From NCBI GenBank assembly GCA_017399695.1, contig JAFQBK010000015.1, positions 22,852 through 86,851 on the forward strand: 64,000 nucleotides of DNA. The letters run 5' to 3'. Positions 1 to 64,000 of this stretch are shown here, piece by piece. Every line of letters starts with the position of its first letter. Positions within the stretch are counted from its first letter, which is position 1. Made by a program: the position numbers and the translations under genes. The notes below the pieces were generated by a model. The model made no database searches and was not told the DNA's origin. It was given only the letters and a program-made list of their open reading frames with translations. This stretch comes from Clostridia bacterium. GTDB taxonomy: Bacteria > Bacillota > Clostridia > UBA1381 > UBA9506.

Positions 1-88
1 GACTCTTTCTGCACAGGTATGATAAAATAATAACAAGAATTTTGTCCGACAGACAATTTATTTTTACACAACTGCAGGAGGGGTTTTT

Positions 89-538
89 ATGGCTTTTTGT
101 ACAAAATGCGGCAGCAACTTGCCCGAAGGAGCGCAGTTCTGCACCAGTTGCGGCGCACCGGCTTTCGATAGTGCGCAGAAAACGGCTGTAAACGACGTTT
201 CACAAAACAAGGTATTTGCCATTTTGGCTTATCTCGGTATTCTGGTTTTGGTTCCGATTTTTGCGGCAAAGGATTCTAAATTTGCCCGTTTCCACGCAAA
301 TCAGGGCTTGATTTTGGCGATTTGTGCGGTTGCATACGGCATTGCATACGGTATTTTAAGTGCAATTCTTTTCAGCATCTTTCCTTGGTATCTGTGGAAA
401 ATTCCGAGCCTCATCTGTACTCTTTTGAGCCTCGCTTCGCTGGTCTTTTTGGCGGCGGCAATTTTGGGCATCGTCAATGCGGCTCAGGGTCAGGAAAAAG
501 AGCTTCCGTTCATTGGTAAATACAGAATTTTAAAATAA
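89..538 (+). CDS. zinc-ribbon / DUF4870-like integral membrane protein
   Basis: 149-aa ORF. N-terminal CxxC-x12-CxxC zinc ribbon (FCTKCG...FCTSCG), then hydrophobic helices with an AILAYLGILVLVPIF...RFHANQGL motif remembered from DUF4870 proteins. AGGAGG RBS 7 nt upstream. Confidence 0.6.
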   Translation: MAFCTKCGSNLPEGAQFCTSCGAPAFDSAQKTAVNDVSQNKVFAILAYLGILVLVPIFAAKDSKFARFHANQGLILAICAVAYGIAYGILSAILFSIFPWYLWKIPSLICTLLSLASLVFLAAAILGIVNAAQGQEKELPFIGKYRILK

Positions 539-565
539 TGACATCAAATAATGGAGGGATCACCG

Positions 566-1105
566 ATGGCAAACAAATATGCAGGAACACAGACAGAAAA
601 AAACTTAGAGGCGGCTTTTGCCGGCGAATCGCAGGCAAGAAATAAGTATACCTACTTTGCCTCTGTTGCAAAAAAAGAAGGTTATGAGCAGATTTCCGCT
701 CTGTTTCTAAAAACCGCAGACAACGAAAAGGAACACGCAAAGCTGTGGTTTAAAGAGCTTGAGGGCATCGGCAATACTGCTGAAAATCTGGTAGAAGCTG
801 CTGCAGGAGAGAATTATGAATGGACGGATATGTACGCAGGCTTTGCAGAAACCGCTGAAAAAGAGGGCTTCCCGGAACTGGCGGCAAAATTCCGTTTGGT
901 AGCAGCGATTGAAAAGCATCACGAAGAGCGCTATCGTGCACTCCTGAAAAACATCGAAATGGCAGAGGTTTTTGCAAAATCCGATGTCAAGGTGTGGGAA
1001 TGCCGCAACTGCGGACATCTGGTCGTGGGCACCAAGGCTCCCGAGCTTTGCCCGACCTGTGCACATCCGAAGAGCTATTTCGAAATTCACGCAGAAAACT
1101 ATTAA
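566..1105 (+). CDS. rbr: rubrerythrin
   Basis: [32 protein letters not shown] ferritin-like di-iron domain plus a C-terminal rubredoxin-like CxxC...CxxC (CRNCG...CPTCAHP). ATG at 566 follows a GGAGGG RBS; the track ORF start at 551 is an upstream extension. Confidence 0.9.
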
Positions 1106-1115
1106 GAAAAGTCAC

Positions 1116-1149
1116 AAAAAGCTGCATCGCAACCGATGCAGCTTTTTTA
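1116..1149. terminator. bidirectional intrinsic terminator between rbr and the convergent acyltransferase
   Basis: AAAAAGCTGCATCG-caac-CGATGCAGCTTTTTT: 10-bp stem with an A-tract upstream and a T-tract downstream. Confidence 0.7.
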
Positions 1150-1166
1150 TATTTCATCATATAAAA

Positions 1167-2219
1167 TCATTGTCTTTTCCGCAAATAAGAAGGCTCCTTC
1201 GGACAAGACTCCTTCCGCCGGTGCGCCGCCGGAAAAAGCTTTTCCAGCCACGAAAAACCGATGTAATCAATAGCCCGATGACAAATCTTGTTCCCCAAAA
1301 GCACGAGGAGTGCACAAGAAAGCAACACCACCTGCCAGAAAGAAGATATGAGCCACGGACAATACACAGGAATCGCTTTTACAAAAACCCCATGCAGTAT
1401 GAAGATTGGCCACGTATTTTGTCCGATCCTTGTCATCAGAGGGAGCTTTTTATTCAAATATGTTTTCACGCCCAAAAACAGAAACACAATCCAGGCAAAA
1501 GCAATCAAACAGACGACGGCACGAATCCAAATTGTGCTGTGAGTTGCCGCATACGAATAAGACCCATAAAGCACGCCGTTTGCCAGCTTTGCCTCACTTA
1601 AAAACAAAACCGAAAGCACAAGGACTCCCACGGACGCAAGCACGAAGGATGAGCGGCTTTTTTTGTGCTGAGAAAACGCCTCTAAAACGCCGTCCTTTTT
1701 ACAATAGTACCCCAACAAAAACCATATTTGAAACACGAAAAATCGGGACATGGTCAGCGGATAGCCAACGGAGTCAATCAAGCCGACCAGCAAGGAAATA
1801 GCGAAAACACACACCAAAGAGAAAATTTGTCTGCGTCTGTTCGTTGTTTCAAACAGCGGTAAGGTGAGCTGATAAAAAATGCAGGCAAGCATATACCAAA
1901 GCAGCCAATACGGCGTTGTATATTGAAACGCAACCTCGGCGTTTAATGCCGTTCTTGCAAACACGATATAAATGCTTTGAAAAACCAGATAGGGAATACA
2001 CCAGCGGCATAGAATTCTGCGCAGAGAATACTTGATGTTATAACCAAACAGAAAAACAAATGCAGGCATATGAAAGGAGTATATCACCTGATATATCAGC
2101 TGACTGTGCGTAAATGGGGCGCACACCTCCAGAAAATGAGCAAACACCACGAAAAACATCAGGAAACAGCGGATATTATCCAGGGAATAATCTCTTGTTT
2201 TTTCTTCTGTCAAATGCAT
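1167..2219 (-). CDS. acyltransferase family 3 (O-acyltransferase) membrane protein
   Basis: 350-aa polytopic membrane ORF. The N-terminal LDNIRCFLMFFVVFAHF motif is typical of acyltransferase-3 / OatA-like proteins. Confidence 0.75.
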   Translation of the reverse strand: MHLTEEKTRDYSLDNIRCFLMFFVVFAHFLEVCAPFTHSQLIYQVIYSFHMPAFVFLFGYNIKYSLRRILCRWCIPYLVFQSIYIVFARTALNAEVAFQYTTPYWLLWYMLACIFYQLTLPLFETTNRRRQIFSLVCVFAISLLVGLIDSVGYPLTMSRFFVFQIWFLLGYYCKKDGVLEAFSQHKKSRSSFVLASVGVLVLSVLFLSEAKLANGVLYGSYSYAATHSTIWIRAVVCLIAFAWIVFLFLGVKTYLNKKLPLMTRIGQNTWPIFILHGVFVKAIPVYCPWLISSFWQVVLLSCALLVLLGNKICHRAIDYIGFSWLEKLFPAAHRRKESCPKEPSYLRKRQ

Positions 2220-2368
2220 TTCTCTTCACCTGCAAATTCAATTTGTTTGACCTTTGTTATGATGCGCGCCTTCACTTGCCCGCTACTCAAACAGCACCAC
2301 CGTCTCAACATGACTTGTGTGATGTCTGCAACACTATTATCAAGATATTATATTTGTTAAATATAATA

Positions 2369-3349
2369 TTAATAAAGGTGTTTTAAAAATTTCATTTTTC
2401 TCAAATTACTCAGATTTATAATGATTATGCTAAATATAATTGTTGTTAAAGTTGTGATGGTAAATAGAACTATATTATCAACATAGTTTTTATAAAACGG
2501 TATAAATAGATATTGACTAACGTATACTAATGTACTAATTTTTCTAAGAGTAACAGAGTTCTCTTTTTTTATTTTTACGTAAATGTTATTCCCTAATAAA
2601 AACACAAAGTAGCTACATGGGAATACCGATAACCAAAGAATAGTTGACGTCGTGTGAAAAACCATAACGAATAACAAACTTTCAACAACGAGCATGAACA
2701 AAGAAATAATTAAACAACTAACAAGTAACTTTATATTCTTTGTTTTACCTTTGTTTTTGCTTTTTGCTATTGCCATTCCCAACGAAATATATGGAAATGC
2801 ATAAAAAAGTCCATTTCGGCTTCCCAATATATCATTCAATTCTACATGTAATAAATGTTCAAACATTGGTTCCCATGTAGATTTTATACAACCCATAACA
2901 AGAAAGCATATACCGATAATCAAAACTATATTTGGTTTGAATATTTTGAGTAAAGAATAAGTAATAATAAATCCTATTATACTTCCGCACAAATACCATA
3001 ACGCATGTTCGTTACCAAACCATAGATACCTGCTTATAATTTCCATTGGTGTTGCTGAAGATAAAAAATCAACATCAAAAGGAATATACACCACAGACCA
3101 AATAATATATAACATGAGTAACCTTCTCAAATATATATTTATATGAGCTTTTTCTTTAATCCAGAAAAAATATCCACTTGTCACAAAAAAGAAAGGAACA
3201 CATAATCTTGTTATTATTCCAAATCCTCTATCTAACCACATATTAAACCCAAATGGTTCAGTATGTATTCCGACAACAAGTATTGCCATTAAAAGTTTTA
3301 ATAAGTCTATACAATTTATTTTTCCTTTCTCGGTTTCCATTTTACACAC
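2369..3349 (-). CDS. acyltransferase family 3 membrane protein (AT-rich paralog)
   Basis: 326-aa polytopic ORF with IDLLKLLMAILVVGIHT...VPFFFVTSGYF, the same family signature as the neighbouring gene. G+C is far below the flanks. Confidence 0.7.
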   Translation of the reverse strand: MCKMETEKGKINCIDLLKLLMAILVVGIHTEPFGFNMWLDRGFGIITRLCVPFFFVTSGYFFWIKEKAHINIYLRRLLMLYIIWSVVYIPFDVDFLSSATPMEIISRYLWFGNEHALWYLCGSIIGFIITYSLLKIFKPNIVLIIGICFLVMGCIKSTWEPMFEHLLHVELNDILGSRNGLFYAFPYISLGMAIAKSKNKGKTKNIKLLVSCLIISLFMLVVESLLFVMVFHTTSTILWLSVFPCSYFVFLLGNNIYVKIKKENSVTLRKISTLVYVSQYLFIPFYKNYVDNIVLFTITTLTTIIFSIIIINLSNLRKMKFLKHLY

Positions 3350-3402
3350 TCCTTGTATAAATATTTTGTTTTATTTCAAAAAGCAGATATCCCTATTTAT
3401 TT

Positions 3403-4782
3403 TCATATATGACATAGTAGAACACAGCACTCCACATGCCCCGTGTGCGGAAACATATCGACCGGCTGAACCTTTTTGATTTGGTAGCCGCCGGCAACTA
3501 AAGTTGCTGCATCGCGTGCAAGCGTCGCAGGGTTGCAGGAGACATACACGATTTTTTCCGGCCGCATCGAAAGCATCGCCGAAAGCGTTTTTTCGTCGCT
3601 TCCTTTTCTTGGCGGGTCAATGAAAATCACATCGGGAGAAAGTCCCTCAGAAAGCAGCTTTTCACTGATATCCTCGGCGCTTCCTGTATAAAATTCTGCA
3701 TTCTTAATATGATTTCTCGCGGCGTTTTCCTTGGCGTCCACGATTGCCTGTTCGACGATTTCCACCCCGATAACCCGCGCCGCGGATTTTGCGGCACAAA
3801 GGGAAATCGTTCCGATGCCGCAGTATAGGTCTAAAACGGTTTCTGCGCCGGAAAGCCCCGCAAAGCGCACCGCCGTCTCGTAAAGGCGCTCGGTCTGCTG
3901 AGGATTCACCTGATAAAAGCTGTTAGGCGAAATATCAAACGAAAGTCCGGAAAGGGTGTCGGAAATGGTCGCTTTGCCGTAAAGTGTGCGGTTTTTCGCA
4001 CCAAGCACCAAATTATTCTTCTCTGTATTGCTGTTAAGCACAATCGATGAAAGCGTAAAATCGCCCTGCACCGAACAAAGTGCCTCCACTAATTTTTTCT
4101 CCTCAGGAAGACGCGTGCCGTTTACGCTGATGACTGCCATCATCTCGCCCGAATGCGCCCCCGTACGTACAAAAAGACGGCGCACGAGGCCCTTGTGCGT
4201 GGTCTCATCATAGGCGCTGACCTTGTTTTCTTTCATATACCGAACCACAGCGGAAAGCATCTCCGACGCTACTTTTGTCCCCAACGCACAATCGGAAAGT
4301 GCGATGATATGGTGGCTTTTTGCCGCATAGAACCCGCCGACAAGCCTGCCGTCCGCCTTATAACCGATGGGGAACACCATCTTATTGCGGTAGCGTTGCG
4401 GCTCGTCCATCCCGAGTGTCGGGAATACCTCGGCATCCGATAAATCAAGATGCCCCAAACGACGAAGCGCATCGGTCACGATTTGCTGTTTCATTTCCAG
4501 CTGATAAGAATACGACAAATGCGCAAGCTGACAGCCGCCACATTTGGGGAATGCCTTGCAAAACGGCTCTACCCGATGGATTGACGGGGTCACAATCCGC
4601 AGAATCCGCGCAAATGCGTAGCTTTTTTTGACCTTGGTTATCTCAATTTCGAGCGTATCGCCCGCCGCCGCGCCAGCGACAAAAACCGCGAAATCGTCAA
4701 TGCGGCACACGCCGTCCCCTGTCTCGGTATTTGCCGTAATGGTCACAGTATAAATCTCTTTTTCTTTCAGCAAATTCATCAT
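3403..4782 (-). CDS. rlmD: 23S rRNA (uracil-5-)-methyltransferase, RumA/RlmD family
   Basis: N-terminal TRAM-like domain (GDGVCRIDDFAVFVAGAAAGD), a Cys cluster (CKAFPKCGGCQL), a SAM motif (VLDLYCGIGTISL) and a C-terminal VSCNPATLARD catalytic motif. Confidence 0.85.
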   Translation of the reverse strand: MMNLLKEKEIYTVTITANTETGDGVCRIDDFAVFVAGAAAGDTLEIEITKVKKSYAFARILRIVTPSIHRVEPFCKAFPKCGGCQLAHLSYSYQLEMKQQIVTDALRRLGHLDLSDAEVFPTLGMDEPQRYRNKMVFPIGYKADGRLVGGFYAAKSHHIIALSDCALGTKVASEMLSAVVRYMKENKVSAYDETTHKGLVRRLFVRTGAHSGEMMAVISVNGTRLPEEKKLVEALCSVQGDFTLSSIVLNSNTEKNNLVLGAKNRTLYGKATISDTLSGLSFDISPNSFYQVNPQQTERLYETAVRFAGLSGAETVLDLYCGIGTISLCAAKSAARVIGVEIVEQAIVDAKENAARNHIKNAEFYTGSAEDISEKLLSEGLSPDVIFIDPPRKGSDEKTLSAMLSMRPEKIVYVSCNPATLARDAATLVAGGYQIKKVQPVDMFPHTGHVECCVLLCHI

Positions 4783-4984
4783 CCTTTGACGTTTCTTCCG
4801 TTCTTTGTTTTCATTGTATCATATCCTCTCATAATTTTCCACCAAAACACACAGAATAAAGAAAATTTTTTGTTCCCTTGTCCGCCTTGGCAAACGCGTG
4901 CGTATATTGACAAAACCTGCCTTTCGTTGTATAATTGCCATATATAGATTTTATTTGATTTTTCGTTAAAGGAGTGACCTCGTT

Positions 4985-6106
4985 ATGCCGTATGAAGAAG
5001 GGCTTAACATCACCTTTTCATTTATTGTTGCGCTGATTATTTCCTTTGCCGCAACGCCTTTAGTTAAGCGGATGGCATTTTCCATCGGTGCGGTGGATGT
5101 GCCAAAGGATAAGCGCAGAATGCATAAAAAACCCATGGCACGCTTAGGTGGTCTTGCCATTTTTTACGGCTTTATCGTTGCCGTTTTATGTTTTTCCGAT
5201 TTTCTTCTCCCCTCAGGCGGCATCAACTGGGGCGTCATCGGAATTTTAGTCGGCAGTGTCATCATTACCGTGCTCGGTATTTTTGATGACGTAAAACCCC
5301 GCCCCGCGCTCTTTAAGTTTATGATTCAGATTGTGGCGGCAGCCATTCCCGTGCTCTTAAACGTCCGCGTGTTTGCGATTTCCAATCCCTTTGCGGAAAA
5401 CGAGCTTTTGCGCCTGCCGGAATGGCTCTCCATCGGCGGCAGCATCCTCTGGATTGTCGGCGTAACCAACGCGGTGAACTTAATCGACGGCTTAGATGGT
5501 CTTGCGGTCGGCGTGTCCTCGATTGCGGCAGTCGCACTACTTTCCATCCTTTTAATCTCGCCGAACACCAGCGTAACGCTTTTGGTGATGGCGGCAGCCC
5601 TTGCCGGTGCCTGCTTCGGCTTTTTGCCGTATAACTTTAACCCCGCAAAGATTTTTATGGGGGATACCGGCTCCACATTTTTAGGCTTTATCCTTGCGTG
5701 CATTTCGATTCAGGGACCGTTTAAGATGTATGTGGCATTTATGGTGCCGCTCCTCGTTTTAGGTCTTCCGATTTTTGATACTTTGTTTGCGATTGTCCGC
5801 CGTTTGGCGAAAGGTCAGGGCATTATGACTCCCGACCGCGGGCATCTGCATCACCGCCTGATTGATAAGGGCTTTTCGCATCGGACAACGGTCATTATTC
5901 TCTACGGAATGTCGGCAATACTCGCCATCAGCGGTATCATTATGATTCTGTCGGGCATTTCCCGTGCAATGATTCTGATTATTCTAGTCGTTTTATTTTT
6001 GGTCTTCGCCATCGGTCTTGTAAACCGCTTGAATGCACACGAAGACGAAACCGCAGAGCACGTTTTGGAGCAGAGCGAGACAGATACGGAGGGTGAGCAT
6101 GAATAA
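4985..6106 (+). CDS. undecaprenyl-phosphate N-acetylhexosamine-1-phosphate transferase (MraY/WecA/TagO family, GT4)
   Basis: 373-aa polytopic protein with NAVNLIDGLDGLA and FMGDTGS motifs characteristic of the MraY/WecA family. Translationally coupled to wecB. Confidence 0.85.
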   Translation: MPYEEGLNITFSFIVALIISFAATPLVKRMAFSIGAVDVPKDKRRMHKKPMARLGGLAIFYGFIVAVLCFSDFLLPSGGINWGVIGILVGSVIITVLGIFDDVKPRPALFKFMIQIVAAAIPVLLNVRVFAISNPFAENELLRLPEWLSIGGSILWIVGVTNAVNLIDGLDGLAVGVSSIAAVALLSILLISPNTSVTLLVMAAALAGACFGFLPYNFNPAKIFMGDTGSTFLGFILACISIQGPFKMYVAFMVPLLVLGLPIFDTLFAIVRRLAKGQGIMTPDRGHLHHRLIDKGFSHRTTVIILYGMSAILAISGIIMILSGISRAMILIILVVLFLVFAIGLVNRLNAHEDETAEHVLEQSETDTEGEHE

Positions 6107-7253
6107 GCTGAAAGTAATGACCGTGTTCGGGACGCGTCCCGAGGCAATTAAAATGGCTCCTCTTGTAAAAGAGCTGGAATCACGTGAGGAAATCGAGTCC
6201 ATCGTATGCGTCACGGCGCAGCACAGACAGATGCTCGACCAGGTGCTCGCCCGCTTTTCGATTGTGCCTGACTACGACCTCGATATTATGCAGACGGCAC
6301 AGACCCTTTCCGGCATCACCTCAAAATCGCTTGTCGGCTTAGAGGACGTGATGAAACAGGTTGCGCCCGATATCGTTTTAGTACACGGCGACACCTCGAC
6401 CACCTTTGCCGGCGCACTTGCCGCCTTTTACTGTCAGATTAAGGTGGGACACGTCGAGGCAGGACTCAGAACCTACGACAAATACTCGCCGTTCCCCGAA
6501 GAAATGAACCGCAAGCTGACAACGGCGCTGACCGATATCTATTTTGCCCCGACGCAAAACAATAAGGAAAATCTCCTGCGCGAGCTGGTGGATGAGGATT
6601 TGATTTATATTACGGGAAATACCGTCATCGACGCCATCCGCGCGACCGTTGAGGAAAACTATCAGTTCAAGAATGAGTTTTTACAAAACTTTGACTTTGA
6701 GGATAAGCGCGTAATTTTGGTTACGGCGCACCGCCGCGAAAATTTAGGCGAGCCATTAGAGAACATCTGCCGCGCAATTCTCCGCACGGTAGACGCTCAC
6801 CCGGATACCTGCGTAATTTATCCCGTTCACTTAAATCCGAAAGTCAGAGAAACCGTATTCTCCCTTTTGGGCGAGCATCCACGGATTCATCTGATTGACC
6901 CCCTGGATGTCGAAGAACTCCACAACTTAATGGCGCGCGCATACCTTGTGATGACCGACTCCGGCGGACTTCAGGAGGAAGCGCCCTCACTCGGAAAACC
7001 GGTTTTGGTGCTCCGCAACGAAACAGAACGCCCCGAGGCAGTAGCGGCAGGCACCGTAAAAATTGCCGGCGTAGTCGAAGATGAGATTTTTGCGCTTGCA
7101 GACGAGTTGCTCTCTGACAAGGCAGAGTATGATAAAATGTCGCACGCCGTAAACCCCTATGGCGACGGCTTTGCTTCCCGACGCACGGTAGATGCAATTT
7201 TGTATTATTTCGGAAAGAAAAATGAAAAACCGATAGATTTTAAAGCGGAATAA
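6099..7253 (+). CDS. wecB: UDP-N-acetylglucosamine 2-epimerase (non-hydrolysing)
   Basis: MNKLKVMTVFGTRPEAIKMAPL...HVEAGLRT...DSGGLQEE signature. ATG at 6099 overlaps the upstream stop; the track start at 6033 is an in-frame extension into the preceding gene. Confidence 0.9.
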   Translation: MNKLKVMTVFGTRPEAIKMAPLVKELESREEIESIVCVTAQHRQMLDQVLARFSIVPDYDLDIMQTAQTLSGITSKSLVGLEDVMKQVAPDIVLVHGDTSTTFAGALAAFYCQIKVGHVEAGLRTYDKYSPFPEEMNRKLTTALTDIYFAPTQNNKENLLRELVDEDLIYITGNTVIDAIRATVEENYQFKNEFLQNFDFEDKRVILVTAHRRENLGEPLENICRAILRTVDAHPDTCVIYPVHLNPKVRETVFSLLGEHPRIHLIDPLDVEELHNLMARAYLVMTDSGGLQEEAPSLGKPVLVLRNETERPEAVAAGTVKIAGVVEDEIFALADELLSDKAEYDKMSHAVNPYGDGFASRRTVDAILYYFGKKNEKPIDFKAE

Positions 7254-7260
7254 TGATAAT

Positions 7261-7301
7261 ACCCCTTTCTTTGCATATACTGTAAGGAAAGGGGTGTTTT
7301 T
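7261..7301 (+). terminator. intrinsic terminator after wecB
   Basis: ACCCCTTTC...GAAAGGGGT stem followed by GTTTTT, ending 1 nt before the next ATG. Confidence 0.55.
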
Positions 7302-8315
7302 ATGCCAAAACAGGAAATCCATTACTTTACGAAAACGCTTGGCTCTGCCGGCTTTGTTGATTATACGGCGGAAAACGTTTCACACCTTGAGCGTTTTTCT
7401 TATCTCTACGGCTATCCGCTTGCCATCGTCTCCCAGTGGGTGCGCGCCGCACAAAAAGCTGCCGCTGAGCGAGGCTACCCTTGCGAAATTATCCATCATT
7501 TTTTAGAGGATACCCCCATCGGTATCGTCCTGCCCTCACTTTCTTCCGGCTTTTTGTGCGTTCCGTTTGATGCGCTTTCGGCGGAGCATTTTGATTCTCT
7601 TTGCTCAAGCAATGAAAAAACGGCATTTCTTTCTGCACTTTCCAAGGCGCAAGAATGCTTTGTCAAGGCAAAAAAAATCCACGATGACTGGGAAAAAATC
7701 TATGTCTCGCAGATGGATTTTGCTGCCTGCGATGCACTTTCCAAAACGGTGATTCAAAAAATCATGGGAGAGCATCAGGGCTGTGATACCGGGCGTGTCT
7801 TTGTCCGCTTTTTAGGCGCAGCAACAGCAGAGGGTGCGGTGGATAAAATAGAGTCCATTACGGCAGGGCTTTTGCGCCGTTATTTTATCAAAGGACGTCC
7901 GGGGACCGGAAAATCCACGATGCTCCGAAAGCTTGTCGCCGCTGCAACGGAGGCAGGCTTTAACGTCGAAGAATACCATTGCTCGTTTGACCCCAATAGC
8001 CTTGATATGGTAGTCATCCGCGCGCTCGGCGTCTGCCTGTTTGACTCTACCGCTCCGCACGAGCATTTCCCTTCCCGTCCGGGCGACGAGGTGGTGGATA
8101 TCTATGAGGCGGCAGTCAAAGAGGGCACAGATGAGCGCTTCGAAAAAGAGCTTGCCCGCATCGCAGAGGAGTATAAATTCAAAATGCTCGAGGCAAAAAA
8201 AGAGCTTTCGCGCGCCAGAGATATCTTCCAGCGCATCGAAAAACTACGCCTTTCCAATATGGACGCTGCCGCTTGCGAACAAGCGCGAAACGAGGTGCTT
8301 GGCAGGATTTTTTGA
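7302..8315 (+). CDS. P-loop NTPase of unknown function
   Basis: 337-aa ORF with Walker A GRPGTGKST in the C-terminal half. From memory it resembles uncharacterised Firmicute PRK06851-type ATPases; this is unverified. The stop codon lies inside the terminal arm of repeat copy A. Confidence 0.5.
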   Translation: MPKQEIHYFTKTLGSAGFVDYTAENVSHLERFSYLYGYPLAIVSQWVRAAQKAAAERGYPCEIIHHFLEDTPIGIVLPSLSSGFLCVPFDALSAEHFDSLCSSNEKTAFLSALSKAQECFVKAKKIHDDWEKIYVSQMDFAACDALSKTVIQKIMGEHQGCDTGRVFVRFLGAATAEGAVDKIESITAGLLRRYFIKGRPGTGKSTMLRKLVAAATEAGFNVEEYHCSFDPNSLDMVVIRALGVCLFDSTAPHEHFPSRPGDEVVDIYEAAVKEGTDERFEKELARIAEEYKFKMLEAKKELSRARDIFQRIEKLRLSNMDAAACEQARNEVLGRIF

Positions 8316-8682
8316 TCTGTCGATATTTACATTCTTCAAAAATATCAGTTACTAACGCCTCCGGCGGGGGTCCCTTTTGTATCGTCAAAAGGGACGAAAA
8401 CCTCTTGCCGGAAGAAAGAATTAACAGCCTGCCAGAAACGCAGCGCAGAGATAAATTTATATTTCTTTCCTTTCTGCAGTACGTGGTAACGGTTCCAAGG
8501 CGGAGCCTTGGCAGTTTAGGGGGTCCGGGGGGAATCTGACCCCCCGGAGCTTTTGCTTCTTTTGGCATCAAAAGAAGGCCCGTCCGGCAGGACTTGGAAA
8601 CTGGTATATTTGAATAAGGCAAAAAGAGAAAATTATCATAATAACAGATAAAAAGAGCAAGGGAATTTTCCCTTGCTCTTTT
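8311..8682 (+). repeat. interspersed hairpin-rich element, copy A (short variable module)
   Basis: Shares the outer arm (TTTTGATCTGTCGATATTTAC...CAGTTACTAACGCCTCCGGCGGGGG), the 10-bp 5'-module hairpin and the 109-nt core (8485-8593, 108/109 identical to copies C and D). Ends at a GAGCAAGG terminator hairpin. Confidence 0.85.
8651..8682. terminator. GAGCAAGG-family intrinsic terminator (T1), serves the convergent hydrolase gene
   Basis: AAAAGAGCAAGGG-aatttt-CCCTTGCTCTTTT. Confidence 0.7.
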
Positions 8683-8703
8683 ACGCATTTTTCTATTTCC
8701 GTT

Positions 8704-9420
8704 TTATTTATAATTTTCCTCAACAAACTCAATAATCGGCAGCGGGTCATCCAGCCCATGCGGATGATGATGTCCCATCGAGCGGCAAATCACCTCAAGT
8801 TTACCGCCGTGCTCTTTATAATAATTTTCTAAAACTCTGCCGTTTTCCTCATATAAAACAACATCGTCGGCATTGCCGTAGAGCATAATCACCGGGATTT
8901 CGTTTTCAATGAGAGGAGAAAGGTCGTCAATCGGGCTGTTTCTGAAATTCACCACGGTCGAGTGGTTAAAGCCGAATGCATCCACCAGTTCCAGCCAGAA
9001 CGAATCCGCATTCTCTCGGCTTATGGCTCCGAGTCCCGCCATACTTAAAATATTGAGCACCGGGGCATCTAAATACAGCACTGCACAAAGCTCGGGATGG
9101 CGTCTGGCGAGCTGTGCTGCCTGCAGACCGCCGCAGCTCATACCCTCGACAATTACGCGCTCACTCGCGCCAAGCTCTTTCGCGCAATAGCGCACAAAAT
9201 CCGCCATAATATCGGTTTCTAAATCCGTTGCCCATCGGGTTCTGTGGGTAATATGAATCAGATGGTATCCGCGCGAGAGCATCTCAATATCAAAATTCGG
9301 AAAGGCTCCCAGATACTCGGTTTTTAATATCATTTTTCCGTTCGGTTTGCCCTTCGGATAGATAATGAGTGCTTTTCTACCCTCAAAGGTGATGGTCTTT
9401 TCCTTAAAGTCATTCCACAT
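8704..9420 (-). CDS. alpha/beta hydrolase (esterase/dienelactone-hydrolase-like)
   Basis: 238-aa ORF with a nucleophile elbow GMSCGG (GxSxG) and a C-terminal His region. Confidence 0.65.
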   Translation of the reverse strand: MWNDFKEKTITFEGRKALIIYPKGKPNGKMILKTEYLGAFPNFDIEMLSRGYHLIHITHRTRWATDLETDIMADFVRYCAKELGASERVIVEGMSCGGLQAAQLARRHPELCAVLYLDAPVLNILSMAGLGAISRENADSFWLELVDAFGFNHSTVVNFRNSPIDDLSPLIENEIPVIMLYGNADDVVLYEENGRVLENYYKEHGGKLEVICRSMGHHHPHGLDDPLPIIEFVEENYK

Positions 9421-9456
9421 AATAAGCCTCCCATATTACAGAAATAAATTGATATG

Positions 9457-10176
9457 TCACGTATTATAGATTCCTTTTTTATCGTTTTTTCTTACCGTGC
9501 GTACCTCACGGAACATCTGCACAGCATCGCGGAGTGCCCGCACTTTCGAGCCCTCATTGTCGTGAAACAGCTCCACGGGCAGTCTGCCGAGCAGGAAGCC
9601 TTTCTTTTTCGCAAGAAAAATCAGTTCCACATCAAAGCCCCAGCCGGTGAGTGTGCTTTTTGCAAAAATTGCTTCTGCGGCGCGCTTGGTAAACGCCTTA
9701 AAACCGCATTGCGTATCCGGTACGCGCAGATTTAAGATAAGGTTTACCACCAGCGAAAATCCGCCTGACATCAGCTTGCGGTATAAGGGATACTTTCGCC
9801 CGTTGTCTTTCTCTTTTCGGCTGCCTAAAACTACGTCAACCGATTCATCTTTCATCAGGCGGACGGCTTTTTCAATATTTTCCGGCGCATACGGAAGATC
9901 CGCATCCGTAAAGACGAGATAATCTCCTTTGGCATGTTGCACGCCGTACTTGACCGCCGCGCCCTTGCCTCTGTTTTCCCCATAGCCGAGCAGAGAGAGG
10001 TTCTTTCCGCTATGGCTGTTTACGACCTCTCGCGTTTTGTCCGTACTGCCGTCATCAATGACCAAAATCTCATATTCCTCGGGCGGATAGGCAGCCGACA
10101 AAAAGGCGCACAGTGCATCGAGCGTCTTCATGATACGGTTTTCTTCGTTATATGCCGGAACAATCACCGAAATCAT
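9457..10176 (-). CDS. family 2 glycosyltransferase (polyprenyl-phosphate glycosyltransferase-like)
   Basis: MISVIVPAYNEE...VIDDGSTD...FTDADL GT2 motifs. The ATG at 10176 is preceded by AAGGGAGGA; the track start at 10239 is an extension. Confidence 0.8.
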   Translation of the reverse strand: MISVIVPAYNEENRIMKTLDALCAFLSAAYPPEEYEILVIDDGSTDKTREVVNSHSGKNLSLLGYGENRGKGAAVKYGVQHAKGDYLVFTDADLPYAPENIEKAVRLMKDESVDVVLGSRKEKDNGRKYPLYRKLMSGGFSLVVNLILNLRVPDTQCGFKAFTKRAAEAIFAKSTLTGWGFDVELIFLAKKKGFLLGRLPVELFHDNEGSKVRALRDAVQMFREVRTVRKNDKKGIYNT

Positions 10177-10397
10177 CGCTGTCCTCCCTTTCCCTTGATA
10201 CTTAACTGTTATTCTATCAAAACAGTGTCTTAAAATCAATATTTATTGTGTTACATTTGCGTTTCAAGCGTGCGAAAAACATTGACAGAACAGAAAACTT
10301 GTAATACAATATAATATAAAGGCAAGAATCTTTTTTTGGACAAAAATTTGTTCACAGAGCGGACAGTTTTGGCGATGCCAGCAGGAGGCTTTTTAGT

Positions 10398-10892
10398 ATG
10401 AAGTACGGCGTAGGAGACAAAATCGTATACCCGATGCACGGTGCCGGAATCATCGAAGCAATCGAAGAGCGCGAGATTATGGGCGAGCGGCAGAATTATT
10501 ATATTATGCGGATGCCCATCGGCGATATGCGCGTCATGATTCCCATGGATAACGCAGAGGAAATTGGTTTGCGCGATGTCATTGACGAGTCCGAAGCCGA
10601 CCGCGTATTGGCAGAATTTCAGAATTGTCAGACGGAAATGGACCCGAACTGGAACAAACGCTACCGCGAAAATATGTCGCGCATCAAAAGCGGCGATATT
10701 TACGAGGTTGTCCGCGTGGTGAAAAATCTGATGTTCCGCGACAAAAGCCGCGGCGGCTTATCGACCGGCGAGCGCAAGATGTTAAACAGCGCGAAGCAGA
10801 TTTTAGTCAGCGAGCTGGTCGTTGCAAAAAACCTTACGCAAAATAAAGTGGAACAACTGATGAACGAAATGATTGAACAAGAGCTCGCATAA
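10398..10892 (+). CDS. CarD/CdnL family transcriptional regulator
   Basis: The N-terminus YGVGDKIVYPMHGAGIIEAIEEREIMGE..YYIM matches the CarD_CdnL_TRCF RNAP-interaction domain. Confidence 0.85.
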   Translation: MKYGVGDKIVYPMHGAGIIEAIEEREIMGERQNYYIMRMPIGDMRVMIPMDNAEEIGLRDVIDESEADRVLAEFQNCQTEMDPNWNKRYRENMSRIKSGDIYEVVRVVKNLMFRDKSRGGLSTGERKMLNSAKQILVSELVVAKNLTQNKVEQLMNEMIEQELA

Positions 10893-10927
10893 CCTGCCGT
10901 ATGGCTATCATAAGGGAGTGACGCTTG

Positions 10928-11242
10928 ATGGAAGAAAAACGACGCAATAAGCTTGCGGTGAAAATTGCAAACAAAGAATATATGCTGGTTTCCGGCGAAT
11001 CGAGAGAATATATGCTCGAGGTCGCAGACTATGTCGACCGCCAGATGGGCTTGATTCGCGAAGCAAACCCCTGTATGAGTACGGCACAGCAGGCAGTGCT
11101 TGCGGCTGTCAATATGGCGGATGAATGCTTAAAAAACCAGCGCGCGTATGAAGAATCTGCGCAAAAAATTATTGATTACACCAAGAAAGTAGAAGAACTC
11201 GAAGCGGCGCTTGCCCGTGCAAATGCCCGGCTCGCCCGATAA
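10928..11242 (+). CDS. zapA: cell division protein ZapA
   Basis: About 104 aa. The pattern KIANKEYMLVSGESREYMLEVADYVDRQM plus a C-terminal coiled coil is typical of ZapA. AGGGAG RBS 9 nt upstream of the ATG at 10928. Confidence 0.65.
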   Translation: MEEKRRNKLAVKIANKEYMLVSGESREYMLEVADYVDRQMGLIREANPCMSTAQQAVLAAVNMADECLKNQRAYEESAQKIIDYTKKVEELEAALARANARLAR

Positions 11243-11406
11243 AAAAAGCGCAAAAGGCGCTAAACTTTGCTTTCTATCTTTTTTTACAGAAAGTGCCTCA
11301 AGACAATCTTAAATCCCCCCTTTTTTAAAGCGGTCTTAAGGCACTTTTTTTGTAAAAACTTTTCCGCAATTTACATTTTTTGCATACACAGAGAGGATGG
11401 TGCAAA

Positions 11407-12342
11407 ATGAAACGAACGATGGGAAGAGTTTTCCTTTTACTACTGGCTTTCGTGCTGTTGGTTTCCGGCTGTACGCTCACCACGAACGCACCGGGCGAAC
11501 TGCACACGGACCACGTAAGCCTCTACTTTGCAAATAGCGATGCTACCGACCTCGTCGAAGAACGCATCTCGGTTGGCGGTGTTCCTGTGCCGCAGCAGCC
11601 CCGCTATGTCATGGAAAAGCTCTTGGACGGTCCGACAAACCCCGCGCTTGCCCGCGCCATTCGTCCGGGAACGTCTCTTTTAAATCTTTGGGTGGATAAG
11701 GGTGCGGTTACCGTAGATTTGTCCAAGGAATTTTACAACGAAGAAAACATCGCAGACGTACTCGCTGCTGCGTCGATTATTAAATCCCTTTGCTCGGTCA
11801 GCTCCGTAACATCGGTCAGCATCTGGGTCGAGGCGATGCCCCTGCAGCTGGATGACGGAACCATCATTACGGACTTAAAAGACGGCGATTTGGTGTTTGA
11901 CGCGGATGCCTTAACGCAGGACGAAGAAAACATATCGCTTTATTTCAGCGACGGCGACTCGCTTTTAGCGCGTGAAATCCGTCGCGTGACCGTCCCGAAG
12001 GGCGAAACGATGGAAAAACTGATTCTTTCCGAGCTGATTCGCGGTCCGCAAAACAGCATGAATTACCGAACCGTACCGGCAGAAACCAAAATCCGTTCGG
12101 TCGAAACCAAAGACGGTGTTTGCTTTGTCAATCTATCCGCCGATTTTATCCATAAGCATTCCGGCGGCAGCACGGCAGAGATTATGACTATTTACTCGAT
12201 TGTAAACTCACTGACCGAGCTTTCTACGGTCTCCAGCGTACAGTTCTTAATCGAGGGCGAGAAAAAAGACGTGTATATTCATATGGTATTTAATGAACCC
12301 ATTGCGCGCGATATCAGCATGGTTCAGGGAATAAAGCATTAA
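11407..12342 (+). CDS. GerMN-domain lipoprotein (sporulation/germination GerM-like)
   Basis: Lipobox LLVSGC after a signal peptide, then two repeats of the GerMN pattern (LYF...L..E.R.V...LL.GP...). Confidence 0.65.
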   Translation: MKRTMGRVFLLLLAFVLLVSGCTLTTNAPGELHTDHVSLYFANSDATDLVEERISVGGVPVPQQPRYVMEKLLDGPTNPALARAIRPGTSLLNLWVDKGAVTVDLSKEFYNEENIADVLAAASIIKSLCSVSSVTSVSIWVEAMPLQLDDGTIITDLKDGDLVFDADALTQDEENISLYFSDGDSLLAREIRRVTVPKGETMEKLILSELIRGPQNSMNYRTVPAETKIRSVETKDGVCFVNLSADFIHKHSGGSTAEIMTIYSIVNSLTELSTVSSVQFLIEGEKKDVYIHMVFNEPIARDISMVQGIKH

Positions 12343-12357
12343 TGGAGGTATGTACAA

Positions 12358-13290
12358 ATGAAAAAATGTCTGGCGCTTATCTTATCTGCACTCGTTCTGC
12401 TTTCTTCGATGTGCTTTAGCGTATCGGCAGAAGTCGGCGAGCTCTTTATCTCGGTTGACGATGTGGCTCTTTCTGAAAGCGAGCTTGCATTTATTGAAAA
12501 CGACCGCACGCTCATTCCTGTGCGTTCTTTATGCAATGCTTTGGGTATTAGTGACGAAAACATTACTCTTTCGAATGATATTCTGACGGTTAAGACCTCT
12601 GTTATGAGCGATGAATGTGTGATTACACTTCCGCTCGGCTCTCTTTCCGCAACCAAAAACGGAGAAGAAATTATATTGGATGCACCGGCTCGTTTAGTGG
12701 ACGGCAAGACCTTTGTTCCGCTTCGTTTTGTCAGTGAGGCTTTTGGTGCGTTGGTCGATTTTATACCGGCGCCGGCAGAACTTGCGCCGATTCGCAACCT
12801 GATTACCATTCAAACAGTAAAGAATCAGCCCCTTAAAATCTTTATGCCGACAGAAGCAAAAGAGGCAGGTGCAGCTGACCTGTTTACCGTTGCAGCCGCA
12901 ATTACCGGTCTTACCAATGTATCCATCATTGAGGTCGGCGAAGAAGACCGCTATGAAAAGGCTGTCATTGCGCTTTCCACCGACACTCCGCTGATTTTCA
13001 TGGATACCGGTTTTATGAGCGAAAGCCTGATTTCCACACACTACGGAGATGGAAGACTTTTGCCCATCGGTGATTTGATTGCTCGTTTAGCTCCTGCAGC
13101 AAAAGAGTGGATTGACAGCGACGAAGAACTTTTGGCAAAGATTTCCGCCAGCGATGGTAATATGATTGCTTTCCCCGTAGAAAACGGCGAAGGTGTTGAC
13201 CGTTTCTTTGTCATGGAGGATGCAAACGCTTATAATGCGGTAAGTCTGATTCATGCTTACCGTGAAATTGTCTTAAGCTTACAGGGCTAA
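12358..13290 (+). CDS. secreted copper-amine-oxidase N-terminal (stalk) domain protein
   Basis: Signal peptide, then NDRTLIPVRSLCNALG and DGKTFVPLRFVSEAFGA motifs typical of Cu_amine_oxidN1 domains. Confidence 0.6.
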   Translation: MKKCLALILSALVLLSSMCFSVSAEVGELFISVDDVALSESELAFIENDRTLIPVRSLCNALGISDENITLSNDILTVKTSVMSDECVITLPLGSLSATKNGEEIILDAPARLVDGKTFVPLRFVSEAFGALVDFIPAPAELAPIRNLITIQTVKNQPLKIFMPTEAKEAGAADLFTVAAAITGLTNVSIIEVGEEDRYEKAVIALSTDTPLIFMDTGFMSESLISTHYGDGRLLPIGDLIARLAPAAKEWIDSDEELLAKISASDGNMIAFPVENGEGVDRFFVMEDANAYNAVSLIHAYREIVLSLQG

Positions 13291-13307
13291 TTCCTACAAA
13301 AGTAAAC

Positions 13308-13346
13308 GGGTTGTCCCGGACAAGAGCGCCGGGACAACCTTTTTTC
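13308..13346 (+). terminator. intrinsic terminator
   Basis: GGGTTGTCCCGG-acaagagcg-CCGGGACAACC followed by TTTTTTC. Confidence 0.8.
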
Positions 13347-13367
13347 TATTAAATAAGGATGAATGTG

Positions 13368-14030
13368 ATGAAAAAACATATCTTTTTTGACGTCGGCGGC
13401 GTGCTGTTTGAAACCGAAACCGCCATTTCTTCGGCACTTTCCTATGCCGCAGAGCAGACAGGTTTTGTAACGCCGAAAGACCTTTCGCTTTTTTTCGGCG
13501 TACCGGCACCCGATGCCGTCATTGATGCGTTCGGAGTGGGTCTTGCTGATGCCACCGCGATTATCTCGGCATATCGGGACTATTTTTCCAAAGAGGCGGT
13601 GTATGCTTGCAGCCTCTATGAGGGCACCATAGAGCTGTTAGATGCTCTCACCGCAAAAGGAGCCAAGCTGTACGCGATTTCCTCGATGCTGCACGGCTCA
13701 CTGCTCAAGCTGTTAGAGTATCATCGGCTCGATACATACTTTACCGATGCGCGCGGCGTTTCCGCGGACAACACCGTGAGTAGTAAGGAGGACGTCCTGC
13801 GCTACGCGATGCAGAAAACGGGCTTGATTACCAAGAAAAGCGGACGTCTCGGCGCAATAAAAAAGGAAATCGTCTTTGTCGGCGACCGCTGGCAGGACAA
13901 GCTCGCCGCCAAGCTTTTACAGGTCGATTTCGTCGGTACGAGCTATGGCTACGGCACGGAGAATGAGCTTTCCGACAGCATAAAAGCAAGTTCGCCAAAA
14001 GAGCTCGAAAAAATCCTGCTTTCTCTGTAA
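13368..14030 (+). CDS. HAD-superfamily hydrolase (phosphoglycolate-phosphatase-like)
   Basis: Motif I is an FFDVGGVLFET variant. A late VGDRWQD motif gives the typical HAD layout. RBS AAGGA 6 nt before the ATG at 13368. Confidence 0.7.
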   Translation: MKKHIFFDVGGVLFETETAISSALSYAAEQTGFVTPKDLSLFFGVPAPDAVIDAFGVGLADATAIISAYRDYFSKEAVYACSLYEGTIELLDALTAKGAKLYAISSMLHGSLLKLLEYHRLDTYFTDARGVSADNTVSSKEDVLRYAMQKTGLITKKSGRLGAIKKEIVFVGDRWQDKLAAKLLQVDFVGTSYGYGTENELSDSIKASSPKELEKILLSL

Positions 14031-14143
14031 ATAAACGTCATTTTTTGGTTGACGAAAGAAACAAAAAACGCTATAATAGTGCGTATGGGCGTGTGTTTCG
14101 CCCATACAAAAAAAGTACATTTTATCCCCAGGAGGCGGACCCC

Positions 14144-14872
14144 ATGTTAATACCCACCGGACCAATGCAAGTTGACCATGCTTTGATGATTAGGCAAAAC
14201 ATCGGTTTGATTTTTGATTTATTACAGACACTCGTGCTCCTTGGCTGTGTCTTTTACGGGCTGTTTATTTTCCACCGCGTCTCCGACAAGAGAAAATACA
14301 GCTATCTGATTTCGGCAATGGCGTGCGTGATTATAGGTGATATGGTTTCCTATCTTTCGCTTTTGTTTCAGGCCCCACACGCATACGACCTAACGGCTGC
14401 AGACCTTGCGTATTGCGGACTGTATATCTTTTTAACGACCACCTCACTCCATATCCGGAAAGAATGGAGCACACGCAGGAAGCTGGATAACAAAAAGAAC
14501 TACGCCTGGGGACATCTTGCTGCCGTTATTACGCTACTTGCCAGCATCCTGCCTTTATATGCACTGTGGCGCAAGGGCGCACCGCTGACGGCAGAGATTC
14601 TCTTTACGGTCTTACGAGTCGGTCTTGCGTGGGTCAGCGTTTATATGCTTGCTTCATCAGGGGAACGCAGCCGCAAATATCACCTTTTGGTGTTCTTTGT
14701 GTTTATCGTTGATTTTTGTACCAGCATTTTTGCTGCACTTAGCATTTTCCCCTTATTTTTACTTTTCGATTTTACGCTTACGGTATTGTTTGTTTTTCTT
14801 ATCCCTACCGCGCGCGGAATCAAGCGGAGAAAACGCTCCGAATCTCATACAGAAAAAGAAGAAACCGTCTGA
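14144..14872 (+). CDS. hypothetical polytopic membrane protein
   Basis: Six to seven hydrophobic helices with a basic C-terminal tail. The ATG at 14144 follows GGAGG; the track start at 14045 (TTG) lacks an RBS. No family recognised. Confidence 0.45.
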   Translation: MLIPTGPMQVDHALMIRQNIGLIFDLLQTLVLLGCVFYGLFIFHRVSDKRKYSYLISAMACVIIGDMVSYLSLLFQAPHAYDLTAADLAYCGLYIFLTTTSLHIRKEWSTRRKLDNKKNYAWGHLAAVITLLASILPLYALWRKGAPLTAEILFTVLRVGLAWVSVYMLASSGERSRKYHLLVFFVFIVDFCTSIFAALSIFPLFLLFDFTLTVLFVFLIPTARGIKRRKRSESHTEKEETV

Positions 14873-14893
14873 GTATTTCAGACGGTTTCTTCT

Positions 14894-16048
14894 TTATTTC
14901 ATTAGCTCTTTTGCCAACCCCTTAATTTCTTCCTTGTTTTCTTCCGAAACAGCAGATTTGATATGCACGTTGTTTTCGGTAAATGTCAGGTCTTTCGATG
15001 CACAAAGGAGTTCTTTCATTTTCTTTTCCGCCGTGCTTGCCCAGGAGCCGTTTTCAATAAAGCCAATCGTGCGGTTCTGGTAATTGCGCTCGGTCAGATG
15101 GTGAATAAACTCAAACATAAACGGGAAAATACCACCGTTATAGGTGGTCGTTGCGAGCACGATTTTTCCGTAGCGGAATGCGTCTTCTACGGCTTCAGCC
15201 ATATCACAGCGCGCGAGGTTCGTAACACAAACCTTCGGGCAGCCTGCTTCTAGGAGTTCCTTTTCTAACAGGCGAACCGCCGACTCGGTGTTTCCGTAAA
15301 CCGAAGTGTAGAAGATTGCCACACCCTCGCTCTCTACGCCGTAGGACGACCAGGTGTTATAAAGTCCCAAATAGTACGACAAATTCTCGGAAAGCACGGG
15401 ACCGTGCAACGAGCAGATGCGCTCGATATCGAGACCTGCTGCTTTTTTTAAGACCGCCTGTACCTGTGCGCCGAATTTTCCGACAATGCCGAAATAGTAG
15501 CGGCGCGCCTCACACGCCCATTCTTCATCCGCATCCGTCGTTCCGAATTTGCCGAACCCGTCGGCAGAAAAGAGCGTTTTGGTCATAGACTCATAGCTCA
15601 TAATAACCTCAGGCCAATGCACCATCGGTGCCGTCACAAAGGTCAGCGTGTGTTCTCCCAGCGATAAGCTGTCTCCCTCGCCAACCGCGATGCGGCGCTC
15701 GGAATAGTCTGTACCGAAGAACTGCTTCATCATCAAAAATGAGCTTTTATTTGAAACTACATAGGCCTCGGGGTATTTTTCCATAAACCGATGGATGTTT
15801 GCCGAGTGGTCCGGCTCCATGTGGTGCACCACCAGATAGTCAGGCGCGCGGTCTCCGATGACCTCTGTGATATTGTCCAGCCACTCATCGCCAAACGCCT
15901 TGTCCACGGTATCCAAAACCGCGATTTTTTCGTCACGAATGAGGTAGGAGTTGTACGCCATGCCATGCTCTACCTTGTACTGCCCCTCAAACAGGTCGAT
16001 TGTATAATCATTCACACCAATGTGAAAAATTTTCTCTGTAATGTTCAT
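14894..16048 (-). CDS. flavodiiron protein (FprA-type A-type flavoprotein)
   Basis: Metallo-beta-lactamase-like di-iron motif HHMEPDHS plus a C-terminal flavodoxin domain (IFYTSVYGNTE). Adjacent to rubredoxin. Confidence 0.85.
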   Translation of the reverse strand: MNITEKIFHIGVNDYTIDLFEGQYKVEHGMAYNSYLIRDEKIAVLDTVDKAFGDEWLDNITEVIGDRAPDYLVVHHMEPDHSANIHRFMEKYPEAYVVSNKSSFLMMKQFFGTDYSERRIAVGEGDSLSLGEHTLTFVTAPMVHWPEVIMSYESMTKTLFSADGFGKFGTTDADEEWACEARRYYFGIVGKFGAQVQAVLKKAAGLDIERICSLHGPVLSENLSYYLGLYNTWSSYGVESEGVAIFYTSVYGNTESAVRLLEKELLEAGCPKVCVTNLARCDMAEAVEDAFRYGKIVLATTTYNGGIFPFMFEFIHHLTERNYQNRTIGFIENGSWASTAEKKMKELLCASKDLTFTENNVHIKSAVSEENKEEIKGLAKELMK

Positions 16049-16115
16049 TTTCTCTTTAGTCCTCTCTAAAAAGTCGTAAGAGGATGCAAAAAATAATTTT
16101 TACATCCCCTGTCAT

Positions 16116-16271
16116 TTACTCCGCGGAAAAGCTGTCTTTACCCACGCCGCAAATCGGACAAACCCAGTCTTCAGGAACATCTTCCCATTTTGTGCCGGGA
16201 GCTACGCCGTTATCCGGATCGCCGATTGCCTCATCGTAAGTATATCCGCAAACATCGCAAATATATTTCAT
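16116..16271 (-). CDS. rubredoxin
   Basis: [14 protein letters not shown]...WVCPICG has two CxxCG knuckles. The ATG at 16271 is preceded by GGAGGA; the track start at 16301 is an extension. Confidence 0.9.
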
Positions 16272-16316
16272 CGTTTTTTCCTCCTTCCCCTCATTTTTCA
16301 TTTTGCATTTATTATT

Positions 16317-17084
16317 CTATCCCAAATAGAAATCCATTATGAGCATAAAACAAAATCCAAATAAAAGTGCATAGGTTGCGCCGCGCTCGCTGCCGTGTGC
16401 ATGGGTTTCGGGAATCATCTCATCGCTGACCACATACAGCATGGTTCCGCCCGCAAACGCAAGAGCAAATGGTAAAATCGCGTTCGATACACTGACGGCA
16501 AAATACCCCAAGAATGTACCGACAACCTCGACTACGCCGGTAATCGCCGCAATGACAAGTGTTCTTCTTTTGCTGATTCCCGCCGCAATCATCGGCGCAA
16601 TAATCACCATTCCCTCGGGAATATTCTGAAGCGCAATACCTCCGGCAATCGTGAGTGCCTCACCGGTATTTCCCGTACCGAAGCCAACGCCTGCCGCGAG
16701 CCCCTCGGGCAAATTGTGTATCGCAATCGCCATCACAAATAAAAGGACCTTTCCTGCCTGCTGACTACCGTTTGCGTGCGCCTCATAATCAAGGCCCGAC
16801 AAGCGATGAAGATGCGGGACCGTTTTATCTAAAAGGTTTAAGACCAGGGCGCCTGAAAAAACGCCGGCGATAACAATCCAGACAGAAAAGTCGCCGCCGC
16901 GCTCGATAGCAGGAAGAACCAGCCCGAACACCGCCGCGCACAGCATTACGCCCGCCGCAAAGGACAGAATCATATCGCTCATCGTATGCGACATTTTCTT
17001 AAAGCAAAAGCCAATCAGCGCGCCAACGAGCGTCGCTCCGCCAACGCCTAATGCTGTAAGCAGAACCAATTCCATCGAAGTCAC
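16317..17084 (-). CDS. zupT: ZIP-family divalent metal transporter (ZupT-like)
   Basis: 255-aa, 8-TM protein with IAIHNLPEGLA and ALQNIPEG motifs. Confidence 0.8.
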   Translation of the reverse strand: MTSMELVLLTALGVGGATLVGALIGFCFKKMSHTMSDMILSFAAGVMLCAAVFGLVLPAIERGGDFSVWIVIAGVFSGALVLNLLDKTVPHLHRLSGLDYEAHANGSQQAGKVLLFVMAIAIHNLPEGLAAGVGFGTGNTGEALTIAGGIALQNIPEGMVIIAPMIAAGISKRRTLVIAAITGVVEVVGTFLGYFAVSVSNAILPFALAFAGGTMLYVVSDEMIPETHAHGSERGATYALLFGFCFMLIMDFYLG

Positions 17085-17452
17085 CCCTTTTTTATTCCTT
17101 TCTTTATTCTATCACATTCGCTTTTGTTTCTCAATAGGTTCCATCACAAAATTTTTCATTTAACAGCCTTTTAGGATGAACGGAAAATAGCGCAGATTGG
17201 ACAAACTGAACCCGAAGGGGTCACCCGAAGGCGTACAGCGTCACCGATGGCTGCGCTACTGGCGGAGCCGCCCTAAGCCGACTCCTTACCCGCTTCGCAT
17301 CTGTTCCTTCATCATACAAAGGCGTATAGCCTTTGTATGAAAAGGAGAAACCAACTGCAAATATGAGGTTTTTCTTTTCCGGACAAAAGGAAAACCGAAT
17401 CAGGCAGGTGTGTTTCGACGCCCGAGTGGTGAAGTTTGTTCAAAACACAAGG

Positions 17453-17491
17453 CATAAAATAGAAGCAATTCGTCTAATGGCGAATTGCTTC
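17453..17491 (-). terminator. intrinsic terminator downstream of ftsX
   Basis: On the minus strand: GAAGCAATTCG-ccattaga-CGAATTGCTTC followed by TATTTTAT. Confidence 0.65.
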
Positions 17492-17546
17492 CTTAAGTTT
17501 TGCTTTGTTTTAACTTTTTAATATACAAAATTTTACTTATACGCAT

Positions 17547-17578
17547 TTTGCCTTGTGTGGTGTGCGCATTTTACTACA
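17547..17578 (-). repeat. 32-nt 3'-UTR motif, copy 1 (after ftsX)
   Basis: Minus-strand TGTAGtAAAATGCGCACACCACACAAGGCAAA, 31/32 identical to 57782-57813. Begins 10 nt after the ftsX stop. Confidence 0.8.
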
Positions 17579-17588
17579 GCCCTTTGTA

Positions 17589-18479
17589 TTATACTTTTAA
17601 ATGCTTGCGTACCGACATCAAGCTTCCCAAACCGCCCAATACAACACCCATCAAGAGGAACGTTCCGGCAAGCGAAAAAGCAAGGTCGCCAAACGGCTTA
17701 AAGGTAACAAAGGAAATATTAAGCCCGGAAAGCATTCCTAAAATACCCTGATAGCCACACGACACCAAAATATAAGTAACGACTGCACCGAAAAGGCCGA
17801 TAATAATACCCTCAATAATGAACGGCCAGCGGATAAACCAGTCGGTTGCGCCGACAAATTTCATAATATTGATTTCTTTCCGACGGGCATACACCGTCAG
17901 CTTAATCGTGTTGGAAATAATAAAGACGGAGGCAATCGTTAAGAAAATCATCACCCAAACGCTGATGCTTCCAAGGTAACCCGTCATATTTACCAATTTA
18001 TCAATCGTGTCCTGATTGCGAATCAGCTTGGCTACTCCGGGCACTGCCTCAAGCTCCTTTGCCGTTTCGTCTGCCAAAGAAAGGTCTAAAAGCCTTACCT
18101 TATACCAGTCCCTTAAGGGATTATTTTCTTCATAGCCGTCTAAGAGCACTGCATCCTCGCCGAACTTAACCTTCCATTCTTCTAACCGTGTCTCTTTTTG
18201 ATTGAGCGTTACTTCGCTGACATTTGTAAGGGAGCGAAGCGTTTCGCCCATCGCATCCCTTGCCGCCACATCATAGCTTTCATCAACAACAACTACGATT
18301 TCATAGTCGCCCTCGAGCTGACCGGCGATATGGTTCATATTAACCGACAAAACAAGGAAGAGACCAAAAACTAAAAGGCTTGCGATTACGGTAAAAATCG
18401 AGGCGATACTCATCCAGCCGTTAGAAAACACATTCTTAGAAGCCTCGCGCAGATAGTACTGAAAGCTGTTAATTTTCAT
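17589..18479 (-). CDS. ftsX: cell division permease-like protein FtsX
   Basis: Four-TM FtsX layout. The ATG at 18479 (MKINSFQYYLREA) has a GAGGTGA RBS and overlaps the ftsE stop by 11 nt. Confidence 0.85.
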   Translation of the reverse strand: MKINSFQYYLREASKNVFSNGWMSIASIFTVIASLLVFGLFLVLSVNMNHIAGQLEGDYEIVVVVDESYDVAARDAMGETLRSLTNVSEVTLNQKETRLEEWKVKFGEDAVLLDGYEENNPLRDWYKVRLLDLSLADETAKELEAVPGVAKLIRNQDTIDKLVNMTGYLGSISVWVMIFLTIASVFIISNTIKLTVYARRKEINIMKFVGATDWFIRWPFIIEGIIIGLFGAVVTYILVSCGYQGILGMLSGLNISFVTFKPFGDLAFSLAGTFLLMGVVLGGLGSLMSVRKHLKV

Positions 18480-19155
18480 ATCCGTAATCACCTCTGGCTT
18501 CATCGCGTACAATCACGCCGTCTTCAATGGCGATAACGCGTTTTTTCATTACGTTAACGATTTCTTTTGCGTGGGTCGCCATAATAATCGTCGTTCCTCG
18601 CTTATTAATTTCATCTAAAAGCTCCATAATTTCCATCGCAGTCTTCGGGTTTAAGTTGCCCGTCGGCTCATCCGCAATCAAAAAGGCAGGATTGTTGACG
18701 AGAGCGCGAGCCAGCGCCACTCTCTGCTGCTCGCCGCCGGAAAGCTGACCGGGGAGCATCTTCGCCTTACCTGCTAGACCTACCATACTCAAAACGGCAG
18801 GCACCTGTCTGCGGATGGCACGCTTCGGTGCTCCGACAACCTCCATCGCGAAAGAAACATTTTCATATACCGTCTTATTCGGAAGCAAACGGAAATCCTG
18901 AAACACAACGCCCATATTCCGGCGCAGGTAAGGAATCTGCTTTTGGGTGAGCTGACCGACATTGACATTTTTAATAATAACATCGCCGCTGGTCGCAGTC
19001 TCCTCGTGCATCAAAAGCTTAATCAGCGTCGATTTTCCCGCACCGCTGGGACCGACAATAAAAACGAATTCGCCGCGCTCAATTACAAAGCTGATATTAT
19101 TTAAAGCGGTCGAGCCGTTGTCATAGACCTTAGATACGTTACTCAGAAGAATCAA
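18469..19155 (-). CDS. ftsE: cell division ATP-binding protein FtsE
   Basis: ABC ATPase with Walker A GPSGAGKST, signature LSGGEQQR and Walker B FLIADEPT. About 228 aa, directly upstream of ftsX. Confidence 0.9.
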   Translation of the reverse strand: MILLSNVSKVYDNGSTALNNISFVIERGEFVFIVGPSGAGKSTLIKLLMHEETATSGDVIIKNVNVGQLTQKQIPYLRRNMGVVFQDFRLLPNKTVYENVSFAMEVVGAPKRAIRRQVPAVLSMVGLAGKAKMLPGQLSGGEQQRVALARALVNNPAFLIADEPTGNLNPKTAMEIMELLDEINKRGTTIIMATHAKEIVNVMKKRVIAIEDGVIVRDEARGDYGYEN

Positions 19156-19176
19156 AACGTACCCTCCTTTTTCTAT

Positions 19177-20256
19177 TTAAAACTTAGACGGATTGGAATT
19201 TAAGTATTTGTTGACCAAAATCGCAACCTTAAATACCACCGCATCGTCGAATTTACGCAAATCAAGACCGGTTAAGCGCTCGATTTTATCGAGGCGATAA
19301 ACCAGCGTATTTCTGTGAACGAAAAGCTGACGCGAGGTTTCGCTGACATTTAAGTTGTTTTCAAAGAACTTATAAATGGTCTGCAGCGTTTCATCGTCTA
19401 ATACGTCAATGCTTTCCTTTTTGAAGATTTCATCCAAAAACAGCTCGCAAAGCTTGTCCGGCAGCTGATAGATGAGGCGTCCGATGCCCAAGGTATCGTA
19501 GCTTAAAATATACTGGTCATCATCAAACACACGTCCGATTTCTAAAGCAAGCGATGCCTCGGAATAAGAGCGCGCGATATCGTTTAAGGAATCCACCTGT
19601 GTTCCGATACCGACATAGACCGGAACCATCAGCTCTGCCGTCACGGTTTCTACGATGCTCTGCGCCGTTTTTAAGATTTCCTCACGCGGGGTCTGTGCAG
19701 CCAGCGTCTTAATCAAAACGACATTATGTGCATCCACCGGAATCACGAAATCCTCTTCCGGGAACATACTCGAAAGCACGTGTGGCAGGGAGTATTCGTG
19801 CGACTTTTGCATCTGCACGATATAGACCAGACGAGGAAGCTCCGGGTCAATCTGAAGCTCGCCCGAGCGCACATAAACATCGCCCGGCAAGACGTTTCCC
19901 AAAAGCACATTTTTAAGATAACTGCTTTTATCATATTTATCGGCACAGTGAAGCTGCAAATTAGAAAGGCTCACTGCCAAAAGAAGCGCTAAGCGTTCCT
20001 CTTCTGCCGTTTCGCCTTCAACATACACGATATATTCCACTAAATTACGCATACCCATCGGAACAAAGGTGTATCCCGAACTCACAAAGGGCATCCCGTT
20101 TTTCTCCGCATAGGTGAGTGCCTCAAAGGCAAGGTCTTCCGAAATCGCCGCACCAACGGATGCCTCGAGAGCGGCAGTATTATTCAAAACGCCCATCGGA
20201 CGCCCAATAATACTTTTCATCTGTTCTAAAACCGGTTGAAAAATCTGACCTAACAT
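19177..20256 (-). CDS. PucR/CdaR-family transcriptional regulator
   Basis: C-terminal PucR-type HTH (SETSRQLFVHRNTLVYRLDKIERLTG). Start chosen at the ATG at 20256 (MLGQIF), preceded by GGGGGA; the exact start is uncertain. Confidence 0.65.
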   Translation of the reverse strand: MLGQIFQPVLEQMKSIIGRPMGVLNNTAALEASVGAAISEDLAFEALTYAEKNGMPFVSSGYTFVPMGMRNLVEYIVYVEGETAEEERLALLLAVSLSNLQLHCADKYDKSSYLKNVLLGNVLPGDVYVRSGELQIDPELPRLVYIVQMQKSHEYSLPHVLSSMFPEEDFVIPVDAHNVVLIKTLAAQTPREEILKTAQSIVETVTAELMVPVYVGIGTQVDSLNDIARSYSEASLALEIGRVFDDDQYILSYDTLGIGRLIYQLPDKLCELFLDEIFKKESIDVLDDETLQTIYKFFENNLNVSETSRQLFVHRNTLVYRLDKIERLTGLDLRKFDDAVVFKVAILVNKYLNSNPSKF

Positions 20257-20465
20257 CGTATCCCCCATTTCGTTGGTCTTCGTATGTTTCTGCCGAGAAA
20301 ACCATCTCTTCGGCAGTTGTTTCAAAATTTTATATTTATACAAATACAGTCTTCCACCTTTATATAATATACTTTTTTGTCGGATTTTGCAAGTTAAAAT
20401 TACATTTTTTACGAAAACTTCATAAAATTATTTCCTAATTTTATATAAGTTTTTTGCAAATTGCT

Positions 20466-20504
20466 CTTGCATAATTATACAAAAGGATGTATAATTATAA
20501 AAAA
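20466..20504. promoter_or_regulatory. candidate tandem ARG boxes (ArgR/AhrC operator) upstream of argD
   Basis: Direct repeat TGCATAATTATACAAAA / TGTATAATTATAAAAAA 20 nt apart. Each is AT-rich and palindromic around AATTAT, immediately 5' of the argDF operon. Confidence 0.35.
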
Positions 20505-20524
20505 CGATGAAAGGCAAGGACTCA

Positions 20525-21718
20525 ATGATGAGATACGAAGAGATACGAAAGCTGGACGAGGCTTATTATATGAATACCTTTGGTGCGCGGACTCCCGTCG
20601 CATTTTCGGAAGGGAAAGGAATTCATCTTTATACAGAAGAGGGTGTGTGCTATACCGATTTCATGGCGGGCATCGCGGTCACGGCATTGGGTCACAGCCA
20701 CCCGAAGTTTGTTTCGCGCCTTAAAGAGCAGGTGGGAAAGCTCCTGCACACCTCGAGCCTCTATTACATTGAGAACCAGGCGCGACTGGCAGAAAAAATT
20801 GTAAAATGCTCGGCGGCTGACCGTGTGTTTTTTGCAAACTCGGGGGCGGAGGCGAATGAGGGCGCAATCAAGCTTGCTAAAATTTATCATTATAAAAAGA
20901 GCAATCCGGAAAAGAGCGAAATCATTACGCTCGTAAATTCCTTCCACGGAAGAACGCTTGCAACCGTGGCGGCAACGGGTCAGGAAAAGTATCAAAAGCC
21001 CTACCGTCCGCTGACGCCGGGATTTTCGCACGTTCCGCTGGGTGATTTCGATGCGCTTACCTCAGCCGTTACCGACAATACTGCAGCGATTATGCTGGAG
21101 CTTGTTCAGGGCGAAAGCGGCGTGCATCCGGCAGAGATTGAATACATCAAAGCCATCCGCAAGCTCTGCGACGATAAAGAAATTCTGTTCATTGTCGATG
21201 AGGTGCAGACGGGTATGGGCAGAACGGGTAAGCTCTTTGCTTATGAGCACTACGGCATCGAGCCGGACATTTTCACGCTTGCAAAGGCATTGGGCGGCGG
21301 TGTTCCGATTGGTGCGGTTTGCGCAAAGCAGTTTGTTGCCGATGCCTTTTCACCGGGCGACCACGGAACGACCTTTGGCGGTAACCCTTTGGCAACCTGT
21401 GCAGGCTGTGCGGTATTTGATATTTTGGAAGAGGAAAAGCTTGTGGAAAATTCTGCCGAGGTCGGCGCATATATGAAAGAAAAGCTTTCCGCGCTTTCCA
21501 CCGAATTTCCGGTCATTTCCGAGGTGCGTGGCATGGGTTTGATGATAGGTGTGGAATTTGCTGAGCCGATTGCCAAAGACGTTCAGGCAAAGCTCTTGGA
21601 AAAGAAATATTTAGTCGGCGCCGTGGGAACGACAGTTCTTCGTCTCGTTCCGCCGTTGGTGCTTTCGAAAAATGATGTGGATGAATTTATTACGGTATTA
21701 AAGGAGTGTTTGATATGA
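20525..21718 (+). CDS. argD: acetylornithine aminotransferase
   Basis: Class-III aminotransferase (SGAEANEGAIKLA, DEVQTGMGRTGK, TFGGNPLA). Coupled to argF by an ATGA overlap. The ATG at 20525 has an AAGGA RBS. Confidence 0.85.
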   Translation: MMRYEEIRKLDEAYYMNTFGARTPVAFSEGKGIHLYTEEGVCYTDFMAGIAVTALGHSHPKFVSRLKEQVGKLLHTSSLYYIENQARLAEKIVKCSAADRVFFANSGAEANEGAIKLAKIYHYKKSNPEKSEIITLVNSFHGRTLATVAATGQEKYQKPYRPLTPGFSHVPLGDFDALTSAVTDNTAAIMLELVQGESGVHPAEIEYIKAIRKLCDDKEILFIVDEVQTGMGRTGKLFAYEHYGIEPDIFTLAKALGGGVPIGAVCAKQFVADAFSPGDHGTTFGGNPLATCAGCAVFDILEEEKLVENSAEVGAYMKEKLSALSTEFPVISEVRGMGLMIGVEFAEPIAKDVQAKLLEKKYLVGAVGTTVLRLVPPLVLSKNDVDEFITVLKECLI

Positions 21719-22635
21719 ATAAGCATTTACTGACCCTGCACGATTGGACAACCGAAGAAATTTTAGATACCTTAGAGCTTGCAAAGCAGTTAAAGGACGA
21801 GCAGAAAAAGGGCATAGAGCATCATCACTTAAAGGGTAAAACGCTGGGTATGATTTTTACGAAATCTTCGACCCGTACCCGTGTCTCCTTTGAGGTTGGA
21901 ATGTATCAGCTGGGCGGAAGCGCGCTGTTTTTAAGCTCCAATGACATCCAGCTCGGCCGCGGCGAAACCATTTATGATACCGCCAATGTGCTTTCTCGCT
22001 TTGTTGACGGTATTATGATTCGTACCTTTAAGCAATCTGATGTCGAGGATTTGGCAAAGTACGGACAGATTCCGATTATCAACGGTTTGACCGACCTCGT
22101 GCATCCCTGCCAGATTTTAGCCGATTTCCAGACGGTTATCGAGAAAAAAGGCAAGCTTTCCGGTCTTAAGATGGCATTCATTGGCGACGGCAACAACATC
22201 GCTCATTCCCTGTTGTATGGTTGTGCCAAGGTGGGTATGGACCTTGCGATTGCAACGCCTGAGGGCTATGAGTGCGACCCCGAGGTTGTAAAAAATGCGC
22301 TCTCCGATGCTGAAAAGACGGGCGCGCACATTACTCTTTCGCACGACCCCAAAGAAGCAATCAAGGATGCGGATGCGGTTTATGCGGATACCTGGGTCAG
22401 CATGGGTCAGGAGAGCGAAAAGGAAGAAAAGGTTAAAATCTTCATGCCGTATCAGATTAATAAAGAATTGTTCAGCCTCGCAAAACCGGATGCAATCTTT
22501 TTGCATTGTCTGCCGGCATACAGAGGCTATGAGGTCACAGAAGACGTCATTGACGGACCAAACTCCGTTATTTTTGATGAGGCAGAAAACAGACTGCACG
22601 CACAAAAGGCAGTTATGGTTAAATTGATGAAATAG
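21715..22635 (+). CDS. argF: ornithine carbamoyltransferase
   Basis: STRTRVSFE, HPCQ and HCLP motifs diagnostic of OTCase/ATCase. Length and context indicate OTCase. Confidence 0.9.
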   Translation: MNKHLLTLHDWTTEEILDTLELAKQLKDEQKKGIEHHHLKGKTLGMIFTKSSTRTRVSFEVGMYQLGGSALFLSSNDIQLGRGETIYDTANVLSRFVDGIMIRTFKQSDVEDLAKYGQIPIINGLTDLVHPCQILADFQTVIEKKGKLSGLKMAFIGDGNNIAHSLLYGCAKVGMDLAIATPEGYECDPEVVKNALSDAEKTGAHITLSHDPKEAIKDADAVYADTWVSMGQESEKEEKVKIFMPYQINKELFSLAKPDAIFLHCLPAYRGYEVTEDVIDGPNSVIFDEAENRLHAQKAVMVKLMK

Positions 22636-22646
22636 GAGAGAATCAA

Positions 22647-23108
22647 GTGTTTGAAGTAAAAAAAGCAACGAAAGAGGATGCCGACAGCATTTTAGAAATT
22701 ACGCAGCAGGCATTCGAAAAATATATTGAAATGGCGGGCATCGAGGACACCGCCGCCCTGCACGAGACGAAAGAGGATATTCTGCGTGATATCGAAACCA
22801 AGCTTGTGTATGTGGCATACTTAAATAAGGTGGTTGTAGGAAGTGTGCGGGTGGAAATCCGCCCCGACAACACCGCATATCTGTCCCGTTTCGGTGTCAG
22901 CGATAAATACCAGAACATCGGTATCGGAAAGGCGATTATGAATGCCTTTGATATGGATATGCACTCGATGGGAATCAAGCGCGTTGACCTGCATACCGCC
23001 GCAAAGGCAAAGCCCTTGGTGCGGTTTTATTACGGCAGGAATTTCTATGTGGATTCCACCACAAAGGATAAAGGGTATATCCGCGCGCTGATGTGTAAGG
23101 ATTATTAA
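22647..23108 (+). CDS. GNAT-family N-acetyltransferase
   Basis: 153 aa with an acetyl-CoA motif (YQNIGIGKAIM) in the standard GNAT position. Confidence 0.7.
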   Translation: MFEVKKATKEDADSILEITQQAFEKYIEMAGIEDTAALHETKEDILRDIETKLVYVAYLNKVVVGSVRVEIRPDNTAYLSRFGVSDKYQNIGIGKAIMNAFDMDMHSMGIKRVDLHTAAKAKPLVRFYYGRNFYVDSTTKDKGYIRALMCKDY

Positions 23109-23130
23109 TGAGGGATGGAAAAACTGCGTA

Positions 23131-23160
23131 AAAGAGCAAGGAGAAATCCTTGTTCTTTTT
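23131..23160. terminator. GAGCAAGG-family intrinsic terminator (T2), serves the GNAT gene
   Basis: AAAGAGCAAGG-agaaat-CCTTGTTCTTTTT. The single stem change gives G.U on the + strand (an A.C mismatch on the - strand), which fits + strand use. Confidence 0.7.
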
Positions 23161-23690
23161 ATATGCTTCTTTTTCCGCTTTGTGCAAATATGCTCGTTCC
23201 TAAGTCCTGCCGGACGGGCCTTCTTTTGATGCCAAAAGAAGCAAAAGCTCCGGGGGGTCAGATTCCCCCCGGGCCCCCTAAACTGCCAAGGCTCTGCCTT
23301 GGAACCGTTACCACGTACTGCAAAAAAGAAAGAAATATAAATTTATCACGATTCTGCGTTTTTGGCAGGTTGTTAACGCTTGTTTTCCGGCGAGTGTGTG
23401 CCGCATTAAGCAGATAATAGCATTTTTCTGCGAGAAGACGCCGTTTTTGGGGTCAATCAGGTCTGCGCATCAGTTCCCTTTTTCGCGCGCCTGATTGAGC
23501 ACACCTTGAGCGAAAAATTTTCGCGAATGTGTGCGGCGCAAAAAACGGCGGCGGCGAGCAGAATAAAAATGCATGATCTGCGTCCTGCGGCAGGAGGTTT
23601 TCGTCCCTTTTGGCGATACAAAAGGGACCCCCGCCGGAGGCGTTAGTAATTAATAATATTAAAAATCGTAAATATCGACGCAGAAAACAA
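23131..23690 (-). repeat. interspersed hairpin-rich element, copy B (longest; 133-nt extra insert)
   Basis: Core at 23204-23312 is 108/109 identical to C and D. Extra segment at 23402-23534 is flanked by TGTGTGC direct repeats. Outer arm ...GGAGGCGTTAGTAATTAATAATATTAAAAATCGTAAATATCGACGCAGAAAACAA. Confidence 0.85.
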
Positions 23691-23724
23691 TGAAAAAAGG
23701 ACTGTAAATTACAGTCCTTTTCAT

Positions 23725-25056
23725 TTATCTCTCAACTTTTACCGATTCCAAAACTAAATCCTTAAGCGATGCTCCCGCTGTCCGCTTGTCCATCCAGTCC
23801 ATTGCCGGACAACGCAGATTCTCGGCTCTTAAAAACAACGGCGAAAGCAAAACCTCTTCGCCTTTTTGTCTCTTCTTTAAGCCATTTTCGGCAAGCTCGA
23901 CCAAGGACAGCAAAAGCGTGCGGGTATCCTCTCGGGACGCAGGCAAACGATAATGATAAATCACGGCATCCCGAAGCTTTTGATTGCGGTCGGGTGCAGA
24001 AAATTCCTCTTTTGTCAGATGCGTTCTCAAAAACCCGAGTAAAATTTCCTCCGCCGTATCCAATTCCGACAAAAGTCCCAGGTTAAATGCCGGCGGACCA
24101 AAGGCATCCGAAACCTGCTGGGCACAGTCACTTCGCACCTCGAGCGTCCCTCTGCGCGTCACCTCAACATTACAAAAGGAAAGATAATAGTCTACATCCG
24201 CTTTGGGCGCATCCCCTGCGAAATATTTACGCAAAGGTTGCGGCTTTATCAGTTCATATTCCCCGCCGCGCACGCGGTAAAACATCGCACGCGACAAAAT
24301 CCCGTCACAAACATCGTCCATCGTCCGAAATTCGCCCTCCACTTTCCCCGTATTCGCGCAAAGAGAGCCAAAACCACTCTTTTCCCACAGATAATCCCGA
24401 AAACAAACACAATCCGAAAACGCCGTTTCATTTATAAATGCAGGCGAATTGGAAAACAACAGCGCGCGCACAAAATCAAGTGCCGCATATAAAGTCAGCG
24501 CACGGGGGAGCCGGTCCGCCGTGACATCCAGATGCGTCTGCACGGATGAAAGCGACTGCGGAAACTGCGTGTATTGGTGATACTCGCCACCCGAAAACTG
24601 CGAAAGAAACCTCCCTACCATCTCATACACGGGAAAAGGCACGGGTAGAGGACAAAGCTTTTCTGCCATCGGGTGCGTGCCGAGGCCGCAAAGGCTCATC
24701 CCTCGCGGCAAAAAGTATTCCTGTACGCGCCGAAACAGCCGATAAAATCGCTCCGATAAGGCAATAAGGCTTTCGTTTTTCTCCAACGAAAACTCAAAAT
24801 TGTGGTATGAATTATCAAACGACAATACATCGCCGTCATCGTTTTTAATAAATGCCGGCACGCCGTCGGTATCCGTTTCTGCCACACGAAAGCTTTTTTC
24901 TTCCAACAACTCGTAAAACAGGCCGAGCGCCGCCTCTTTCTTCGGCTCGCCTTCCAAAAAAACGAGTGGAAACTCAAGCTCTACGCCGACATAATTTCTT
25001 CCATCCCGATAAAACGGTGCTAAAAATTCTTTTTTGATTAACTCTCTTACATCCAT
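23725..25056 (-). CDS. glutamate-cysteine-ligase-like / carboxylate-amine ligase family protein
   Basis: 443-aa ORF. The N-terminal GVELEFPLV motif and overall size resemble GCS2-type ligases. Assignment is by motif only. Confidence 0.45.
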   Translation of the reverse strand: MDVRELIKKEFLAPFYRDGRNYVGVELEFPLVFLEGEPKKEAALGLFYELLEEKSFRVAETDTDGVPAFIKNDDGDVLSFDNSYHNFEFSLEKNESLIALSERFYRLFRRVQEYFLPRGMSLCGLGTHPMAEKLCPLPVPFPVYEMVGRFLSQFSGGEYHQYTQFPQSLSSVQTHLDVTADRLPRALTLYAALDFVRALLFSNSPAFINETAFSDCVCFRDYLWEKSGFGSLCANTGKVEGEFRTMDDVCDGILSRAMFYRVRGGEYELIKPQPLRKYFAGDAPKADVDYYLSFCNVEVTRRGTLEVRSDCAQQVSDAFGPPAFNLGLLSELDTAEEILLGFLRTHLTKEEFSAPDRNQKLRDAVIYHYRLPASREDTRTLLLSLVELAENGLKKRQKGEEVLLSPLFLRAENLRCPAMDWMDKRTAGASLKDLVLESVKVER

Positions 25057-25255
25057 CGTTTCTCTCCGTTGCCATAAGTGTTACTTTTCTTTTTTCCCTA
25101 TTGTATCATTTCTTTTTTTAATTTTCAATATGCAGAAGAAGCACCCCGAAATAAAAATTGTTGTAATTTTACTCAATGTATGATAGAATAAAGTGAATAC
25201 GTTTTTCATTTGTGTGTTTCGGGCAATGCCCGTATGAATAAAAGGAGTGTATCTA

Positions 25256-26671
25256 TTGAAGAATCTCAATGATATGGGAACAGAGAAGCTTTCGCGGCTC
25301 ATTATGCGGCTTTCTCTTCCTGCCATTTGCGGCATGTTAGTTAATCTTTTATATAATATCGTCGACCGAATCTTTGTCGGTGCGCTAAACAGCGATGCAC
25401 TTGCCGCAATTACCGCCGTTGCGCCGTATATGACCTTGCTTTCCGGCTTTGCGGTGTTGGTCGGCACGGGTGCTGCGGCGCTGATTTCAATCAAGCTCGG
25501 CGAGAAAAAACCGAAGATTGCGGAAAAAATTTTGGCGACTTCCCTGCCGCTACTTTTGATTCTTTCTGCGATTATTATGATTCCGTCGTTTGGGCTTCAG
25601 GATTTCATCCTGTCGCTTTCCGGCTCGAAGAAGCTGAACCCTGAAACCATTGCCTATGCAAAAGACTATCTTTTCGTGATTATTCTGGGCGTCCCGTTCC
25701 AGCTCATCAGCCTCGGAATGGACCAGAATATGCGCGCCGAGGGTAACGCCAAAGCCGCCATGCTTGCGATGATTTGCGGAGCTGTTACAAATATCGTTTT
25801 AGACCCCTTGTTTATTTTCACCTTTGGGCTCGGCACGCGCGGGGCGGCGATTGCAACAGTGCTTGGACAAATGGTAACCAGCGGATACATCTTTTGGTTC
25901 TATTTTGGTGGGCACTCTCACCTGCCGCTTGATATTAGAAATGTACATTTTGCCTGCTCGGCAAGAATCTTAAAGCTCGGTATGCCGCAGTTTTTGATTC
26001 AGCTTGCCAGCGCGGCGATTATGCTGGTTTATAACTTCAGTCTGACCTGGTACGGCGCACAGCTCGATCCGGTGAATGGCCCGAAAATCGCGCTTGCCGC
26101 TTTGGGAATTATTATGAGTGTGTCGCAGATTGTGATGATGCCCTTAAACGGCTTGTCGCAAGGCTTTCAGCCGATTGTCGGCTATAACTACGGCGCAAAA
26201 CAGTATATGCGCGTCAAAAAAACCTATCTTCTCGCGGTGCTTTACGGCTCGCTTTGGATGTTCTTGGGCTTTTTGGCGGCAGAGTTGTTCCCGCGCCAGA
26301 TTTTAATGATTTTTAACCGCGAAGACCAGGTGCTTTTGGATTTCGGCTCGCAGGCACTCAGGATTATTTCTCTGTTCTTGCCGCTGATTGCCTTCCAGAC
26401 GCTCAGCTCGAACTACTTTTTGGCGGTCGAACGCCCCGGCGCATCTATTTTCTTAAGTGTTTCGCGTCAAGGATTTTTGTTCATTCCGCTGATTCTGCTT
26501 CTGCCGGTCCTTTTGCCGGATTCGTTAAAGCTTTACGGCGTCATCTGGGCATCACCCGTTGCGGATGTCATTTCCGCGATTATTGCGGCTATCTACTTTA
26601 TCTTTGAGTTCCGCCGCTTAAATCGTCTGCAAAAAGAGCACGATGAAAAGCTGCTTATCGCAGAAGAATAA
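25256..26671 (+). CDS. MATE-family efflux transporter
   Basis: 12-TM protein with an LSRLIMRLSLPAICGML N-terminus and MATE repeats. A TTG at 25256 lies 8 nt after AGGAG; the start is uncertain (alternative ATG at 25274). Confidence 0.8.
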   Translation: MKNLNDMGTEKLSRLIMRLSLPAICGMLVNLLYNIVDRIFVGALNSDALAAITAVAPYMTLLSGFAVLVGTGAAALISIKLGEKKPKIAEKILATSLPLLLILSAIIMIPSFGLQDFILSLSGSKKLNPETIAYAKDYLFVIILGVPFQLISLGMDQNMRAEGNAKAAMLAMICGAVTNIVLDPLFIFTFGLGTRGAAIATVLGQMVTSGYIFWFYFGGHSHLPLDIRNVHFACSARILKLGMPQFLIQLASAAIMLVYNFSLTWYGAQLDPVNGPKIALAALGIIMSVSQIVMMPLNGLSQGFQPIVGYNYGAKQYMRVKKTYLLAVLYGSLWMFLGFLAAELFPRQILMIFNREDQVLLDFGSQALRIISLFLPLIAFQTLSSNYFLAVERPGASIFLSVSRQGFLFIPLILLLPVLLPDSLKLYGVIWASPVADVISAIIAAIYFIFEFRRLNRLQKEHDEKLLIAEE

Positions 26672-26843
26672 ATTTTACTCTATAATCCATGCTGCTTTTG
26701 CGCTTTTTGGCCTGAGCAGCTTCGTTTTTTCTCTTTATTTTAGAATAATAACCCGGCCTGCGTCCATATAATAGAAAGGACGCAGAAATTTGATTTCGGT
26801 GCGCCGAGAGCCTATCGTCGGCAATCCGGGAAAGGGTGGCAGA

Positions 26844-27362
26844 ATGAAGAAAAATATTGTGCTAATTGGGTTTATGGGCTCCGGAAAGACCACCGTCGGC
26901 CGGCGCGTCGCCGCAAGCCTAGGCCTGGATTTTTACGACACGGATGAATACTTAAAAAAGAGCGAAAAAATGCCGCTTGCACAAATCATTGCAAAAAAAG
27001 GGCAGAAATATTTTGAGGGCGCACAACGGTTTGCAGTGATGAACCTCTGCGAAAATGAAAACGCCTTGATTTCCACCGGCGGAAACACCGTCTGTGACAG
27101 ACAAAATCTTGATATGCTTAAGAAAAACGGTATCCTGGTATGGCTCCGCGCCTCCGCCGAGACCGTCTATCAAAACACCAAGGATTCACATAACAAGCGC
27201 CCCGCGCTTGTGGGGCAAACCGTGGAGGGCATCGCACAAATGCTCGCCGAAAACGAACCGTATTATAAAGAATGTGATATCTGCATCTCTGTCGATGGGC
27301 GTGATATGGACCGCATCGTAGAGACAGTGCAGGAGGAAATAAAAAAATTAAACGAACAATAA
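26844..27362 (+). CDS. aroK: shikimate kinase
   Basis: MKKNIVLIGFMGSGKTTVGR Walker A, DTD motif, about 172 aa. The track start at 26790 is an extension. Confidence 0.85.
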   Translation: MKKNIVLIGFMGSGKTTVGRRVAASLGLDFYDTDEYLKKSEKMPLAQIIAKKGQKYFEGAQRFAVMNLCENENALISTGGNTVCDRQNLDMLKKNGILVWLRASAETVYQNTKDSHNKRPALVGQTVEGIAQMLAENEPYYKECDICISVDGRDMDRIVETVQEEIKKLNEQ

Positions 27363-27388
27363 TACCGACGAAAAGGAGCAGGCAAACG

Positions 27389-27730
27389 ATGAACGATTGT
27401 ATTTTCTGTAAAATCTTAACGGGCGAAATCCCGTCAAACAAGGTGTACGAGGATGATTTGGTGTATGCGTTTTATGACATCAATCCTGCCGCACCAAAAC
27501 ATATTTTGATTATACCGAAAGAGCATATCTGCTGTGCAAATAAGCTCGAGGAAAAGCACGCAGCTTTAGTGGGTCATATTATTTTAACGGCGCAGAAAAT
27601 CGCGAAGGAGCAAGGCTTTGCAGAAGACGGCTATCGCATCGTGAATAACTGCGGAGAAAACGCAGGGCAGACAGTGTTTCATCTACATTTTCATCTGCTT
27701 GCAGGCGGTAAGTTTGATAGAATGGTATAA
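27389..27730 (+). CDS. HIT-family (histidine triad) nucleotide hydrolase
   Basis: CIFCKI N-terminus and an HLHFHLL histidine triad. Confidence 0.85.
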   Translation: MNDCIFCKILTGEIPSNKVYEDDLVYAFYDINPAAPKHILIIPKEHICCANKLEEKHAALVGHIILTAQKIAKEQGFAEDGYRIVNNCGENAGQTVFHLHFHLLAGGKFDRMV

Positions 27731-27850
27731 AAACGGATAAGCAACATTTTTTGTATCACAAGAAATATAAAATAATGCAAAATGAAAAGAAGGAATTCGT
27801 TGTTTGACGAATTCCTTTTATTTTATGCCTTGTCCAAATGTATTTGTTCC

Positions 27851-27987
27851 AAACGCCTCCGGCGAGGTTTCTTTTGTATCGGCAAAAGGGACCCCCGCCG
27901 GATTCATTAGTGACAGATATATTTGAAATTCGTAAAACCGGCGCACAAAATAAAAAAAGAGCAAGGGCACTACTCCCCTGCTCTTTA
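27851..27987. repeat. interspersed element, copy E (mini form lacking the core)
   Basis: Near-palindrome AAACGCCTCCGGCGaGG...CTTTTGtatcggCAAAAG...CCCCCGCCGGA, then the outer arm GTGACAGATATATTTGAAATTCGTAAAACCGGCGCACAAAA and a GAGCAAGG terminator. Confidence 0.75.
27952..27987. terminator. GAGCAAGG-family intrinsic terminator (T3), serves serS
   Basis: AAAAAAGAGCAAGGG-cactactc-CCCCTGCTCTTT. The stem mismatch is G.U on the minus strand, which fits serS termination. Confidence 0.65.
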
Positions 27988-28020
27988 TCTTGCGCAAGAT
28001 GTTTCTTCTTCGCTTTTTTC

Positions 28021-29304
<1,284 letters not shown>

Positions 29305-29318
29305 TTATCTGATAGCAT

Positions 29319-29852
29319 TTATTTCAAATTTTCAGTCAAACGGATTTGACGTTTTTTCTCATAATTAAATTGTGCGGTTTTGATTGCCTCTTCCTCTTCC
29401 TCGGATAGTTCAAAGGTCGATTTCCCTTTCGTCAGCGGCTTTAAGTAGGTTGCCGTCTGACCGCGCGAATAGACGCCATTTAATACAAAACCGGTATCAT
29501 CGTCATCTAAAACTGCCGCCGCAAAGGAAAGTCTTGCATTATTTCCCTCAAAGGCATTGTAGCGAATCGCACCCACTTTTTTGATACAACTCCCCATTTC
29601 GCGCTCCAGTTCTTCGAGTCTGCTTTCTGCTTCGGCGTAATGGTTCATAATATCGGTACATTTTTGATAATAATTGACAATCGCATCTGCGATATCATAC
29701 CCGTCAGCATCGCGAAGCACTTTTTTCATTTTTCTGTTTGCTTTGATTGCGATTGCCAGTCCGCAGACAGATACAATAAGTAAAATTAATAATAGCAGTC
29801 CGCCATAGAACAAAATCAGTTCCGACGGAATCATTTTTCCGAAAAGTTCCAT
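29319..29852 (-). CDS. DUF4446-like membrane-anchored protein
   Basis: Single N-terminal TM plus a conserved soluble domain. The position immediately downstream of parB matches the usual DUF4446 context in Firmicutes (from memory). Confidence 0.55.
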   Translation of the reverse strand: MELFGKMIPSELILFYGGLLLLILLIVSVCGLAIAIKANRKMKKVLRDADGYDIADAIVNYYQKCTDIMNHYAEAESRLEELEREMGSCIKKVGAIRYNAFEGNNARLSFAAAVLDDDDTGFVLNGVYSRGQTATYLKPLTKGKSTFELSEEEEEAIKTAQFNYEKKRQIRLTENLK

Positions 29853-29894
29853 GATTCTCTCACCCTTAACCTAATTTTTCATCCCTTGTTTTAT

Positions 29895-29910
29895 TGTTTC
29901 ACGTGAAACA
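29895..29910. promoter_or_regulatory. parS centromere site
   Basis: TGTTTCACGTGAAACA is a perfect match to the Firmicute parS consensus TGTTNCACGTGAAACA. It lies 121 nt downstream of parB. Confidence 0.85.
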
Positions 29911-30030
29911 TTTGATTTTTTGTTTTAAACTCTTTCTGATAAAACTTACTGTTTCAAAAGGAAAAGATATTCCTCTTTGACTGTTTTTGCATTTAAGAGC
30001 CTTTTTTGAGCTCCTAATTTCTTCCATATT

Positions 30031-30897
30031 TTACTTTTTTATCATTTTCATAATGCGGTCAAAATCATCATTGGAATAATACTCAATTTCGATTTTTCCC
30101 TTATTTTTATTTTTATGATGAATTTTTACTTTCGTTCCAAACACGGAAGACAATTTTTCTTCTAAGGAAAGTAAATAACGCTCCGTTTCCATTTCCTTTG
30201 CTGATTTTACCTTTTTCGGCTTCTCTTTTGTCATCGCAGAAACAATTGCCTCGACCTGACGGACGCTTAAATCCTCTAAAATCGCACGTTCTGCCAGTTT
30301 TTTCTGCATATTTTCATCCGAAAGCGCCAAAAGCGCACGCGCATGGCCCGAAGATAGTTCTTTGTCGGTTACCATCTTCTTCAATGCTTTTGGAAGATTC
30401 AAAAGACGCAGGCTATTGGCAACTGCCGGACGACTTCTGCCCACTTTTTGTGCTACCTCATCTTGCGTAAGATTAAATTTTTCCATCAATTCACTAAAAC
30501 CCTCTGCTTCTTCCATCGGATTCAAATCTTCACGCTGTAAGTTTTCAATCAGTGCGATTTCCATTGTTTCGCGCACGTCATATTCCTTTATAATAATCGG
30601 AATTTTCTTAAGACCTGCCATTTTCGATGCACGAAAACGTCGTTCTCCGGCAATAATCTGATAAAATCCAGTTTCCAGCTTTTTTACTACAATCGGCTGC
30701 AATACGCCGTATTCCTTGATGGATTCGGCAAGTGCTTCCAGTTTTTCTTCGTCAAATTTGCGTCGGGGCTGGTTTCTGTTCGGCTCAATTTCTGATATTT
30801 TGCACTCTAAAACAGCGCCGCCGTCCAATACGTTATCAATGACCTCATCTGTGTTAAACAGCGCTCCCAAGCCTTTTCCCAAGCCTTTTTTCGCCAT
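30031..30897 (-). CDS. parB: chromosome partitioning protein ParB/Spo0J
   Basis: MAKKGLGKGLGALF, the GERRFRA arginine patch and an HTH. The ATG shares one base with the parA stop (ATAATG). Confidence 0.9.
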   Translation of the reverse strand: MAKKGLGKGLGALFNTDEVIDNVLDGGAVLECKISEIEPNRNQPRRKFDEEKLEALAESIKEYGVLQPIVVKKLETGFYQIIAGERRFRASKMAGLKKIPIIIKEYDVRETMEIALIENLQREDLNPMEEAEGFSELMEKFNLTQDEVAQKVGRSRPAVANSLRLLNLPKALKKMVTDKELSSGHARALLALSDENMQKKLAERAILEDLSVRQVEAIVSAMTKEKPKKVKSAKEMETERYLLSLEEKLSSVFGTKVKIHHKNKNKGKIEIEYYSNDDFDRIMKMIKK

Positions 30898-31670
30898 TAT
30901 TTCCACCCCCTGTTGTTCTTTATCACTTCTTTTGCCAGTGAAATGTAGCTTTCTGCACCCTTGGAATGTCTGTCATACACAATAATCGGCTGACCAAAGC
31001 TCGGTGCTTCTGATAGGCGCACATTTCTTGGTATCACACTCTTAAACATCTTATCTGGGAAGAATTTTTTGACTTCCTCTGCCACCTGAATGGAAAGATT
31101 CGTTCTTGCGTCAAACATGGTCAGCAGGATTCCCTCAAACTGTATCTTTTCATTTAAGCTCTTCTTGATGTTTTTAATCGTTTTTGTAAGCTGCGAGAGC
31201 CCCTCTAATGCGTAATATTCGCACTGAATCGGCACGAGCACGGAATCTGCCGCAACAAAGGCATTTAAGGTGATTAGACCGAGTGACGGAGGACAATCAA
31301 TAATCATAAAATCATATTTATCACGAATGGAATCAATAGCACTCTGAAGCAGCTTTTCTCTGCCTGAAATGCCTACCATTTCGACCTCTGCACCGGCTAA
31401 ATTCACGCCGGACGGGCAGATATCAAGGTTTTTATAATCCGTAGGAATAATAGCATCCATTATTTTTTCTCCGCCGATTAAAACCTCGTAAATGGTGCTT
31501 TCCACTTCGCCTGAATCAATACCCAAACCGCTGGTGGTGTTTCCCTGCGGATCCATGTCAATCACTAAAACCTTTTTCTTTGCGTCCGAAAGACACGCAC
31601 TTAAATTAACGGTTGTCGTTGTTTTGCCGACACCGCCTTTTTGATTTGCAACTATAATAACTTTTCCCAT
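30897..31670 (-). CDS. parA: chromosome partitioning ATPase ParA/Soj
   Basis: Deviant Walker A in VANQKGGVGKTTT, about 257 aa, directly upstream of parB. Confidence 0.9.
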   Translation of the reverse strand: MGKVIIVANQKGGVGKTTTTVNLSACLSDAKKKVLVIDMDPQGNTTSGLGIDSGEVESTIYEVLIGGEKIMDAIIPTDYKNLDICPSGVNLAGAEVEMVGISGREKLLQSAIDSIRDKYDFMIIDCPPSLGLITLNAFVAADSVLVPIQCEYYALEGLSQLTKTIKNIKKSLNEKIQFEGILLTMFDARTNLSIQVAEEVKKFFPDKMFKSVIPRNVRLSEAPSFGQPIIVYDRHSKGAESYISLAKEVIKNNRGWK

Positions 31671-31772
31671 TCTCGTGCCCTTCTTCCGTCATTTTTTTAC
31701 AAAAACCATTCTTATATAATTTTATCACCTTTTCCTTATAATTTCAATGATTTCCGCACAAAAAAATAAAAA

Positions 31773-31788
31773 TGTTTCACGTGAAACA
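31773..31788. promoter_or_regulatory. parS centromere site
   Basis: Second perfect TGTTTCACGTGAAACA, 102 nt upstream of parA. Confidence 0.85.
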
Positions 31789-31798
31789 TTTAAAAAAC

Positions 31799-31827
31799 AA
31801 AAGAGCAAGGTTTTTCCTTGCTCTTTT
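31799..31827. terminator. GAGCAAGG-family intrinsic terminator (T4, solo), downstream of greA
   Basis: AAAAGAGCAAGG-ttttt-CCTTGCTCTTTT with no adjacent element copy. Confidence 0.7.
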
Positions 31828-31833
31828 GATAAA

Positions 31834-32310
31834 TTATCTGCTAATGGAAATAATTTTAATCTGAAATTCGCCATTTGGGGACTCAACACTGACCGTATCG
31901 CCTGCTTTTGCGCCGATTAAAGCTTTACCTACCGGGGATTCATCAGATAACTTATTTTGATTCGGATTTGCTTCCGTTGAGCCTACAATCATATATTCCA
32001 TTTCCTCATCAAAATCGATATCTAAAACTTTTACCTTACATCCCAAGGTAACCACATCGGTTGAAATATCATCATTATCAATGATTTTTGCGTTTTTCAG
32101 CATTTTTTCAAGCTTCAAGATACGCATTTCAACTTCTGCCTGCTCGTTTTTTGCTTCGTCATACTCCGCATTCTCGGATAAATCACCAAAACCGAGCGCA
32201 ACCTTTATTTTTTCGGAGATTTCTTTTCTCTTTTGCGTTTTTAAGTATTCCAGTTCTTCTTCCCGTACTTTTAACCCTTCATAGGTTAAAATAATTTCTT
32301 TTTCTGCCAA
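31834..32310 (-). CDS. greA: transcription elongation factor GreA
   Basis: 158 aa. N-terminal coiled coil with [13 protein letters not shown] and a C-terminal FKBP-like domain. Confidence 0.9.
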
Positions 32311-32441
32311 TCTAATTCACCTTTCTTGCATATTCCTTCCTTTATAATAGGAAGAAACTCGTTTATTCGTTAAAATTTCTAACTGATATAAAACGATATA
32401 ATAATACTAAGTCAGTATTATATTCTTCTTTTCATCGTTTG

Positions 32442-33338
32442 TCAATCATTTTTTACAAATTTTAATATTTTAATGTCGAATTTCTTGGTAAACTCGCTAA
32501 AATTTTTTTTGTTTTTTTCTTTTGCCCACACAGAAAACAAAAAAATTAGGCTTTCGGAATCAAAGATTAAACCGAGCTTTTTTATTAATCTTTCAAGAGT
32601 TCGGTTGCAATCAAAGTAAAAACGTTCAAAGTATTCCGGAGTTTTACATAAAAAAGGCGATATTTGTATTACATTTTCCCCTTCGTTTGCAAATTTCTCC
32701 TGTTTTTGCCTGTCTTCTGATAACGATATGAAAATTCCTTCTTCTTTTGTGTCGCTTCCTATTGTGTCCCCAAGTGTGAGAAGTATTCCGTAATTTTCAA
32801 AAAAATAATCCACTAAAGGAGTAAATACTTCTTTTTCATTGGAATAGAAATGAATTTTTCTTACAAACGGGATGATTTCCTTAATAAATTCTTCTGTATT
32901 TTTATCAGGCTCACACAAAAGAACTACCTGCATTTCCGAAAGTGTTTGGTGCTTCATTTTTGCCATTTTATTTAAAATTTCATAGACCGGAAAATAACTT
33001 ATGCAAGATTCTATTTTTTCCTTTACAAACCCTTGTTTTATGCGGGTTTTGACCGTGTCAGTGTAGAATCTGAAAAAGCTTTCATGTGCCCCTGTTTGTT
33101 GTTTATAATTTTCTATAACTTGCGCAAGATATTTACACTTTTTTTTACTCATTTTTTTACAAAATGGAGGAGAAAACAAATAAAAACCGCTGTCCTCCCA
33201 GGGTACAAATTCCATCATTTTGGAATACAGCTTGTGTTCCTTTTTAATTTTTGTAAAATAAAATAAAAACTCTTCCTTTTTTGAAAATATCTTATTGTCA
33301 CATACAATCAACCCACTTTTTTCGTTCATTTCCATCAC
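32442..33338 (-). CDS. hypothetical protein (lower G+C, no recognised domain)
   Basis: 298-aa Lys/Phe/Glu-rich ORF with no motif I can place. Uninterrupted and co-oriented with its neighbours. Confidence 0.4.
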   Translation of the reverse strand: MMEMNEKSGLIVCDNKIFSKKEEFLFYFTKIKKEHKLYSKMMEFVPWEDSGFYLFSPPFCKKMSKKKCKYLAQVIENYKQQTGAHESFFRFYTDTVKTRIKQGFVKEKIESCISYFPVYEILNKMAKMKHQTLSEMQVVLLCEPDKNTEEFIKEIIPFVRKIHFYSNEKEVFTPLVDYFFENYGILLTLGDTIGSDTKEEGIFISLSEDRQKQEKFANEGENVIQISPFLCKTPEYFERFYFDCNRTLERLIKKLGLIFDSESLIFLFSVWAKEKNKKNFSEFTKKFDIKILKFVKND

Positions 33339-33403
33339 CTATTTATATATGATACCGTATTGTATGTAAAAAAACGCAAAAAAAGAACTGAAAAATCAGT
33401 TCT

Positions 33404-34009
33404 TTAATCGTTAAAAAATATGGAGTTGATTGTTTCTTCTAAAAATCCGGAAGCCAAAAAGGTATTTAGTACATCCAAAAGCATATTGGATGACATTTTT
33501 TCCGGAAGCCCCAACATGATAAGAAGCTCACTTCTTTTTTTCGCACTGTCTGTTCCGCCGGAAAAGCCTTTTTTATAAAAATCAATTTTTGTTAAAACAC
33601 GTTTTGGCAAAATGCTTTCTTTTTCTTCTCCCAAAACGGTTGCCCCGCAATGCTTTAGTGCTTCTTTTAGAACAGTTTCTTCCATTCCCTCAACGCCCAG
33701 CTTACCTTCCTTTGAAGGTTTGTCCTTTCGGGATTCTTTCCCATAAATATCGGGAATAAATGCATGCTTGACAGGGTAGCCTTCCAATGAATTTTTAATA
33801 AAATTCCGAATCCGAAAGCCTGCGCTGTCAGAGTCCGTTAAAACTATCAGCCCGCTGGACGCACTGATTTGCTTTAACAAATCAATCATTTTTTTATCTT
33901 TATAGATGGAAAACCCATCAGAGCATATAATTGAGGTATCAACGATTTGGGAAAGCTTAATTTTATCGTATTTTCCTTCCACCAAAATTGCTTCTTTTAT
34001 TTTCATCAT
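33404..34009 (-). CDS. rnmV: Toprim-domain ribonuclease M5-like protein
   Basis: KIKEAILVEGKYDKIKL...LTDSDSAGFRIR Toprim motifs as in RNase M5. The ATG shares one base with the dnaN stop. Confidence 0.7.
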   Translation of the reverse strand: MMKIKEAILVEGKYDKIKLSQIVDTSIICSDGFSIYKDKKMIDLLKQISASSGLIVLTDSDSAGFRIRNFIKNSLEGYPVKHAFIPDIYGKESRKDKPSKEGKLGVEGMEETVLKEALKHCGATVLGEEKESILPKRVLTKIDFYKKGFSGGTDSAKKRSELLIMLGLPEKMSSNMLLDVLNTFLASGFLEETINSIFFND

Positions 34010-35112
34010 CAGCGCATTCTGACCGGAAGCACGATAAACAGAAAATCATCGCCCTCTGCCGGCATAATCATCGTCGGATTGACCGGAGTAGAGAAGCTGA
34101 ATTTAATTTCTTCACAATCGCAGTTTTTAAATGCATCCATCAGATAACGGGGATTAAACGCGATTTCAATCGGTTCGCCCTCCATATCAACGCTGAATTT
34201 ATCCTTCACCTTACCAACAACTGTTTCACAGTTAATAAGAACATTATCATCTTCAATTTTAAGTACAACGTGCGCTTTGGTGGTTTCATTGACAATCAAA
34301 GCCGCACGATCAATAGAATCCAAAATTTTCTTGGTTTTTGTCGTGATGGTCAGCGTATTTTTATGACGGCAGACAGAACGATAGTCCAAATATTCTCCGT
34401 CAATCAAGCGGGTAATCATGATACAGCTTTTTAAGTTAATCTGTGCATTTTTCGGAGTTAATAAAACTTCGATTTCTTCATCCGTATCGCCTAAAACAGA
34501 CAAAAGCTCTTTTGCTGTTTTCCCCGGCATAATGAATTTCATAACGCCGCGGTCAGCGATTTCTTCTTTTCGGATAGCAAGGCGGTAACCATCGCAGCCA
34601 ACCATATGAAATTCGTCATTTTCAATATCAAAATAAAGACCGGAAAGCTGCGGCTTAATATCCGTCTGTGCCAAAGCATAGATGGTTTTTCTGATCATAT
34701 CTTTTAAAACGGATTCTTTGATAACAAAAGAACTGTCATGCTCAACGACCGGCAGACGCGGAAATTCATCCGCTTTTGCGGTGGAGAAGTCAAATTTTGC
34801 ATTTCCGCAGGAAAGAGTGATGACTTCGTTTTCACTGACTTCGATTAAAACATCATCTTCAAAATCAGGCAATTTTTTCACTGCAGTAGAAAAGAGGTTT
34901 GCTTTTACCACAACCGCACCTGCTTTTTGAACCTCAGCATCAATGGAAATATCAATTCCAAGCTCTAAATTATTACTCAAAAACTGAAGCTTTCCCTCTT
35001 TTGCTTCGATATAAATTCCCTCTAAAATACTTAAAGTCGATTTTACGGCAACTGCACGCTCAGAAATGGAAATTGCATAGACCAAATCCCGTCTTTTACA
35101 TTTAACAATCAT
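34009..35112 (-). CDS. dnaN: DNA polymerase III beta subunit (sliding clamp)
   Basis: 367 aa with a three-domain clamp pattern: MIVKCKRRDL...LEGIYIEA..., NPRYLMDA near the C-terminus and a ...LPVRM tail. Confidence 0.9.
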   Translation of the reverse strand: MIVKCKRRDLVYAISISERAVAVKSTLSILEGIYIEAKEGKLQFLSNNLELGIDISIDAEVQKAGAVVVKANLFSTAVKKLPDFEDDVLIEVSENEVITLSCGNAKFDFSTAKADEFPRLPVVEHDSSFVIKESVLKDMIRKTIYALAQTDIKPQLSGLYFDIENDEFHMVGCDGYRLAIRKEEIADRGVMKFIMPGKTAKELLSVLGDTDEEIEVLLTPKNAQINLKSCIMITRLIDGEYLDYRSVCRHKNTLTITTKTKKILDSIDRAALIVNETTKAHVVLKIEDDNVLINCETVVGKVKDKFSVDMEGEPIEIAFNPRYLMDAFKNCDCEEIKFSFSTPVNPTMIMPAEGDDFLFIVLPVRMR

Positions 35113-35143
35113 GGTAAACCTCCGTTTGTTACTGCTTATTTCA

Positions 35144-35580
35144 ATAAAAAAAATAATATATATTCATTGTACCATAAATAAACAAAAAATTCAATTTTTT
35201 TTGCAAAAAAACAAGCTTTTTTAAATATATAATAATAAAAATATAGTAGTAATAGTAGTAGTATTTGTGGAAAGTGTGGATAAGTGTTTTTTATGTAGAA
35301 AATGAAAGGAAAAAAGGGTGTTAACAAGCTGTCAGTAAGTGTGTGGATAAAAAAAGTAATTAACAGACAAAAAATACCATTTTACAGGAAATGGAAAATA
35401 AAAAATCTATAAACAGCTCGTTCACAGGGAATGAAAGAGTTGATAACAAAATGCTGTGGAAAACCATCATAGATGCGATAAAAACGGGAAAAAAACGAAA
35501 AAAGAAAAGTCATTTAAAAACAGAAAAACGCATAAAACCGCGAAAAAATTATCAACAAGTTATCCACAGGCTGTGAATAA
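35144..35580. other. candidate oriC: DnaA-box cluster plus AT-rich unwinding region
   Basis: Perfect TTATCCACA/TGTGGATAA boxes at 35275-35283, 35342-35350 and 35560-35568. One-mismatch boxes at 35455-35463, 35549-35557 and 35572-35580; a two-mismatch box at 35266-35274. AT-rich runs at 35144-35165 and 35221-35262. Gene orientation diverges here. Confidence 0.6.
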
Positions 35581-35719
35581 TGCGTAAAATCAACAAAAAC
35601 CGTCATTTTTCGGTTGACTTTTGGCACGAAAAAATATAAAATAAAATGGTATACATATAAGAAGAAACTCATTTTTTATTATTAGATAAAATAAAGCAAA
35701 ATCAGATGGGAGAAAAGCG

Positions 35720-37015
35720 ATGAATTACTTTCAGAAAGAAATCGAATGTATGCCTCGTGAGGAGATGAAAAAGCTCCAGAACGAAAAGCTTGTAAAAGCG
35801 ATAAATTATACTTATGAAAATTCCGCATTTTATAAAAAGCGTTTCGATGAAGCGGGCATCAAGCCGGGAGATATTAAATCAATCGAGGACCTTCGTAAAA
35901 TTCCGTTTACCACGAAGCAGGATTTTACCGATAACTATCCTTTTGGCTTATTTGCGCGCCCGATGAAGGATATCGTAAGAATCCATGCGTCTTCGGGAAC
36001 CACGGGAAAACCGAAGGTTGTCGGATATACAAAGCATGATATGGAAATTTGGTCTGATTTGATTGCGCGCTTAGTGGTAATGGCAGGCGGCAGCAATGAA
36101 GATATCGCGCAGGTAGCGTTCGGCTACGGCTTATTTACCGGCGGTTTTGGTCTGCATCAGGGTTTAGAGAAAGTCGGCGTAACCGTTGTTCCGATGTCCT
36201 CGGGCAATACGGAAAAGCAGATTATGCTGCTGCGTGATTTTGGTGCGACAATTTTGGTTGCAACACCGACTTATGCGCTGCATATTGCAGAAACGATAGA
36301 AGAAATGAATGTGCCGAAAGAGGAAATTAAACTGAAAATCGGTATGTTCGGCGGCGAAGGTCATACCGAAGAAATGCGCGCAGTGCTCGAAAAGAAGCTC
36401 GGTATTATTTCAACGGAAAACTACGGTCTTTCCGAGGTAATGGGTCCCGGTGTTGCCGGCGAATGTATCTATAAAAAAGGTCTTCATATCGCAGAGGATT
36501 GCTTTATTATTGAAATTATCAATCCGGAAACGGGCGAGCCGGTGCCGGACGGAGAGCTTGGCGAGGTCGTTATTACGACGCTTGAAAAAGAGGGTATCCC
36601 GATTCTGCGCTATCGTACCCACGATATTTCCTATATCATCTCCGAGCCGTGTGCGTGTGGCAGAACGAGCCGCCGCTTAGCTAAAATGCAGGGCAGAACA
36701 GATGATATGCTGATTATTAAGGGAGTCAATGTGTTCCCGTCGCAGGTAGAAAGCGTGCTTTTGGGAATTGACCATATCAGCCCGTATTATCAGCTGATTG
36801 TCAGCAAAAAAGGGTATACCGACCAGCTGGAAATCAAGGTAGAGCTTGCGGATGACAGCTTACTCGAAAGCTTTGGTCAGCTGGAGGCACTCGAAAAAGA
36901 AATTCAGCATAAATTGCACGTTGTTTTGGGGCTGGTTGCCAAAATCAGACTGGTTGCGCCGAAATCCATTGAGCGCACCACCGGAAAAGCAAAACACGTC
37001 ATTGATAACAGATAA
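35720..37015 (+). CDS. paaK: phenylacetate--CoA ligase (PaaK family), copy 1
   Basis: MP.EEM..LQ.EKL N-terminus, SSGTTGKPKVVGYT AMP-binding motif, about 431 aa. Confidence 0.85.
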   Translation: MNYFQKEIECMPREEMKKLQNEKLVKAINYTYENSAFYKKRFDEAGIKPGDIKSIEDLRKIPFTTKQDFTDNYPFGLFARPMKDIVRIHASSGTTGKPKVVGYTKHDMEIWSDLIARLVVMAGGSNEDIAQVAFGYGLFTGGFGLHQGLEKVGVTVVPMSSGNTEKQIMLLRDFGATILVATPTYALHIAETIEEMNVPKEEIKLKIGMFGGEGHTEEMRAVLEKKLGIISTENYGLSEVMGPGVAGECIYKKGLHIAEDCFIIEIINPETGEPVPDGELGEVVITTLEKEGIPILRYRTHDISYIISEPCACGRTSRRLAKMQGRTDDMLIIKGVNVFPSQVESVLLGIDHISPYYQLIVSKKGYTDQLEIKVELADDSLLESFGQLEALEKEIQHKLHVVLGLVAKIRLVAPKSIERTTGKAKHVIDNR

Positions 37016-37041
37016 ATTTAATTGGTAAAGGATGAAAAGTG

Positions 37042-38775
37042 ATGAAAAAATTGATGCTTGGAAATGAAGCAGTCGCACGCGGAGCTTTTGAAGCAGGCGT
37101 TACGGTTGCCTCATCTTATCCGGGAACTCCCAGTACGGAGATTACGGAATTTATCGCAAAATATGATGAAATTTACTCGGAGTGGGCGCCGAATGAAAAG
37201 GTTGCGGTAGAAACGGCAATCGGCGCATCCACCGCCGGCGGTCGTGCACTTTCTGCAATGAAGCACGTGGGCCTGAACGTGGCTGCAGACCCGCTCTTTA
37301 CGGTTTCCTATATCGGTACCAACGGCGGTCTCGTTTTAGTTGTTGCCGATGACCCGGGAATGCACAGCTCGCAGAATGAACAGGATTCCCGTCATTACGC
37401 GATTGGCGCGAAAGTGCCGATGCTCGAGCCTTCCGACTCGGCTGAATGTAAGGAATTTACGAAAAAAGCATTTGAAATTTCCGAAGAATTTGATACACCC
37501 GTGATTCTGCGCCTGACGACGCGTGTCGCTCATTCGCAGAGCTTGGTTGATTTAGAAGACAGACAAGAGGTCGGCGTGCGCGAGTATAAAAAAGACATTG
37601 CGAAAAACGTGATGATTCCGGCAAACGCAAGACCGAAGCACGTGATGGTAGAGGAGCGTACGAAAAAACTCGCTGCGTTTGGCGAAACCTCGGATTTAAA
37701 CCGCGTGGAAATGAGAGATACCAAAATCGGTATCATCGCTGCAGGTATTTCGTATCAGTATGCGCGCGAGGCGTGCCCGACAGCATCCATCCTAAAGCTC
37801 GGTATGATTCATCCGATGCCGGAACAGCGCATCCGCGATTTTGCATCCAAAGTGGATACGCTCTATGTGGTAGAACAGCTCGACCCCGTGATTGAAACCT
37901 ATGTAAGAGGCTTGGGAATTTCCGTGATTGGAAAAGAAAAATTTACACTGCTCGGCGAATATTCGGCGCAGATGCTCCGTGAAACCATTTTGGGCGAAAA
38001 AGCGAAAGAGACCAAAAAGGCAGAGGAAATCATTCCGGTTCGTCCGCCGGTGATGTGCCCTGGTTGCTCACACAGAGGTGTATTTTATGTGCTCAAAAAA
38101 CTCGGACTTACCGTAACGGGCGATATTGGCTGTTATTCGCTCGGTTGTGCCAAACCCTTAGAGGCGATTGATACGATTGTTTGTATGGGCGGTTCGATTA
38201 CGGCGGCACACGGTATGGAAAAGGCACGCGGCAAAGACTTTGCCAGAAAAACCGTTGCGGTTTTGGGTGATTCGACCTTTATCCATTCGGGTATTACGGG
38301 GCTCATTGATGTGGTTTATAACAAGGGTACGACCACAACCATTATTTTAGATAACTCCATTACGGGTATGACGGGACACCAGCAGAATCCGTCCACCGGC
38401 TTTACCATTAAAAATGAGCCGACCCGCAATGTTGATCTTGAAATGCTCTGCCACGCCGTCGGTGTAGACCGCGTCGTGATTGCAGACCCCTTTGATGTGG
38501 ACAATTTTGAAAAGGTGGTCAAAGAAGGAATCGCGGCAGAAGAGCCGTCCGTCATTATTGCGCAGCGTCCCTGTGCGCTCATTAAAAAAGCGGGCTATAC
38601 CGGACTTTATGTGATTAACGACAAGTGTAAGAACTGTAAGCTTTGTATGAAGCTGGGTTGTCCGGCGATTTCGCTGACAGAAAAAGGCCCGAAAATCGAC
38701 GAAACGCTTTGCGTTGGCTGCGGACTGTGCCCGAATGTATGTAAATTCGGTGCGATTGAGCGCGTAGAAAAGTAA
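37042..38775 (+). CDS. iorA: indolepyruvate:ferredoxin oxidoreductase alpha subunit
   Basis: MKKLMLGNEAVARGAFEAGV..., TPP-binding region and C-terminal 2x[4Fe-4S] (CKNCKLC...CVGCGLCPNVC). About 577 aa, followed by iorB. Confidence 0.9.
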   Translation: MKKLMLGNEAVARGAFEAGVTVASSYPGTPSTEITEFIAKYDEIYSEWAPNEKVAVETAIGASTAGGRALSAMKHVGLNVAADPLFTVSYIGTNGGLVLVVADDPGMHSSQNEQDSRHYAIGAKVPMLEPSDSAECKEFTKKAFEISEEFDTPVILRLTTRVAHSQSLVDLEDRQEVGVREYKKDIAKNVMIPANARPKHVMVEERTKKLAAFGETSDLNRVEMRDTKIGIIAAGISYQYAREACPTASILKLGMIHPMPEQRIRDFASKVDTLYVVEQLDPVIETYVRGLGISVIGKEKFTLLGEYSAQMLRETILGEKAKETKKAEEIIPVRPPVMCPGCSHRGVFYVLKKLGLTVTGDIGCYSLGCAKPLEAIDTIVCMGGSITAAHGMEKARGKDFARKTVAVLGDSTFIHSGITGLIDVVYNKGTTTTIILDNSITGMTGHQQNPSTGFTIKNEPTRNVDLEMLCHAVGVDRVVIADPFDVDNFEKVVKEGIAAEEPSVIIAQRPCALIKKAGYTGLYVINDKCKNCKLCMKLGCPAISLTEKGPKIDETLCVGCGLCPNVCKFGAIERVEK

Positions 38776-38808
38776 TAAGCAGAGCGAAAAGCGGAAAGGA
38801 TGAAGAAA

Positions 38809-39372
38809 ATGAATATTATGATTGTCGGTGTCGGCGGTCAGGGAACCCTGCTTGCCAGCCGTATTATCGGTGCCGCTGCGATTAATTTAGGCGGCGATGT
38901 CAAGCTTTCTGAGGTGCATGGAATGAGCCAGCGCGGCGGAAGCGTTGTTACCTATGTGCGCTACGGCGAAAGTGTGGCGTCTCCCATTATCGAAGAGGGT
39001 GAGGCTGATGTTATTTTAGCCTTTGAACAGCTTGAGGCATACCGCTACATCTCCTACTTAAAAGAGGGCGGCTCCTATATTGTAAATACACAGAAAACCG
39101 ACCCGATGCCTGTCATTACCGGTGCGATGGAGTACCCTGCGGACATCCTGGCGAAGATGGAGGGTATGGGAATCCGCGTAACCGCCTGCGACGCACTGTC
39201 CCTTGCCAAAGAGGCAGGAAATATTAAGGCGACGAACGTGGTGTTAATCGGCGTGATGGCAAAGCACACCAATATTTCCAAGGAAGAATGGGAAGAGGCG
39301 ATTCGCCAGACCGTTCCGGCTAAATTTTTAGAAGTAAACCTCGCCGCATTCCGTTTGGGCTACGAGGCATAA
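38809..39372 (+). CDS. iorB: indolepyruvate:ferredoxin oxidoreductase beta subunit
   Basis: MNIMIVGVGGQGTLLASR N-terminus typical of IorB / 2-oxoacid:Fd oxidoreductase gamma-like subunits. The ATG at 38809 has better RBS spacing than 38800. Confidence 0.8.
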   Translation: MNIMIVGVGGQGTLLASRIIGAAAINLGGDVKLSEVHGMSQRGGSVVTYVRYGESVASPIIEEGEADVILAFEQLEAYRYISYLKEGGSYIVNTQKTDPMPVITGAMEYPADILAKMEGMGIRVTACDALSLAKEAGNIKATNVVLIGVMAKHTNISKEEWEEAIRQTVPAKFLEVNLAAFRLGYEA

Positions 39373-39415
39373 TTTTGGCACAGGCGATGTGCAATTCATA
39401 AAAGAGGTGTTTTTA

Positions 39416-40720
39416 ATGGCAAAAATCTGGAACCCGGAAGCAGAATGTATGAGCCGGGAAGAAATGCATAAGCTGCAGAGTGAGCGCTTGTGCAGTAAAA
39501 TTAAAGAGATTTATGAAAATGTGCCGTACTACCGCGCAAAAATGGATGAAAAAGGGGTTAGCCCTGCGGATATCCGTTCGGTAGACGATCTTTCCCTGCT
39601 CCCGTTTACGAGCAAGCAGGATTTGAGAGAAGCATATCCTTATGGTCTGTTTGCAAGACCCTTAAAAGATATTGTTGAAATTCACGCCACCAGCGGTACG
39701 ACCGGAAAGCAGGTCATTGCCGGTTATACCAAAAATGATATTGCCCTTTGGGGTGAGGTCATGGCGCGCGTACTTACGGCGGCAGGCGGCGATGAAACAT
39801 CTGTCGTGCAGTCTTCCTACGGCTATGGACTCTTTACGGGCGGTTTGGGTGCGCATTATGGCGCGCAGACGATGGGAGCAATGGCAATCCCGACCTCTTC
39901 GGGCAACACCGAGCGTCAGATTCGCCTGATGAAGGACCTCGGCACGACGATTCTTTGCTGTACCCCGTCCTATGCGACCTTTATCGGGGAAACCATTCGC
40001 GATATGGGACTCGACATCAGTGAATTTAAGTTAAAAGCCGGCGTGTTCGGCGCAGAGCCCTGGACGGTAGAAATGAAGCGAGAGCTTGAAAAGCTGTTAA
40101 ATATTAAAACCATTGATGTTTACGGTCTGACCGAAATTATCGGACCGGGTGTCGGCTTCTCCTGCGAAAAAGAATGCGGCATCCATATCAGTGAGGACCA
40201 CTTCATTCCGGAAATCATCGACCCCGAAACGGGCGAAAACCTGCCCGACGGAACGCTTGGCGAGTTGGTATTTACCTGCGTAACCAAAGAGGGACTGCCG
40301 ATGATGCGTTATCGTACGAGAGATATTACCTCGATTACGCACGAGCCGTGTGAGTGCGGCAGAACGTTGGTGCGAATGGGCAAAATTCAGGGACGCTCCG
40401 ACGATATGCTGATTATCCGTGGTGTCAACGTATTCCCGTCGCAGGTTGAGAGTGCGCTGTTAGACATCACCGATGTAGCGCCTTACTATATGCTCGTGGT
40501 TGACCGTGAGGGAACCCGCGATACTTTAGAGGTTCAGGTGGAAATGTCGCCCGAATTCTTCTCCGACGAGGTGCGTCAGCTGGAAAAACTCGAAAAAGAA
40601 ATTTATGAGAAATTAAAGAGCGCGCTGGGCCTCGCTACCAAGGTCAAACTGGTAGCTCCCAAGAGTATTGCCCGCAGTGAGGGCAAAGCCGTCCGCGTGA
40701 TTGATAAACGTAAAAAATAA
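39416..40720 (+). CDS. paaK: phenylacetate--CoA ligase (PaaK family), copy 2
   Basis: Paralog of 35720-37015 (TSGTTGKQVIAGYT; same architecture). The ATG at 39416 gives MAKIWNPEAE. Confidence 0.85.
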   Translation: MAKIWNPEAECMSREEMHKLQSERLCSKIKEIYENVPYYRAKMDEKGVSPADIRSVDDLSLLPFTSKQDLREAYPYGLFARPLKDIVEIHATSGTTGKQVIAGYTKNDIALWGEVMARVLTAAGGDETSVVQSSYGYGLFTGGLGAHYGAQTMGAMAIPTSSGNTERQIRLMKDLGTTILCCTPSYATFIGETIRDMGLDISEFKLKAGVFGAEPWTVEMKRELEKLLNIKTIDVYGLTEIIGPGVGFSCEKECGIHISEDHFIPEIIDPETGENLPDGTLGELVFTCVTKEGLPMMRYRTRDITSITHEPCECGRTLVRMGKIQGRSDDMLIIRGVNVFPSQVESALLDITDVAPYYMLVVDREGTRDTLEVQVEMSPEFFSDEVRQLEKLEKEIYEKLKSALGLATKVKLVAPKSIARSEGKAVRVIDKRKK

Positions 40721-40738
40721 TAGTTAGGAGTTGATTGT

Positions 40739-41170
40739 ATGTTTGTGAAACAGATTTCGGTTTTTGTTGAGAATGCAAGAGGAACCCTTTCCCGTGTCAC
40801 AGAGGTTTTGGCGGAAAATGGCATCAATATCCGCGCGCTTTCGATTGCCGACACCACAGACTTTGGTATCCTGCGCCTCATTGTGCAGAATCCGGATAAG
40901 GCGGTCGAGGTACTCAGGGCAAACGAGATTACAGTAAAAGCAACCGACGTTTTGGTAGTAGAGATTGACGACCAGCCGGCAGGACTTCATAAGGCGCTGT
41001 CTGCGCTTCGTGATGCCGATGTTCAGGTGGAATATATGTATGCGTTTGTTACGAAAAAGGAAGATGAGGCTTATGTCATCTTAAAATCCGACAACCCGCA
41101 AAAAGCCATGGCGGCACTCACCGCAAAAGGCGTGCGCGTGGTTCCGGCAAAGGATGTTTACGAGCTGTAA
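40739..41170 (+). CDS. ACT-domain (amino-acid-binding) protein
   Basis: 143 aa, two ACT-like beta-alpha-beta-beta-alpha-beta units (QISVFVENARGTLSRVTEVLAENGINI). Confidence 0.7.
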   Translation: MFVKQISVFVENARGTLSRVTEVLAENGINIRALSIADTTDFGILRLIVQNPDKAVEVLRANEITVKATDVLVVEIDDQPAGLHKALSALRDADVQVEYMYAFVTKKEDEAYVILKSDNPQKAMAALTAKGVRVVPAKDVYEL

Positions 41171-41190
41171 ACCGCAAAAATAAAAATAGA

Positions 41191-41218
41191 CTGCCCACCC
41201 GTTCGGGTGGGTAGTTTT
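41191..41218 (+). terminator. intrinsic terminator
   Basis: CTGCCCACCC-gttc-GGGTGGGTAG followed by TTTTG. Confidence 0.7.
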
Positions 41219-41229
41219 GTGAGGAAATT

Positions 41230-42498
41230 ATGAATTACGAACAGTTATTAAAAGAAAAATATGAAATTCCCGCATCGGTACTCAAACTGGCGGAGGAGGC
41301 GGAAGCGGAGCTTGCGGATAAGTTTTTCGAAATTTCTAAAACCGTTTCTTTTAATCAGACCAAGGTGCTTTCCGCCTTCCGTGAAGCGCGGGTCAGCGAG
41401 CAGCATTTGGGCATTACCACAGGCTATGGCTACGATGATGTGGGCAGGGACACCTTAGATGAAATCTATGCCGATGTGTTCGGCGCAGAAAGTGCACTGG
41501 TGCGCCACAGTATCGTTTCAGGTACGCACGCACTCGCGCTGTGCCTGTTCGGCGTTTTGCGTCCGGGCGATGTGATGGTTTCCGTGACGGGAAAGCCATA
41601 CGATACGCTCGAAGAGGTCATCGGTATTCGCGGTACAGGCAACGGCTCACTTCGTGACTGGGGCGTCGATTACCGAGAGGTTGCGCTTCTTCCCGATGGA
41701 ACGCCCGATTTTGAGGCGATAAAACAGGCGATTACACCCGAAGTAAAACTGGTAGAAATTCAGCGCTCGAAGGGCTATGACTGGAGAAAATCACTTTTAA
41801 TTGAAGACATCCGTGCAATTTGCGACTGCGTGCATTCGGTGCGCTCTGACGTGATTTGTATGGTGGATAACTGCTACGGCGAATTTGCAGAGGAACAAGA
41901 GCCGTGTGAGGTGGGTGCAGACCTTGTGGTCGGCTCTCTCATCAAAAATCCCGGCGGCGGTCTCGCACAAACCGGCGCATATATCGCAGGCAAAAAAGAC
42001 TTAATTGAGCAGGTTTCCTACCGCTTAACCTCGCCCGGCATCGGTGCAGAGGTCGGTGCGACGCTCGGGATGAACCGCAGTATGTATCAGGGCTTTTTCA
42101 TGGCGCCTCATGTGGTTGGCGAGGCGATTAAAACCGCGGTTTTTGCGGCTAAAATGCTCGAAAAACTGGGATACCCCGTCTGTCCGACATCTGATGAGGC
42201 ACGCGGCGATATCATTCAGGCGGTCAAACTCGGCGACAGCGAAAAGCTCTGCGCGTTTTGCCAGGGGATTCAGGCAGGCTCGCCCGTGGATGCGTATGTT
42301 ACGCCGATGCCGTGGGATATGCCGGGCTATGAAAATCAGGTGATTATGGCGGCAGGCACCTTTGTTTCCGGCGCAAGCATCGAGATTTCTGCCGATGGTC
42401 CTATCCGCGAGCCTTATATTGCGTATATGCAGGGCGGGCTTACTTATGAGAGTGGGAAGCTTGCGGTCATGTGTGCAGTGAGTAGGATTTTGAAATAA
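41230..42498 (+). CDS. methionine gamma-lyase-family PLP protein (YnbB / aluminium-resistance-like)
   Basis: 422 aa. The TGYGYDDVGRDTLDEIYADVFGAE...SGTHA pattern is remembered from the PF06838 family. Confidence 0.7.
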   Translation: MNYEQLLKEKYEIPASVLKLAEEAEAELADKFFEISKTVSFNQTKVLSAFREARVSEQHLGITTGYGYDDVGRDTLDEIYADVFGAESALVRHSIVSGTHALALCLFGVLRPGDVMVSVTGKPYDTLEEVIGIRGTGNGSLRDWGVDYREVALLPDGTPDFEAIKQAITPEVKLVEIQRSKGYDWRKSLLIEDIRAICDCVHSVRSDVICMVDNCYGEFAEEQEPCEVGADLVVGSLIKNPGGGLAQTGAYIAGKKDLIEQVSYRLTSPGIGAEVGATLGMNRSMYQGFFMAPHVVGEAIKTAVFAAKMLEKLGYPVCPTSDEARGDIIQAVKLGDSEKLCAFCQGIQAGSPVDAYVTPMPWDMPGYENQVIMAAGTFVSGASIEISADGPIREPYIAYMQGGLTYESGKLAVMCAVSRILK

Positions 42499-42509
42499 AT
42501 TTATGATAT

Positions 42510-42544
42510 AAACGAGCAAGGAGATTTTTCCTTGCTCTTTTTTG
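42510..42544. terminator. GAGCAAGG-family intrinsic terminator (T5)
   Basis: AAACGAGCAAGG-agattttt-CCTTGCTCTTTTTT. The T-tract is on the + strand, serving the ynbB-like gene. Confidence 0.7.
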
Positions 42545-43025
42545 TGTGTCGGTTTTTACGATTTTCATTATTATCAGTCATTAACGCCTCCGGCGGGGGT
42601 TGTACTTCTCTTTCGGCCTTGTTTCAATATATTAGCTCTCAGGTCCTGCCGGACGGGCCTTCTTTTGATGCCAAAAGAAGCAAAAGCTCCGGGGGGTCAG
42701 ATTCCCCCCGGACCCCCTAAACTGCCAAGGCTCTGCCTTGGAACCGTTACCACTTACTGCAAAACGATACCTAATATAAATTTATATCTTCCCTGCGCTT
42801 TTGGCAGGTTGTTAACGCTTGTTTTCCGGCGAGTGTGTGCGGCGCAAAAAACGGCGGCGGCAAGCAGAATAAAAATGCATGATCTGCGCCCTACGGCAAG
42901 AGGTTTTCGTCCCTTTTGCCGATACAAAAGGGACCCCCGCCGGAGGCGTTCGTGACTGGAAATATAGAAAAGCGTGGATATCGGCGCACAAAATAAAAAG
43001 AGCAAGGTTTTCTCCTTGCTCTTTT
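42510..43025 (-). repeat. interspersed hairpin-rich element, copy C (complete, with both terminal inverted arms)
   Basis: Arms at 42541-42600 and 42933-42993 are inverted (about 45/60 matches). Core at 42643-42751 is identical to copy D. Bracketed by terminators T5 and T6. Confidence 0.85.
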
Positions 43026-43026
43026 T
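42995..43026. terminator. GAGCAAGG-family intrinsic terminator (T6), serves bofA
   Basis: AAAAAGAGCAAGG-ttttct-CCTTGCTCTTTTT, 3 nt from the bofA stop. Confidence 0.7.
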
Positions 43027-43028
43027 AT

Positions 43029-43295
43029 TTACATTCCCACAATCCATTTCACAAGAATCAACAGCAAAACACCGGGGAGACCCAAAAGACCGGCGATGGT
43101 GGCGGTTGCGATATTGATGCCGATAAAAAAGCCGGTGGGGGCAAAAATCCAGTTAAATATGTAGAGTCCCAAGCCGCCCAAAAGGCTGTTAAAGCCAAGC
43201 CATAAAACCGTTTTGAGCGGACGGAAAAAGATACGGCACAAGACCAAAACCAAGACGCCGGCTAAAATATACGCCGAAACTTCAGCAATTCCCAT
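43029..43295 (-). CDS. bofA: pro-sigmaK processing inhibitor BofA
   Basis: 88-aa two-TM protein with ...NSLLGGLGLYIFNWI...INIATATIAGLLGLPGV.., as in BofA. Follows a yaaL-like gene, as in Bacillus. Confidence 0.7.
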   Translation of the reverse strand: MGIAEVSAYILAGVLVLVLCRIFFRPLKTVLWLGFNSLLGGLGLYIFNWIFAPTGFFIGINIATATIAGLLGLPGVLLLILVKWIVGM

Positions 43296-43623
43296 ACGGC
43301 ACACATCCTTTCTCATCCGGATGAAGACGCGGGGTAAAAAAGCAGGGGTTTTCCGCCTCATCTTTTTTTGCGCAGGATAAAAAATAATTCAGCTTGGTTT
43401 CCTCCGCTTTTATCATATAAATATAGTATTCCTTGACCGCCTCGTCCGTCACAAAATCAAAATTTTCACGGACTAAATCGAGAGCGTTTTTTGCCTGTGC
43501 AATGCGCTCGGTATATTCATAGTTTTTACGGTCGCGCAATTCTTTTTCTTTTTTTGCGAGGCGTGCCGCTTTCCACTGGTTAAGCAGCAGCAGACCTTTT
43601 CGTTCCAGTGATGCAAGCATCAT
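43282..43623 (-). CDS. DUF2508 (YaaL-like) protein
   Basis: About 113 aa. The pattern ...AKNALDLVRENFDFVTDEAVKEYYIYMIKAEETKLNYFL resembles YaaL. GGAGGA RBS before the ATG at 43623. Confidence 0.6.
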   Translation of the reverse strand: MMLASLERKGLLLLNQWKAARLAKKEKELRDRKNYEYTERIAQAKNALDLVRENFDFVTDEAVKEYYIYMIKAEETKLNYFLSCAKKDEAENPCFFTPRLHPDEKGCVPYGNC

Positions 43624-43745
43624 ATTCCATCCTCCGTATTTCTTTATTTTCACTTATAATATAAGCAGAACCCGACCAAAATATGCCCATTTTTTACGCA
43701 AAAAGGAAAAACCGCCCGAGAAAGCCCCGGACGGAGGAGTAAAAA

Positions 43746-43817
43746 TTATTTCATTTTGAAAATTGTTTTCAGGATTCCCCCGAAAAACCGCGGACATTTC
43801 AGCACAACAACCTTCAT
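43746..43817 (-). CDS. spoVM: stage V sporulation protein M (SpoVM), 23 aa
   Basis: Hand translation gives MKVVVLKCPRFFGGILKTIFKMK, which matches the SpoVM pattern MKxxx[IL]KxP[KR]F[LF]GGI (B. subtilis MKFYTIKLPKFLGGIV...). Strong GGAGGGG RBS 5 nt upstream. Below the 60-aa track cutoff. Confidence 0.6.
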   Translation of the reverse strand: MKVVVLKCPRFFGGILKTIFKMK

Positions 43818-43838
43818 TTTAGCCCCTCCTTTTTCAAA

Positions 43839-43988
43839 TTAGCTGCAAAGCCAGCAAAAGGCGATAAATAAGATGAGCACGCCCTCGAAAATGACCAACC
43901 AGATTGGCGGCAATAAAAGACCTGCAAACATCCCCAAAGAAAATGCGATGGCACAAAGCCCCCACAGCCTGAAACGCAAACACCGCAT
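43839..43988 (-). CDS. small hydrophobic peptide (49 aa), putative
   Basis: Hand translation gives MRCLRFRLWGLCAIAFSLGMFAGLLLPPIWLVIFEGVLILFIAFCWLCS. GAAAGGATGG RBS. Ends 21 nt before spoVM. More plausible than the overlapping 79-aa track ORF 43814-44053. Confidence 0.3.
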   Translation of the reverse strand: MRCLRFRLWGLCAIAFSLGMFAGLLLPPIWLVIFEGVLILFIAFCWLCS

Positions 43989-44076
43989 ACAACCATCCTT
44001 TCGCTGCTTTCTTTACTAACAGTATATGGCGGAGGGGGAAATGTGTGATTCAAAAGGGACGTAAAAAATGCGCGAG

Positions 44077-44512
44077 TTTGTGCGACGATGTTTACGGTTG
44101 TTATTATCAGTTACCAACGCCTTCCGCGGGAGTCCCTTTTGTATCGGCAAAAGGGACGAAAACCTCTCGCCGCAGGGCGCAGATCATGCATTTTTATTCT
44201 GCTCGCCGCCGCTTGCCGGAAGACAGAAATGAGTTTAACAACCTGCTTTTATCGCACTTTCGTAATAAATTTATATTAGGTATCGTCTTTTGGTGCGTGG
44301 TAACGGTTCCAAGGCAGAGCCTTGGCAGTTTAGGGGGTCCGGGGGGAATCTGACCCCCCGGAGCTTTTGCTTCTTTTGGCATCAAAAGAAGGCCCGTCCG
44401 GCAGGACCTGGGAACAAATAGATTTGAATTAGGTGGAAAGAGGGGTCCGGTCCCCGCGGAAAGAGTTTGCAACTAAAACAAAAAAAGAGCCGTGATAAAA
44501 TCACGGCTCATC
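44077..44512 (+). repeat. interspersed hairpin-rich element, copy D (degenerate distal arm)
   Basis: Outer arm TTTGTGCGACGATGTTTACGG..., 5'-module hairpin at 44132-44157, core at 44299-44407, degenerate inner arm GGTCCCCGCGGAAAGAG. Followed by the secF terminator hairpin at 44487-44509. Confidence 0.8.
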
Positions 44513-44524
44513 AATGAACAAATA

Positions 44525-45442
44525 TTATCTTTTATGCAATTTGCGGCGTTTTAATTTATCCTGCCACTTTTTAAGACCTGCCCAAACCGGAGCAGCCAAT
44601 AAAACGGAGGAATAGGTTCCTGCCAAAAGACCGACAATCAGCGGAATGGTGAACTGACGAATGGAAGATACGCCGAGAGCAAACAGCATCACAACCGGAA
44701 GTAGCGTAGTGATCGTGGTGCAGATAGAACGGGAAAGCGTCTGTTTTACGCTGTTATTGACCGTTTCATTAAAGTTACCATGCTTTGCACGCTTGTAGTT
44801 TTCGCGCACACGGTCAAACACAACAATCGTGTTGTTGATGGAGTAACCGATGATGGTGAGGATTGCTGCAATCAAGGTCGTATTCAGCGGAATACGGAAG
44901 ATTGCGCAGAACGAAAGCATAATTGCGCAGTCGTGAAGCAGAGCAACAATCGCAGCCACACCCGTCTTAAACTCAAAACGAATGGTGATATAAAGGAGCA
45001 TCAAAAGGGATGCAATCAGTGTTGCCTGTACTGCCTGTGCCTGCAGCTCGCCGCCAACCGTCGCGCTGACGTTGTCCGTTGCAAGCATTGCCTCCGGCGC
45101 AAGTTCATATTTTTCCAAAATCTTATTCTGAATCTGGTCACGAATATCGTTTTCAACGGTTACGGTCTGAATCACAACCTGGTTGTTATCCGAACGCTGA
45201 ACCACCGGGTCGCCGACCGATGCGCCTGCAACCTCTTTGACTAAGTCCTTGACCTCGTCAAGATTTAAGCCCTCCGCTTTTTCGCCGAAATCAACCGTCA
45301 TACTCATACCGCCGGCAAAGTCAATATCCATTGCAAAGCCGCCGTTTACAATCAAAAAGATTCCACCCAAAAGGATGACGAGGATAGAGATGGCCCAATA
45401 GATTTTTGCGTGTTCAACAATTTTCAAGCTCTTTTGTAACAT
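44525..45442 (-). CDS. secF: protein translocase subunit SecF
   Basis: 305 aa, six-TM SecF layout (DFAGG, IVVFDRVRE), directly downstream of secD. Confidence 0.9.
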   Translation of the reverse strand: MLQKSLKIVEHAKIYWAISILVILLGGIFLIVNGGFAMDIDFAGGMSMTVDFGEKAEGLNLDEVKDLVKEVAGASVGDPVVQRSDNNQVVIQTVTVENDIRDQIQNKILEKYELAPEAMLATDNVSATVGGELQAQAVQATLIASLLMLLYITIRFEFKTGVAAIVALLHDCAIMLSFCAIFRIPLNTTLIAAILTIIGYSINNTIVVFDRVRENYKRAKHGNFNETVNNSVKQTLSRSICTTITTLLPVVMLFALGVSSIRQFTIPLIVGLLAGTYSSVLLAAPVWAGLKKWQDKLKRRKLHKR

Positions 45443-45445
45443 CTC

Positions 45446-46741
45446 TTACGCCTCCTTTCTCTTCGAAATGCCATAGAGCCAGGTGTTGGTGATTTTCATA
45501 TTCACCATCTGGCGCAGCAGGAATTTCGTAACAACGATTGCCGTAAACATACTGACGACCGTACCGATGCCCAGGGTAATTGCAAATCCCTGAATCGGAC
45601 CCGTACCGAAGTAGTAAAGAACGACAGCCGCAATGAGTGTTGTGATGTTGGCGTCTAAAATTGCGATGAATGCGCGGTCAAAACCGGCAGAAACAGCCGC
45701 TTTTAAGGTTCTGCCAACCGCGAGCTCTTCCTTCATTCTTGCAAAGATAATGACGTTTGCGTCAACTGCCATACCGACCGACAGGATAATACCTGCGATA
45801 CCCGGCAGGCTTAGGTTGATGCGCAGCCAGCTCATCAAAAATGCAACAATGCCGATGTATGCAACCAAGGAAATATCAGCTAAAAGTCCCGGCAGACGAT
45901 ACACCAAAAGCATGAACAGCATAATCAGAAGAATACCGATACCTGCAGCAACGAGGCTGGTTTCCAGCGAGTGCTCACCTAAGGTAGGTCCAATGCTTCT
46001 AAGCTCTACATCCTTAATGGAAAACGGCAGATTACCTGAGTTAATCAGGGTTGCCAGCTCACTGGTTTCGGAGCTGTCCGTAAAGCCACCGGAAATGATG
46101 CAGTTTGCGGTGTTGATTGCATTATCAACCAACGGCTGACTGATAACAGTTTCATCCAGCATAATCGCAATATAGTTTTTGTTTTCCGTTTTTAAGGTTG
46201 CCGCTTTCTGCGTAGCTTCGGTAAATTTCTGTACGCCAGAATCATTTAAGGTCAGCTCAACATAGTGCTGATTCGGTCCCATTTCCTCCGTCTGACCGTA
46301 GCGGGCTGCGGCATTTTTTACGTCCGTGCCCTCCAACACAACATTTCCGTCAGCATCACGGAAGGTCAGCTTTGCCGTCTGTCCGAGCGTCTTGACCGCT
46401 TCCTGCGGGTCCTGAATTGCCGGAATTTCTACGCGCACCTTCTTGTCTCCCTGACGGGAAACGGTAGCCTCGGTATAGCCGAGTGCACTTAAGCGCTTAC
46501 GCAGAACATTGACCACAGATTCCATCTCTGCATCTGTTGCCGAGTCTGTGTCTGCCTCATAAAGAATCGATGAGCCTCCGACTAAGTCAAGGCCCTGACG
46601 AATACCATAATCTTCATCGAGCGCAGACGGATAGCTTACATGCCAGCCGGCGATATTAAAGTTCATTCCGAACAGGAATACGCTTGCACCCAATGCAATA
46701 ATCAGTATTACGATAACTAATTTGGTAATACTCTTACCCAT
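45446..46741 (-). CDS. secD: protein translocase subunit SecD
   Basis: 431 aa with GLDLVGG and GPTLG motifs and an LPGIAGIILSVGMAVDANVIIF TM block. Confidence 0.9.
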   Translation of the reverse strand: MGKSITKLVIVILIIALGASVFLFGMNFNIAGWHVSYPSALDEDYGIRQGLDLVGGSSILYEADTDSATDAEMESVVNVLRKRLSALGYTEATVSRQGDKKVRVEIPAIQDPQEAVKTLGQTAKLTFRDADGNVVLEGTDVKNAAARYGQTEEMGPNQHYVELTLNDSGVQKFTEATQKAATLKTENKNYIAIMLDETVISQPLVDNAINTANCIISGGFTDSSETSELATLINSGNLPFSIKDVELRSIGPTLGEHSLETSLVAAGIGILLIMLFMLLVYRLPGLLADISLVAYIGIVAFLMSWLRINLSLPGIAGIILSVGMAVDANVIIFARMKEELAVGRTLKAAVSAGFDRAFIAILDANITTLIAAVVLYYFGTGPIQGFAITLGIGTVVSMFTAIVVTKFLLRQMVNMKITNTWLYGISKRKEA

Positions 46742-46921
46742 TTTCGTTTTCCTCCTTTGTTATAATCACATAGAATAATTATATATATTTATTTACGTTT
46801 CGTCAACCATTATATGTAATTTTAATCAAAATGTAATGCTTTTATGGGTCGTTCCCGCTTGACAGAGAAAGGGAAAAAGACTATAATAAAGTTGTCGAAT
46901 TTTTACGAAAAGAGGGAGACA

Positions 46922-47335
46922 ATGAAAAAATTTATAGACGAGTTTAAAACCTTTGCACTCCGCGGTAACGTGGTGGACTTAGCAGTCGGCGTTATTATCG
47001 GCGGTGCGTTCCAGACGATTGTAAAATCGCTCACGAATGATATCTTGATGCCCCTGATTGGTCTGTTTGTCAGAACCGACTTTCAGGAAGTTGCCGTCAA
47101 GGTGATGGATGTGGATATCCGCTATGGTGCATTTATCTCCGCCGTCATCAACTTCTTCATTATGGCGTTTATTATTTTCCTTTTGGTCAAGGGAATCAAC
47201 AAACTGACCAGCCTTGGCAAAAAGAAAGAGGAAGTGATCGAGGCAGTAACCACCAAGACCTGCCCGTTCTGTAAGAGCGAGATTGCGATTGAGGCAACGA
47301 GATGCCCGCATTGTACCTCCGTACTCGAAGAGTAA
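46922..47335 (+). CDS. mscL: large-conductance mechanosensitive channel MscL with a C-terminal zinc-ribbon tail
   Basis: MKKFIDEFKTFALRGNVVDLAVGVIIGGAF is the canonical MscL N-terminus. The C-terminus has CPFC...CPHC. Confidence 0.85.
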   Translation: MKKFIDEFKTFALRGNVVDLAVGVIIGGAFQTIVKSLTNDILMPLIGLFVRTDFQEVAVKVMDVDIRYGAFISAVINFFIMAFIIFLLVKGINKLTSLGKKKEEVIEAVTTKTCPFCKSEIAIEATRCPHCTSVLEE

Positions 47336-47398
47336 AAAGATAAAACGCTTGCGAATGTTGTTCGCAAGCGTTTTTCACCGAAAAGAAAGGGGGAAATA

Positions 47399-48298
47399 AT
47401 GAGAGTGCTTTGTTGTAATGAGAAGGGAACCTTTACGGTTTTGGTTGTTTCCGACCCGCAATGCGAGGAATTTTTTCAGTGGGAAGAGGCCGGAAATGAG
47501 CTTGCGCAGTTAGTGGAAAAGGCTGCGCCTGATTTTGTTTTGATTAACGGGGATATGGAATCGAATTGCCGCATCACGAAAGAGGGTTGGGAAATTTTTA
47601 TTCAACCGCTGCTTTTGCACAATATTCCGTGGTCAACCACCAACGGAAATCACGATCCTTTTATTCCTGAAATAGCTCAGCTTTACCATTCCTTTCCCGG
47701 TTGTTATAATCAGTTGATTGAAGAAACGGATGAATATTTTGAAGCGGAGCGCCCGCAAAATTACTGCCTGCCGGTGTATGCAAAGGATTCTGACCGCGTG
47801 CGGTTTGCTGTGTACGGGATGGATACGGGCGTGATGACCGAAGATGGTTGGGACGGTCTTTCAGAAAAACAGATTGCGTGGTATCGCCGCGAGTCAGACC
47901 GCTTAAAAGAAGCAAATGACGGAAAGTGCGTGCCGGCTCTTTTCTGTTGCCATATCCCCTTTGCTGAGGTGACAAAAATGGAGGTTATGGACGGTGTGAT
48001 TAACGAAGCAATCGGACATACCTCCATCGCGAACGACCATGGTGCCTTTGCGGCGATGAAAGCGCAGGGCGATGTAAAAATTGCGGTGTTCGGCCATTCG
48101 CATCTGATTAATCAAGTGGGTATGTATGAGGGAATCATTTTGGGCTTTGCCGGAAAACTTTCTACCGGAAGCTACCACGATGAGCTTTCCCGTGGCGGCA
48201 GAGTGGTACGTTTTTCGCAGGAACAGCCCGAGAAAGTCTGTACGTATTGGCTGGGAACGCTCCCTACCTCCAAAGACCAAAAAGAAGTAAGAGTATAA
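47399..48298 (+). CDS. calcineurin-like metallophosphoesterase
   Basis: INGDME, GNHD and GHSH motifs in canonical order. Confidence 0.7.
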   Translation: MRVLCCNEKGTFTVLVVSDPQCEEFFQWEEAGNELAQLVEKAAPDFVLINGDMESNCRITKEGWEIFIQPLLLHNIPWSTTNGNHDPFIPEIAQLYHSFPGCYNQLIEETDEYFEAERPQNYCLPVYAKDSDRVRFAVYGMDTGVMTEDGWDGLSEKQIAWYRRESDRLKEANDGKCVPALFCCHIPFAEVTKMEVMDGVINEAIGHTSIANDHGAFAAMKAQGDVKIAVFGHSHLINQVGMYEGIILGFAGKLSTGSYHDELSRGGRVVRFSQEQPEKVCTYWLGTLPTSKDQKEVRV

Positions 48299-48346
48299 AA
48301 TATGAGCCGCGGTTTTTTGCGGCGATGGATATAAAGGAGAATCAAT

Positions 48347-49615
48347 ATGACTTTTCAAAGAACCGATATTCTTTTGCCGGATTTTTCTGCCGACCAAGAG
48401 AAAATGCAAAAATGGAGCGTCGTTGCCTGCGACCAGTATACCTCCGAGCCGGAGTACTGGGATGCGGTATCTGCTCTTGTGGGCGAGGATGCCTCCACGC
48501 TGAATCTGACCGTTCCGGAAATTTACTTAAATGATGCCGATATTGATGAGCGCATCCAAAGAACCAACGCAAAAATGGAAGAATATAAAGAAAAAGGCTT
48601 GTTCACCGAGTACAAAAACAGCCTGATTTTTGTGGAAAGAACATTAAAAAACGGCGCAAAACGCTACGGCGTGGTCGGTGCGGTGGATTTGGAGGACTAT
48701 GATTTCTCCGTTGGCTCGAAAACCAAAATCCGTGCAACCGAGGGCACGGTGGTTTCCCGTATTCCGCCTCGGCTTCGTGTCAGATGTGGGGCAAGCGTCG
48801 AGCTTCCGCACATTATGATTTTGATTGATGATGCTGCGAAAACCATCATCGAGCCGCTTTCCGGCAAAACAAATGAATTTGAGCTTTTGTATGATTTCGA
48901 CTTGATGCAGGATTCCGGTCACATCAAGGGGTACAAAATGTCCGATGCGGCTTGTGATTTGATGGAAAAACAGCTGCTTTCGCTTGAAGATTTGGATACA
49001 TTTAATCAAAAATACGGCGTTTCGATGGATTCTGCCTTAGTGTTTGCGATGGGTGACGGAAACCATTCTTTAGCAACCGCAAAAACCCATTATGAAAATC
49101 TGAAAAAAGAGCTTGGCGATGTGGCAAAAGAATCGCCTGCCCGTTATGCGCTTTGTGAGTTGGTAAACCTGCACGACTCCTCCCTCGAATTTGAGGCAAT
49201 CCACCGCGTGGTATTTGATGCAAGCGGTGAGGCGTTTTTAGACGCTTTAGCAAAGGAATACGAGCTTTCCTTTGATGAAAATGATGAGGGACAAAAGTTT
49301 GAGCTTGTCTTATCCGGCGAGAAGAAAACGGTCATCGTCAAAAACCCGAAAGAGTATTTAACCGTTGCCACTGTGCAAAAAGCGCTTGATAGCTTTGTTT
49401 CAGAAAACGGCGGAGAGATTGACTATATCCACGGCGAAGATGTCGTTTTGTCTCTTGCAAAAGATGAGAAAAACTTCGGCATTCTTTTTGATGCGATGGA
49501 TAAAGCAGATTTGTATAAATCCGTCATTTTAGACGGTGCACTCCCGAGAAAGACCTTCTCGATGGGCGAGGCGTGCGATAAGCGGTTCTATATCGAGGCG
49601 AGAAAGATTAAATAA
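48347..49615 (+). CDS. DUF1015-family protein
   Basis: 422 aa. ILLPD...WSVVACDQYTS and MGDGNHSLATAK motifs are remembered from DUF1015. Confidence 0.7.
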   Translation: MTFQRTDILLPDFSADQEKMQKWSVVACDQYTSEPEYWDAVSALVGEDASTLNLTVPEIYLNDADIDERIQRTNAKMEEYKEKGLFTEYKNSLIFVERTLKNGAKRYGVVGAVDLEDYDFSVGSKTKIRATEGTVVSRIPPRLRVRCGASVELPHIMILIDDAAKTIIEPLSGKTNEFELLYDFDLMQDSGHIKGYKMSDAACDLMEKQLLSLEDLDTFNQKYGVSMDSALVFAMGDGNHSLATAKTHYENLKKELGDVAKESPARYALCELVNLHDSSLEFEAIHRVVFDASGEAFLDALAKEYELSFDENDEGQKFELVLSGEKKTVIVKNPKEYLTVATVQKALDSFVSENGGEIDYIHGEDVVLSLAKDEKNFGILFDAMDKADLYKSVILDGALPRKTFSMGEACDKRFYIEARKIK

Positions 49616-49774
49616 CAGGGAAAAGAGCGATGAACAGGGCGGAACGCTGGCGGGCGGAACGCCCTGTTTGTTTTTAGGAGTATTTTGTGACAGCAAGAAT
49701 AAACCTTGTCGAATTTGCTCTTAATTTGTTGACATTTCGCAAAAAACGCATTACAATAAATGCGAGGTGTTATT

Positions 49775-51754
49775 ATGAAAACAAATACAACGGCAAAAAT
49801 GCCGGCAAAACGCCGGATGTTTGAGGATATTTTAATTTTTGACAAGCGAAAAATGCTTTTTGGAGCCATTTTAGCGCTCGTTTCTGTTTTGGTGCACGCC
49901 ATCTTCTATTCTTGGGAAAACGGTCTTATGTACGGCTTGTTTTTCCTGCTCTTTGGCGCCCTGCGATTTAAGGAAAAAAATACTTGGTTTTCTTGGGCAC
50001 TCTATGGGATGCTGTTTGTGGTCTTTGTCAGCTTCTTTTGCAGTCTGGCAACAGGAATGACCACCGGCGGCAGAGAATTTTTAAAACTCGCCCCAAAGCA
50101 GCAATGGATGAACATTTTTATTATCATGACGATGTTTTCCCTTGTGTTTGCGTGTTTGGCAAATGCGCGGCGCACGCTCATTACAACGGCTGTGCTGCTG
50201 ACGATTTTTATGACGGCAAATTATTTTATCTATACTTTCCGCGGAAAAGAGCTTTGTGCGCTCGACTTTCTGTCTCTTGCTACCGCGGCAAACGTCGCAT
50301 CGCAGTATAAGTTCGTGATTACCGATACCGTGGCTGAGGTCTGGACCATGCTCGCGCTTTATATTTTCCTTGCATTTTCCCTACCGAAATCGCCCGCTTG
50401 TCCGCGTCTTCGTTCCCGCTTTTTGGCACTGACGCTTGCGGTGGTTATGAGCTGCTGTGTCATTGTAAACGCTGCACGGGTGACCATTATGACATGGGGA
50501 GACCAGGGCTCGGCGTATAACGGATATTTCCTGAACTTCTACCTCGGCGTGCGCGACTCCTTTATCGCTCCGCCGGACGGCTATTCCAAGGAAATGATTG
50601 CCGAACTCGAAAAGGAATATGGAACGGAAGCGGCAACGCCCACAGGCGAGCTACCCAATGTAATCGTTATTATGAACGAATCCCTTGCGGATTTCGGTAT
50701 CTTTGGAAAAGATATTCTGAAAGATGGCTCTCCTACCCCGTTTATGTCTTCTCTTTCGCAAAACACCATCTTTGGTCACGCACTGACCTCGGTGTTCGGC
50801 GGAAATACAGCAAACGCTGAGTTTGAATTCTTGTCAGGGGGCACGATGGCGTTTTTGCCGAACGGCTCGGTCGCATATCAGCAATATGTCGGCGGTCCGA
50901 TGGCAATGCTTGCAAAAGTGCTGAAAACCTACGGCTATGAGGCACTTGCCACACACCCGTATCACGCCAACGGCTGGGGCAGAGACCGCATTTATCCGAT
51001 GATTGGGTTCACCGAAAGCACATTTTTAGACAGCTATCCGATGAAGGATGTCCTGCGCAGCTATGTCAGCGACCGTGAGATGTACCAGCGGGTGCTCGAT
51101 AAGCTGGATGCCTGCGAGGAGCAGCCCTTGTTTATGTTTGGTATCACCATGCAAAACCACGGCGGTTATGACTACGCAGGTAATTTCTGGCCGGGGAATA
51201 CCGAGCTCACAGCGATGGAAGGCGATTATCCGTTGGCGGAGCAGTATGCGACCTTACTCTCTGAATCGGACAAGGCGTTTGAGTTTTTGCTTACTGAGCT
51301 TTCTAAACGCCCCGAAAAAACGATTCTTTTGATGTTCGGCGACCATATGCCGAGTATTGAAAATGCTTTTTATAATGAACTGAACGGCGGAGAATTTAAA
51401 TCGCTCGAGGATAAAATGAAAAAGTATGCGGTGCCGTTTTATATCTGGACAAACTATGACTCCGAAGAGGGAGATGCGTCCATCACCAGTTTAAACTTCT
51501 TGTCCATGCATCTGTTTGAGCTTGCAGGAATTCCGCAAACACCGTTGATGCGCTTTATGGCGGATATGCGAAAGGTCATTCCGGCGATGAACGCCCTCGG
51601 CTATTATTCCATTGAGCAGGATAAGTTTGTGGAGTTTGACGAGGCGACCGAAACCGAAAAAATGTGGCTTGACCGCTATGCCGCACTTCAGTATAACCAC
51701 TTGTTTGACAAAGCGAATCGAAGTGAAGTTTTCTTTGGGCAGTATTTGAAATAA
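49775..51754 (+). CDS. LTA-synthase-family sulfatase-domain membrane protein (LtaS-like)
   Basis: N-terminal five-TM block, then an extracellular alkaline-phosphatase/sulfatase fold (VIVIMNESLADF ... FGDHMP). GAGGTG RBS before the ATG at 49775. Confidence 0.75.
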   Translation: MKTNTTAKMPAKRRMFEDILIFDKRKMLFGAILALVSVLVHAIFYSWENGLMYGLFFLLFGALRFKEKNTWFSWALYGMLFVVFVSFFCSLATGMTTGGREFLKLAPKQQWMNIFIIMTMFSLVFACLANARRTLITTAVLLTIFMTANYFIYTFRGKELCALDFLSLATAANVASQYKFVITDTVAEVWTMLALYIFLAFSLPKSPACPRLRSRFLALTLAVVMSCCVIVNAARVTIMTWGDQGSAYNGYFLNFYLGVRDSFIAPPDGYSKEMIAELEKEYGTEAATPTGELPNVIVIMNESLADFGIFGKDILKDGSPTPFMSSLSQNTIFGHALTSVFGGNTANAEFEFLSGGTMAFLPNGSVAYQQYVGGPMAMLAKVLKTYGYEALATHPYHANGWGRDRIYPMIGFTESTFLDSYPMKDVLRSYVSDREMYQRVLDKLDACEEQPLFMFGITMQNHGGYDYAGNFWPGNTELTAMEGDYPLAEQYATLLSESDKAFEFLLTELSKRPEKTILLMFGDHMPSIENAFYNELNGGEFKSLEDKMKKYAVPFYIWTNYDSEEGDASITSLNFLSMHLFELAGIPQTPLMRFMADMRKVIPAMNALGYYSIEQDKFVEFDEATETEKMWLDRYAALQYNHLFDKANRSEVFFGQYLK

Positions 51755-51768
51755 GAAGCATCAAAAAA

Positions 51769-51810
51769 CAAGGGCTGTAGCAAAATGAAATCATTTTGCT
51801 ACAGCCCCTG
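51769..51810. terminator. bidirectional intrinsic terminator (convergent LtaS-like / EF-G paralog genes)
   Basis: About 19-bp stem CAAGGGCTGTAGCAAAATGA-aa-TCATTTTGCTACAGCCCCTG with A/T tracts on both sides. Confidence 0.75.
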
Positions 51811-51824
51811 TTTGTTATAAGAGA

Positions 51825-53891
51825 TTATTCTGAAACACTACTTTCTTCAATGATTTTCTTTGCGACCGGGTCAGGTGCCTGCTCATAGCACTTAAAGGCG
51901 AATGAAAAGCTTCCTCTGCCCTGTGTCATCGAACGTAAATCGGTGGCAAAGCGGCCCATTTCCGCCATCGGAACATCTGCGGTAATGGTTACCGTGCCGT
52001 CGCCCTGCGGGTCGTTACCGAGTACGCGGCCGCGGCGCTTGTTGATGTCGCCCATAATATCGCCCATATCAGCGGAGGGCACATTGACCAAAAGCTCGCC
52101 CATCGGCTCGAGCAGTACCGGAGATGCCTGCACAAGACCTGCTTTATATGCGAGGGCTGCTGCGGTCTTAAATGCCATTTCCGAGGAGTCAACACTATGG
52201 TAAGAGCCATCGTACAAGGTCGCCTTTAAGCCAACCACCGGATAGCCTGCCAAAACGCCGTGCTCCATACTGTCGCGCAGACCTTTTTCAACTGCCGGGA
52301 AGAAGTTTTTCGGAACGGCGCCGCCAAAGACCTTTTCCTCAAAGACTAAGGTCTCGGAATCCGTCGGTTCAAACTCAATCCAGACGTGACCGAACTGACC
52401 GTGACCGCCGGATTGCTTTTTATGTTTACCCTCTGCCTTGACGCTCTTACGGATGGTTTCGCGGTAAGGCACTTTCGGAAGTTTCAGCTCCACATTGACG
52501 CCGTATTTCGATGCAAGCTTGCTGACGGCAACCTCGATATGCTGTTCACCAACACCGCGGATAACCTGTTCGTGCGTTTCCGTGTTCAAGGTCAGCGAAA
52601 GCGTCGGGTCTTCTTCCATCAGCTTAGATAGTCCTGCACTGATTTTTTCTTCGTCGCCCTTTGCCTTGGGCATGATTGCCATTGCCATCATCGGTTCCGG
52701 AAACTCCGGTTTTTCGAGTAAGACGGCAGCGGATTTTGTGCAGAGCGTATCACCTGTTGAGGTGATGGAAAGCTTCGGAATAACGCCGATATCGCCGGCG
52801 CAGAGCTTATCCGTTTCGGTCTGCTTTTTACCGCACATATAGAATATACGGCTGATTTTTTCTTCTGCTTTTTTATTCGTGTTATAGACCGTATCATCTT
52901 TTTTCAGCGTGCCCTGATAGACGCGGACAAACGACAGTCTGCCGATAAAGGGGTCGGCAATCGTCTTAAAGCACTGTGCAACCAAAGGCTTTGACGGGTC
53001 AGCGGCAAGTTCCACCGGTTCGCCGTCTGCATTTTCTGCCAAAAGCTCCGCCGCATCATCCGGAGACGGCAGGTAGTGGCAAACGGCATCTAAGAGGAGA
53101 CGTGTGCCCTTGTTTTTAATTGCACTTCCGCACATGACCGGAATGACCTCGCGGCGTTTGGTGCCGTGGCGCAGGGCATGGCGGATTTCATCACGGGTAA
53201 ACTCTTCCCCGTTAAAATATTTTTCCATGAGGGCATCGTCGGTTTCGGCGACTGCCTCTAAAATCATATCACGAACCGGATTGATTTCGTCCTCCATGCC
53301 GTCGGGGATGGGGATTTCAACCACGTTTTCACCGTCAAAACGGCGGGCTTTCATATGTACGACGTTGACAAAGCCGTTGATTTTTCCTTCCTCTTTGATT
53401 GGAACCAAAAACGGCGCGATAGCTTTACCGAAGGTATCTTTAAGCTCTCCTAACACCTTGGCATAATCGGCTTTTTCATCGTCAACTTTGTTAATGTAAA
53501 TAATCAGGGGGATATTCTTTTCGGCGCAAATCTTCCACGCTTTTTCCGCACCGACAGAAACGCCGGACTTTCCGCTGATAACTAGGACAGCAGCATCCGC
53601 TGCGGCAATACCCTCGTACTGCTCCGCAACGAAATCAAAGGAACCGGGCGTGTCGATAAAATTGATTTTGTGACCGTCCCACTCCACCGGAATCAGTGTT
53701 GTGGCAATCGAGCACAAACGCTTGATTTCCTCCGGGTCATAGTCACTGACCGTGTTGCCCTCTTGGATGCTTCCCCGGCGCTCGAGTGCGCCGCCGCATC
53801 GCAAAAGTGCCTCGGCAAGAGAGGTTTTTCCGGCTCTGCCGTGACCCAAAAGAACTACGTTTTTAATGTTTGATACCGCATAATCTTTCAT
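51825..53891 (-). CDS. elongation factor G family GTPase (EF-G paralog)
   Basis: 688 aa, five-domain EF-G layout with divergent G1 GHGRAGKTSL and DTPG. The ATG at 53891 is preceded by GGAGGG; the track start at 54023 is an extension. Confidence 0.8.
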   Translation of the reverse strand: MKDYAVSNIKNVVLLGHGRAGKTSLAEALLRCGGALERRGSIQEGNTVSDYDPEEIKRLCSIATTLIPVEWDGHKINFIDTPGSFDFVAEQYEGIAAADAAVLVISGKSGVSVGAEKAWKICAEKNIPLIIYINKVDDEKADYAKVLGELKDTFGKAIAPFLVPIKEEGKINGFVNVVHMKARRFDGENVVEIPIPDGMEDEINPVRDMILEAVAETDDALMEKYFNGEEFTRDEIRHALRHGTKRREVIPVMCGSAIKNKGTRLLLDAVCHYLPSPDDAAELLAENADGEPVELAADPSKPLVAQCFKTIADPFIGRLSFVRVYQGTLKKDDTVYNTNKKAEEKISRIFYMCGKKQTETDKLCAGDIGVIPKLSITSTGDTLCTKSAAVLLEKPEFPEPMMAMAIMPKAKGDEEKISAGLSKLMEEDPTLSLTLNTETHEQVIRGVGEQHIEVAVSKLASKYGVNVELKLPKVPYRETIRKSVKAEGKHKKQSGGHGQFGHVWIEFEPTDSETLVFEEKVFGGAVPKNFFPAVEKGLRDSMEHGVLAGYPVVGLKATLYDGSYHSVDSSEMAFKTAAALAYKAGLVQASPVLLEPMGELLVNVPSADMGDIMGDINKRRGRVLGNDPQGDGTVTITADVPMAEMGRFATDLRSMTQGRGSFSFAFKCYEQAPDPVAKKIIEESSVSE

Positions 53892-54049
53892 AAAAAACAC
53901 CCTCCATCTATTGAAACTTAGGCCGAGGAGAATCGAACTCGCCTCGGCTTTAAAATAAAAATTTTCAAAGGAAAGCCGTTTTGGGATGATACGAAACAGA
54001 CCAAAGTCCGACAAAAAACGCAAAAAACAATCTTATCGTCTATATACCC

Positions 54050-55402
54050 CTATTCTATGTTTTCTAACCACGATTTTTGATTTTTTTCTAATATTTTGAG
54101 AAGAGCTTCTTTTTCGTTCTCTTCGGGAAACTCTAAAACGCGGTCTAACAGGCGGAAAAGCAGGATTCCAATGGCTTTTCCCCGATAGCCGAGCGCAATT
54201 AAATCATTGCCGCCGAGTGCGAGGTCGGAAAGCGAAAAAGCTTCTTCATCCGCCTTACATTCTCTGTATATCTGCTCGATTTCGTCATAAAGTGCGAGTC
54301 GGTAGCTTGTATGGAGAGGGTTTTGCCCCATGCAGTCGCCGCGCTTTAGGTCGAGTAAATCCAAAAAGATGTCCTCCCCCACGTCCAAAACCGCGCGCTT
54401 GACCGCTTTTTTGGTCAGAACGATTTCTCTGTCGTGGTATTTGACCAGCCGCTTAATCTTATCGGCGGTTTTGTTGTCAAATTTCAGGCGTTTTAAGATG
54501 TTTTCTACCAACCGGAGGCTCACATCAGCGTGACCCTTAAAATGTGTAATGAAATGTTCGTCTACGGTACGCTTTTCGGGTTTTCCCAAATCGTGAAACA
54601 GCGCCGCAAAGCGCAGTGCCGGCGTTTTTGGCACGTGGTTTGTCACCAAAAGGGTGTGCGTACCGACATCGTAGAGGTGATATTTGATGTTTTGTGAGGT
54701 GCGGAAAAGCTCTGCCAGCTCAGGCAGAATGAGGTCTAAAATGCCCGTGCCGTACAAAATACGAAATGCCTGCTCGCAATCCTCTGCCAGTACGGTTTTA
54801 GATAGCTCATCCCGGATGCGTTCAGCACTGACAGAACAAATCCCCTCTTTCGCCTGCTCCATCGCCTTGGCAGTTTCGGGCAGGACATGAAAGCCGAGCT
54901 GTGCGGCAAAGCGAACGGCACGGAGCATCCTGAGTGCGTCCTCCGAAAAGCGTTTTTCCGGCTCGCCGACACAGCGAATGACGCCTTTTTTCAGGTCAGC
55001 TTCTCCACCGAAGGGGTCTATGAGCCCTGCGGCTTCATTATACGCCATGGCGTTAATCGTAAAATCGCGCCGCGCTAGGTCTTCTGTGATGTTGTCAGTA
55101 AAAGTGACCGAGTCGGGGTGGCGATTGTCGTGGTATTCGCCGTCGATGCGGTAGGTCGTAACCTCAAAGCTTTCCCCACCCTCGCGCACGGTTACGGTGC
55201 CGTGGGCAAGTCCGGTATCTATCGTCTTCGGGAAAACGGATTTGATTTGCTTTGGAAGCGCGCTCGTGGTAATGTCCCAGTCGCCCGGTGTGCGTCCTAA
55301 AATTGAGTCTCGCACACAGCCGCCAACGGCGTACGCAGTATAGCCCGCGGCGGTAAGTGTATCCAGCACGAATCTCACCTTTTCCGGCAGTAAAATCCTC
55401 AT
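54050..55402 (-). CDS. cca: CCA-adding tRNA nucleotidyltransferase with HD domain
   Basis: GGCVRDSILGR..DWD polymerase-beta motif, RRDFTINA, and a C-terminal HD domain (LFHDLGK). Start at the ATG at 55402 (MRILLPEK). Confidence 0.85.
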   Translation of the reverse strand: MRILLPEKVRFVLDTLTAAGYTAYAVGGCVRDSILGRTPGDWDITTSALPKQIKSVFPKTIDTGLAHGTVTVREGGESFEVTTYRIDGEYHDNRHPDSVTFTDNITEDLARRDFTINAMAYNEAAGLIDPFGGEADLKKGVIRCVGEPEKRFSEDALRMLRAVRFAAQLGFHVLPETAKAMEQAKEGICSVSAERIRDELSKTVLAEDCEQAFRILYGTGILDLILPELAELFRTSQNIKYHLYDVGTHTLLVTNHVPKTPALRFAALFHDLGKPEKRTVDEHFITHFKGHADVSLRLVENILKRLKFDNKTADKIKRLVKYHDREIVLTKKAVKRAVLDVGEDIFLDLLDLKRGDCMGQNPLHTSYRLALYDEIEQIYRECKADEEAFSLSDLALGGNDLIALGYRGKAIGILLFRLLDRVLEFPEENEKEALLKILEKNQKSWLENIE

Positions 55403-55493
55403 TTCATCACCTCGTTTGTTAGTTCTATTATAAAATTTTTCCCGCTCCGTGTCAATGCAATCCAAAAATGCTGAAATATATAAGAAAAAAACA

Positions 55494-55522
55494 TTGACAG
55501 AAAGAGAAAAAAAGAGTAAAAT
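55494..55522 (+). promoter_or_regulatory. candidate sigmaA promoter for rny
   Basis: TTGACA-17 nt-TAAAAT, about 120 nt upstream of the rny RBS. Confidence 0.4.
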
Positions 55523-55640
55523 TATAATGTGTATTCTATGTTATACTGCGGGAAAATGGTATTTCCGCAGGGTAATTTCAGTTTCTTAAGATAATAAATC
55601 AGGCTTTGTAAAAGCAATGTGATGGGCGAAAGCTTAATTT

Positions 55641-57218
55641 TTGACAAGGAGGTGCTTTACCATAGACCCGATACTTATTGTTGCAATTATCGCAGTGATA
55701 TTAGTTGTCCTTGCGGCTTTTATTTCATTCCGCTTGGGCATTTCCTATAGAAAAAAGGTCGCAGAAGCTGAGTATGGCTCGGCAGAGGCGGAGGCTAGGG
55801 AAATAGTTGAGCGTGCGAAAAAAGAAGCAGAAAACAAAAAGAGAGAAATTCTCTTAGAGGCAAAAGAAGAAAATCATAAACAGCGTCAGGAATTTGATAA
55901 AGAAATCAAAGACAGACGTGCAGAAATCACTCGTCAGGAACGCCGTATCCAGCAGAAGGAAGAAACGCTGGACAAGAAAACGGAGGCGATTGAGAAAAAA
56001 GACGAGGCATTAAACGAGAAAGAAAAACAACTCGAAACGCAAAAAGCTGAAATCGAGGTTATCAAGCAGAAAGAATTAGAGGTTCTGCAGAAGCTGTCGG
56101 GCTTGAGTGTTGAGGATGCAAAGGAATTCCTCTTAAAGACGCTCGAGAGCGAAGTACGCCATGAGGCAGCTATCATGGTCAAAGACATAGAGACACAGGC
56201 AAGAGAAGAAGCAGACAAAAAAGCAAAGAATATCATCGCAGGTGCGATTCAGAAATGCGCCGCAGACCATGTGGCAGAAACGACGGTTTCCGTTGTTAAC
56301 CTGCCGAGCGATGAAATGAAGGGTAGAATTATCGGTCGTGAGGGTAGAAATATCCGCACGCTCGAGACACTGACCGGTATTGATTTGATTATTGATGATA
56401 CCCCAGAGGCAGTTATTCTGTCCGGCTTTGACCCCGTGCGCCGTGAGATTGCGCGCGTGGCACTCGAAAAGCTCATTGTGGACGGACGTATTCATCCGGC
56501 GCGCATTGAGGAAATGTATGAAAAAGCAAAGAAAGAAGTGGAAGCCGAAATCAAGCAGGAGGGCGAAAATGCCACCTTTGAAACCGGCGTTCATGGCTTA
56601 CATCCGGAGATTGTTAAGCTCTTAGGTAAACTCAAATTCAGAACCAGCTATGGTCAGAATGTATTGAAGCACTCGATGGAGGTTTCCCACCTCTCCGGTT
56701 TGATTGCCGGTGAGCTTGGTGCAGATATTACGCTGGCGAAGCGTGCAGGTTTACTTCACGACTTAGGTAAGGCGGCTGACCACGAGATGGAAGGCTCGCA
56801 CGTCATGATTGGTGCAGAGCTTGCCAAGAAGTACAAAGAGGGCAAGGATGTCATTCACGCCATTATGGCGCATCACGGCGATGTGGAGGCAACGACCTTG
56901 GTTGCTGCTATTGTTCAGGCGGCAGATGCAATTTCTGCAGCTCGTCCGGGCGCACGCCGCGAAAATATCGAAAACTACATCAAGAGACTTGAAAAACTCG
57001 AAGAGATTGCCAACTCCTTTGACGGGGTTGAAAAATCCTTTGCCATCCAGGCAGGTCGTGAAGTTCGTATTATGGTTCGACCGGAGGACATCAAAGACGA
57101 CGGTATTACCATGATTGCGCGCGATATCGTTAAGAAAATCGAGAGCGAAATGGAATATCCGGGTCAGATTAAGGTCAATGTCATTCGTGAAACCAGAGCA
57201 ATCGACTACGCAAAATAA
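55641..57218 (+). CDS. rny: ribonuclease Y
   Basis: N-terminal TM, long coiled coil, KH domain ([12 protein letters not shown]) and HD domain (LLHDLGKA). The true start is unclear: the AAGGAGG RBS (55646-55652) lies inside the track ORF, and the first in-frame codon at proper spacing is ATA (55662). Confidence 0.85.
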
Positions 57219-57307
57219 AAATAGCTGCACGGTGGCGGCGTCTAGCCGGCGCCGTGCAGTTTATGTTTTTTACGAAACTTTTGAACGAATAAAAAGGAAG
57301 AAGTATC

Positions 57308-57724
57308 ATGCGCAGAGAAAAATCGTGCGGCGCACTTGTGCTTTGCCGCGAGGGCGGCGAGTGGAAGATGCTGCTGACACAAAATAGAAACGGCGGGCAT
57401 TGGGCATTCCCCAAGGGTCATGTCGAAGCAGGCGAAACGGAAAAGGAAACTGCTATCCGTGAGGTGCTCGAGGAAACGGGCGTATCGATTGTCATTAATA
57501 CGGATTTTCGTACCGAAACACAATACTCTCCCGCCAGCGGCGTCTTAAAGGATGTGGTCTATTTCCTTTGCGTCGTCGGCTCGATGGAGACCGTGCGGCA
57601 GGAAGAGGAAATTGATGCGATTTGCTGGATGACGTTTTCGCAGGCAGAAAAAAGAGTGACCTTTGAGCGCGATAAGGAAATTGTGCGCGAGGCAAGGGAT
57701 TATGCAGAAAAATACTTAAAATAG
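57308..57724 (+). CDS. NUDIX hydrolase (Ap4A-hydrolase-like)
   Basis: Nudix box GHWAFPKGHVEAGETEKETAIREVLEETG. Confidence 0.8.
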   Translation: MRREKSCGALVLCREGGEWKMLLTQNRNGGHWAFPKGHVEAGETEKETAIREVLEETGVSIVINTDFRTETQYSPASGVLKDVVYFLCVVGSMETVRQEEEIDAICWMTFSQAEKRVTFERDKEIVREARDYAEKYLK

Positions 57725-57744
57725 GGGTCTGAATCCTCCCCGGA

Positions 57745-57776
57745 GAGTCGCGAGAAAAAGTCGCGGCTCTTTTTAT
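57745..57776. terminator. intrinsic terminator between the convergent NUDIX and sigK genes
   Basis: AGAGTCGCGA-gaaaaag-TCGCGGCTCT followed by TTTTATT. Confidence 0.65.
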
Positions 57777-57781
57777 TATGC

Positions 57782-57813
57782 TTTGCCTTGTGTGGTGTGC
57801 GCATTTTCCTACA
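57782..57813 (-). repeat. 32-nt 3'-UTR motif, copy 2 (after sigK)
   Basis: Minus-strand TGTAGgAAAATGCGCACACCACACAAGGCAAA. Begins 9 nt after the sigK stop. Confidence 0.8.
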
Positions 57814-57822
57814 TCCTGGCAG

Positions 57823-58527
57823 TTATGCTTCGCGCCGAAATCTGCCCAACAATTTTTTCAGTGCTTTTTTTTCGAGACGGGAAACATAGGAGCGCGAAAT
57901 ACCGAGATTTTTTGCAATTTCTCGTTGTGTCTGCGGTTTTCCCGAAAGCCCGTAGCGCAAAACCACGATTTCGCGCTCACGGTCGTCGAGTTCTTCGCGG
58001 ATGTAGCGGTAAAGCGCTTTTGAATCAATCGAAAGACTGACGCTGTCCGCCACCTCCGGCTCGTTTGAGGGAAGAATGTCCATAAACGTCACCTCGTTGC
58101 CGTCGGAGTCATGCCCCAGACAGTCGGAAAGAGAAATCTCCTGTGAGGTTTTGCGCCCTGCGCGCATCAGCATCCGGATTTCGTTCTCGATGCAGCGCGC
58201 GGCGTAGGTTGCAAGCCGTGCTTTTTTGGTACAGTCAAAGGTTTCAATGGCTTTTAAAAGACCAATCGTGCCGACAGAAATTAAATCCTCAGAATCATAA
58301 CCTCCCGCGGCGGTGTATTTTTTGACGATGTGCGCCACGAGCCTTAAATTGTGCTCGACTAAGCGGTCGCGCGCTTCTGCATCGCCCGATGCCGCAAGCA
58401 AAAGACAGCGCTCCTCCTCTTTCGGGGGCAGTGGTTTGGGAAAGGAATTGTTGGTCGAAACATACGAGAGTAAAAATGCGCCGTAGCGCATCAGATACAG
58501 AGCAAAAAAAAGAACGGACGAAAACAT
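57823..58527 (-). CDS. sigK: sporulation sigma factor SigK (pro-sigmaK), uninterrupted
   Basis: Hydrophobic pro-sequence, then YVSTNNSFPKPL and HNLRLVAHIVKKY, ATYAARCIENEI and region 4 ISRSYVSRLEKKAL. The LVAHIVKK region fits SigK rather than SigE. CATATAATA -10-like element at 58553-58561. Confidence 0.8.
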   Translation of the reverse strand: MFSSVLFFALYLMRYGAFLLSYVSTNNSFPKPLPPKEEERCLLLAASGDAEARDRLVEHNLRLVAHIVKKYTAAGGYDSEDLISVGTIGLLKAIETFDCTKKARLATYAARCIENEIRMLMRAGRKTSQEISLSDCLGHDSDGNEVTFMDILPSNEPEVADSVSLSIDSKALYRYIREELDDREREIVVLRYGLSGKPQTQREIAKNLGISRSYVSRLEKKALKKLLGRFRREA

Positions 58528-58687
58528 AATAGCACCTCCTGATGGAATGGTTCTATTATATGTGCCGTTCTTTCAAAAAGTGCAGGTCCCATCCGGAGTT
58601 TTGCAAAAAAGGAAAAGCTGTATTGGAGAAAAAGAAAAGGAGTTTCTTCCTATTATATATAAAATAAGCAATTATCGATGCGGTGCT

Positions 58688-58748
58688 GTAGGGCAGGGGC
58701 TTAGCTCCTGCCGAAAAACAATGCGGAAGGGACAAGGCCCTTCCCTAC
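58688..58748. repeat. REP-like hairpin doublet (inverted pair with GTAGGG heads)
   Basis: GTAGGGCAGGggcttagctCCTGCC (58688-58712) and, inverted, GGAAGGGacaaggCCCTTCCCTAC (58725-48). The two units share the GTAGGG head, and their stems differ by compensatory changes. Confidence 0.45.
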
Positions 58749-58792
58749 AAATTCCGCTTCGTGCGAGTTTGCTGCGCAAACCCGCCTTCTTC

Positions 58793-59518
58793 TCAAGGAG
58801 AGGGCGTATCTATCTGCGTAATCGTCGCCACCGCAACATACACCTCCTTCGCGCCGGCGGAAAGAAGCGTTTTCGAAATCTCGTTCGCCGTTGCACCCGA
58901 GGTAAACACATCGTCAATCAAAAGAATCGTCTTTCCTTGTACGCGGCTTTTGTCGGGAACGCGGAACGCATTCTTTAGGTTCTTGAGCCTTTTGTGGTAC
59001 GGCAGGCTGCTTTGCGGCGGCGTTTCCTTAATTTTATAAATTACATCCGTGACAAGCGGAACCTTAAGACCGCGCGCAACCGGTCCGGCAAGAAGCTCTG
59101 CCTGATTGTAGCCACGCTCTGCTAATCGGTTTTTAGAAAGAGGCGCGGGAATCACAAAATCAAAGCGCGGCAGAATCCCGCGCTCGGCAAGCCGCATAAG
59201 AATCAGATGTGAAAACCCGTGGTACAGATAGGGCTGATTACGAAACTTAAAGCGAATCATCGCGCGCCGAAGCCTGCCCTTGTAAAGAGCGGCGGCAAAG
59301 CAACCGACAAAATAACGCGGATGGACCAGGCAGTCCCGACATAGAAAATGCCCCTCGCTGGTAGGGCGGGAGCATTTTTTACAAAGACGTATGGAGTCGT
59401 TAAGAATTGGAGCTGTGGGAGCGCAGTCTACGCAAAAAGCGGCGCGGCCGCGCACGACTTTGCCGCAGGTTAAACAGCGGTGAGGATAAACCAGACGAAC
59501 AAGACGGTCAATCCACAT
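58793..59518 (-). CDS. comFC: ComF family protein (ComFC-like phosphoribosyltransferase)
   Basis: N-terminal double CxxC zinc finger (CLTCGK...CVDC; CKKC...CRDC) and a C-terminal PRTase motif ILLIDDVFTSGAT. Confidence 0.8.
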   Translation of the reverse strand: MWIDRLVRLVYPHRCLTCGKVVRGRAAFCVDCAPTAPILNDSIRLCKKCSRPTSEGHFLCRDCLVHPRYFVGCFAAALYKGRLRRAMIRFKFRNQPYLYHGFSHLILMRLAERGILPRFDFVIPAPLSKNRLAERGYNQAELLAGPVARGLKVPLVTDVIYKIKETPPQSSLPYHKRLKNLKNAFRVPDKSRVQGKTILLIDDVFTSGATANEISKTLLSAGAKEVYVAVATITQIDTPSP

Positions 59519-59948
59519 AATCCCGGATCAACTCCTCGAGGGCGATATAATAGCCGTCCTCCCCCAGTCCGCAGATTTGCTTTTTGCACACCGGCTCGAT
59601 CACCGAAATATGTCGGAATTCTTCCCGTGCGTGAATATCCGATAAATGAACCTCCATCACCGGCAAAGAAACCGAGGCAATCGCATCCCGAATCGCGTAG
59701 CTGTAATGCGTGTACGCGCCGGCGTTTAGTACGATGCCGTCGATGCGCCCGTAGCAGCTTTGGATGGCATCGATGAGTGCGCCCTCGGAGTTTGACTGCA
59801 CGCACTCGGCCGAAAACCCGAGAGCCTTTGCTTTTTCTGTAAAACGGGATTCGATATCAGCAAGCGTCGTCCGTCCGTAAATCTCGGGTTGGCGGATGCC
59901 GAGCATGTTCAGGTTCGGTCCATTCAGGAGCATAATTTTATGAAACAT
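59508..59948 (-). CDS. aroQ: type II 3-dehydroquinate dehydratase
   Basis: MFHKIMLLNGPNLNMLGIRQPEIYG...QSNSEGALID...NAGAYTHYS...EVHLSDIHARE are canonical AroQ motifs. Confidence 0.9.
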   Translation of the reverse strand: MFHKIMLLNGPNLNMLGIRQPEIYGRTTLADIESRFTEKAKALGFSAECVQSNSEGALIDAIQSCYGRIDGIVLNAGAYTHYSYAIRDAIASVSLPVMEVHLSDIHAREEFRHISVIEPVCKKQICGLGEDGYYIALEELIRDYVD

Positions 59949-60197
59949 CGCCGTTCTTTCCTTTCTATATGGGCGTAACATACGGTTTTATTACAGGTTT
60001 GTTTCAAATTTTTGCAAAACGCAACATTTTTCGAAAATATTCGTCTGTTATAGTACAAAGCGCGAATTTTTCCTGCGTTCCTACATAGTATAACACAAGA
60101 TATTGTTGCTTTCAAGATGTTTTTCACTGCATCTTGTCATATTGCACAAAAACGCGGGGATTATGGTGTTTTTTTGCACGAAAGTGGAAAAAATATC

Positions 60198-60226
60198 TTG
60201 ACATTCGGGGAGTTTAAGATTAAAAT
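60198..60226 (+). promoter_or_regulatory. candidate sigmaA promoter P1 of the S-layer gene
   Basis: TTGACA-17 nt-TAAAAT, which would give a 5' UTR of about 290 nt. Confidence 0.5.
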
Positions 60227-60358
60227 AATATGGTAGACATACTGTGGGCGGGATATTTCTGCCTGTCGGCGTAAAAAAGGCAATAACGCACGAAAGTGCG
60301 ATTGCATATAGATTTGCGGCTGTTTTTTTACAGTTTCATTACAACTGCGAATCAGGCA

Positions 60359-60387
60359 TTGACGAACCGTTTTTTTAATGGTATAAT
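60359..60387 (+). promoter_or_regulatory. candidate sigmaA promoter P2 of the S-layer gene (extended -10)
   Basis: TTGACG-17 nt-TATAAT with TGg immediately upstream of the -10. The 5' UTR would be about 130 nt and contains a 9-bp hairpin at 60399-60426. Confidence 0.55.
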
Positions 60388-60524
60388 CAATGCAGAATCA
60401 AGATGGGGGCAATCCCTCATCTTAAAGTGCGTTTTCCGTTTTTGAAAGAGGAACGGTTTACGTACACATTACATACTCTTTCGGTTAAACTTTAATTTTA
60501 TTATAAGGGAGGATTTGAGAGACT

Positions 60525-63386
60525 ATGAAAAATCTCAAAAAACTGGTTTCCGTTGTTCTCGCTCTGACGATGATCATCTCTTCGATGGCTTTCGTAAGCG
60601 CTAAGGATTTCGGAGACGTAGACACAACCGCTTCCTATGCAGAAGCAGTTTCTGTTCTTGCTGACCTGAGCATCTTGAACGGCGACGAAGAAGGCAACTT
60701 CAACCCGGACGCTGACATCAAGAGATCTGAGTTCGCAGCAGTTCTGTGCCGTGCATTGGGACAGGAAAACGCAGCAAATGGTTCTAAGGGCGTTGTTGTA
60801 TTCGACGACGTTGCTGCAGACCACTGGGCTTCCGGCTACATCGCTTGGGCTGCTCAGCAGAAAATCGTAAACGGTAAAGGCGACGGCAAATTTGATCCGG
60901 ACGCACCGGTTAAGTACGATGAAGCAATCAAAATGATTGTTGTTGCTCTGGGCTACGAGCCGATGGCTGCTAAAAAGGGTGGTTACCCGACTGGTTACAT
61001 GGTAGTTGCTGGTAACAACGGCATCACCGATGGCGTTAAACTGGCTGGCGGCGCAAACGCTCCGCGTGCTATCGTTGCACAGCTCGTTTACAAAGCACTC
61101 GATGTACCGCTCATGGATGCAAGCTATGTATCCACTAAGGACGAAGATTACACCATCTATGATGGCGAAATCGCTTCCCCGAGAAGAACGATCCTGAGCT
61201 ACTACTTAGACATCACCAAGGTTAAGGCTGAAGTTTTAGCTACTGCTAAGACCAACTCCGCTTTGGCTAAGAAAGACGGCAACGATCTCGTTACCTTGAC
61301 TCTGACCAACAACTACGGCTTCGATTGGGCTAAGATTTTTGACGGTCTGTATGACAGAGGGGATTCCGATGAGTTCTATGTTGGCGCATCTGATATCGCT
61401 GATTACATGGCTATGAGCGTTGTTGCTTACATCGGCGTAAACGAAGATGACAACTATGAAGTTGTTGCTTGCGTTGGCGACGCTAAATCCGTTAATATTT
61501 TAGAAGTAACCGAAGGTATCGAAGTAGCTACTTATACCCCTGCTGATCCGACCGCTTCTCCGGCAGTAGCAGAAGGCTTCACTTTCGAATATTTCGAGAA
61601 CGAAGACGATTACAGAACTACTGAAGTTGACATTGATCCGACTGCTACCGTTTATGTAAACGGCAAAGCAGTAGCTGACACAGAGTTCGATAACATCATC
61701 ACTGAAGGCGCTTCCAAAGTTGTATTTATGGGCGCTAAAGGTGGCAACTACGACTACGACAAAGTATTCATCACTGAGTACGATTTCGCAGTTGTTGATG
61801 AAGTAAATGTTGAAGACGAGTACATCAAGCTGGTTACCGGTGGTTCCGTTGACCTGAGCAAAGAGGTTCGTGGCGATAAATTCGCTTACACCCTCACCTT
61901 TGATGGTGCAGAAATCGCTCTGGAAGACCTCCAGGCTGGCGACCTTTTGAACATCCTCTGCGGTGGCGACTGGAAGATGGATGAAACTCAGGTTGACATC
62001 ATTGTTACCAGAGATGCTGTAGAAGGTATCGTTGAAGAAGAAGTTAAAGCTGGCGAAACTTATGTTATCAATGGCGAAGAGTATGATATCTCCGCTAAGA
62101 ACGACAGCCTCGTTCTCGAAGTTAACGACGCAGCTCGTTACTTCCTGACCATCGATGGCAAACTCTACGCTGAAGATGCTGACTACGAAGCAGAAGGCGC
62201 TGCAGCTTCCGTATACGGCTTCGTTACCAAAGTTGGCACTGAGACCTCCTTCGGTGACACTGTATACCAGGTAAGAATGTTCACCACTGAGGGTGCATTC
62301 GTAACCTATGATTTAGCTGAAAAAATCGTTGTTAAGAACGATGGCGTTAAGCAGGATGGCGAAGGCGCTGCTGATGTATATGCTGAATTAGCTGCTGCTA
62401 TTGCTGATGTACCGGTTGATGGTTCTACTTATGCTAATGATGAAGCTGCTAAAGTTGCTGCTGAAGCTAAGATTGCTAGCCGTCTCGTGACCTTTAAGCT
62501 GAACACTGCTGGCGAAATCAAAGAAATCGACCTGATTTCTGCTGATGCTACCGGCGGCACCTACAACCCGACGACTGAAAAGTTCATCGGCAAGTATTTC
62601 ACTGCTAAATCTGCTTTGATTATGGCTCCGGTTTCTATGACTGGCACCATTGACCATGATGACAACATTGGTACTCCGGCTGTTAACGGATACAATGTAG
62701 ACGAAGATGACCTCGCAGTAGGCAGCTTTGCAGCTCTGGATGAAGATACCACCTATGCTAAATCTTCTATCTTTGATGTAAACAGAAAGAACGAAATCGG
62801 TGTTGCAATCGTTTCTGACGATGTTGCTACTTCCGCAGCGAACGCTCTGGCAGTTGTAACCAAGAAATCCACCATCACCGATGGCCTCATCAAGCTGGAA
62901 ATCTTCCAGGCTGGTGAAACCGCTTCCTATGTTGTAGCTGAAGATTGCGCTGACTTTAACGATGTTGAAGTTGGTGACGTAATCCAGTTCAACCTCGGCG
63001 GCGAAGAAATCGTTAAGGGTTATATCGTATATGACCTCGATGGCGATGTGATTGCTACTAACTTGAACAGCGGCTTGCCGACGACTGTTGCTCCTGGCAC
63101 GAAGTACATCTTCAATACTGCTAACGTAGTAGATGTTAAATCCCGTTATGCAGTTGTAGACTTCGACGCAATCGAAGATCCGGATGTTGACGATGTTGAT
63201 GTTTCCTTCTCTAACGAGCAGGGTACTGTTGCTCTCTGGAACCTCGACAGATCTTCCAGCCAGCTCTCCAAGCTGTCTGACCTGTCTTCCTTGAAGGTAA
63301 GCAGCAGATATACTCAGAACTTCATCGTATATCGTGCTAACGAGGATGGCGACATCATCGATGCTATCCAGTATATCGCTCAGTAA
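60525..63386 (+). CDS. SLH-domain cell-surface (S-layer) protein
   Basis: Signal peptide (...SSMAFVSA), three SLH repeats in the first ~190 aa (FGDV...A..Y, I.NGDEEGNFNPDADIKRSEFA, HWASGYIAWA...GKFDPDAPV), then an acidic Ala/Val/Asp/Thr-rich body. Strong AAGGGAGGA RBS and markedly biased codon use. Confidence 0.8.
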   Translation: MKNLKKLVSVVLALTMIISSMAFVSAKDFGDVDTTASYAEAVSVLADLSILNGDEEGNFNPDADIKRSEFAAVLCRALGQENAANGSKGVVVFDDVAADHWASGYIAWAAQQKIVNGKGDGKFDPDAPVKYDEAIKMIVVALGYEPMAAKKGGYPTGYMVVAGNNGITDGVKLAGGANAPRAIVAQLVYKALDVPLMDASYVSTKDEDYTIYDGEIASPRRTILSYYLDITKVKAEVLATAKTNSALAKKDGNDLVTLTLTNNYGFDWAKIFDGLYDRGDSDEFYVGASDIADYMAMSVVAYIGVNEDDNYEVVACVGDAKSVNILEVTEGIEVATYTPADPTASPAVAEGFTFEYFENEDDYRTTEVDIDPTATVYVNGKAVADTEFDNIITEGASKVVFMGAKGGNYDYDKVFITEYDFAVVDEVNVEDEYIKLVTGGSVDLSKEVRGDKFAYTLTFDGAEIALEDLQAGDLLNILCGGDWKMDETQVDIIVTRDAVEGIVEEEVKAGETYVINGEEYDISAKNDSLVLEVNDAARYFLTIDGKLYAEDADYEAEGAAASVYGFVTKVGTETSFGDTVYQVRMFTTEGAFVTYDLAEKIVVKNDGVKQDGEGAADVYAELAAAIADVPVDGSTYANDEAAKVAAEAKIASRLVTFKLNTAGEIKEIDLISADATGGTYNPTTEKFIGKYFTAKSALIMAPVSMTGTIDHDDNIGTPAVNGYNVDEDDLAVGSFAALDEDTTYAKSSIFDVNRKNEIGVAIVSDDVATSAANALAVVTKKSTITDGLIKLEIFQAGETASYVVAEDCADFNDVEVGDVIQFNLGGEEIVKGYIVYDLDGDVIATNLNSGLPTTVAPGTKYIFNTANVVDVKSRYAVVDFDAIEDPDVDDVDVSFSNEQGTVALWNLDRSSSQLSKLSDLSSLKVSSRYTQNFIVYRANEDGDIIDAIQYIAQ

Positions 63387-63420
63387 TCGAGTGTAGTACT
63401 TGGTTGTTAAATCAAAAATC

Positions 63421-63452
63421 AAGAGGATGCGTTTTACGCATCCTCTTTTTTT
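63421..63452 (+). terminator. intrinsic terminator of the S-layer gene
   Basis: AAGAGGATGCG-tttta-CGCATCCTCTT followed by TTTTT. Confidence 0.85.
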
Positions 63453-63532
63453 GTTTATATTGAATCAATAAAAAAGCACCCCGCTGTTGGTTGCGTCTCT
63501 GTTTTGGGAGAACGCCTCTTATTGGCGGGGTG

Positions 63533-64000
63533 TTATTCATAAAAACAATCTATTTCCCAGTTGATAGGATTTGTATCGATATATTCCCAAATCTTTTGAT
63601 AATCCTTTTCGCCACGAATGATGTGGTCGTGGAACGACCTTTGCCATATATTTTCTTTGTATTCCTTATTGCAAAAACGCTTGAATGTTGATACAAATTT
63701 TGGTAATACAGAATTTGTAGGGGACGGCGTCCTCGACGTCCCGATTTCTGAATCCTTGATTGATAATAATAAATGAATGTGGTTTGGCATAATGACATAT
63801 TTGTCAATGGAAATATAATTATAGAATTCATCCATTTGACCAATATGTTTTTCTGCAATTTCGCCGTAATTCGTTAATTGGTTTTGCGGGACGTCGAGGA
63901 CGCCGTCCCCTACGGTTATTTTAGACAGAAGATGCTTTCTTTCCTTGGTGCAGATGGTGATAAAATACGCGCCGGGCGAGGAATCATCATATCCTTTGAG
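63533..64000 (-). CDS. RAYT-like Y1 (HUH) transposase, IS200/IS605 superfamily; N-terminus cut by the window edge
   Basis: The reading frame stays open to the window end: ...YFITICTKERKHLLSKITVGDGVLDVPQNQLTNYGEIAEKHIGQMDEF... continues into the track ORF. HUH motif PNHIHLL. C-terminal QRSFHDHIIR...DYQKIWEYIDTNP carries the Tyr region. Confidence 0.7.
   Translation of the reverse strand, partial: LKGYDDSSPGAYFITICTKERKHLLSKITVGDGVLDVPQNQLTNYGEIAEKHIGQMDEFYNYISIDKYVIMPNHIHLLLSIKDSEIGTSRTPSPTNSVLPKFVSTFKRFCNKEYKENIWQRSFHDHIIRGEKDYQKIWEYIDTNPINWEIDCFYE
63728..63913. repeat. perfect 27-bp inverted repeat inside the RAYT-like CDS
   Basis: GTAGGGGACGGCGTCCTCGACGTCCCG (63728-63754) and its exact reverse complement (63887-63913) are separated by 132 nt. 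Each arm is itself hairpin-prone (GGGACG...CGTCCC). Confidence 0.9.

Follow-up and report, generated by a model that had tools for sequence, protein, structure and literature searches.

Copies of the repeat element in the window

The window, i.e. the whole 64-kb stretch of DNA that was analysed, contains a methionine gamma-lyase family gene and the bofA gene, whose 3′ ends face each other. The gap between the two genes holds a repeat element, referred to here as copy C, of which approximately 460 nt lie between two terminator-like hairpins. Repeat finding, self-BLAST, and alignment recover four large copies of this element (A–D) and one mini copy in the window, which is the same set as in the original prediction. 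A 16-mer at the start of the 109-nt core shows four exact occurrences in the window, as compared with a chance expectation of 0.05. These are at 8485 (+), 23297–23312 (−), 42736–42751 (−), and 44299 (+), and the core positions predicted earlier are confirmed by them. The copies and the related features are as follows.

Copy A, 8307–8690 (+): left arm, hairpin h, shortened middle, and core at 8485–8593; right arm missing; the 3′ end is a GAGCAAGG hairpin at 8651–8682
Copy B, 23115–23697 (−): left arm at 23627–23697 and core at 23204–23312; right arm missing
Extra insert of copy B, approximately 23403–23534: 132 nt, encloses a small palindromic unit at 23479–23544
Mini copy, 27815–27990 (+): 135 nt, with only the left arm, hairpin h, and the right arm, which form a foldback hairpin
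Hairpins bracketing the mini copy: approximately 27793–27817 on the side of the HIT gene and 27959–27983 on the serS side, of the GAGCAAGG type
Copy C, 42510–43028 (−): the copy originally flagged, with two arms and, from the alignments, approximately 460 nt between the two terminator-like hairpins
Core of copy C, 42643–42751 (−): 109 nt
Right arm of copy C, 42540–42600: ends in the conserved inner repeat AACGCCTCCGGCGGGGGT
Left arm of copy C, 42933–42993: small hairpin h lies just inside, at approximately 42910–42933
Terminator-like hairpin flanking copy C, 42514–42537: GAGCAAGG-loop-CCTTGCTC, 3′ of the methionine gamma-lyase family gene
Terminator-like hairpin flanking copy C on the bofA side, 43000–43021: same stem as at 42514–42537 with another loop, 3′ of bofA
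Copy D, 44077–44512, element part 44077–44486 (+): left arm, core at 44299–44407, and degenerate right arm
Solo terminator of greA with a GAGCAAGG stem, 31803–31823: no element attached
Solo fragments resembling an arm terminus plus hairpin, 17447–17581: positions 17447–17517 are the reverse complement of the left flank of the mini copy, and 17547–17581 equals 57782–57816
Solo terminus-like fragment, 57782–57816 (+): directly 3′ of a terminator hairpin

The two arms of copy C (42540–42600 and 42933–42993) are 61 nt long and display 79% complementarity, and the imperfect inverted arms that had been described for this copy are thus present. A weaker complementarity, 73% over 112 nt, extends through the flanking hairpins (42510–42542 and 42996–43028). 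A sixth copy, which is full-length (approximately 640 bp), is found outside of the window in the 717-nt metagenome contig L006. Sizes in the family span 135–640 bp.

Modular organization and blockwise conservation

The anatomy of the element is described in the orientation of copies A and D, with use of the full-length L006 copy. From the outside inward, the element starts with a T-rich terminus, TTTT(A)TTTTGTGCGCCGAT, followed by approximately 45 nt of loosely conserved arm and by the G+C-rich inner repeat AACGCCTCCGGCGGGGGT. The small hairpin h (CCCTTTTG-loop-CAAAAGGG) comes after the inner repeat and is followed by a middle block, a 132-nt insert, the TTAACAACCTGCC...CGCAG block, and the invariant ATAAATTTATATT. 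The last part consists of the 109-nt core, a variable tail, and the inverted right arm. The 132-nt insert carries its own small palindromic unit and is confined to copy B and the L006 copy. Copy C is without the insert by a deletion between GCACACAYTCGC direct repeats, and the deletions in A and D are larger than that of copy C. Both arms are found in C, in L006, and in the mini copy; the second arm of D is degenerate, and A and B have one arm only. The termini share the consensus TTTTGTGCGCC, and within the outer arm a recognizable consensus is limited to the first 11–14 nt. Modules are variably present or absent among copies, and the small palindromic unit that is nested in B and L006 is found free-standing in L008, a locus of a congener that is described below.

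The core consists of three perfect hairpins. H1 is a 7-bp hairpin, CCAAGGC-NNN-GCCTTGG, with a loop that differs by copy (AGA, GGA, ATA). H2 has a 9-bp G+C stem followed by GCTTTTGCTTCTTTT, and H3 is a 9-bp A+T-rich hairpin, CTTCTTTTG-GCAT-CAAAAGAAG. H2 together with its T-tract gives a terminator-like score in the sense orientation in every copy.

Segment identities are given as the mean pairwise identity among A, B, C, D, and L006. The core has a mean identity of 98.7% (106–109/109 among the five copies and 107–109/109 among the window copies). The near-identity of the core that had been reported for the window copies therefore stands, but the reported range of 108–109/109 is slightly too narrow, as A and B match at 107 positions. 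Variation in the core is confined to the H1 loop and one pair beside H2. The ATAAATTTATATT block is 100% identical, the inner arm with the small hairpin shows 96% identity, the middle block 91%, and the TTAACA...CGCAG block 85%. Values are lower for the outer arm (43 nt, 68%), the tail (66%), and the second and first spacers (61% and 40%, respectively).

The interior blocks are under selection, which may serve either the host or the propagation of the element itself, because conservation is blockwise, whereas transposon copies that decay neutrally would diverge evenly along their length. The core and the inner arm are near-identical between copies while the adjoining segments drift, and for this reason both are predicted to be functional; the core and the inner repeat most probably provide cis-acting sites or folds for propagation, which in the case of the core is a putative role. 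The terminal repeats of a MITE are usually the best-kept part of the element. The pattern found here is the reverse, with the interior kept and the termini drifting.

Position at terminators

Four of the five window copies sit between convergent genes. D is the tandem case, with the secF terminator on one side and the 5′ side of the next operon on the other, such that the placement between convergent or tandem gene ends in the original prediction holds. D begins immediately past the T-run of the native secF terminator (44487–44509), which is conserved in the congener locus L008. B abuts the native terminator (23694–23722) of a gene for a 443-aa GCS2-family protein (23725–25056) and starts after its T-run. 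Where the flank is judged to be native (secF and GCS2), the element start is directly after the terminator T-run. With respect to the upstream gene, A, B, and C are in the sense orientation; D and the L006-type copy are not. A terminator intervenes between the element and the upstream gene in B, C, and the mini copy. In copy A, the stop codon of the upstream open reading frame (8313–8315) lies inside the arm terminus, so that copy A must be co-transcribed with this open reading frame.

Hairpins with the same stem sequence bracket the two-armed copies. The GAGCAAGG 8-mer is confined in the window to hairpins and one other occurrence, and the idea that the recurrent stem represents a DNA-uptake sequence was dropped on this basis. 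The orthologue of the greA terminator in the congener locus L015 has a different stem.

No direct repeat that would represent a target-site duplication was found at C, the mini copy, or L006. A duplication is unreadable at these ends because the end T-run and A-run are themselves inverted and form part of the inverted repeat. In old copies, target-site duplications may also decay (PMC10969869).

Coding potential, folding, and a possible structured RNA

The element is non-coding, as was originally claimed. Open reading frames over the element diverge between copies past a shared, Pro/Gly-rich peptide of approximately 32 aa, and inspection by eye showed no apparent ribosome-binding site upstream of the one shared ATG. 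A 137-aa antisense pseudo-open reading frame of copy C, which spans the core, was searched against 5.8 billion clusters and by an exhaustive HMMER scan of 1.84 billion representatives. The search gave two protein matches, P0001 and P0002, which represent copy A and the L006 copy, i.e. other copies of the element. The sense-strand pseudo-open reading frame (97 aa) has no match in the protein collections. A coding element is rejected on the basis of the Pro/Gly-rich shared peptide, the divergence of the frames after approximately 32 aa, the ribosome-binding site that is not apparent, and the lack of homologues. The peptides shared by the listed open reading frames are the DNA of the element read in frame, as had been proposed.

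Copy C folds far beyond its shuffles on both strands (z = −12.5 and −11.9), and the DNA fold of the mini copy is −22.7 kcal/mol (z = −2.9). In the whole-element fold, the antisense strand is the more stable. With the core alone, the sense strand is more stable by approximately 10 kcal/mol, via G-U pairs.

These properties raise the question of an RNA. The conserved interior, i.e. the core with or without the middle block, could be a structured RNA useful to the host, either a multi-copy small RNA or a 3′-UTR module that terminates or stabilizes transcripts, with the arms incidental or a vehicle for spreading. This explanation is considered unlikely. The core boundaries are sharp and common to the copies, with 98.7% identity inside and 40–66% in the adjacent spacers and tail, and the variable positions are only those in the H1 loop and the one pair beside H2, both of which favour an RNA; but covariation is not found. 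Of the 62 consensus pairs, only 2 show double changes, and spacer/tail pairs gain no stability from being cognate, 82 of 120 permutations being as good. The better fold of the sense strand of the core is likewise set against a whole-element fold that is stronger on the antisense strand. As for transcription, H2 and its T-tract score as an intrinsic terminator in all copies and copy A is necessarily co-transcribed with the open reading frame upstream of it. However, there is no conserved sigma-70-type promoter inside the element, the orientation to the upstream gene is inconsistent, and B, C, and the mini copy are each separated from that gene by a terminator. When the whole window is compared with Rfam, nothing reaches the gathering threshold, and a permissive search (E up to 10) of 42400–44600 gives hits at chance level only; no homologue is found beyond one species.

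A sigma-D-like motif, GCCGATAT, in the arm terminus was considered as a promoter, but it is poorly conserved and has no −35 element, and it was dropped for these reasons. ARAGORN showed no tRNA- or tmRNA-like gene. A retron, a guide-RNA scaffold (omega-RNA), attC, and a type I toxin-antitoxin were also dropped, because there is no neighbouring reverse transcriptase, nuclease, or integrase gene and no small hydrophobic open reading frame.

Host and distribution

The proteins encoded around the copies are the same, at full identity, as in an uncultured 'Clostridia bacterium' MAG that belongs to a ruminant-gut MAG set. The closest named relatives of the SerRS are labelled Clostridia bacterium, Ruminococcaceae, or Oscillospiraceae. 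A search with a 23-mer from the core gave 0 exact matches in 185,579 species-representative genomes, JGI metagenomes, and viral contigs. A 22-mer from the arm hairpin shows one match in the species genomes, in a Nitrospirales MAG, which was judged to be due to chance, and a 22-mer from core H3 was found in two unrelated JGI contigs, which share that hairpin alone. Plasmids and phages yielded no BLASTN match to the full-length copy, and a covariance model of the core detected no diverged homologue in the congener loci. As far as the data go, the family appears in one uncultured ruminant-gut Clostridia species only, among the collections searched.

The original prediction could place the element in no named IS or Rfam family, and this is borne out by an Rfam search without a match, the lack of an IS match, and the BLASTN against plasmids and phages. 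The family is new, because no named family fits and no homologue is found outside of one uncultured species. The kind of element is already well known: small structured interspersed repeats at gene ends.

In strains with 98.7–100% identity to the window, the copies and their sites are unchanged: A is present in L007 and L013, the mini copy is found in L014, C in L001–L004, and D in L001, L002, and L010. Copy C is 100% identical in the independent assemblies L001 and L003 and 99.6% identical in L002. Only one orientation is seen across the assemblies of A, C, D, and the mini copy. With these four copies at identical sites in all near-identical strains, recent movement is not demonstrated. Five contigs (L003, L004, L010, L014, and L022) break off within a copy. 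A Pfam scan of 20 open reading frames, together with the Pfam labels precomputed for the gene calls in the overlapping loci, revealed no transposase or recombinase in the window, and no autonomous element with these ends (TGTGCGCCGAT...AACGCCTCCGGCGGGGGT) was found in the 64-kb window and the overlapping loci.

Comparison with a congener

The congener GCA_045536855.1 has one 27-kb contig (loci L008 and L015) with 82–88% DNA identity to the window. It shares the blocks serS...dnaN...methionine gamma-lyase and DUF1015...secDF...bofA, and no large copies are present across the 27 kb of shared genes. The congener gene order departs from that of the window at the 3′ ends of serS and of the methionine gamma-lyase gene, which are the sites of the mini copy and of C, respectively, and beside the GCS2-family gene, where B is found.

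Both flanks of the D site are conserved in the congener locus L008, and after the secF terminator and its T-run there is only a palindromic unit of approximately 70 nt. It has the shared terminus TTTTGTGCGCC and is a homologue of the small unit inside the inserts of B and L006. Because the D site of L008 holds only this small homologous unit, the family appears, as far as the data go, to be present in the genus as small units, with the large core-bearing form confined to the species of the window. A clean comparison of filled with empty orthologous sites was not obtained: the congener D site holds the smaller related unit, and there is no clean empty site at C and the mini copy because synteny is broken there.

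The congener bears on a second explanation, by which the copies would be non-mobile host structural elements of terminator regions, similar to REP/BIME, bound by nucleoid or topology proteins and spread and homogenized by gene conversion and segmental recombination. The position of 4 of 5 copies between convergent genes and the recurrence of the GAGCAAGG terminator stem even without an element are in keeping with this, as is the finding of neither a target-site duplication nor a transposase, but the congener has the same genes and terminators without the large copies. The three perfect palindromes of the core are as expected of sites for dimeric proteins; yet a conserved host function would hardly be expected of an element that is absent from all other genomes searched. 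The mosaic build, with modules present or absent, also fits, but gene conversion would not yield identical sharp block boundaries in every pair, and foldback arms, like mini forms that consist of arms only, are features typical of mobile repeats. On balance a non-mobile origin seems improbable.

A dimorphic site at the GCS2-family gene

Contigs with a GCS2 protein 100% identical to that of the window carry two arrangements. L020 and L021 display the window-type copy B. L022, L014, and L006 show a two-armed copy in the opposite orientation and a different distal flank. The interiors of the two types are approximately 90–91% identical and the flanks 98.8–100% identical. Because the interiors are only approximately 90–91% identical as against at least 98.8% for the flanks, the oppositely oriented interiors represent paralogous copies and not one flipped segment. 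The inter-strain alignment stops at the inner edge of the proximal arm (window position 23630), and the change begins at or just past the T-run of the GCS2 terminator. In the proximal arm, the inner 29 nt are identical between the two types and the outer 33 nt differ at 6 positions. The dimorphism may reflect independent insertions at one target, a transposition-type rearrangement, or recombination between copies.

An inverton, with the 18-bp inner inverted repeats as recombinase sites and an interior with an orientation-dependent terminator that flips between strains, would account for the two orientations at this site, the end of the alignment at 23630, and an H2 terminator in one orientation only, but it is very improbable and was rejected, as the two orientations are those of paralogous copies, the distal flanks differ, window copy B is without a second arm, C, D, A, and the mini copy keep a single orientation in all assemblies, no recombinase was found nearby, and the copies are at 3′ ends and not upstream of genes.

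Interpretation

The favoured explanation, held with moderate confidence, is that the copies form a lineage-restricted family of modular, MITE-like, non-coding, non-autonomous foldback repeats that is mobile or recombination-prone. An enzyme encoded at another genomic location would have moved or copied the elements in trans; both the transposition and the enzyme are what we infer from the copies. The enzyme would recognize the termini and the inner repeat and would insert the element directly behind the T-run of an intrinsic terminator. Such a target would be a transcriptionally dead gap between gene ends and tolerant of insertion. The dispersed copies could then become breakpoints or substrates for chromosomal rearrangement, and they would decay through internal deletion between short direct repeats, down to the 135-bp arms-only form and the approximately 70-bp unit. 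On read-through transcription, core H2 and its T-tract may act as an orientation-dependent terminator.

The checks of mobility that accompanied the original prediction favour a dynamic family, given the extra copy in L006, the dimorphic GCS2 site, and the congener without a large copy, but they did not give a clean empty site. Several observations run against the mobile-family explanation. Of the arm, the outer part is least conserved (68%), and A and B miss an arm. Similarly, there is no readable target-site duplication, no transposase or autonomous partner in the window and the overlapping loci, and no clean empty site in the congener.

A further proposal concerns the core and the inner repeat, which could represent the cis-acting fold of an undescribed mobilization system that recognizes intrinsic-terminator hairpins and inserts just past the T-run. 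This proposal is quite unlikely. If true, it would explain the selection on the interior, the bracketing hairpins with identical stems, and the presence of copies at rearrangement breakpoints. On an equal footing with it, the core may be a new multi-copy structured regulatory RNA.

Relation to known repeat families

MITEs are typically <500 bp and have no transposase gene. The elements described here are 135–640 bp and their pseudo-open reading frames are not conserved. The original description as MITE-like holds in that the element is small, interspersed, non-coding, hairpin-rich, and bounded by arms. It does not hold in that no target-site duplication is discernible at the copies inspected, no cognate transposase or IS was found in the window and the overlapping loci, the conservation is reversed, and A and B have no right arm. 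MITE-like is a fair working label for a putative member of the MITEs, and the element is equally close to modular repeats such as BOX/SPRITE or the E. coli BIME.

The prokaryotic MITEs, e.g. Correia elements, Chunjie, and QMITE1/2, are similarly small, non-coding, multi-copy, and intergenic, with inverted arms and a stable stem-loop (PMC10969869). They also include many truncated or internally deleted copies, some of which are missing an arm, and variation in size together with truncation has been described for them (PMC10969869). However, the arms of the present element are approximately 60–75 nt long, as compared with 4–30 bp in MITEs (PMC10969869). In addition, the element differs from prokaryotic MITEs in that there is no visible target-site duplication and no known parent IS, the termini are less conserved than the interior, and an ultra-conserved 109-nt cargo module is present.

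The E. coli REP/BIME and the enterobacterial ERIC are also palindromic mosaic repeats that are found at the 3′ ends of genes, in many cases in the gap of a convergent pair. In ERIC, the central inverted repeat is highly conserved. REP/BIME and ERIC are shorter and widespread across a bacterial family, and protein partners are known (gyrase and IHF, and for REP the RAYT transposases). The present element, in contrast, is species-restricted, larger, and without a demonstrated protein partner.

Class C group II introns and IS1397/ISKpn1, the latter in REP units, are mobile elements that target terminator or palindromic hairpins. The ends of the present element similarly directly adjoin intrinsic-terminator hairpins; however, unlike these elements, it shows no ribozyme, reverse transcriptase, transposase, or Rfam intron match.

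The pneumococcal BOX/RUP/SPRITE repeats are found in a Firmicute, are restricted to one species or close relatives, and are modular and nested with extensive secondary structure (PMC3049150). Terminator-like sequences (in SPRITE) and spurious open reading frames are further points of likeness (PMC3049150). The BOX/RUP/SPRITE repeats have been judged to be parasitic, with a low current rate of movement (PMC3049150). There is no sequence similarity to them, and the present element is larger. The conserved module is internal here, whereas boxA and boxC are terminal in BOX (PMC3049150). The position directly after terminator T-runs is an observation on the present element. The element thus appears BOX/SPRITE-like by analogy, being modular, structured, species-restricted, and nested, a likeness in behaviour without sequence homology. 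In its behaviour it comes nearest to the BOX/RUP/SPRITE repeats (PMC3049150) and to MITE families with variable and truncated copies (PMC10969869).

The family leaves the current understanding of bacterial repeats unchanged. What sets it apart is the length of the arms, a conservation pattern that is inverted relative to MITEs, an ultra-conserved core with sharp boundaries, and its association with terminators. In the rumen, an uncultured Clostridia lineage appears to have its own repeat family, recently acquired or expanded, and the sharply bounded, near-invariant 109-nt core is a candidate for a functional module at the DNA or RNA level. The repeats are found in terminator gaps, interrupt metagenome assemblies, and coincide with gene-order differences from the congener, and the family should be useful for MAG curation and strain tracking.

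Recurrent terminator-like stem and probable solo ends

Six terminator-like hairpins in the window have a common stem, GAGCAAGG/CCTTGCTC, with one stem mismatch in two of them, and carry loops that show no relation to one another. They lie at the following positions:

8655-8678
23134-23155
27959-27983
31803-31823
42514-42537
43000-43021

Five of the six adjoin copies of the foldback element. The remaining one is a plain greA terminator, and the orthologue of that terminator in the congener GCA_045536855.1 has a different stem. Hairpins with an identical stem are found on either side of two-armed copies of the element. Copy C is bracketed by two GAGCAAGG stems, and the copy beside a GCS2-family gene in metagenome contigs L006 and L014 by two stems of the form GGACTG...CAGTCC.

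More short repeats are found 3' of terminators, at window positions 17447-17581 and 57782-57816. The left flank and terminus of the mini copy recur in reverse complement at 17447-17517, and TTTGCCTTGTGTGGTGTGCGCATTTT is present twice, at 17547 and at 57782. These short repeats are probably solo ends of the element family or of a related family.

A hairpin identical to the core hairpin H3 of the element (CTTCTTTTGATGCCAAAAGAAG) is present in three copies in L018, an unrelated JGI contig (481-507, 1031-1057 and 9682-9708). This hairpin is the sole sequence that L018 and the element have in common, and its presence in both is probably a coincidence.

Gene order

Window segments 27730-43030 and 43029-49615 were compared with L008 and L015, two loci on one contig of the congener. 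The blocks serS to the methionine gamma-lyase gene and bofA to DUF1015 are rearranged (inverted or transposed) relative to the congener, and each inspectable window-side junction of these blocks is occupied by a copy of the element, namely the mini copy, C or B.

Other features

29886-29921 and 31762-31797, TGTTTCACGTGAAACA, taken to match the Firmicute parS consensus and present on both sides of the parA/parB genes
34009-35112, dnaN
16317-17084, minus strand, Zip-family transporter gene
17085-17590, G+C-rich stretch of 500 nt without genes, upstream of the Zip-family gene
about 43700-44060, minus strand (L008 13668-14109), a pair of small open reading frames

The parS-like pair around parA/parB, together with dnaN, indicates that the window is probably near the replication origin. 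The 17085-17590 stretch, in which Rfam gave no match, may correspond to a leader or regulatory RNA that has escaped annotation.

The two small open reading frames, situated between copy D and the 113-aa and bofA genes, are kept in the congener; the gene calls of the overlapping loci (L001, from a near-identical strain, and L008, from the congener) include none in this region. One encodes a membrane peptide, about 48 aa long; the other, which has a strong ribosome-binding site, encodes 23 aa (MKVVVLKCP...).

L017, from a more distant relative, carries an insertion (6723-14325) 3' of serS and an acetyltransferase gene. It contains two large serine recombinases, splits a sigma-factor gene and appears to be a skin-like or prophage-like element.
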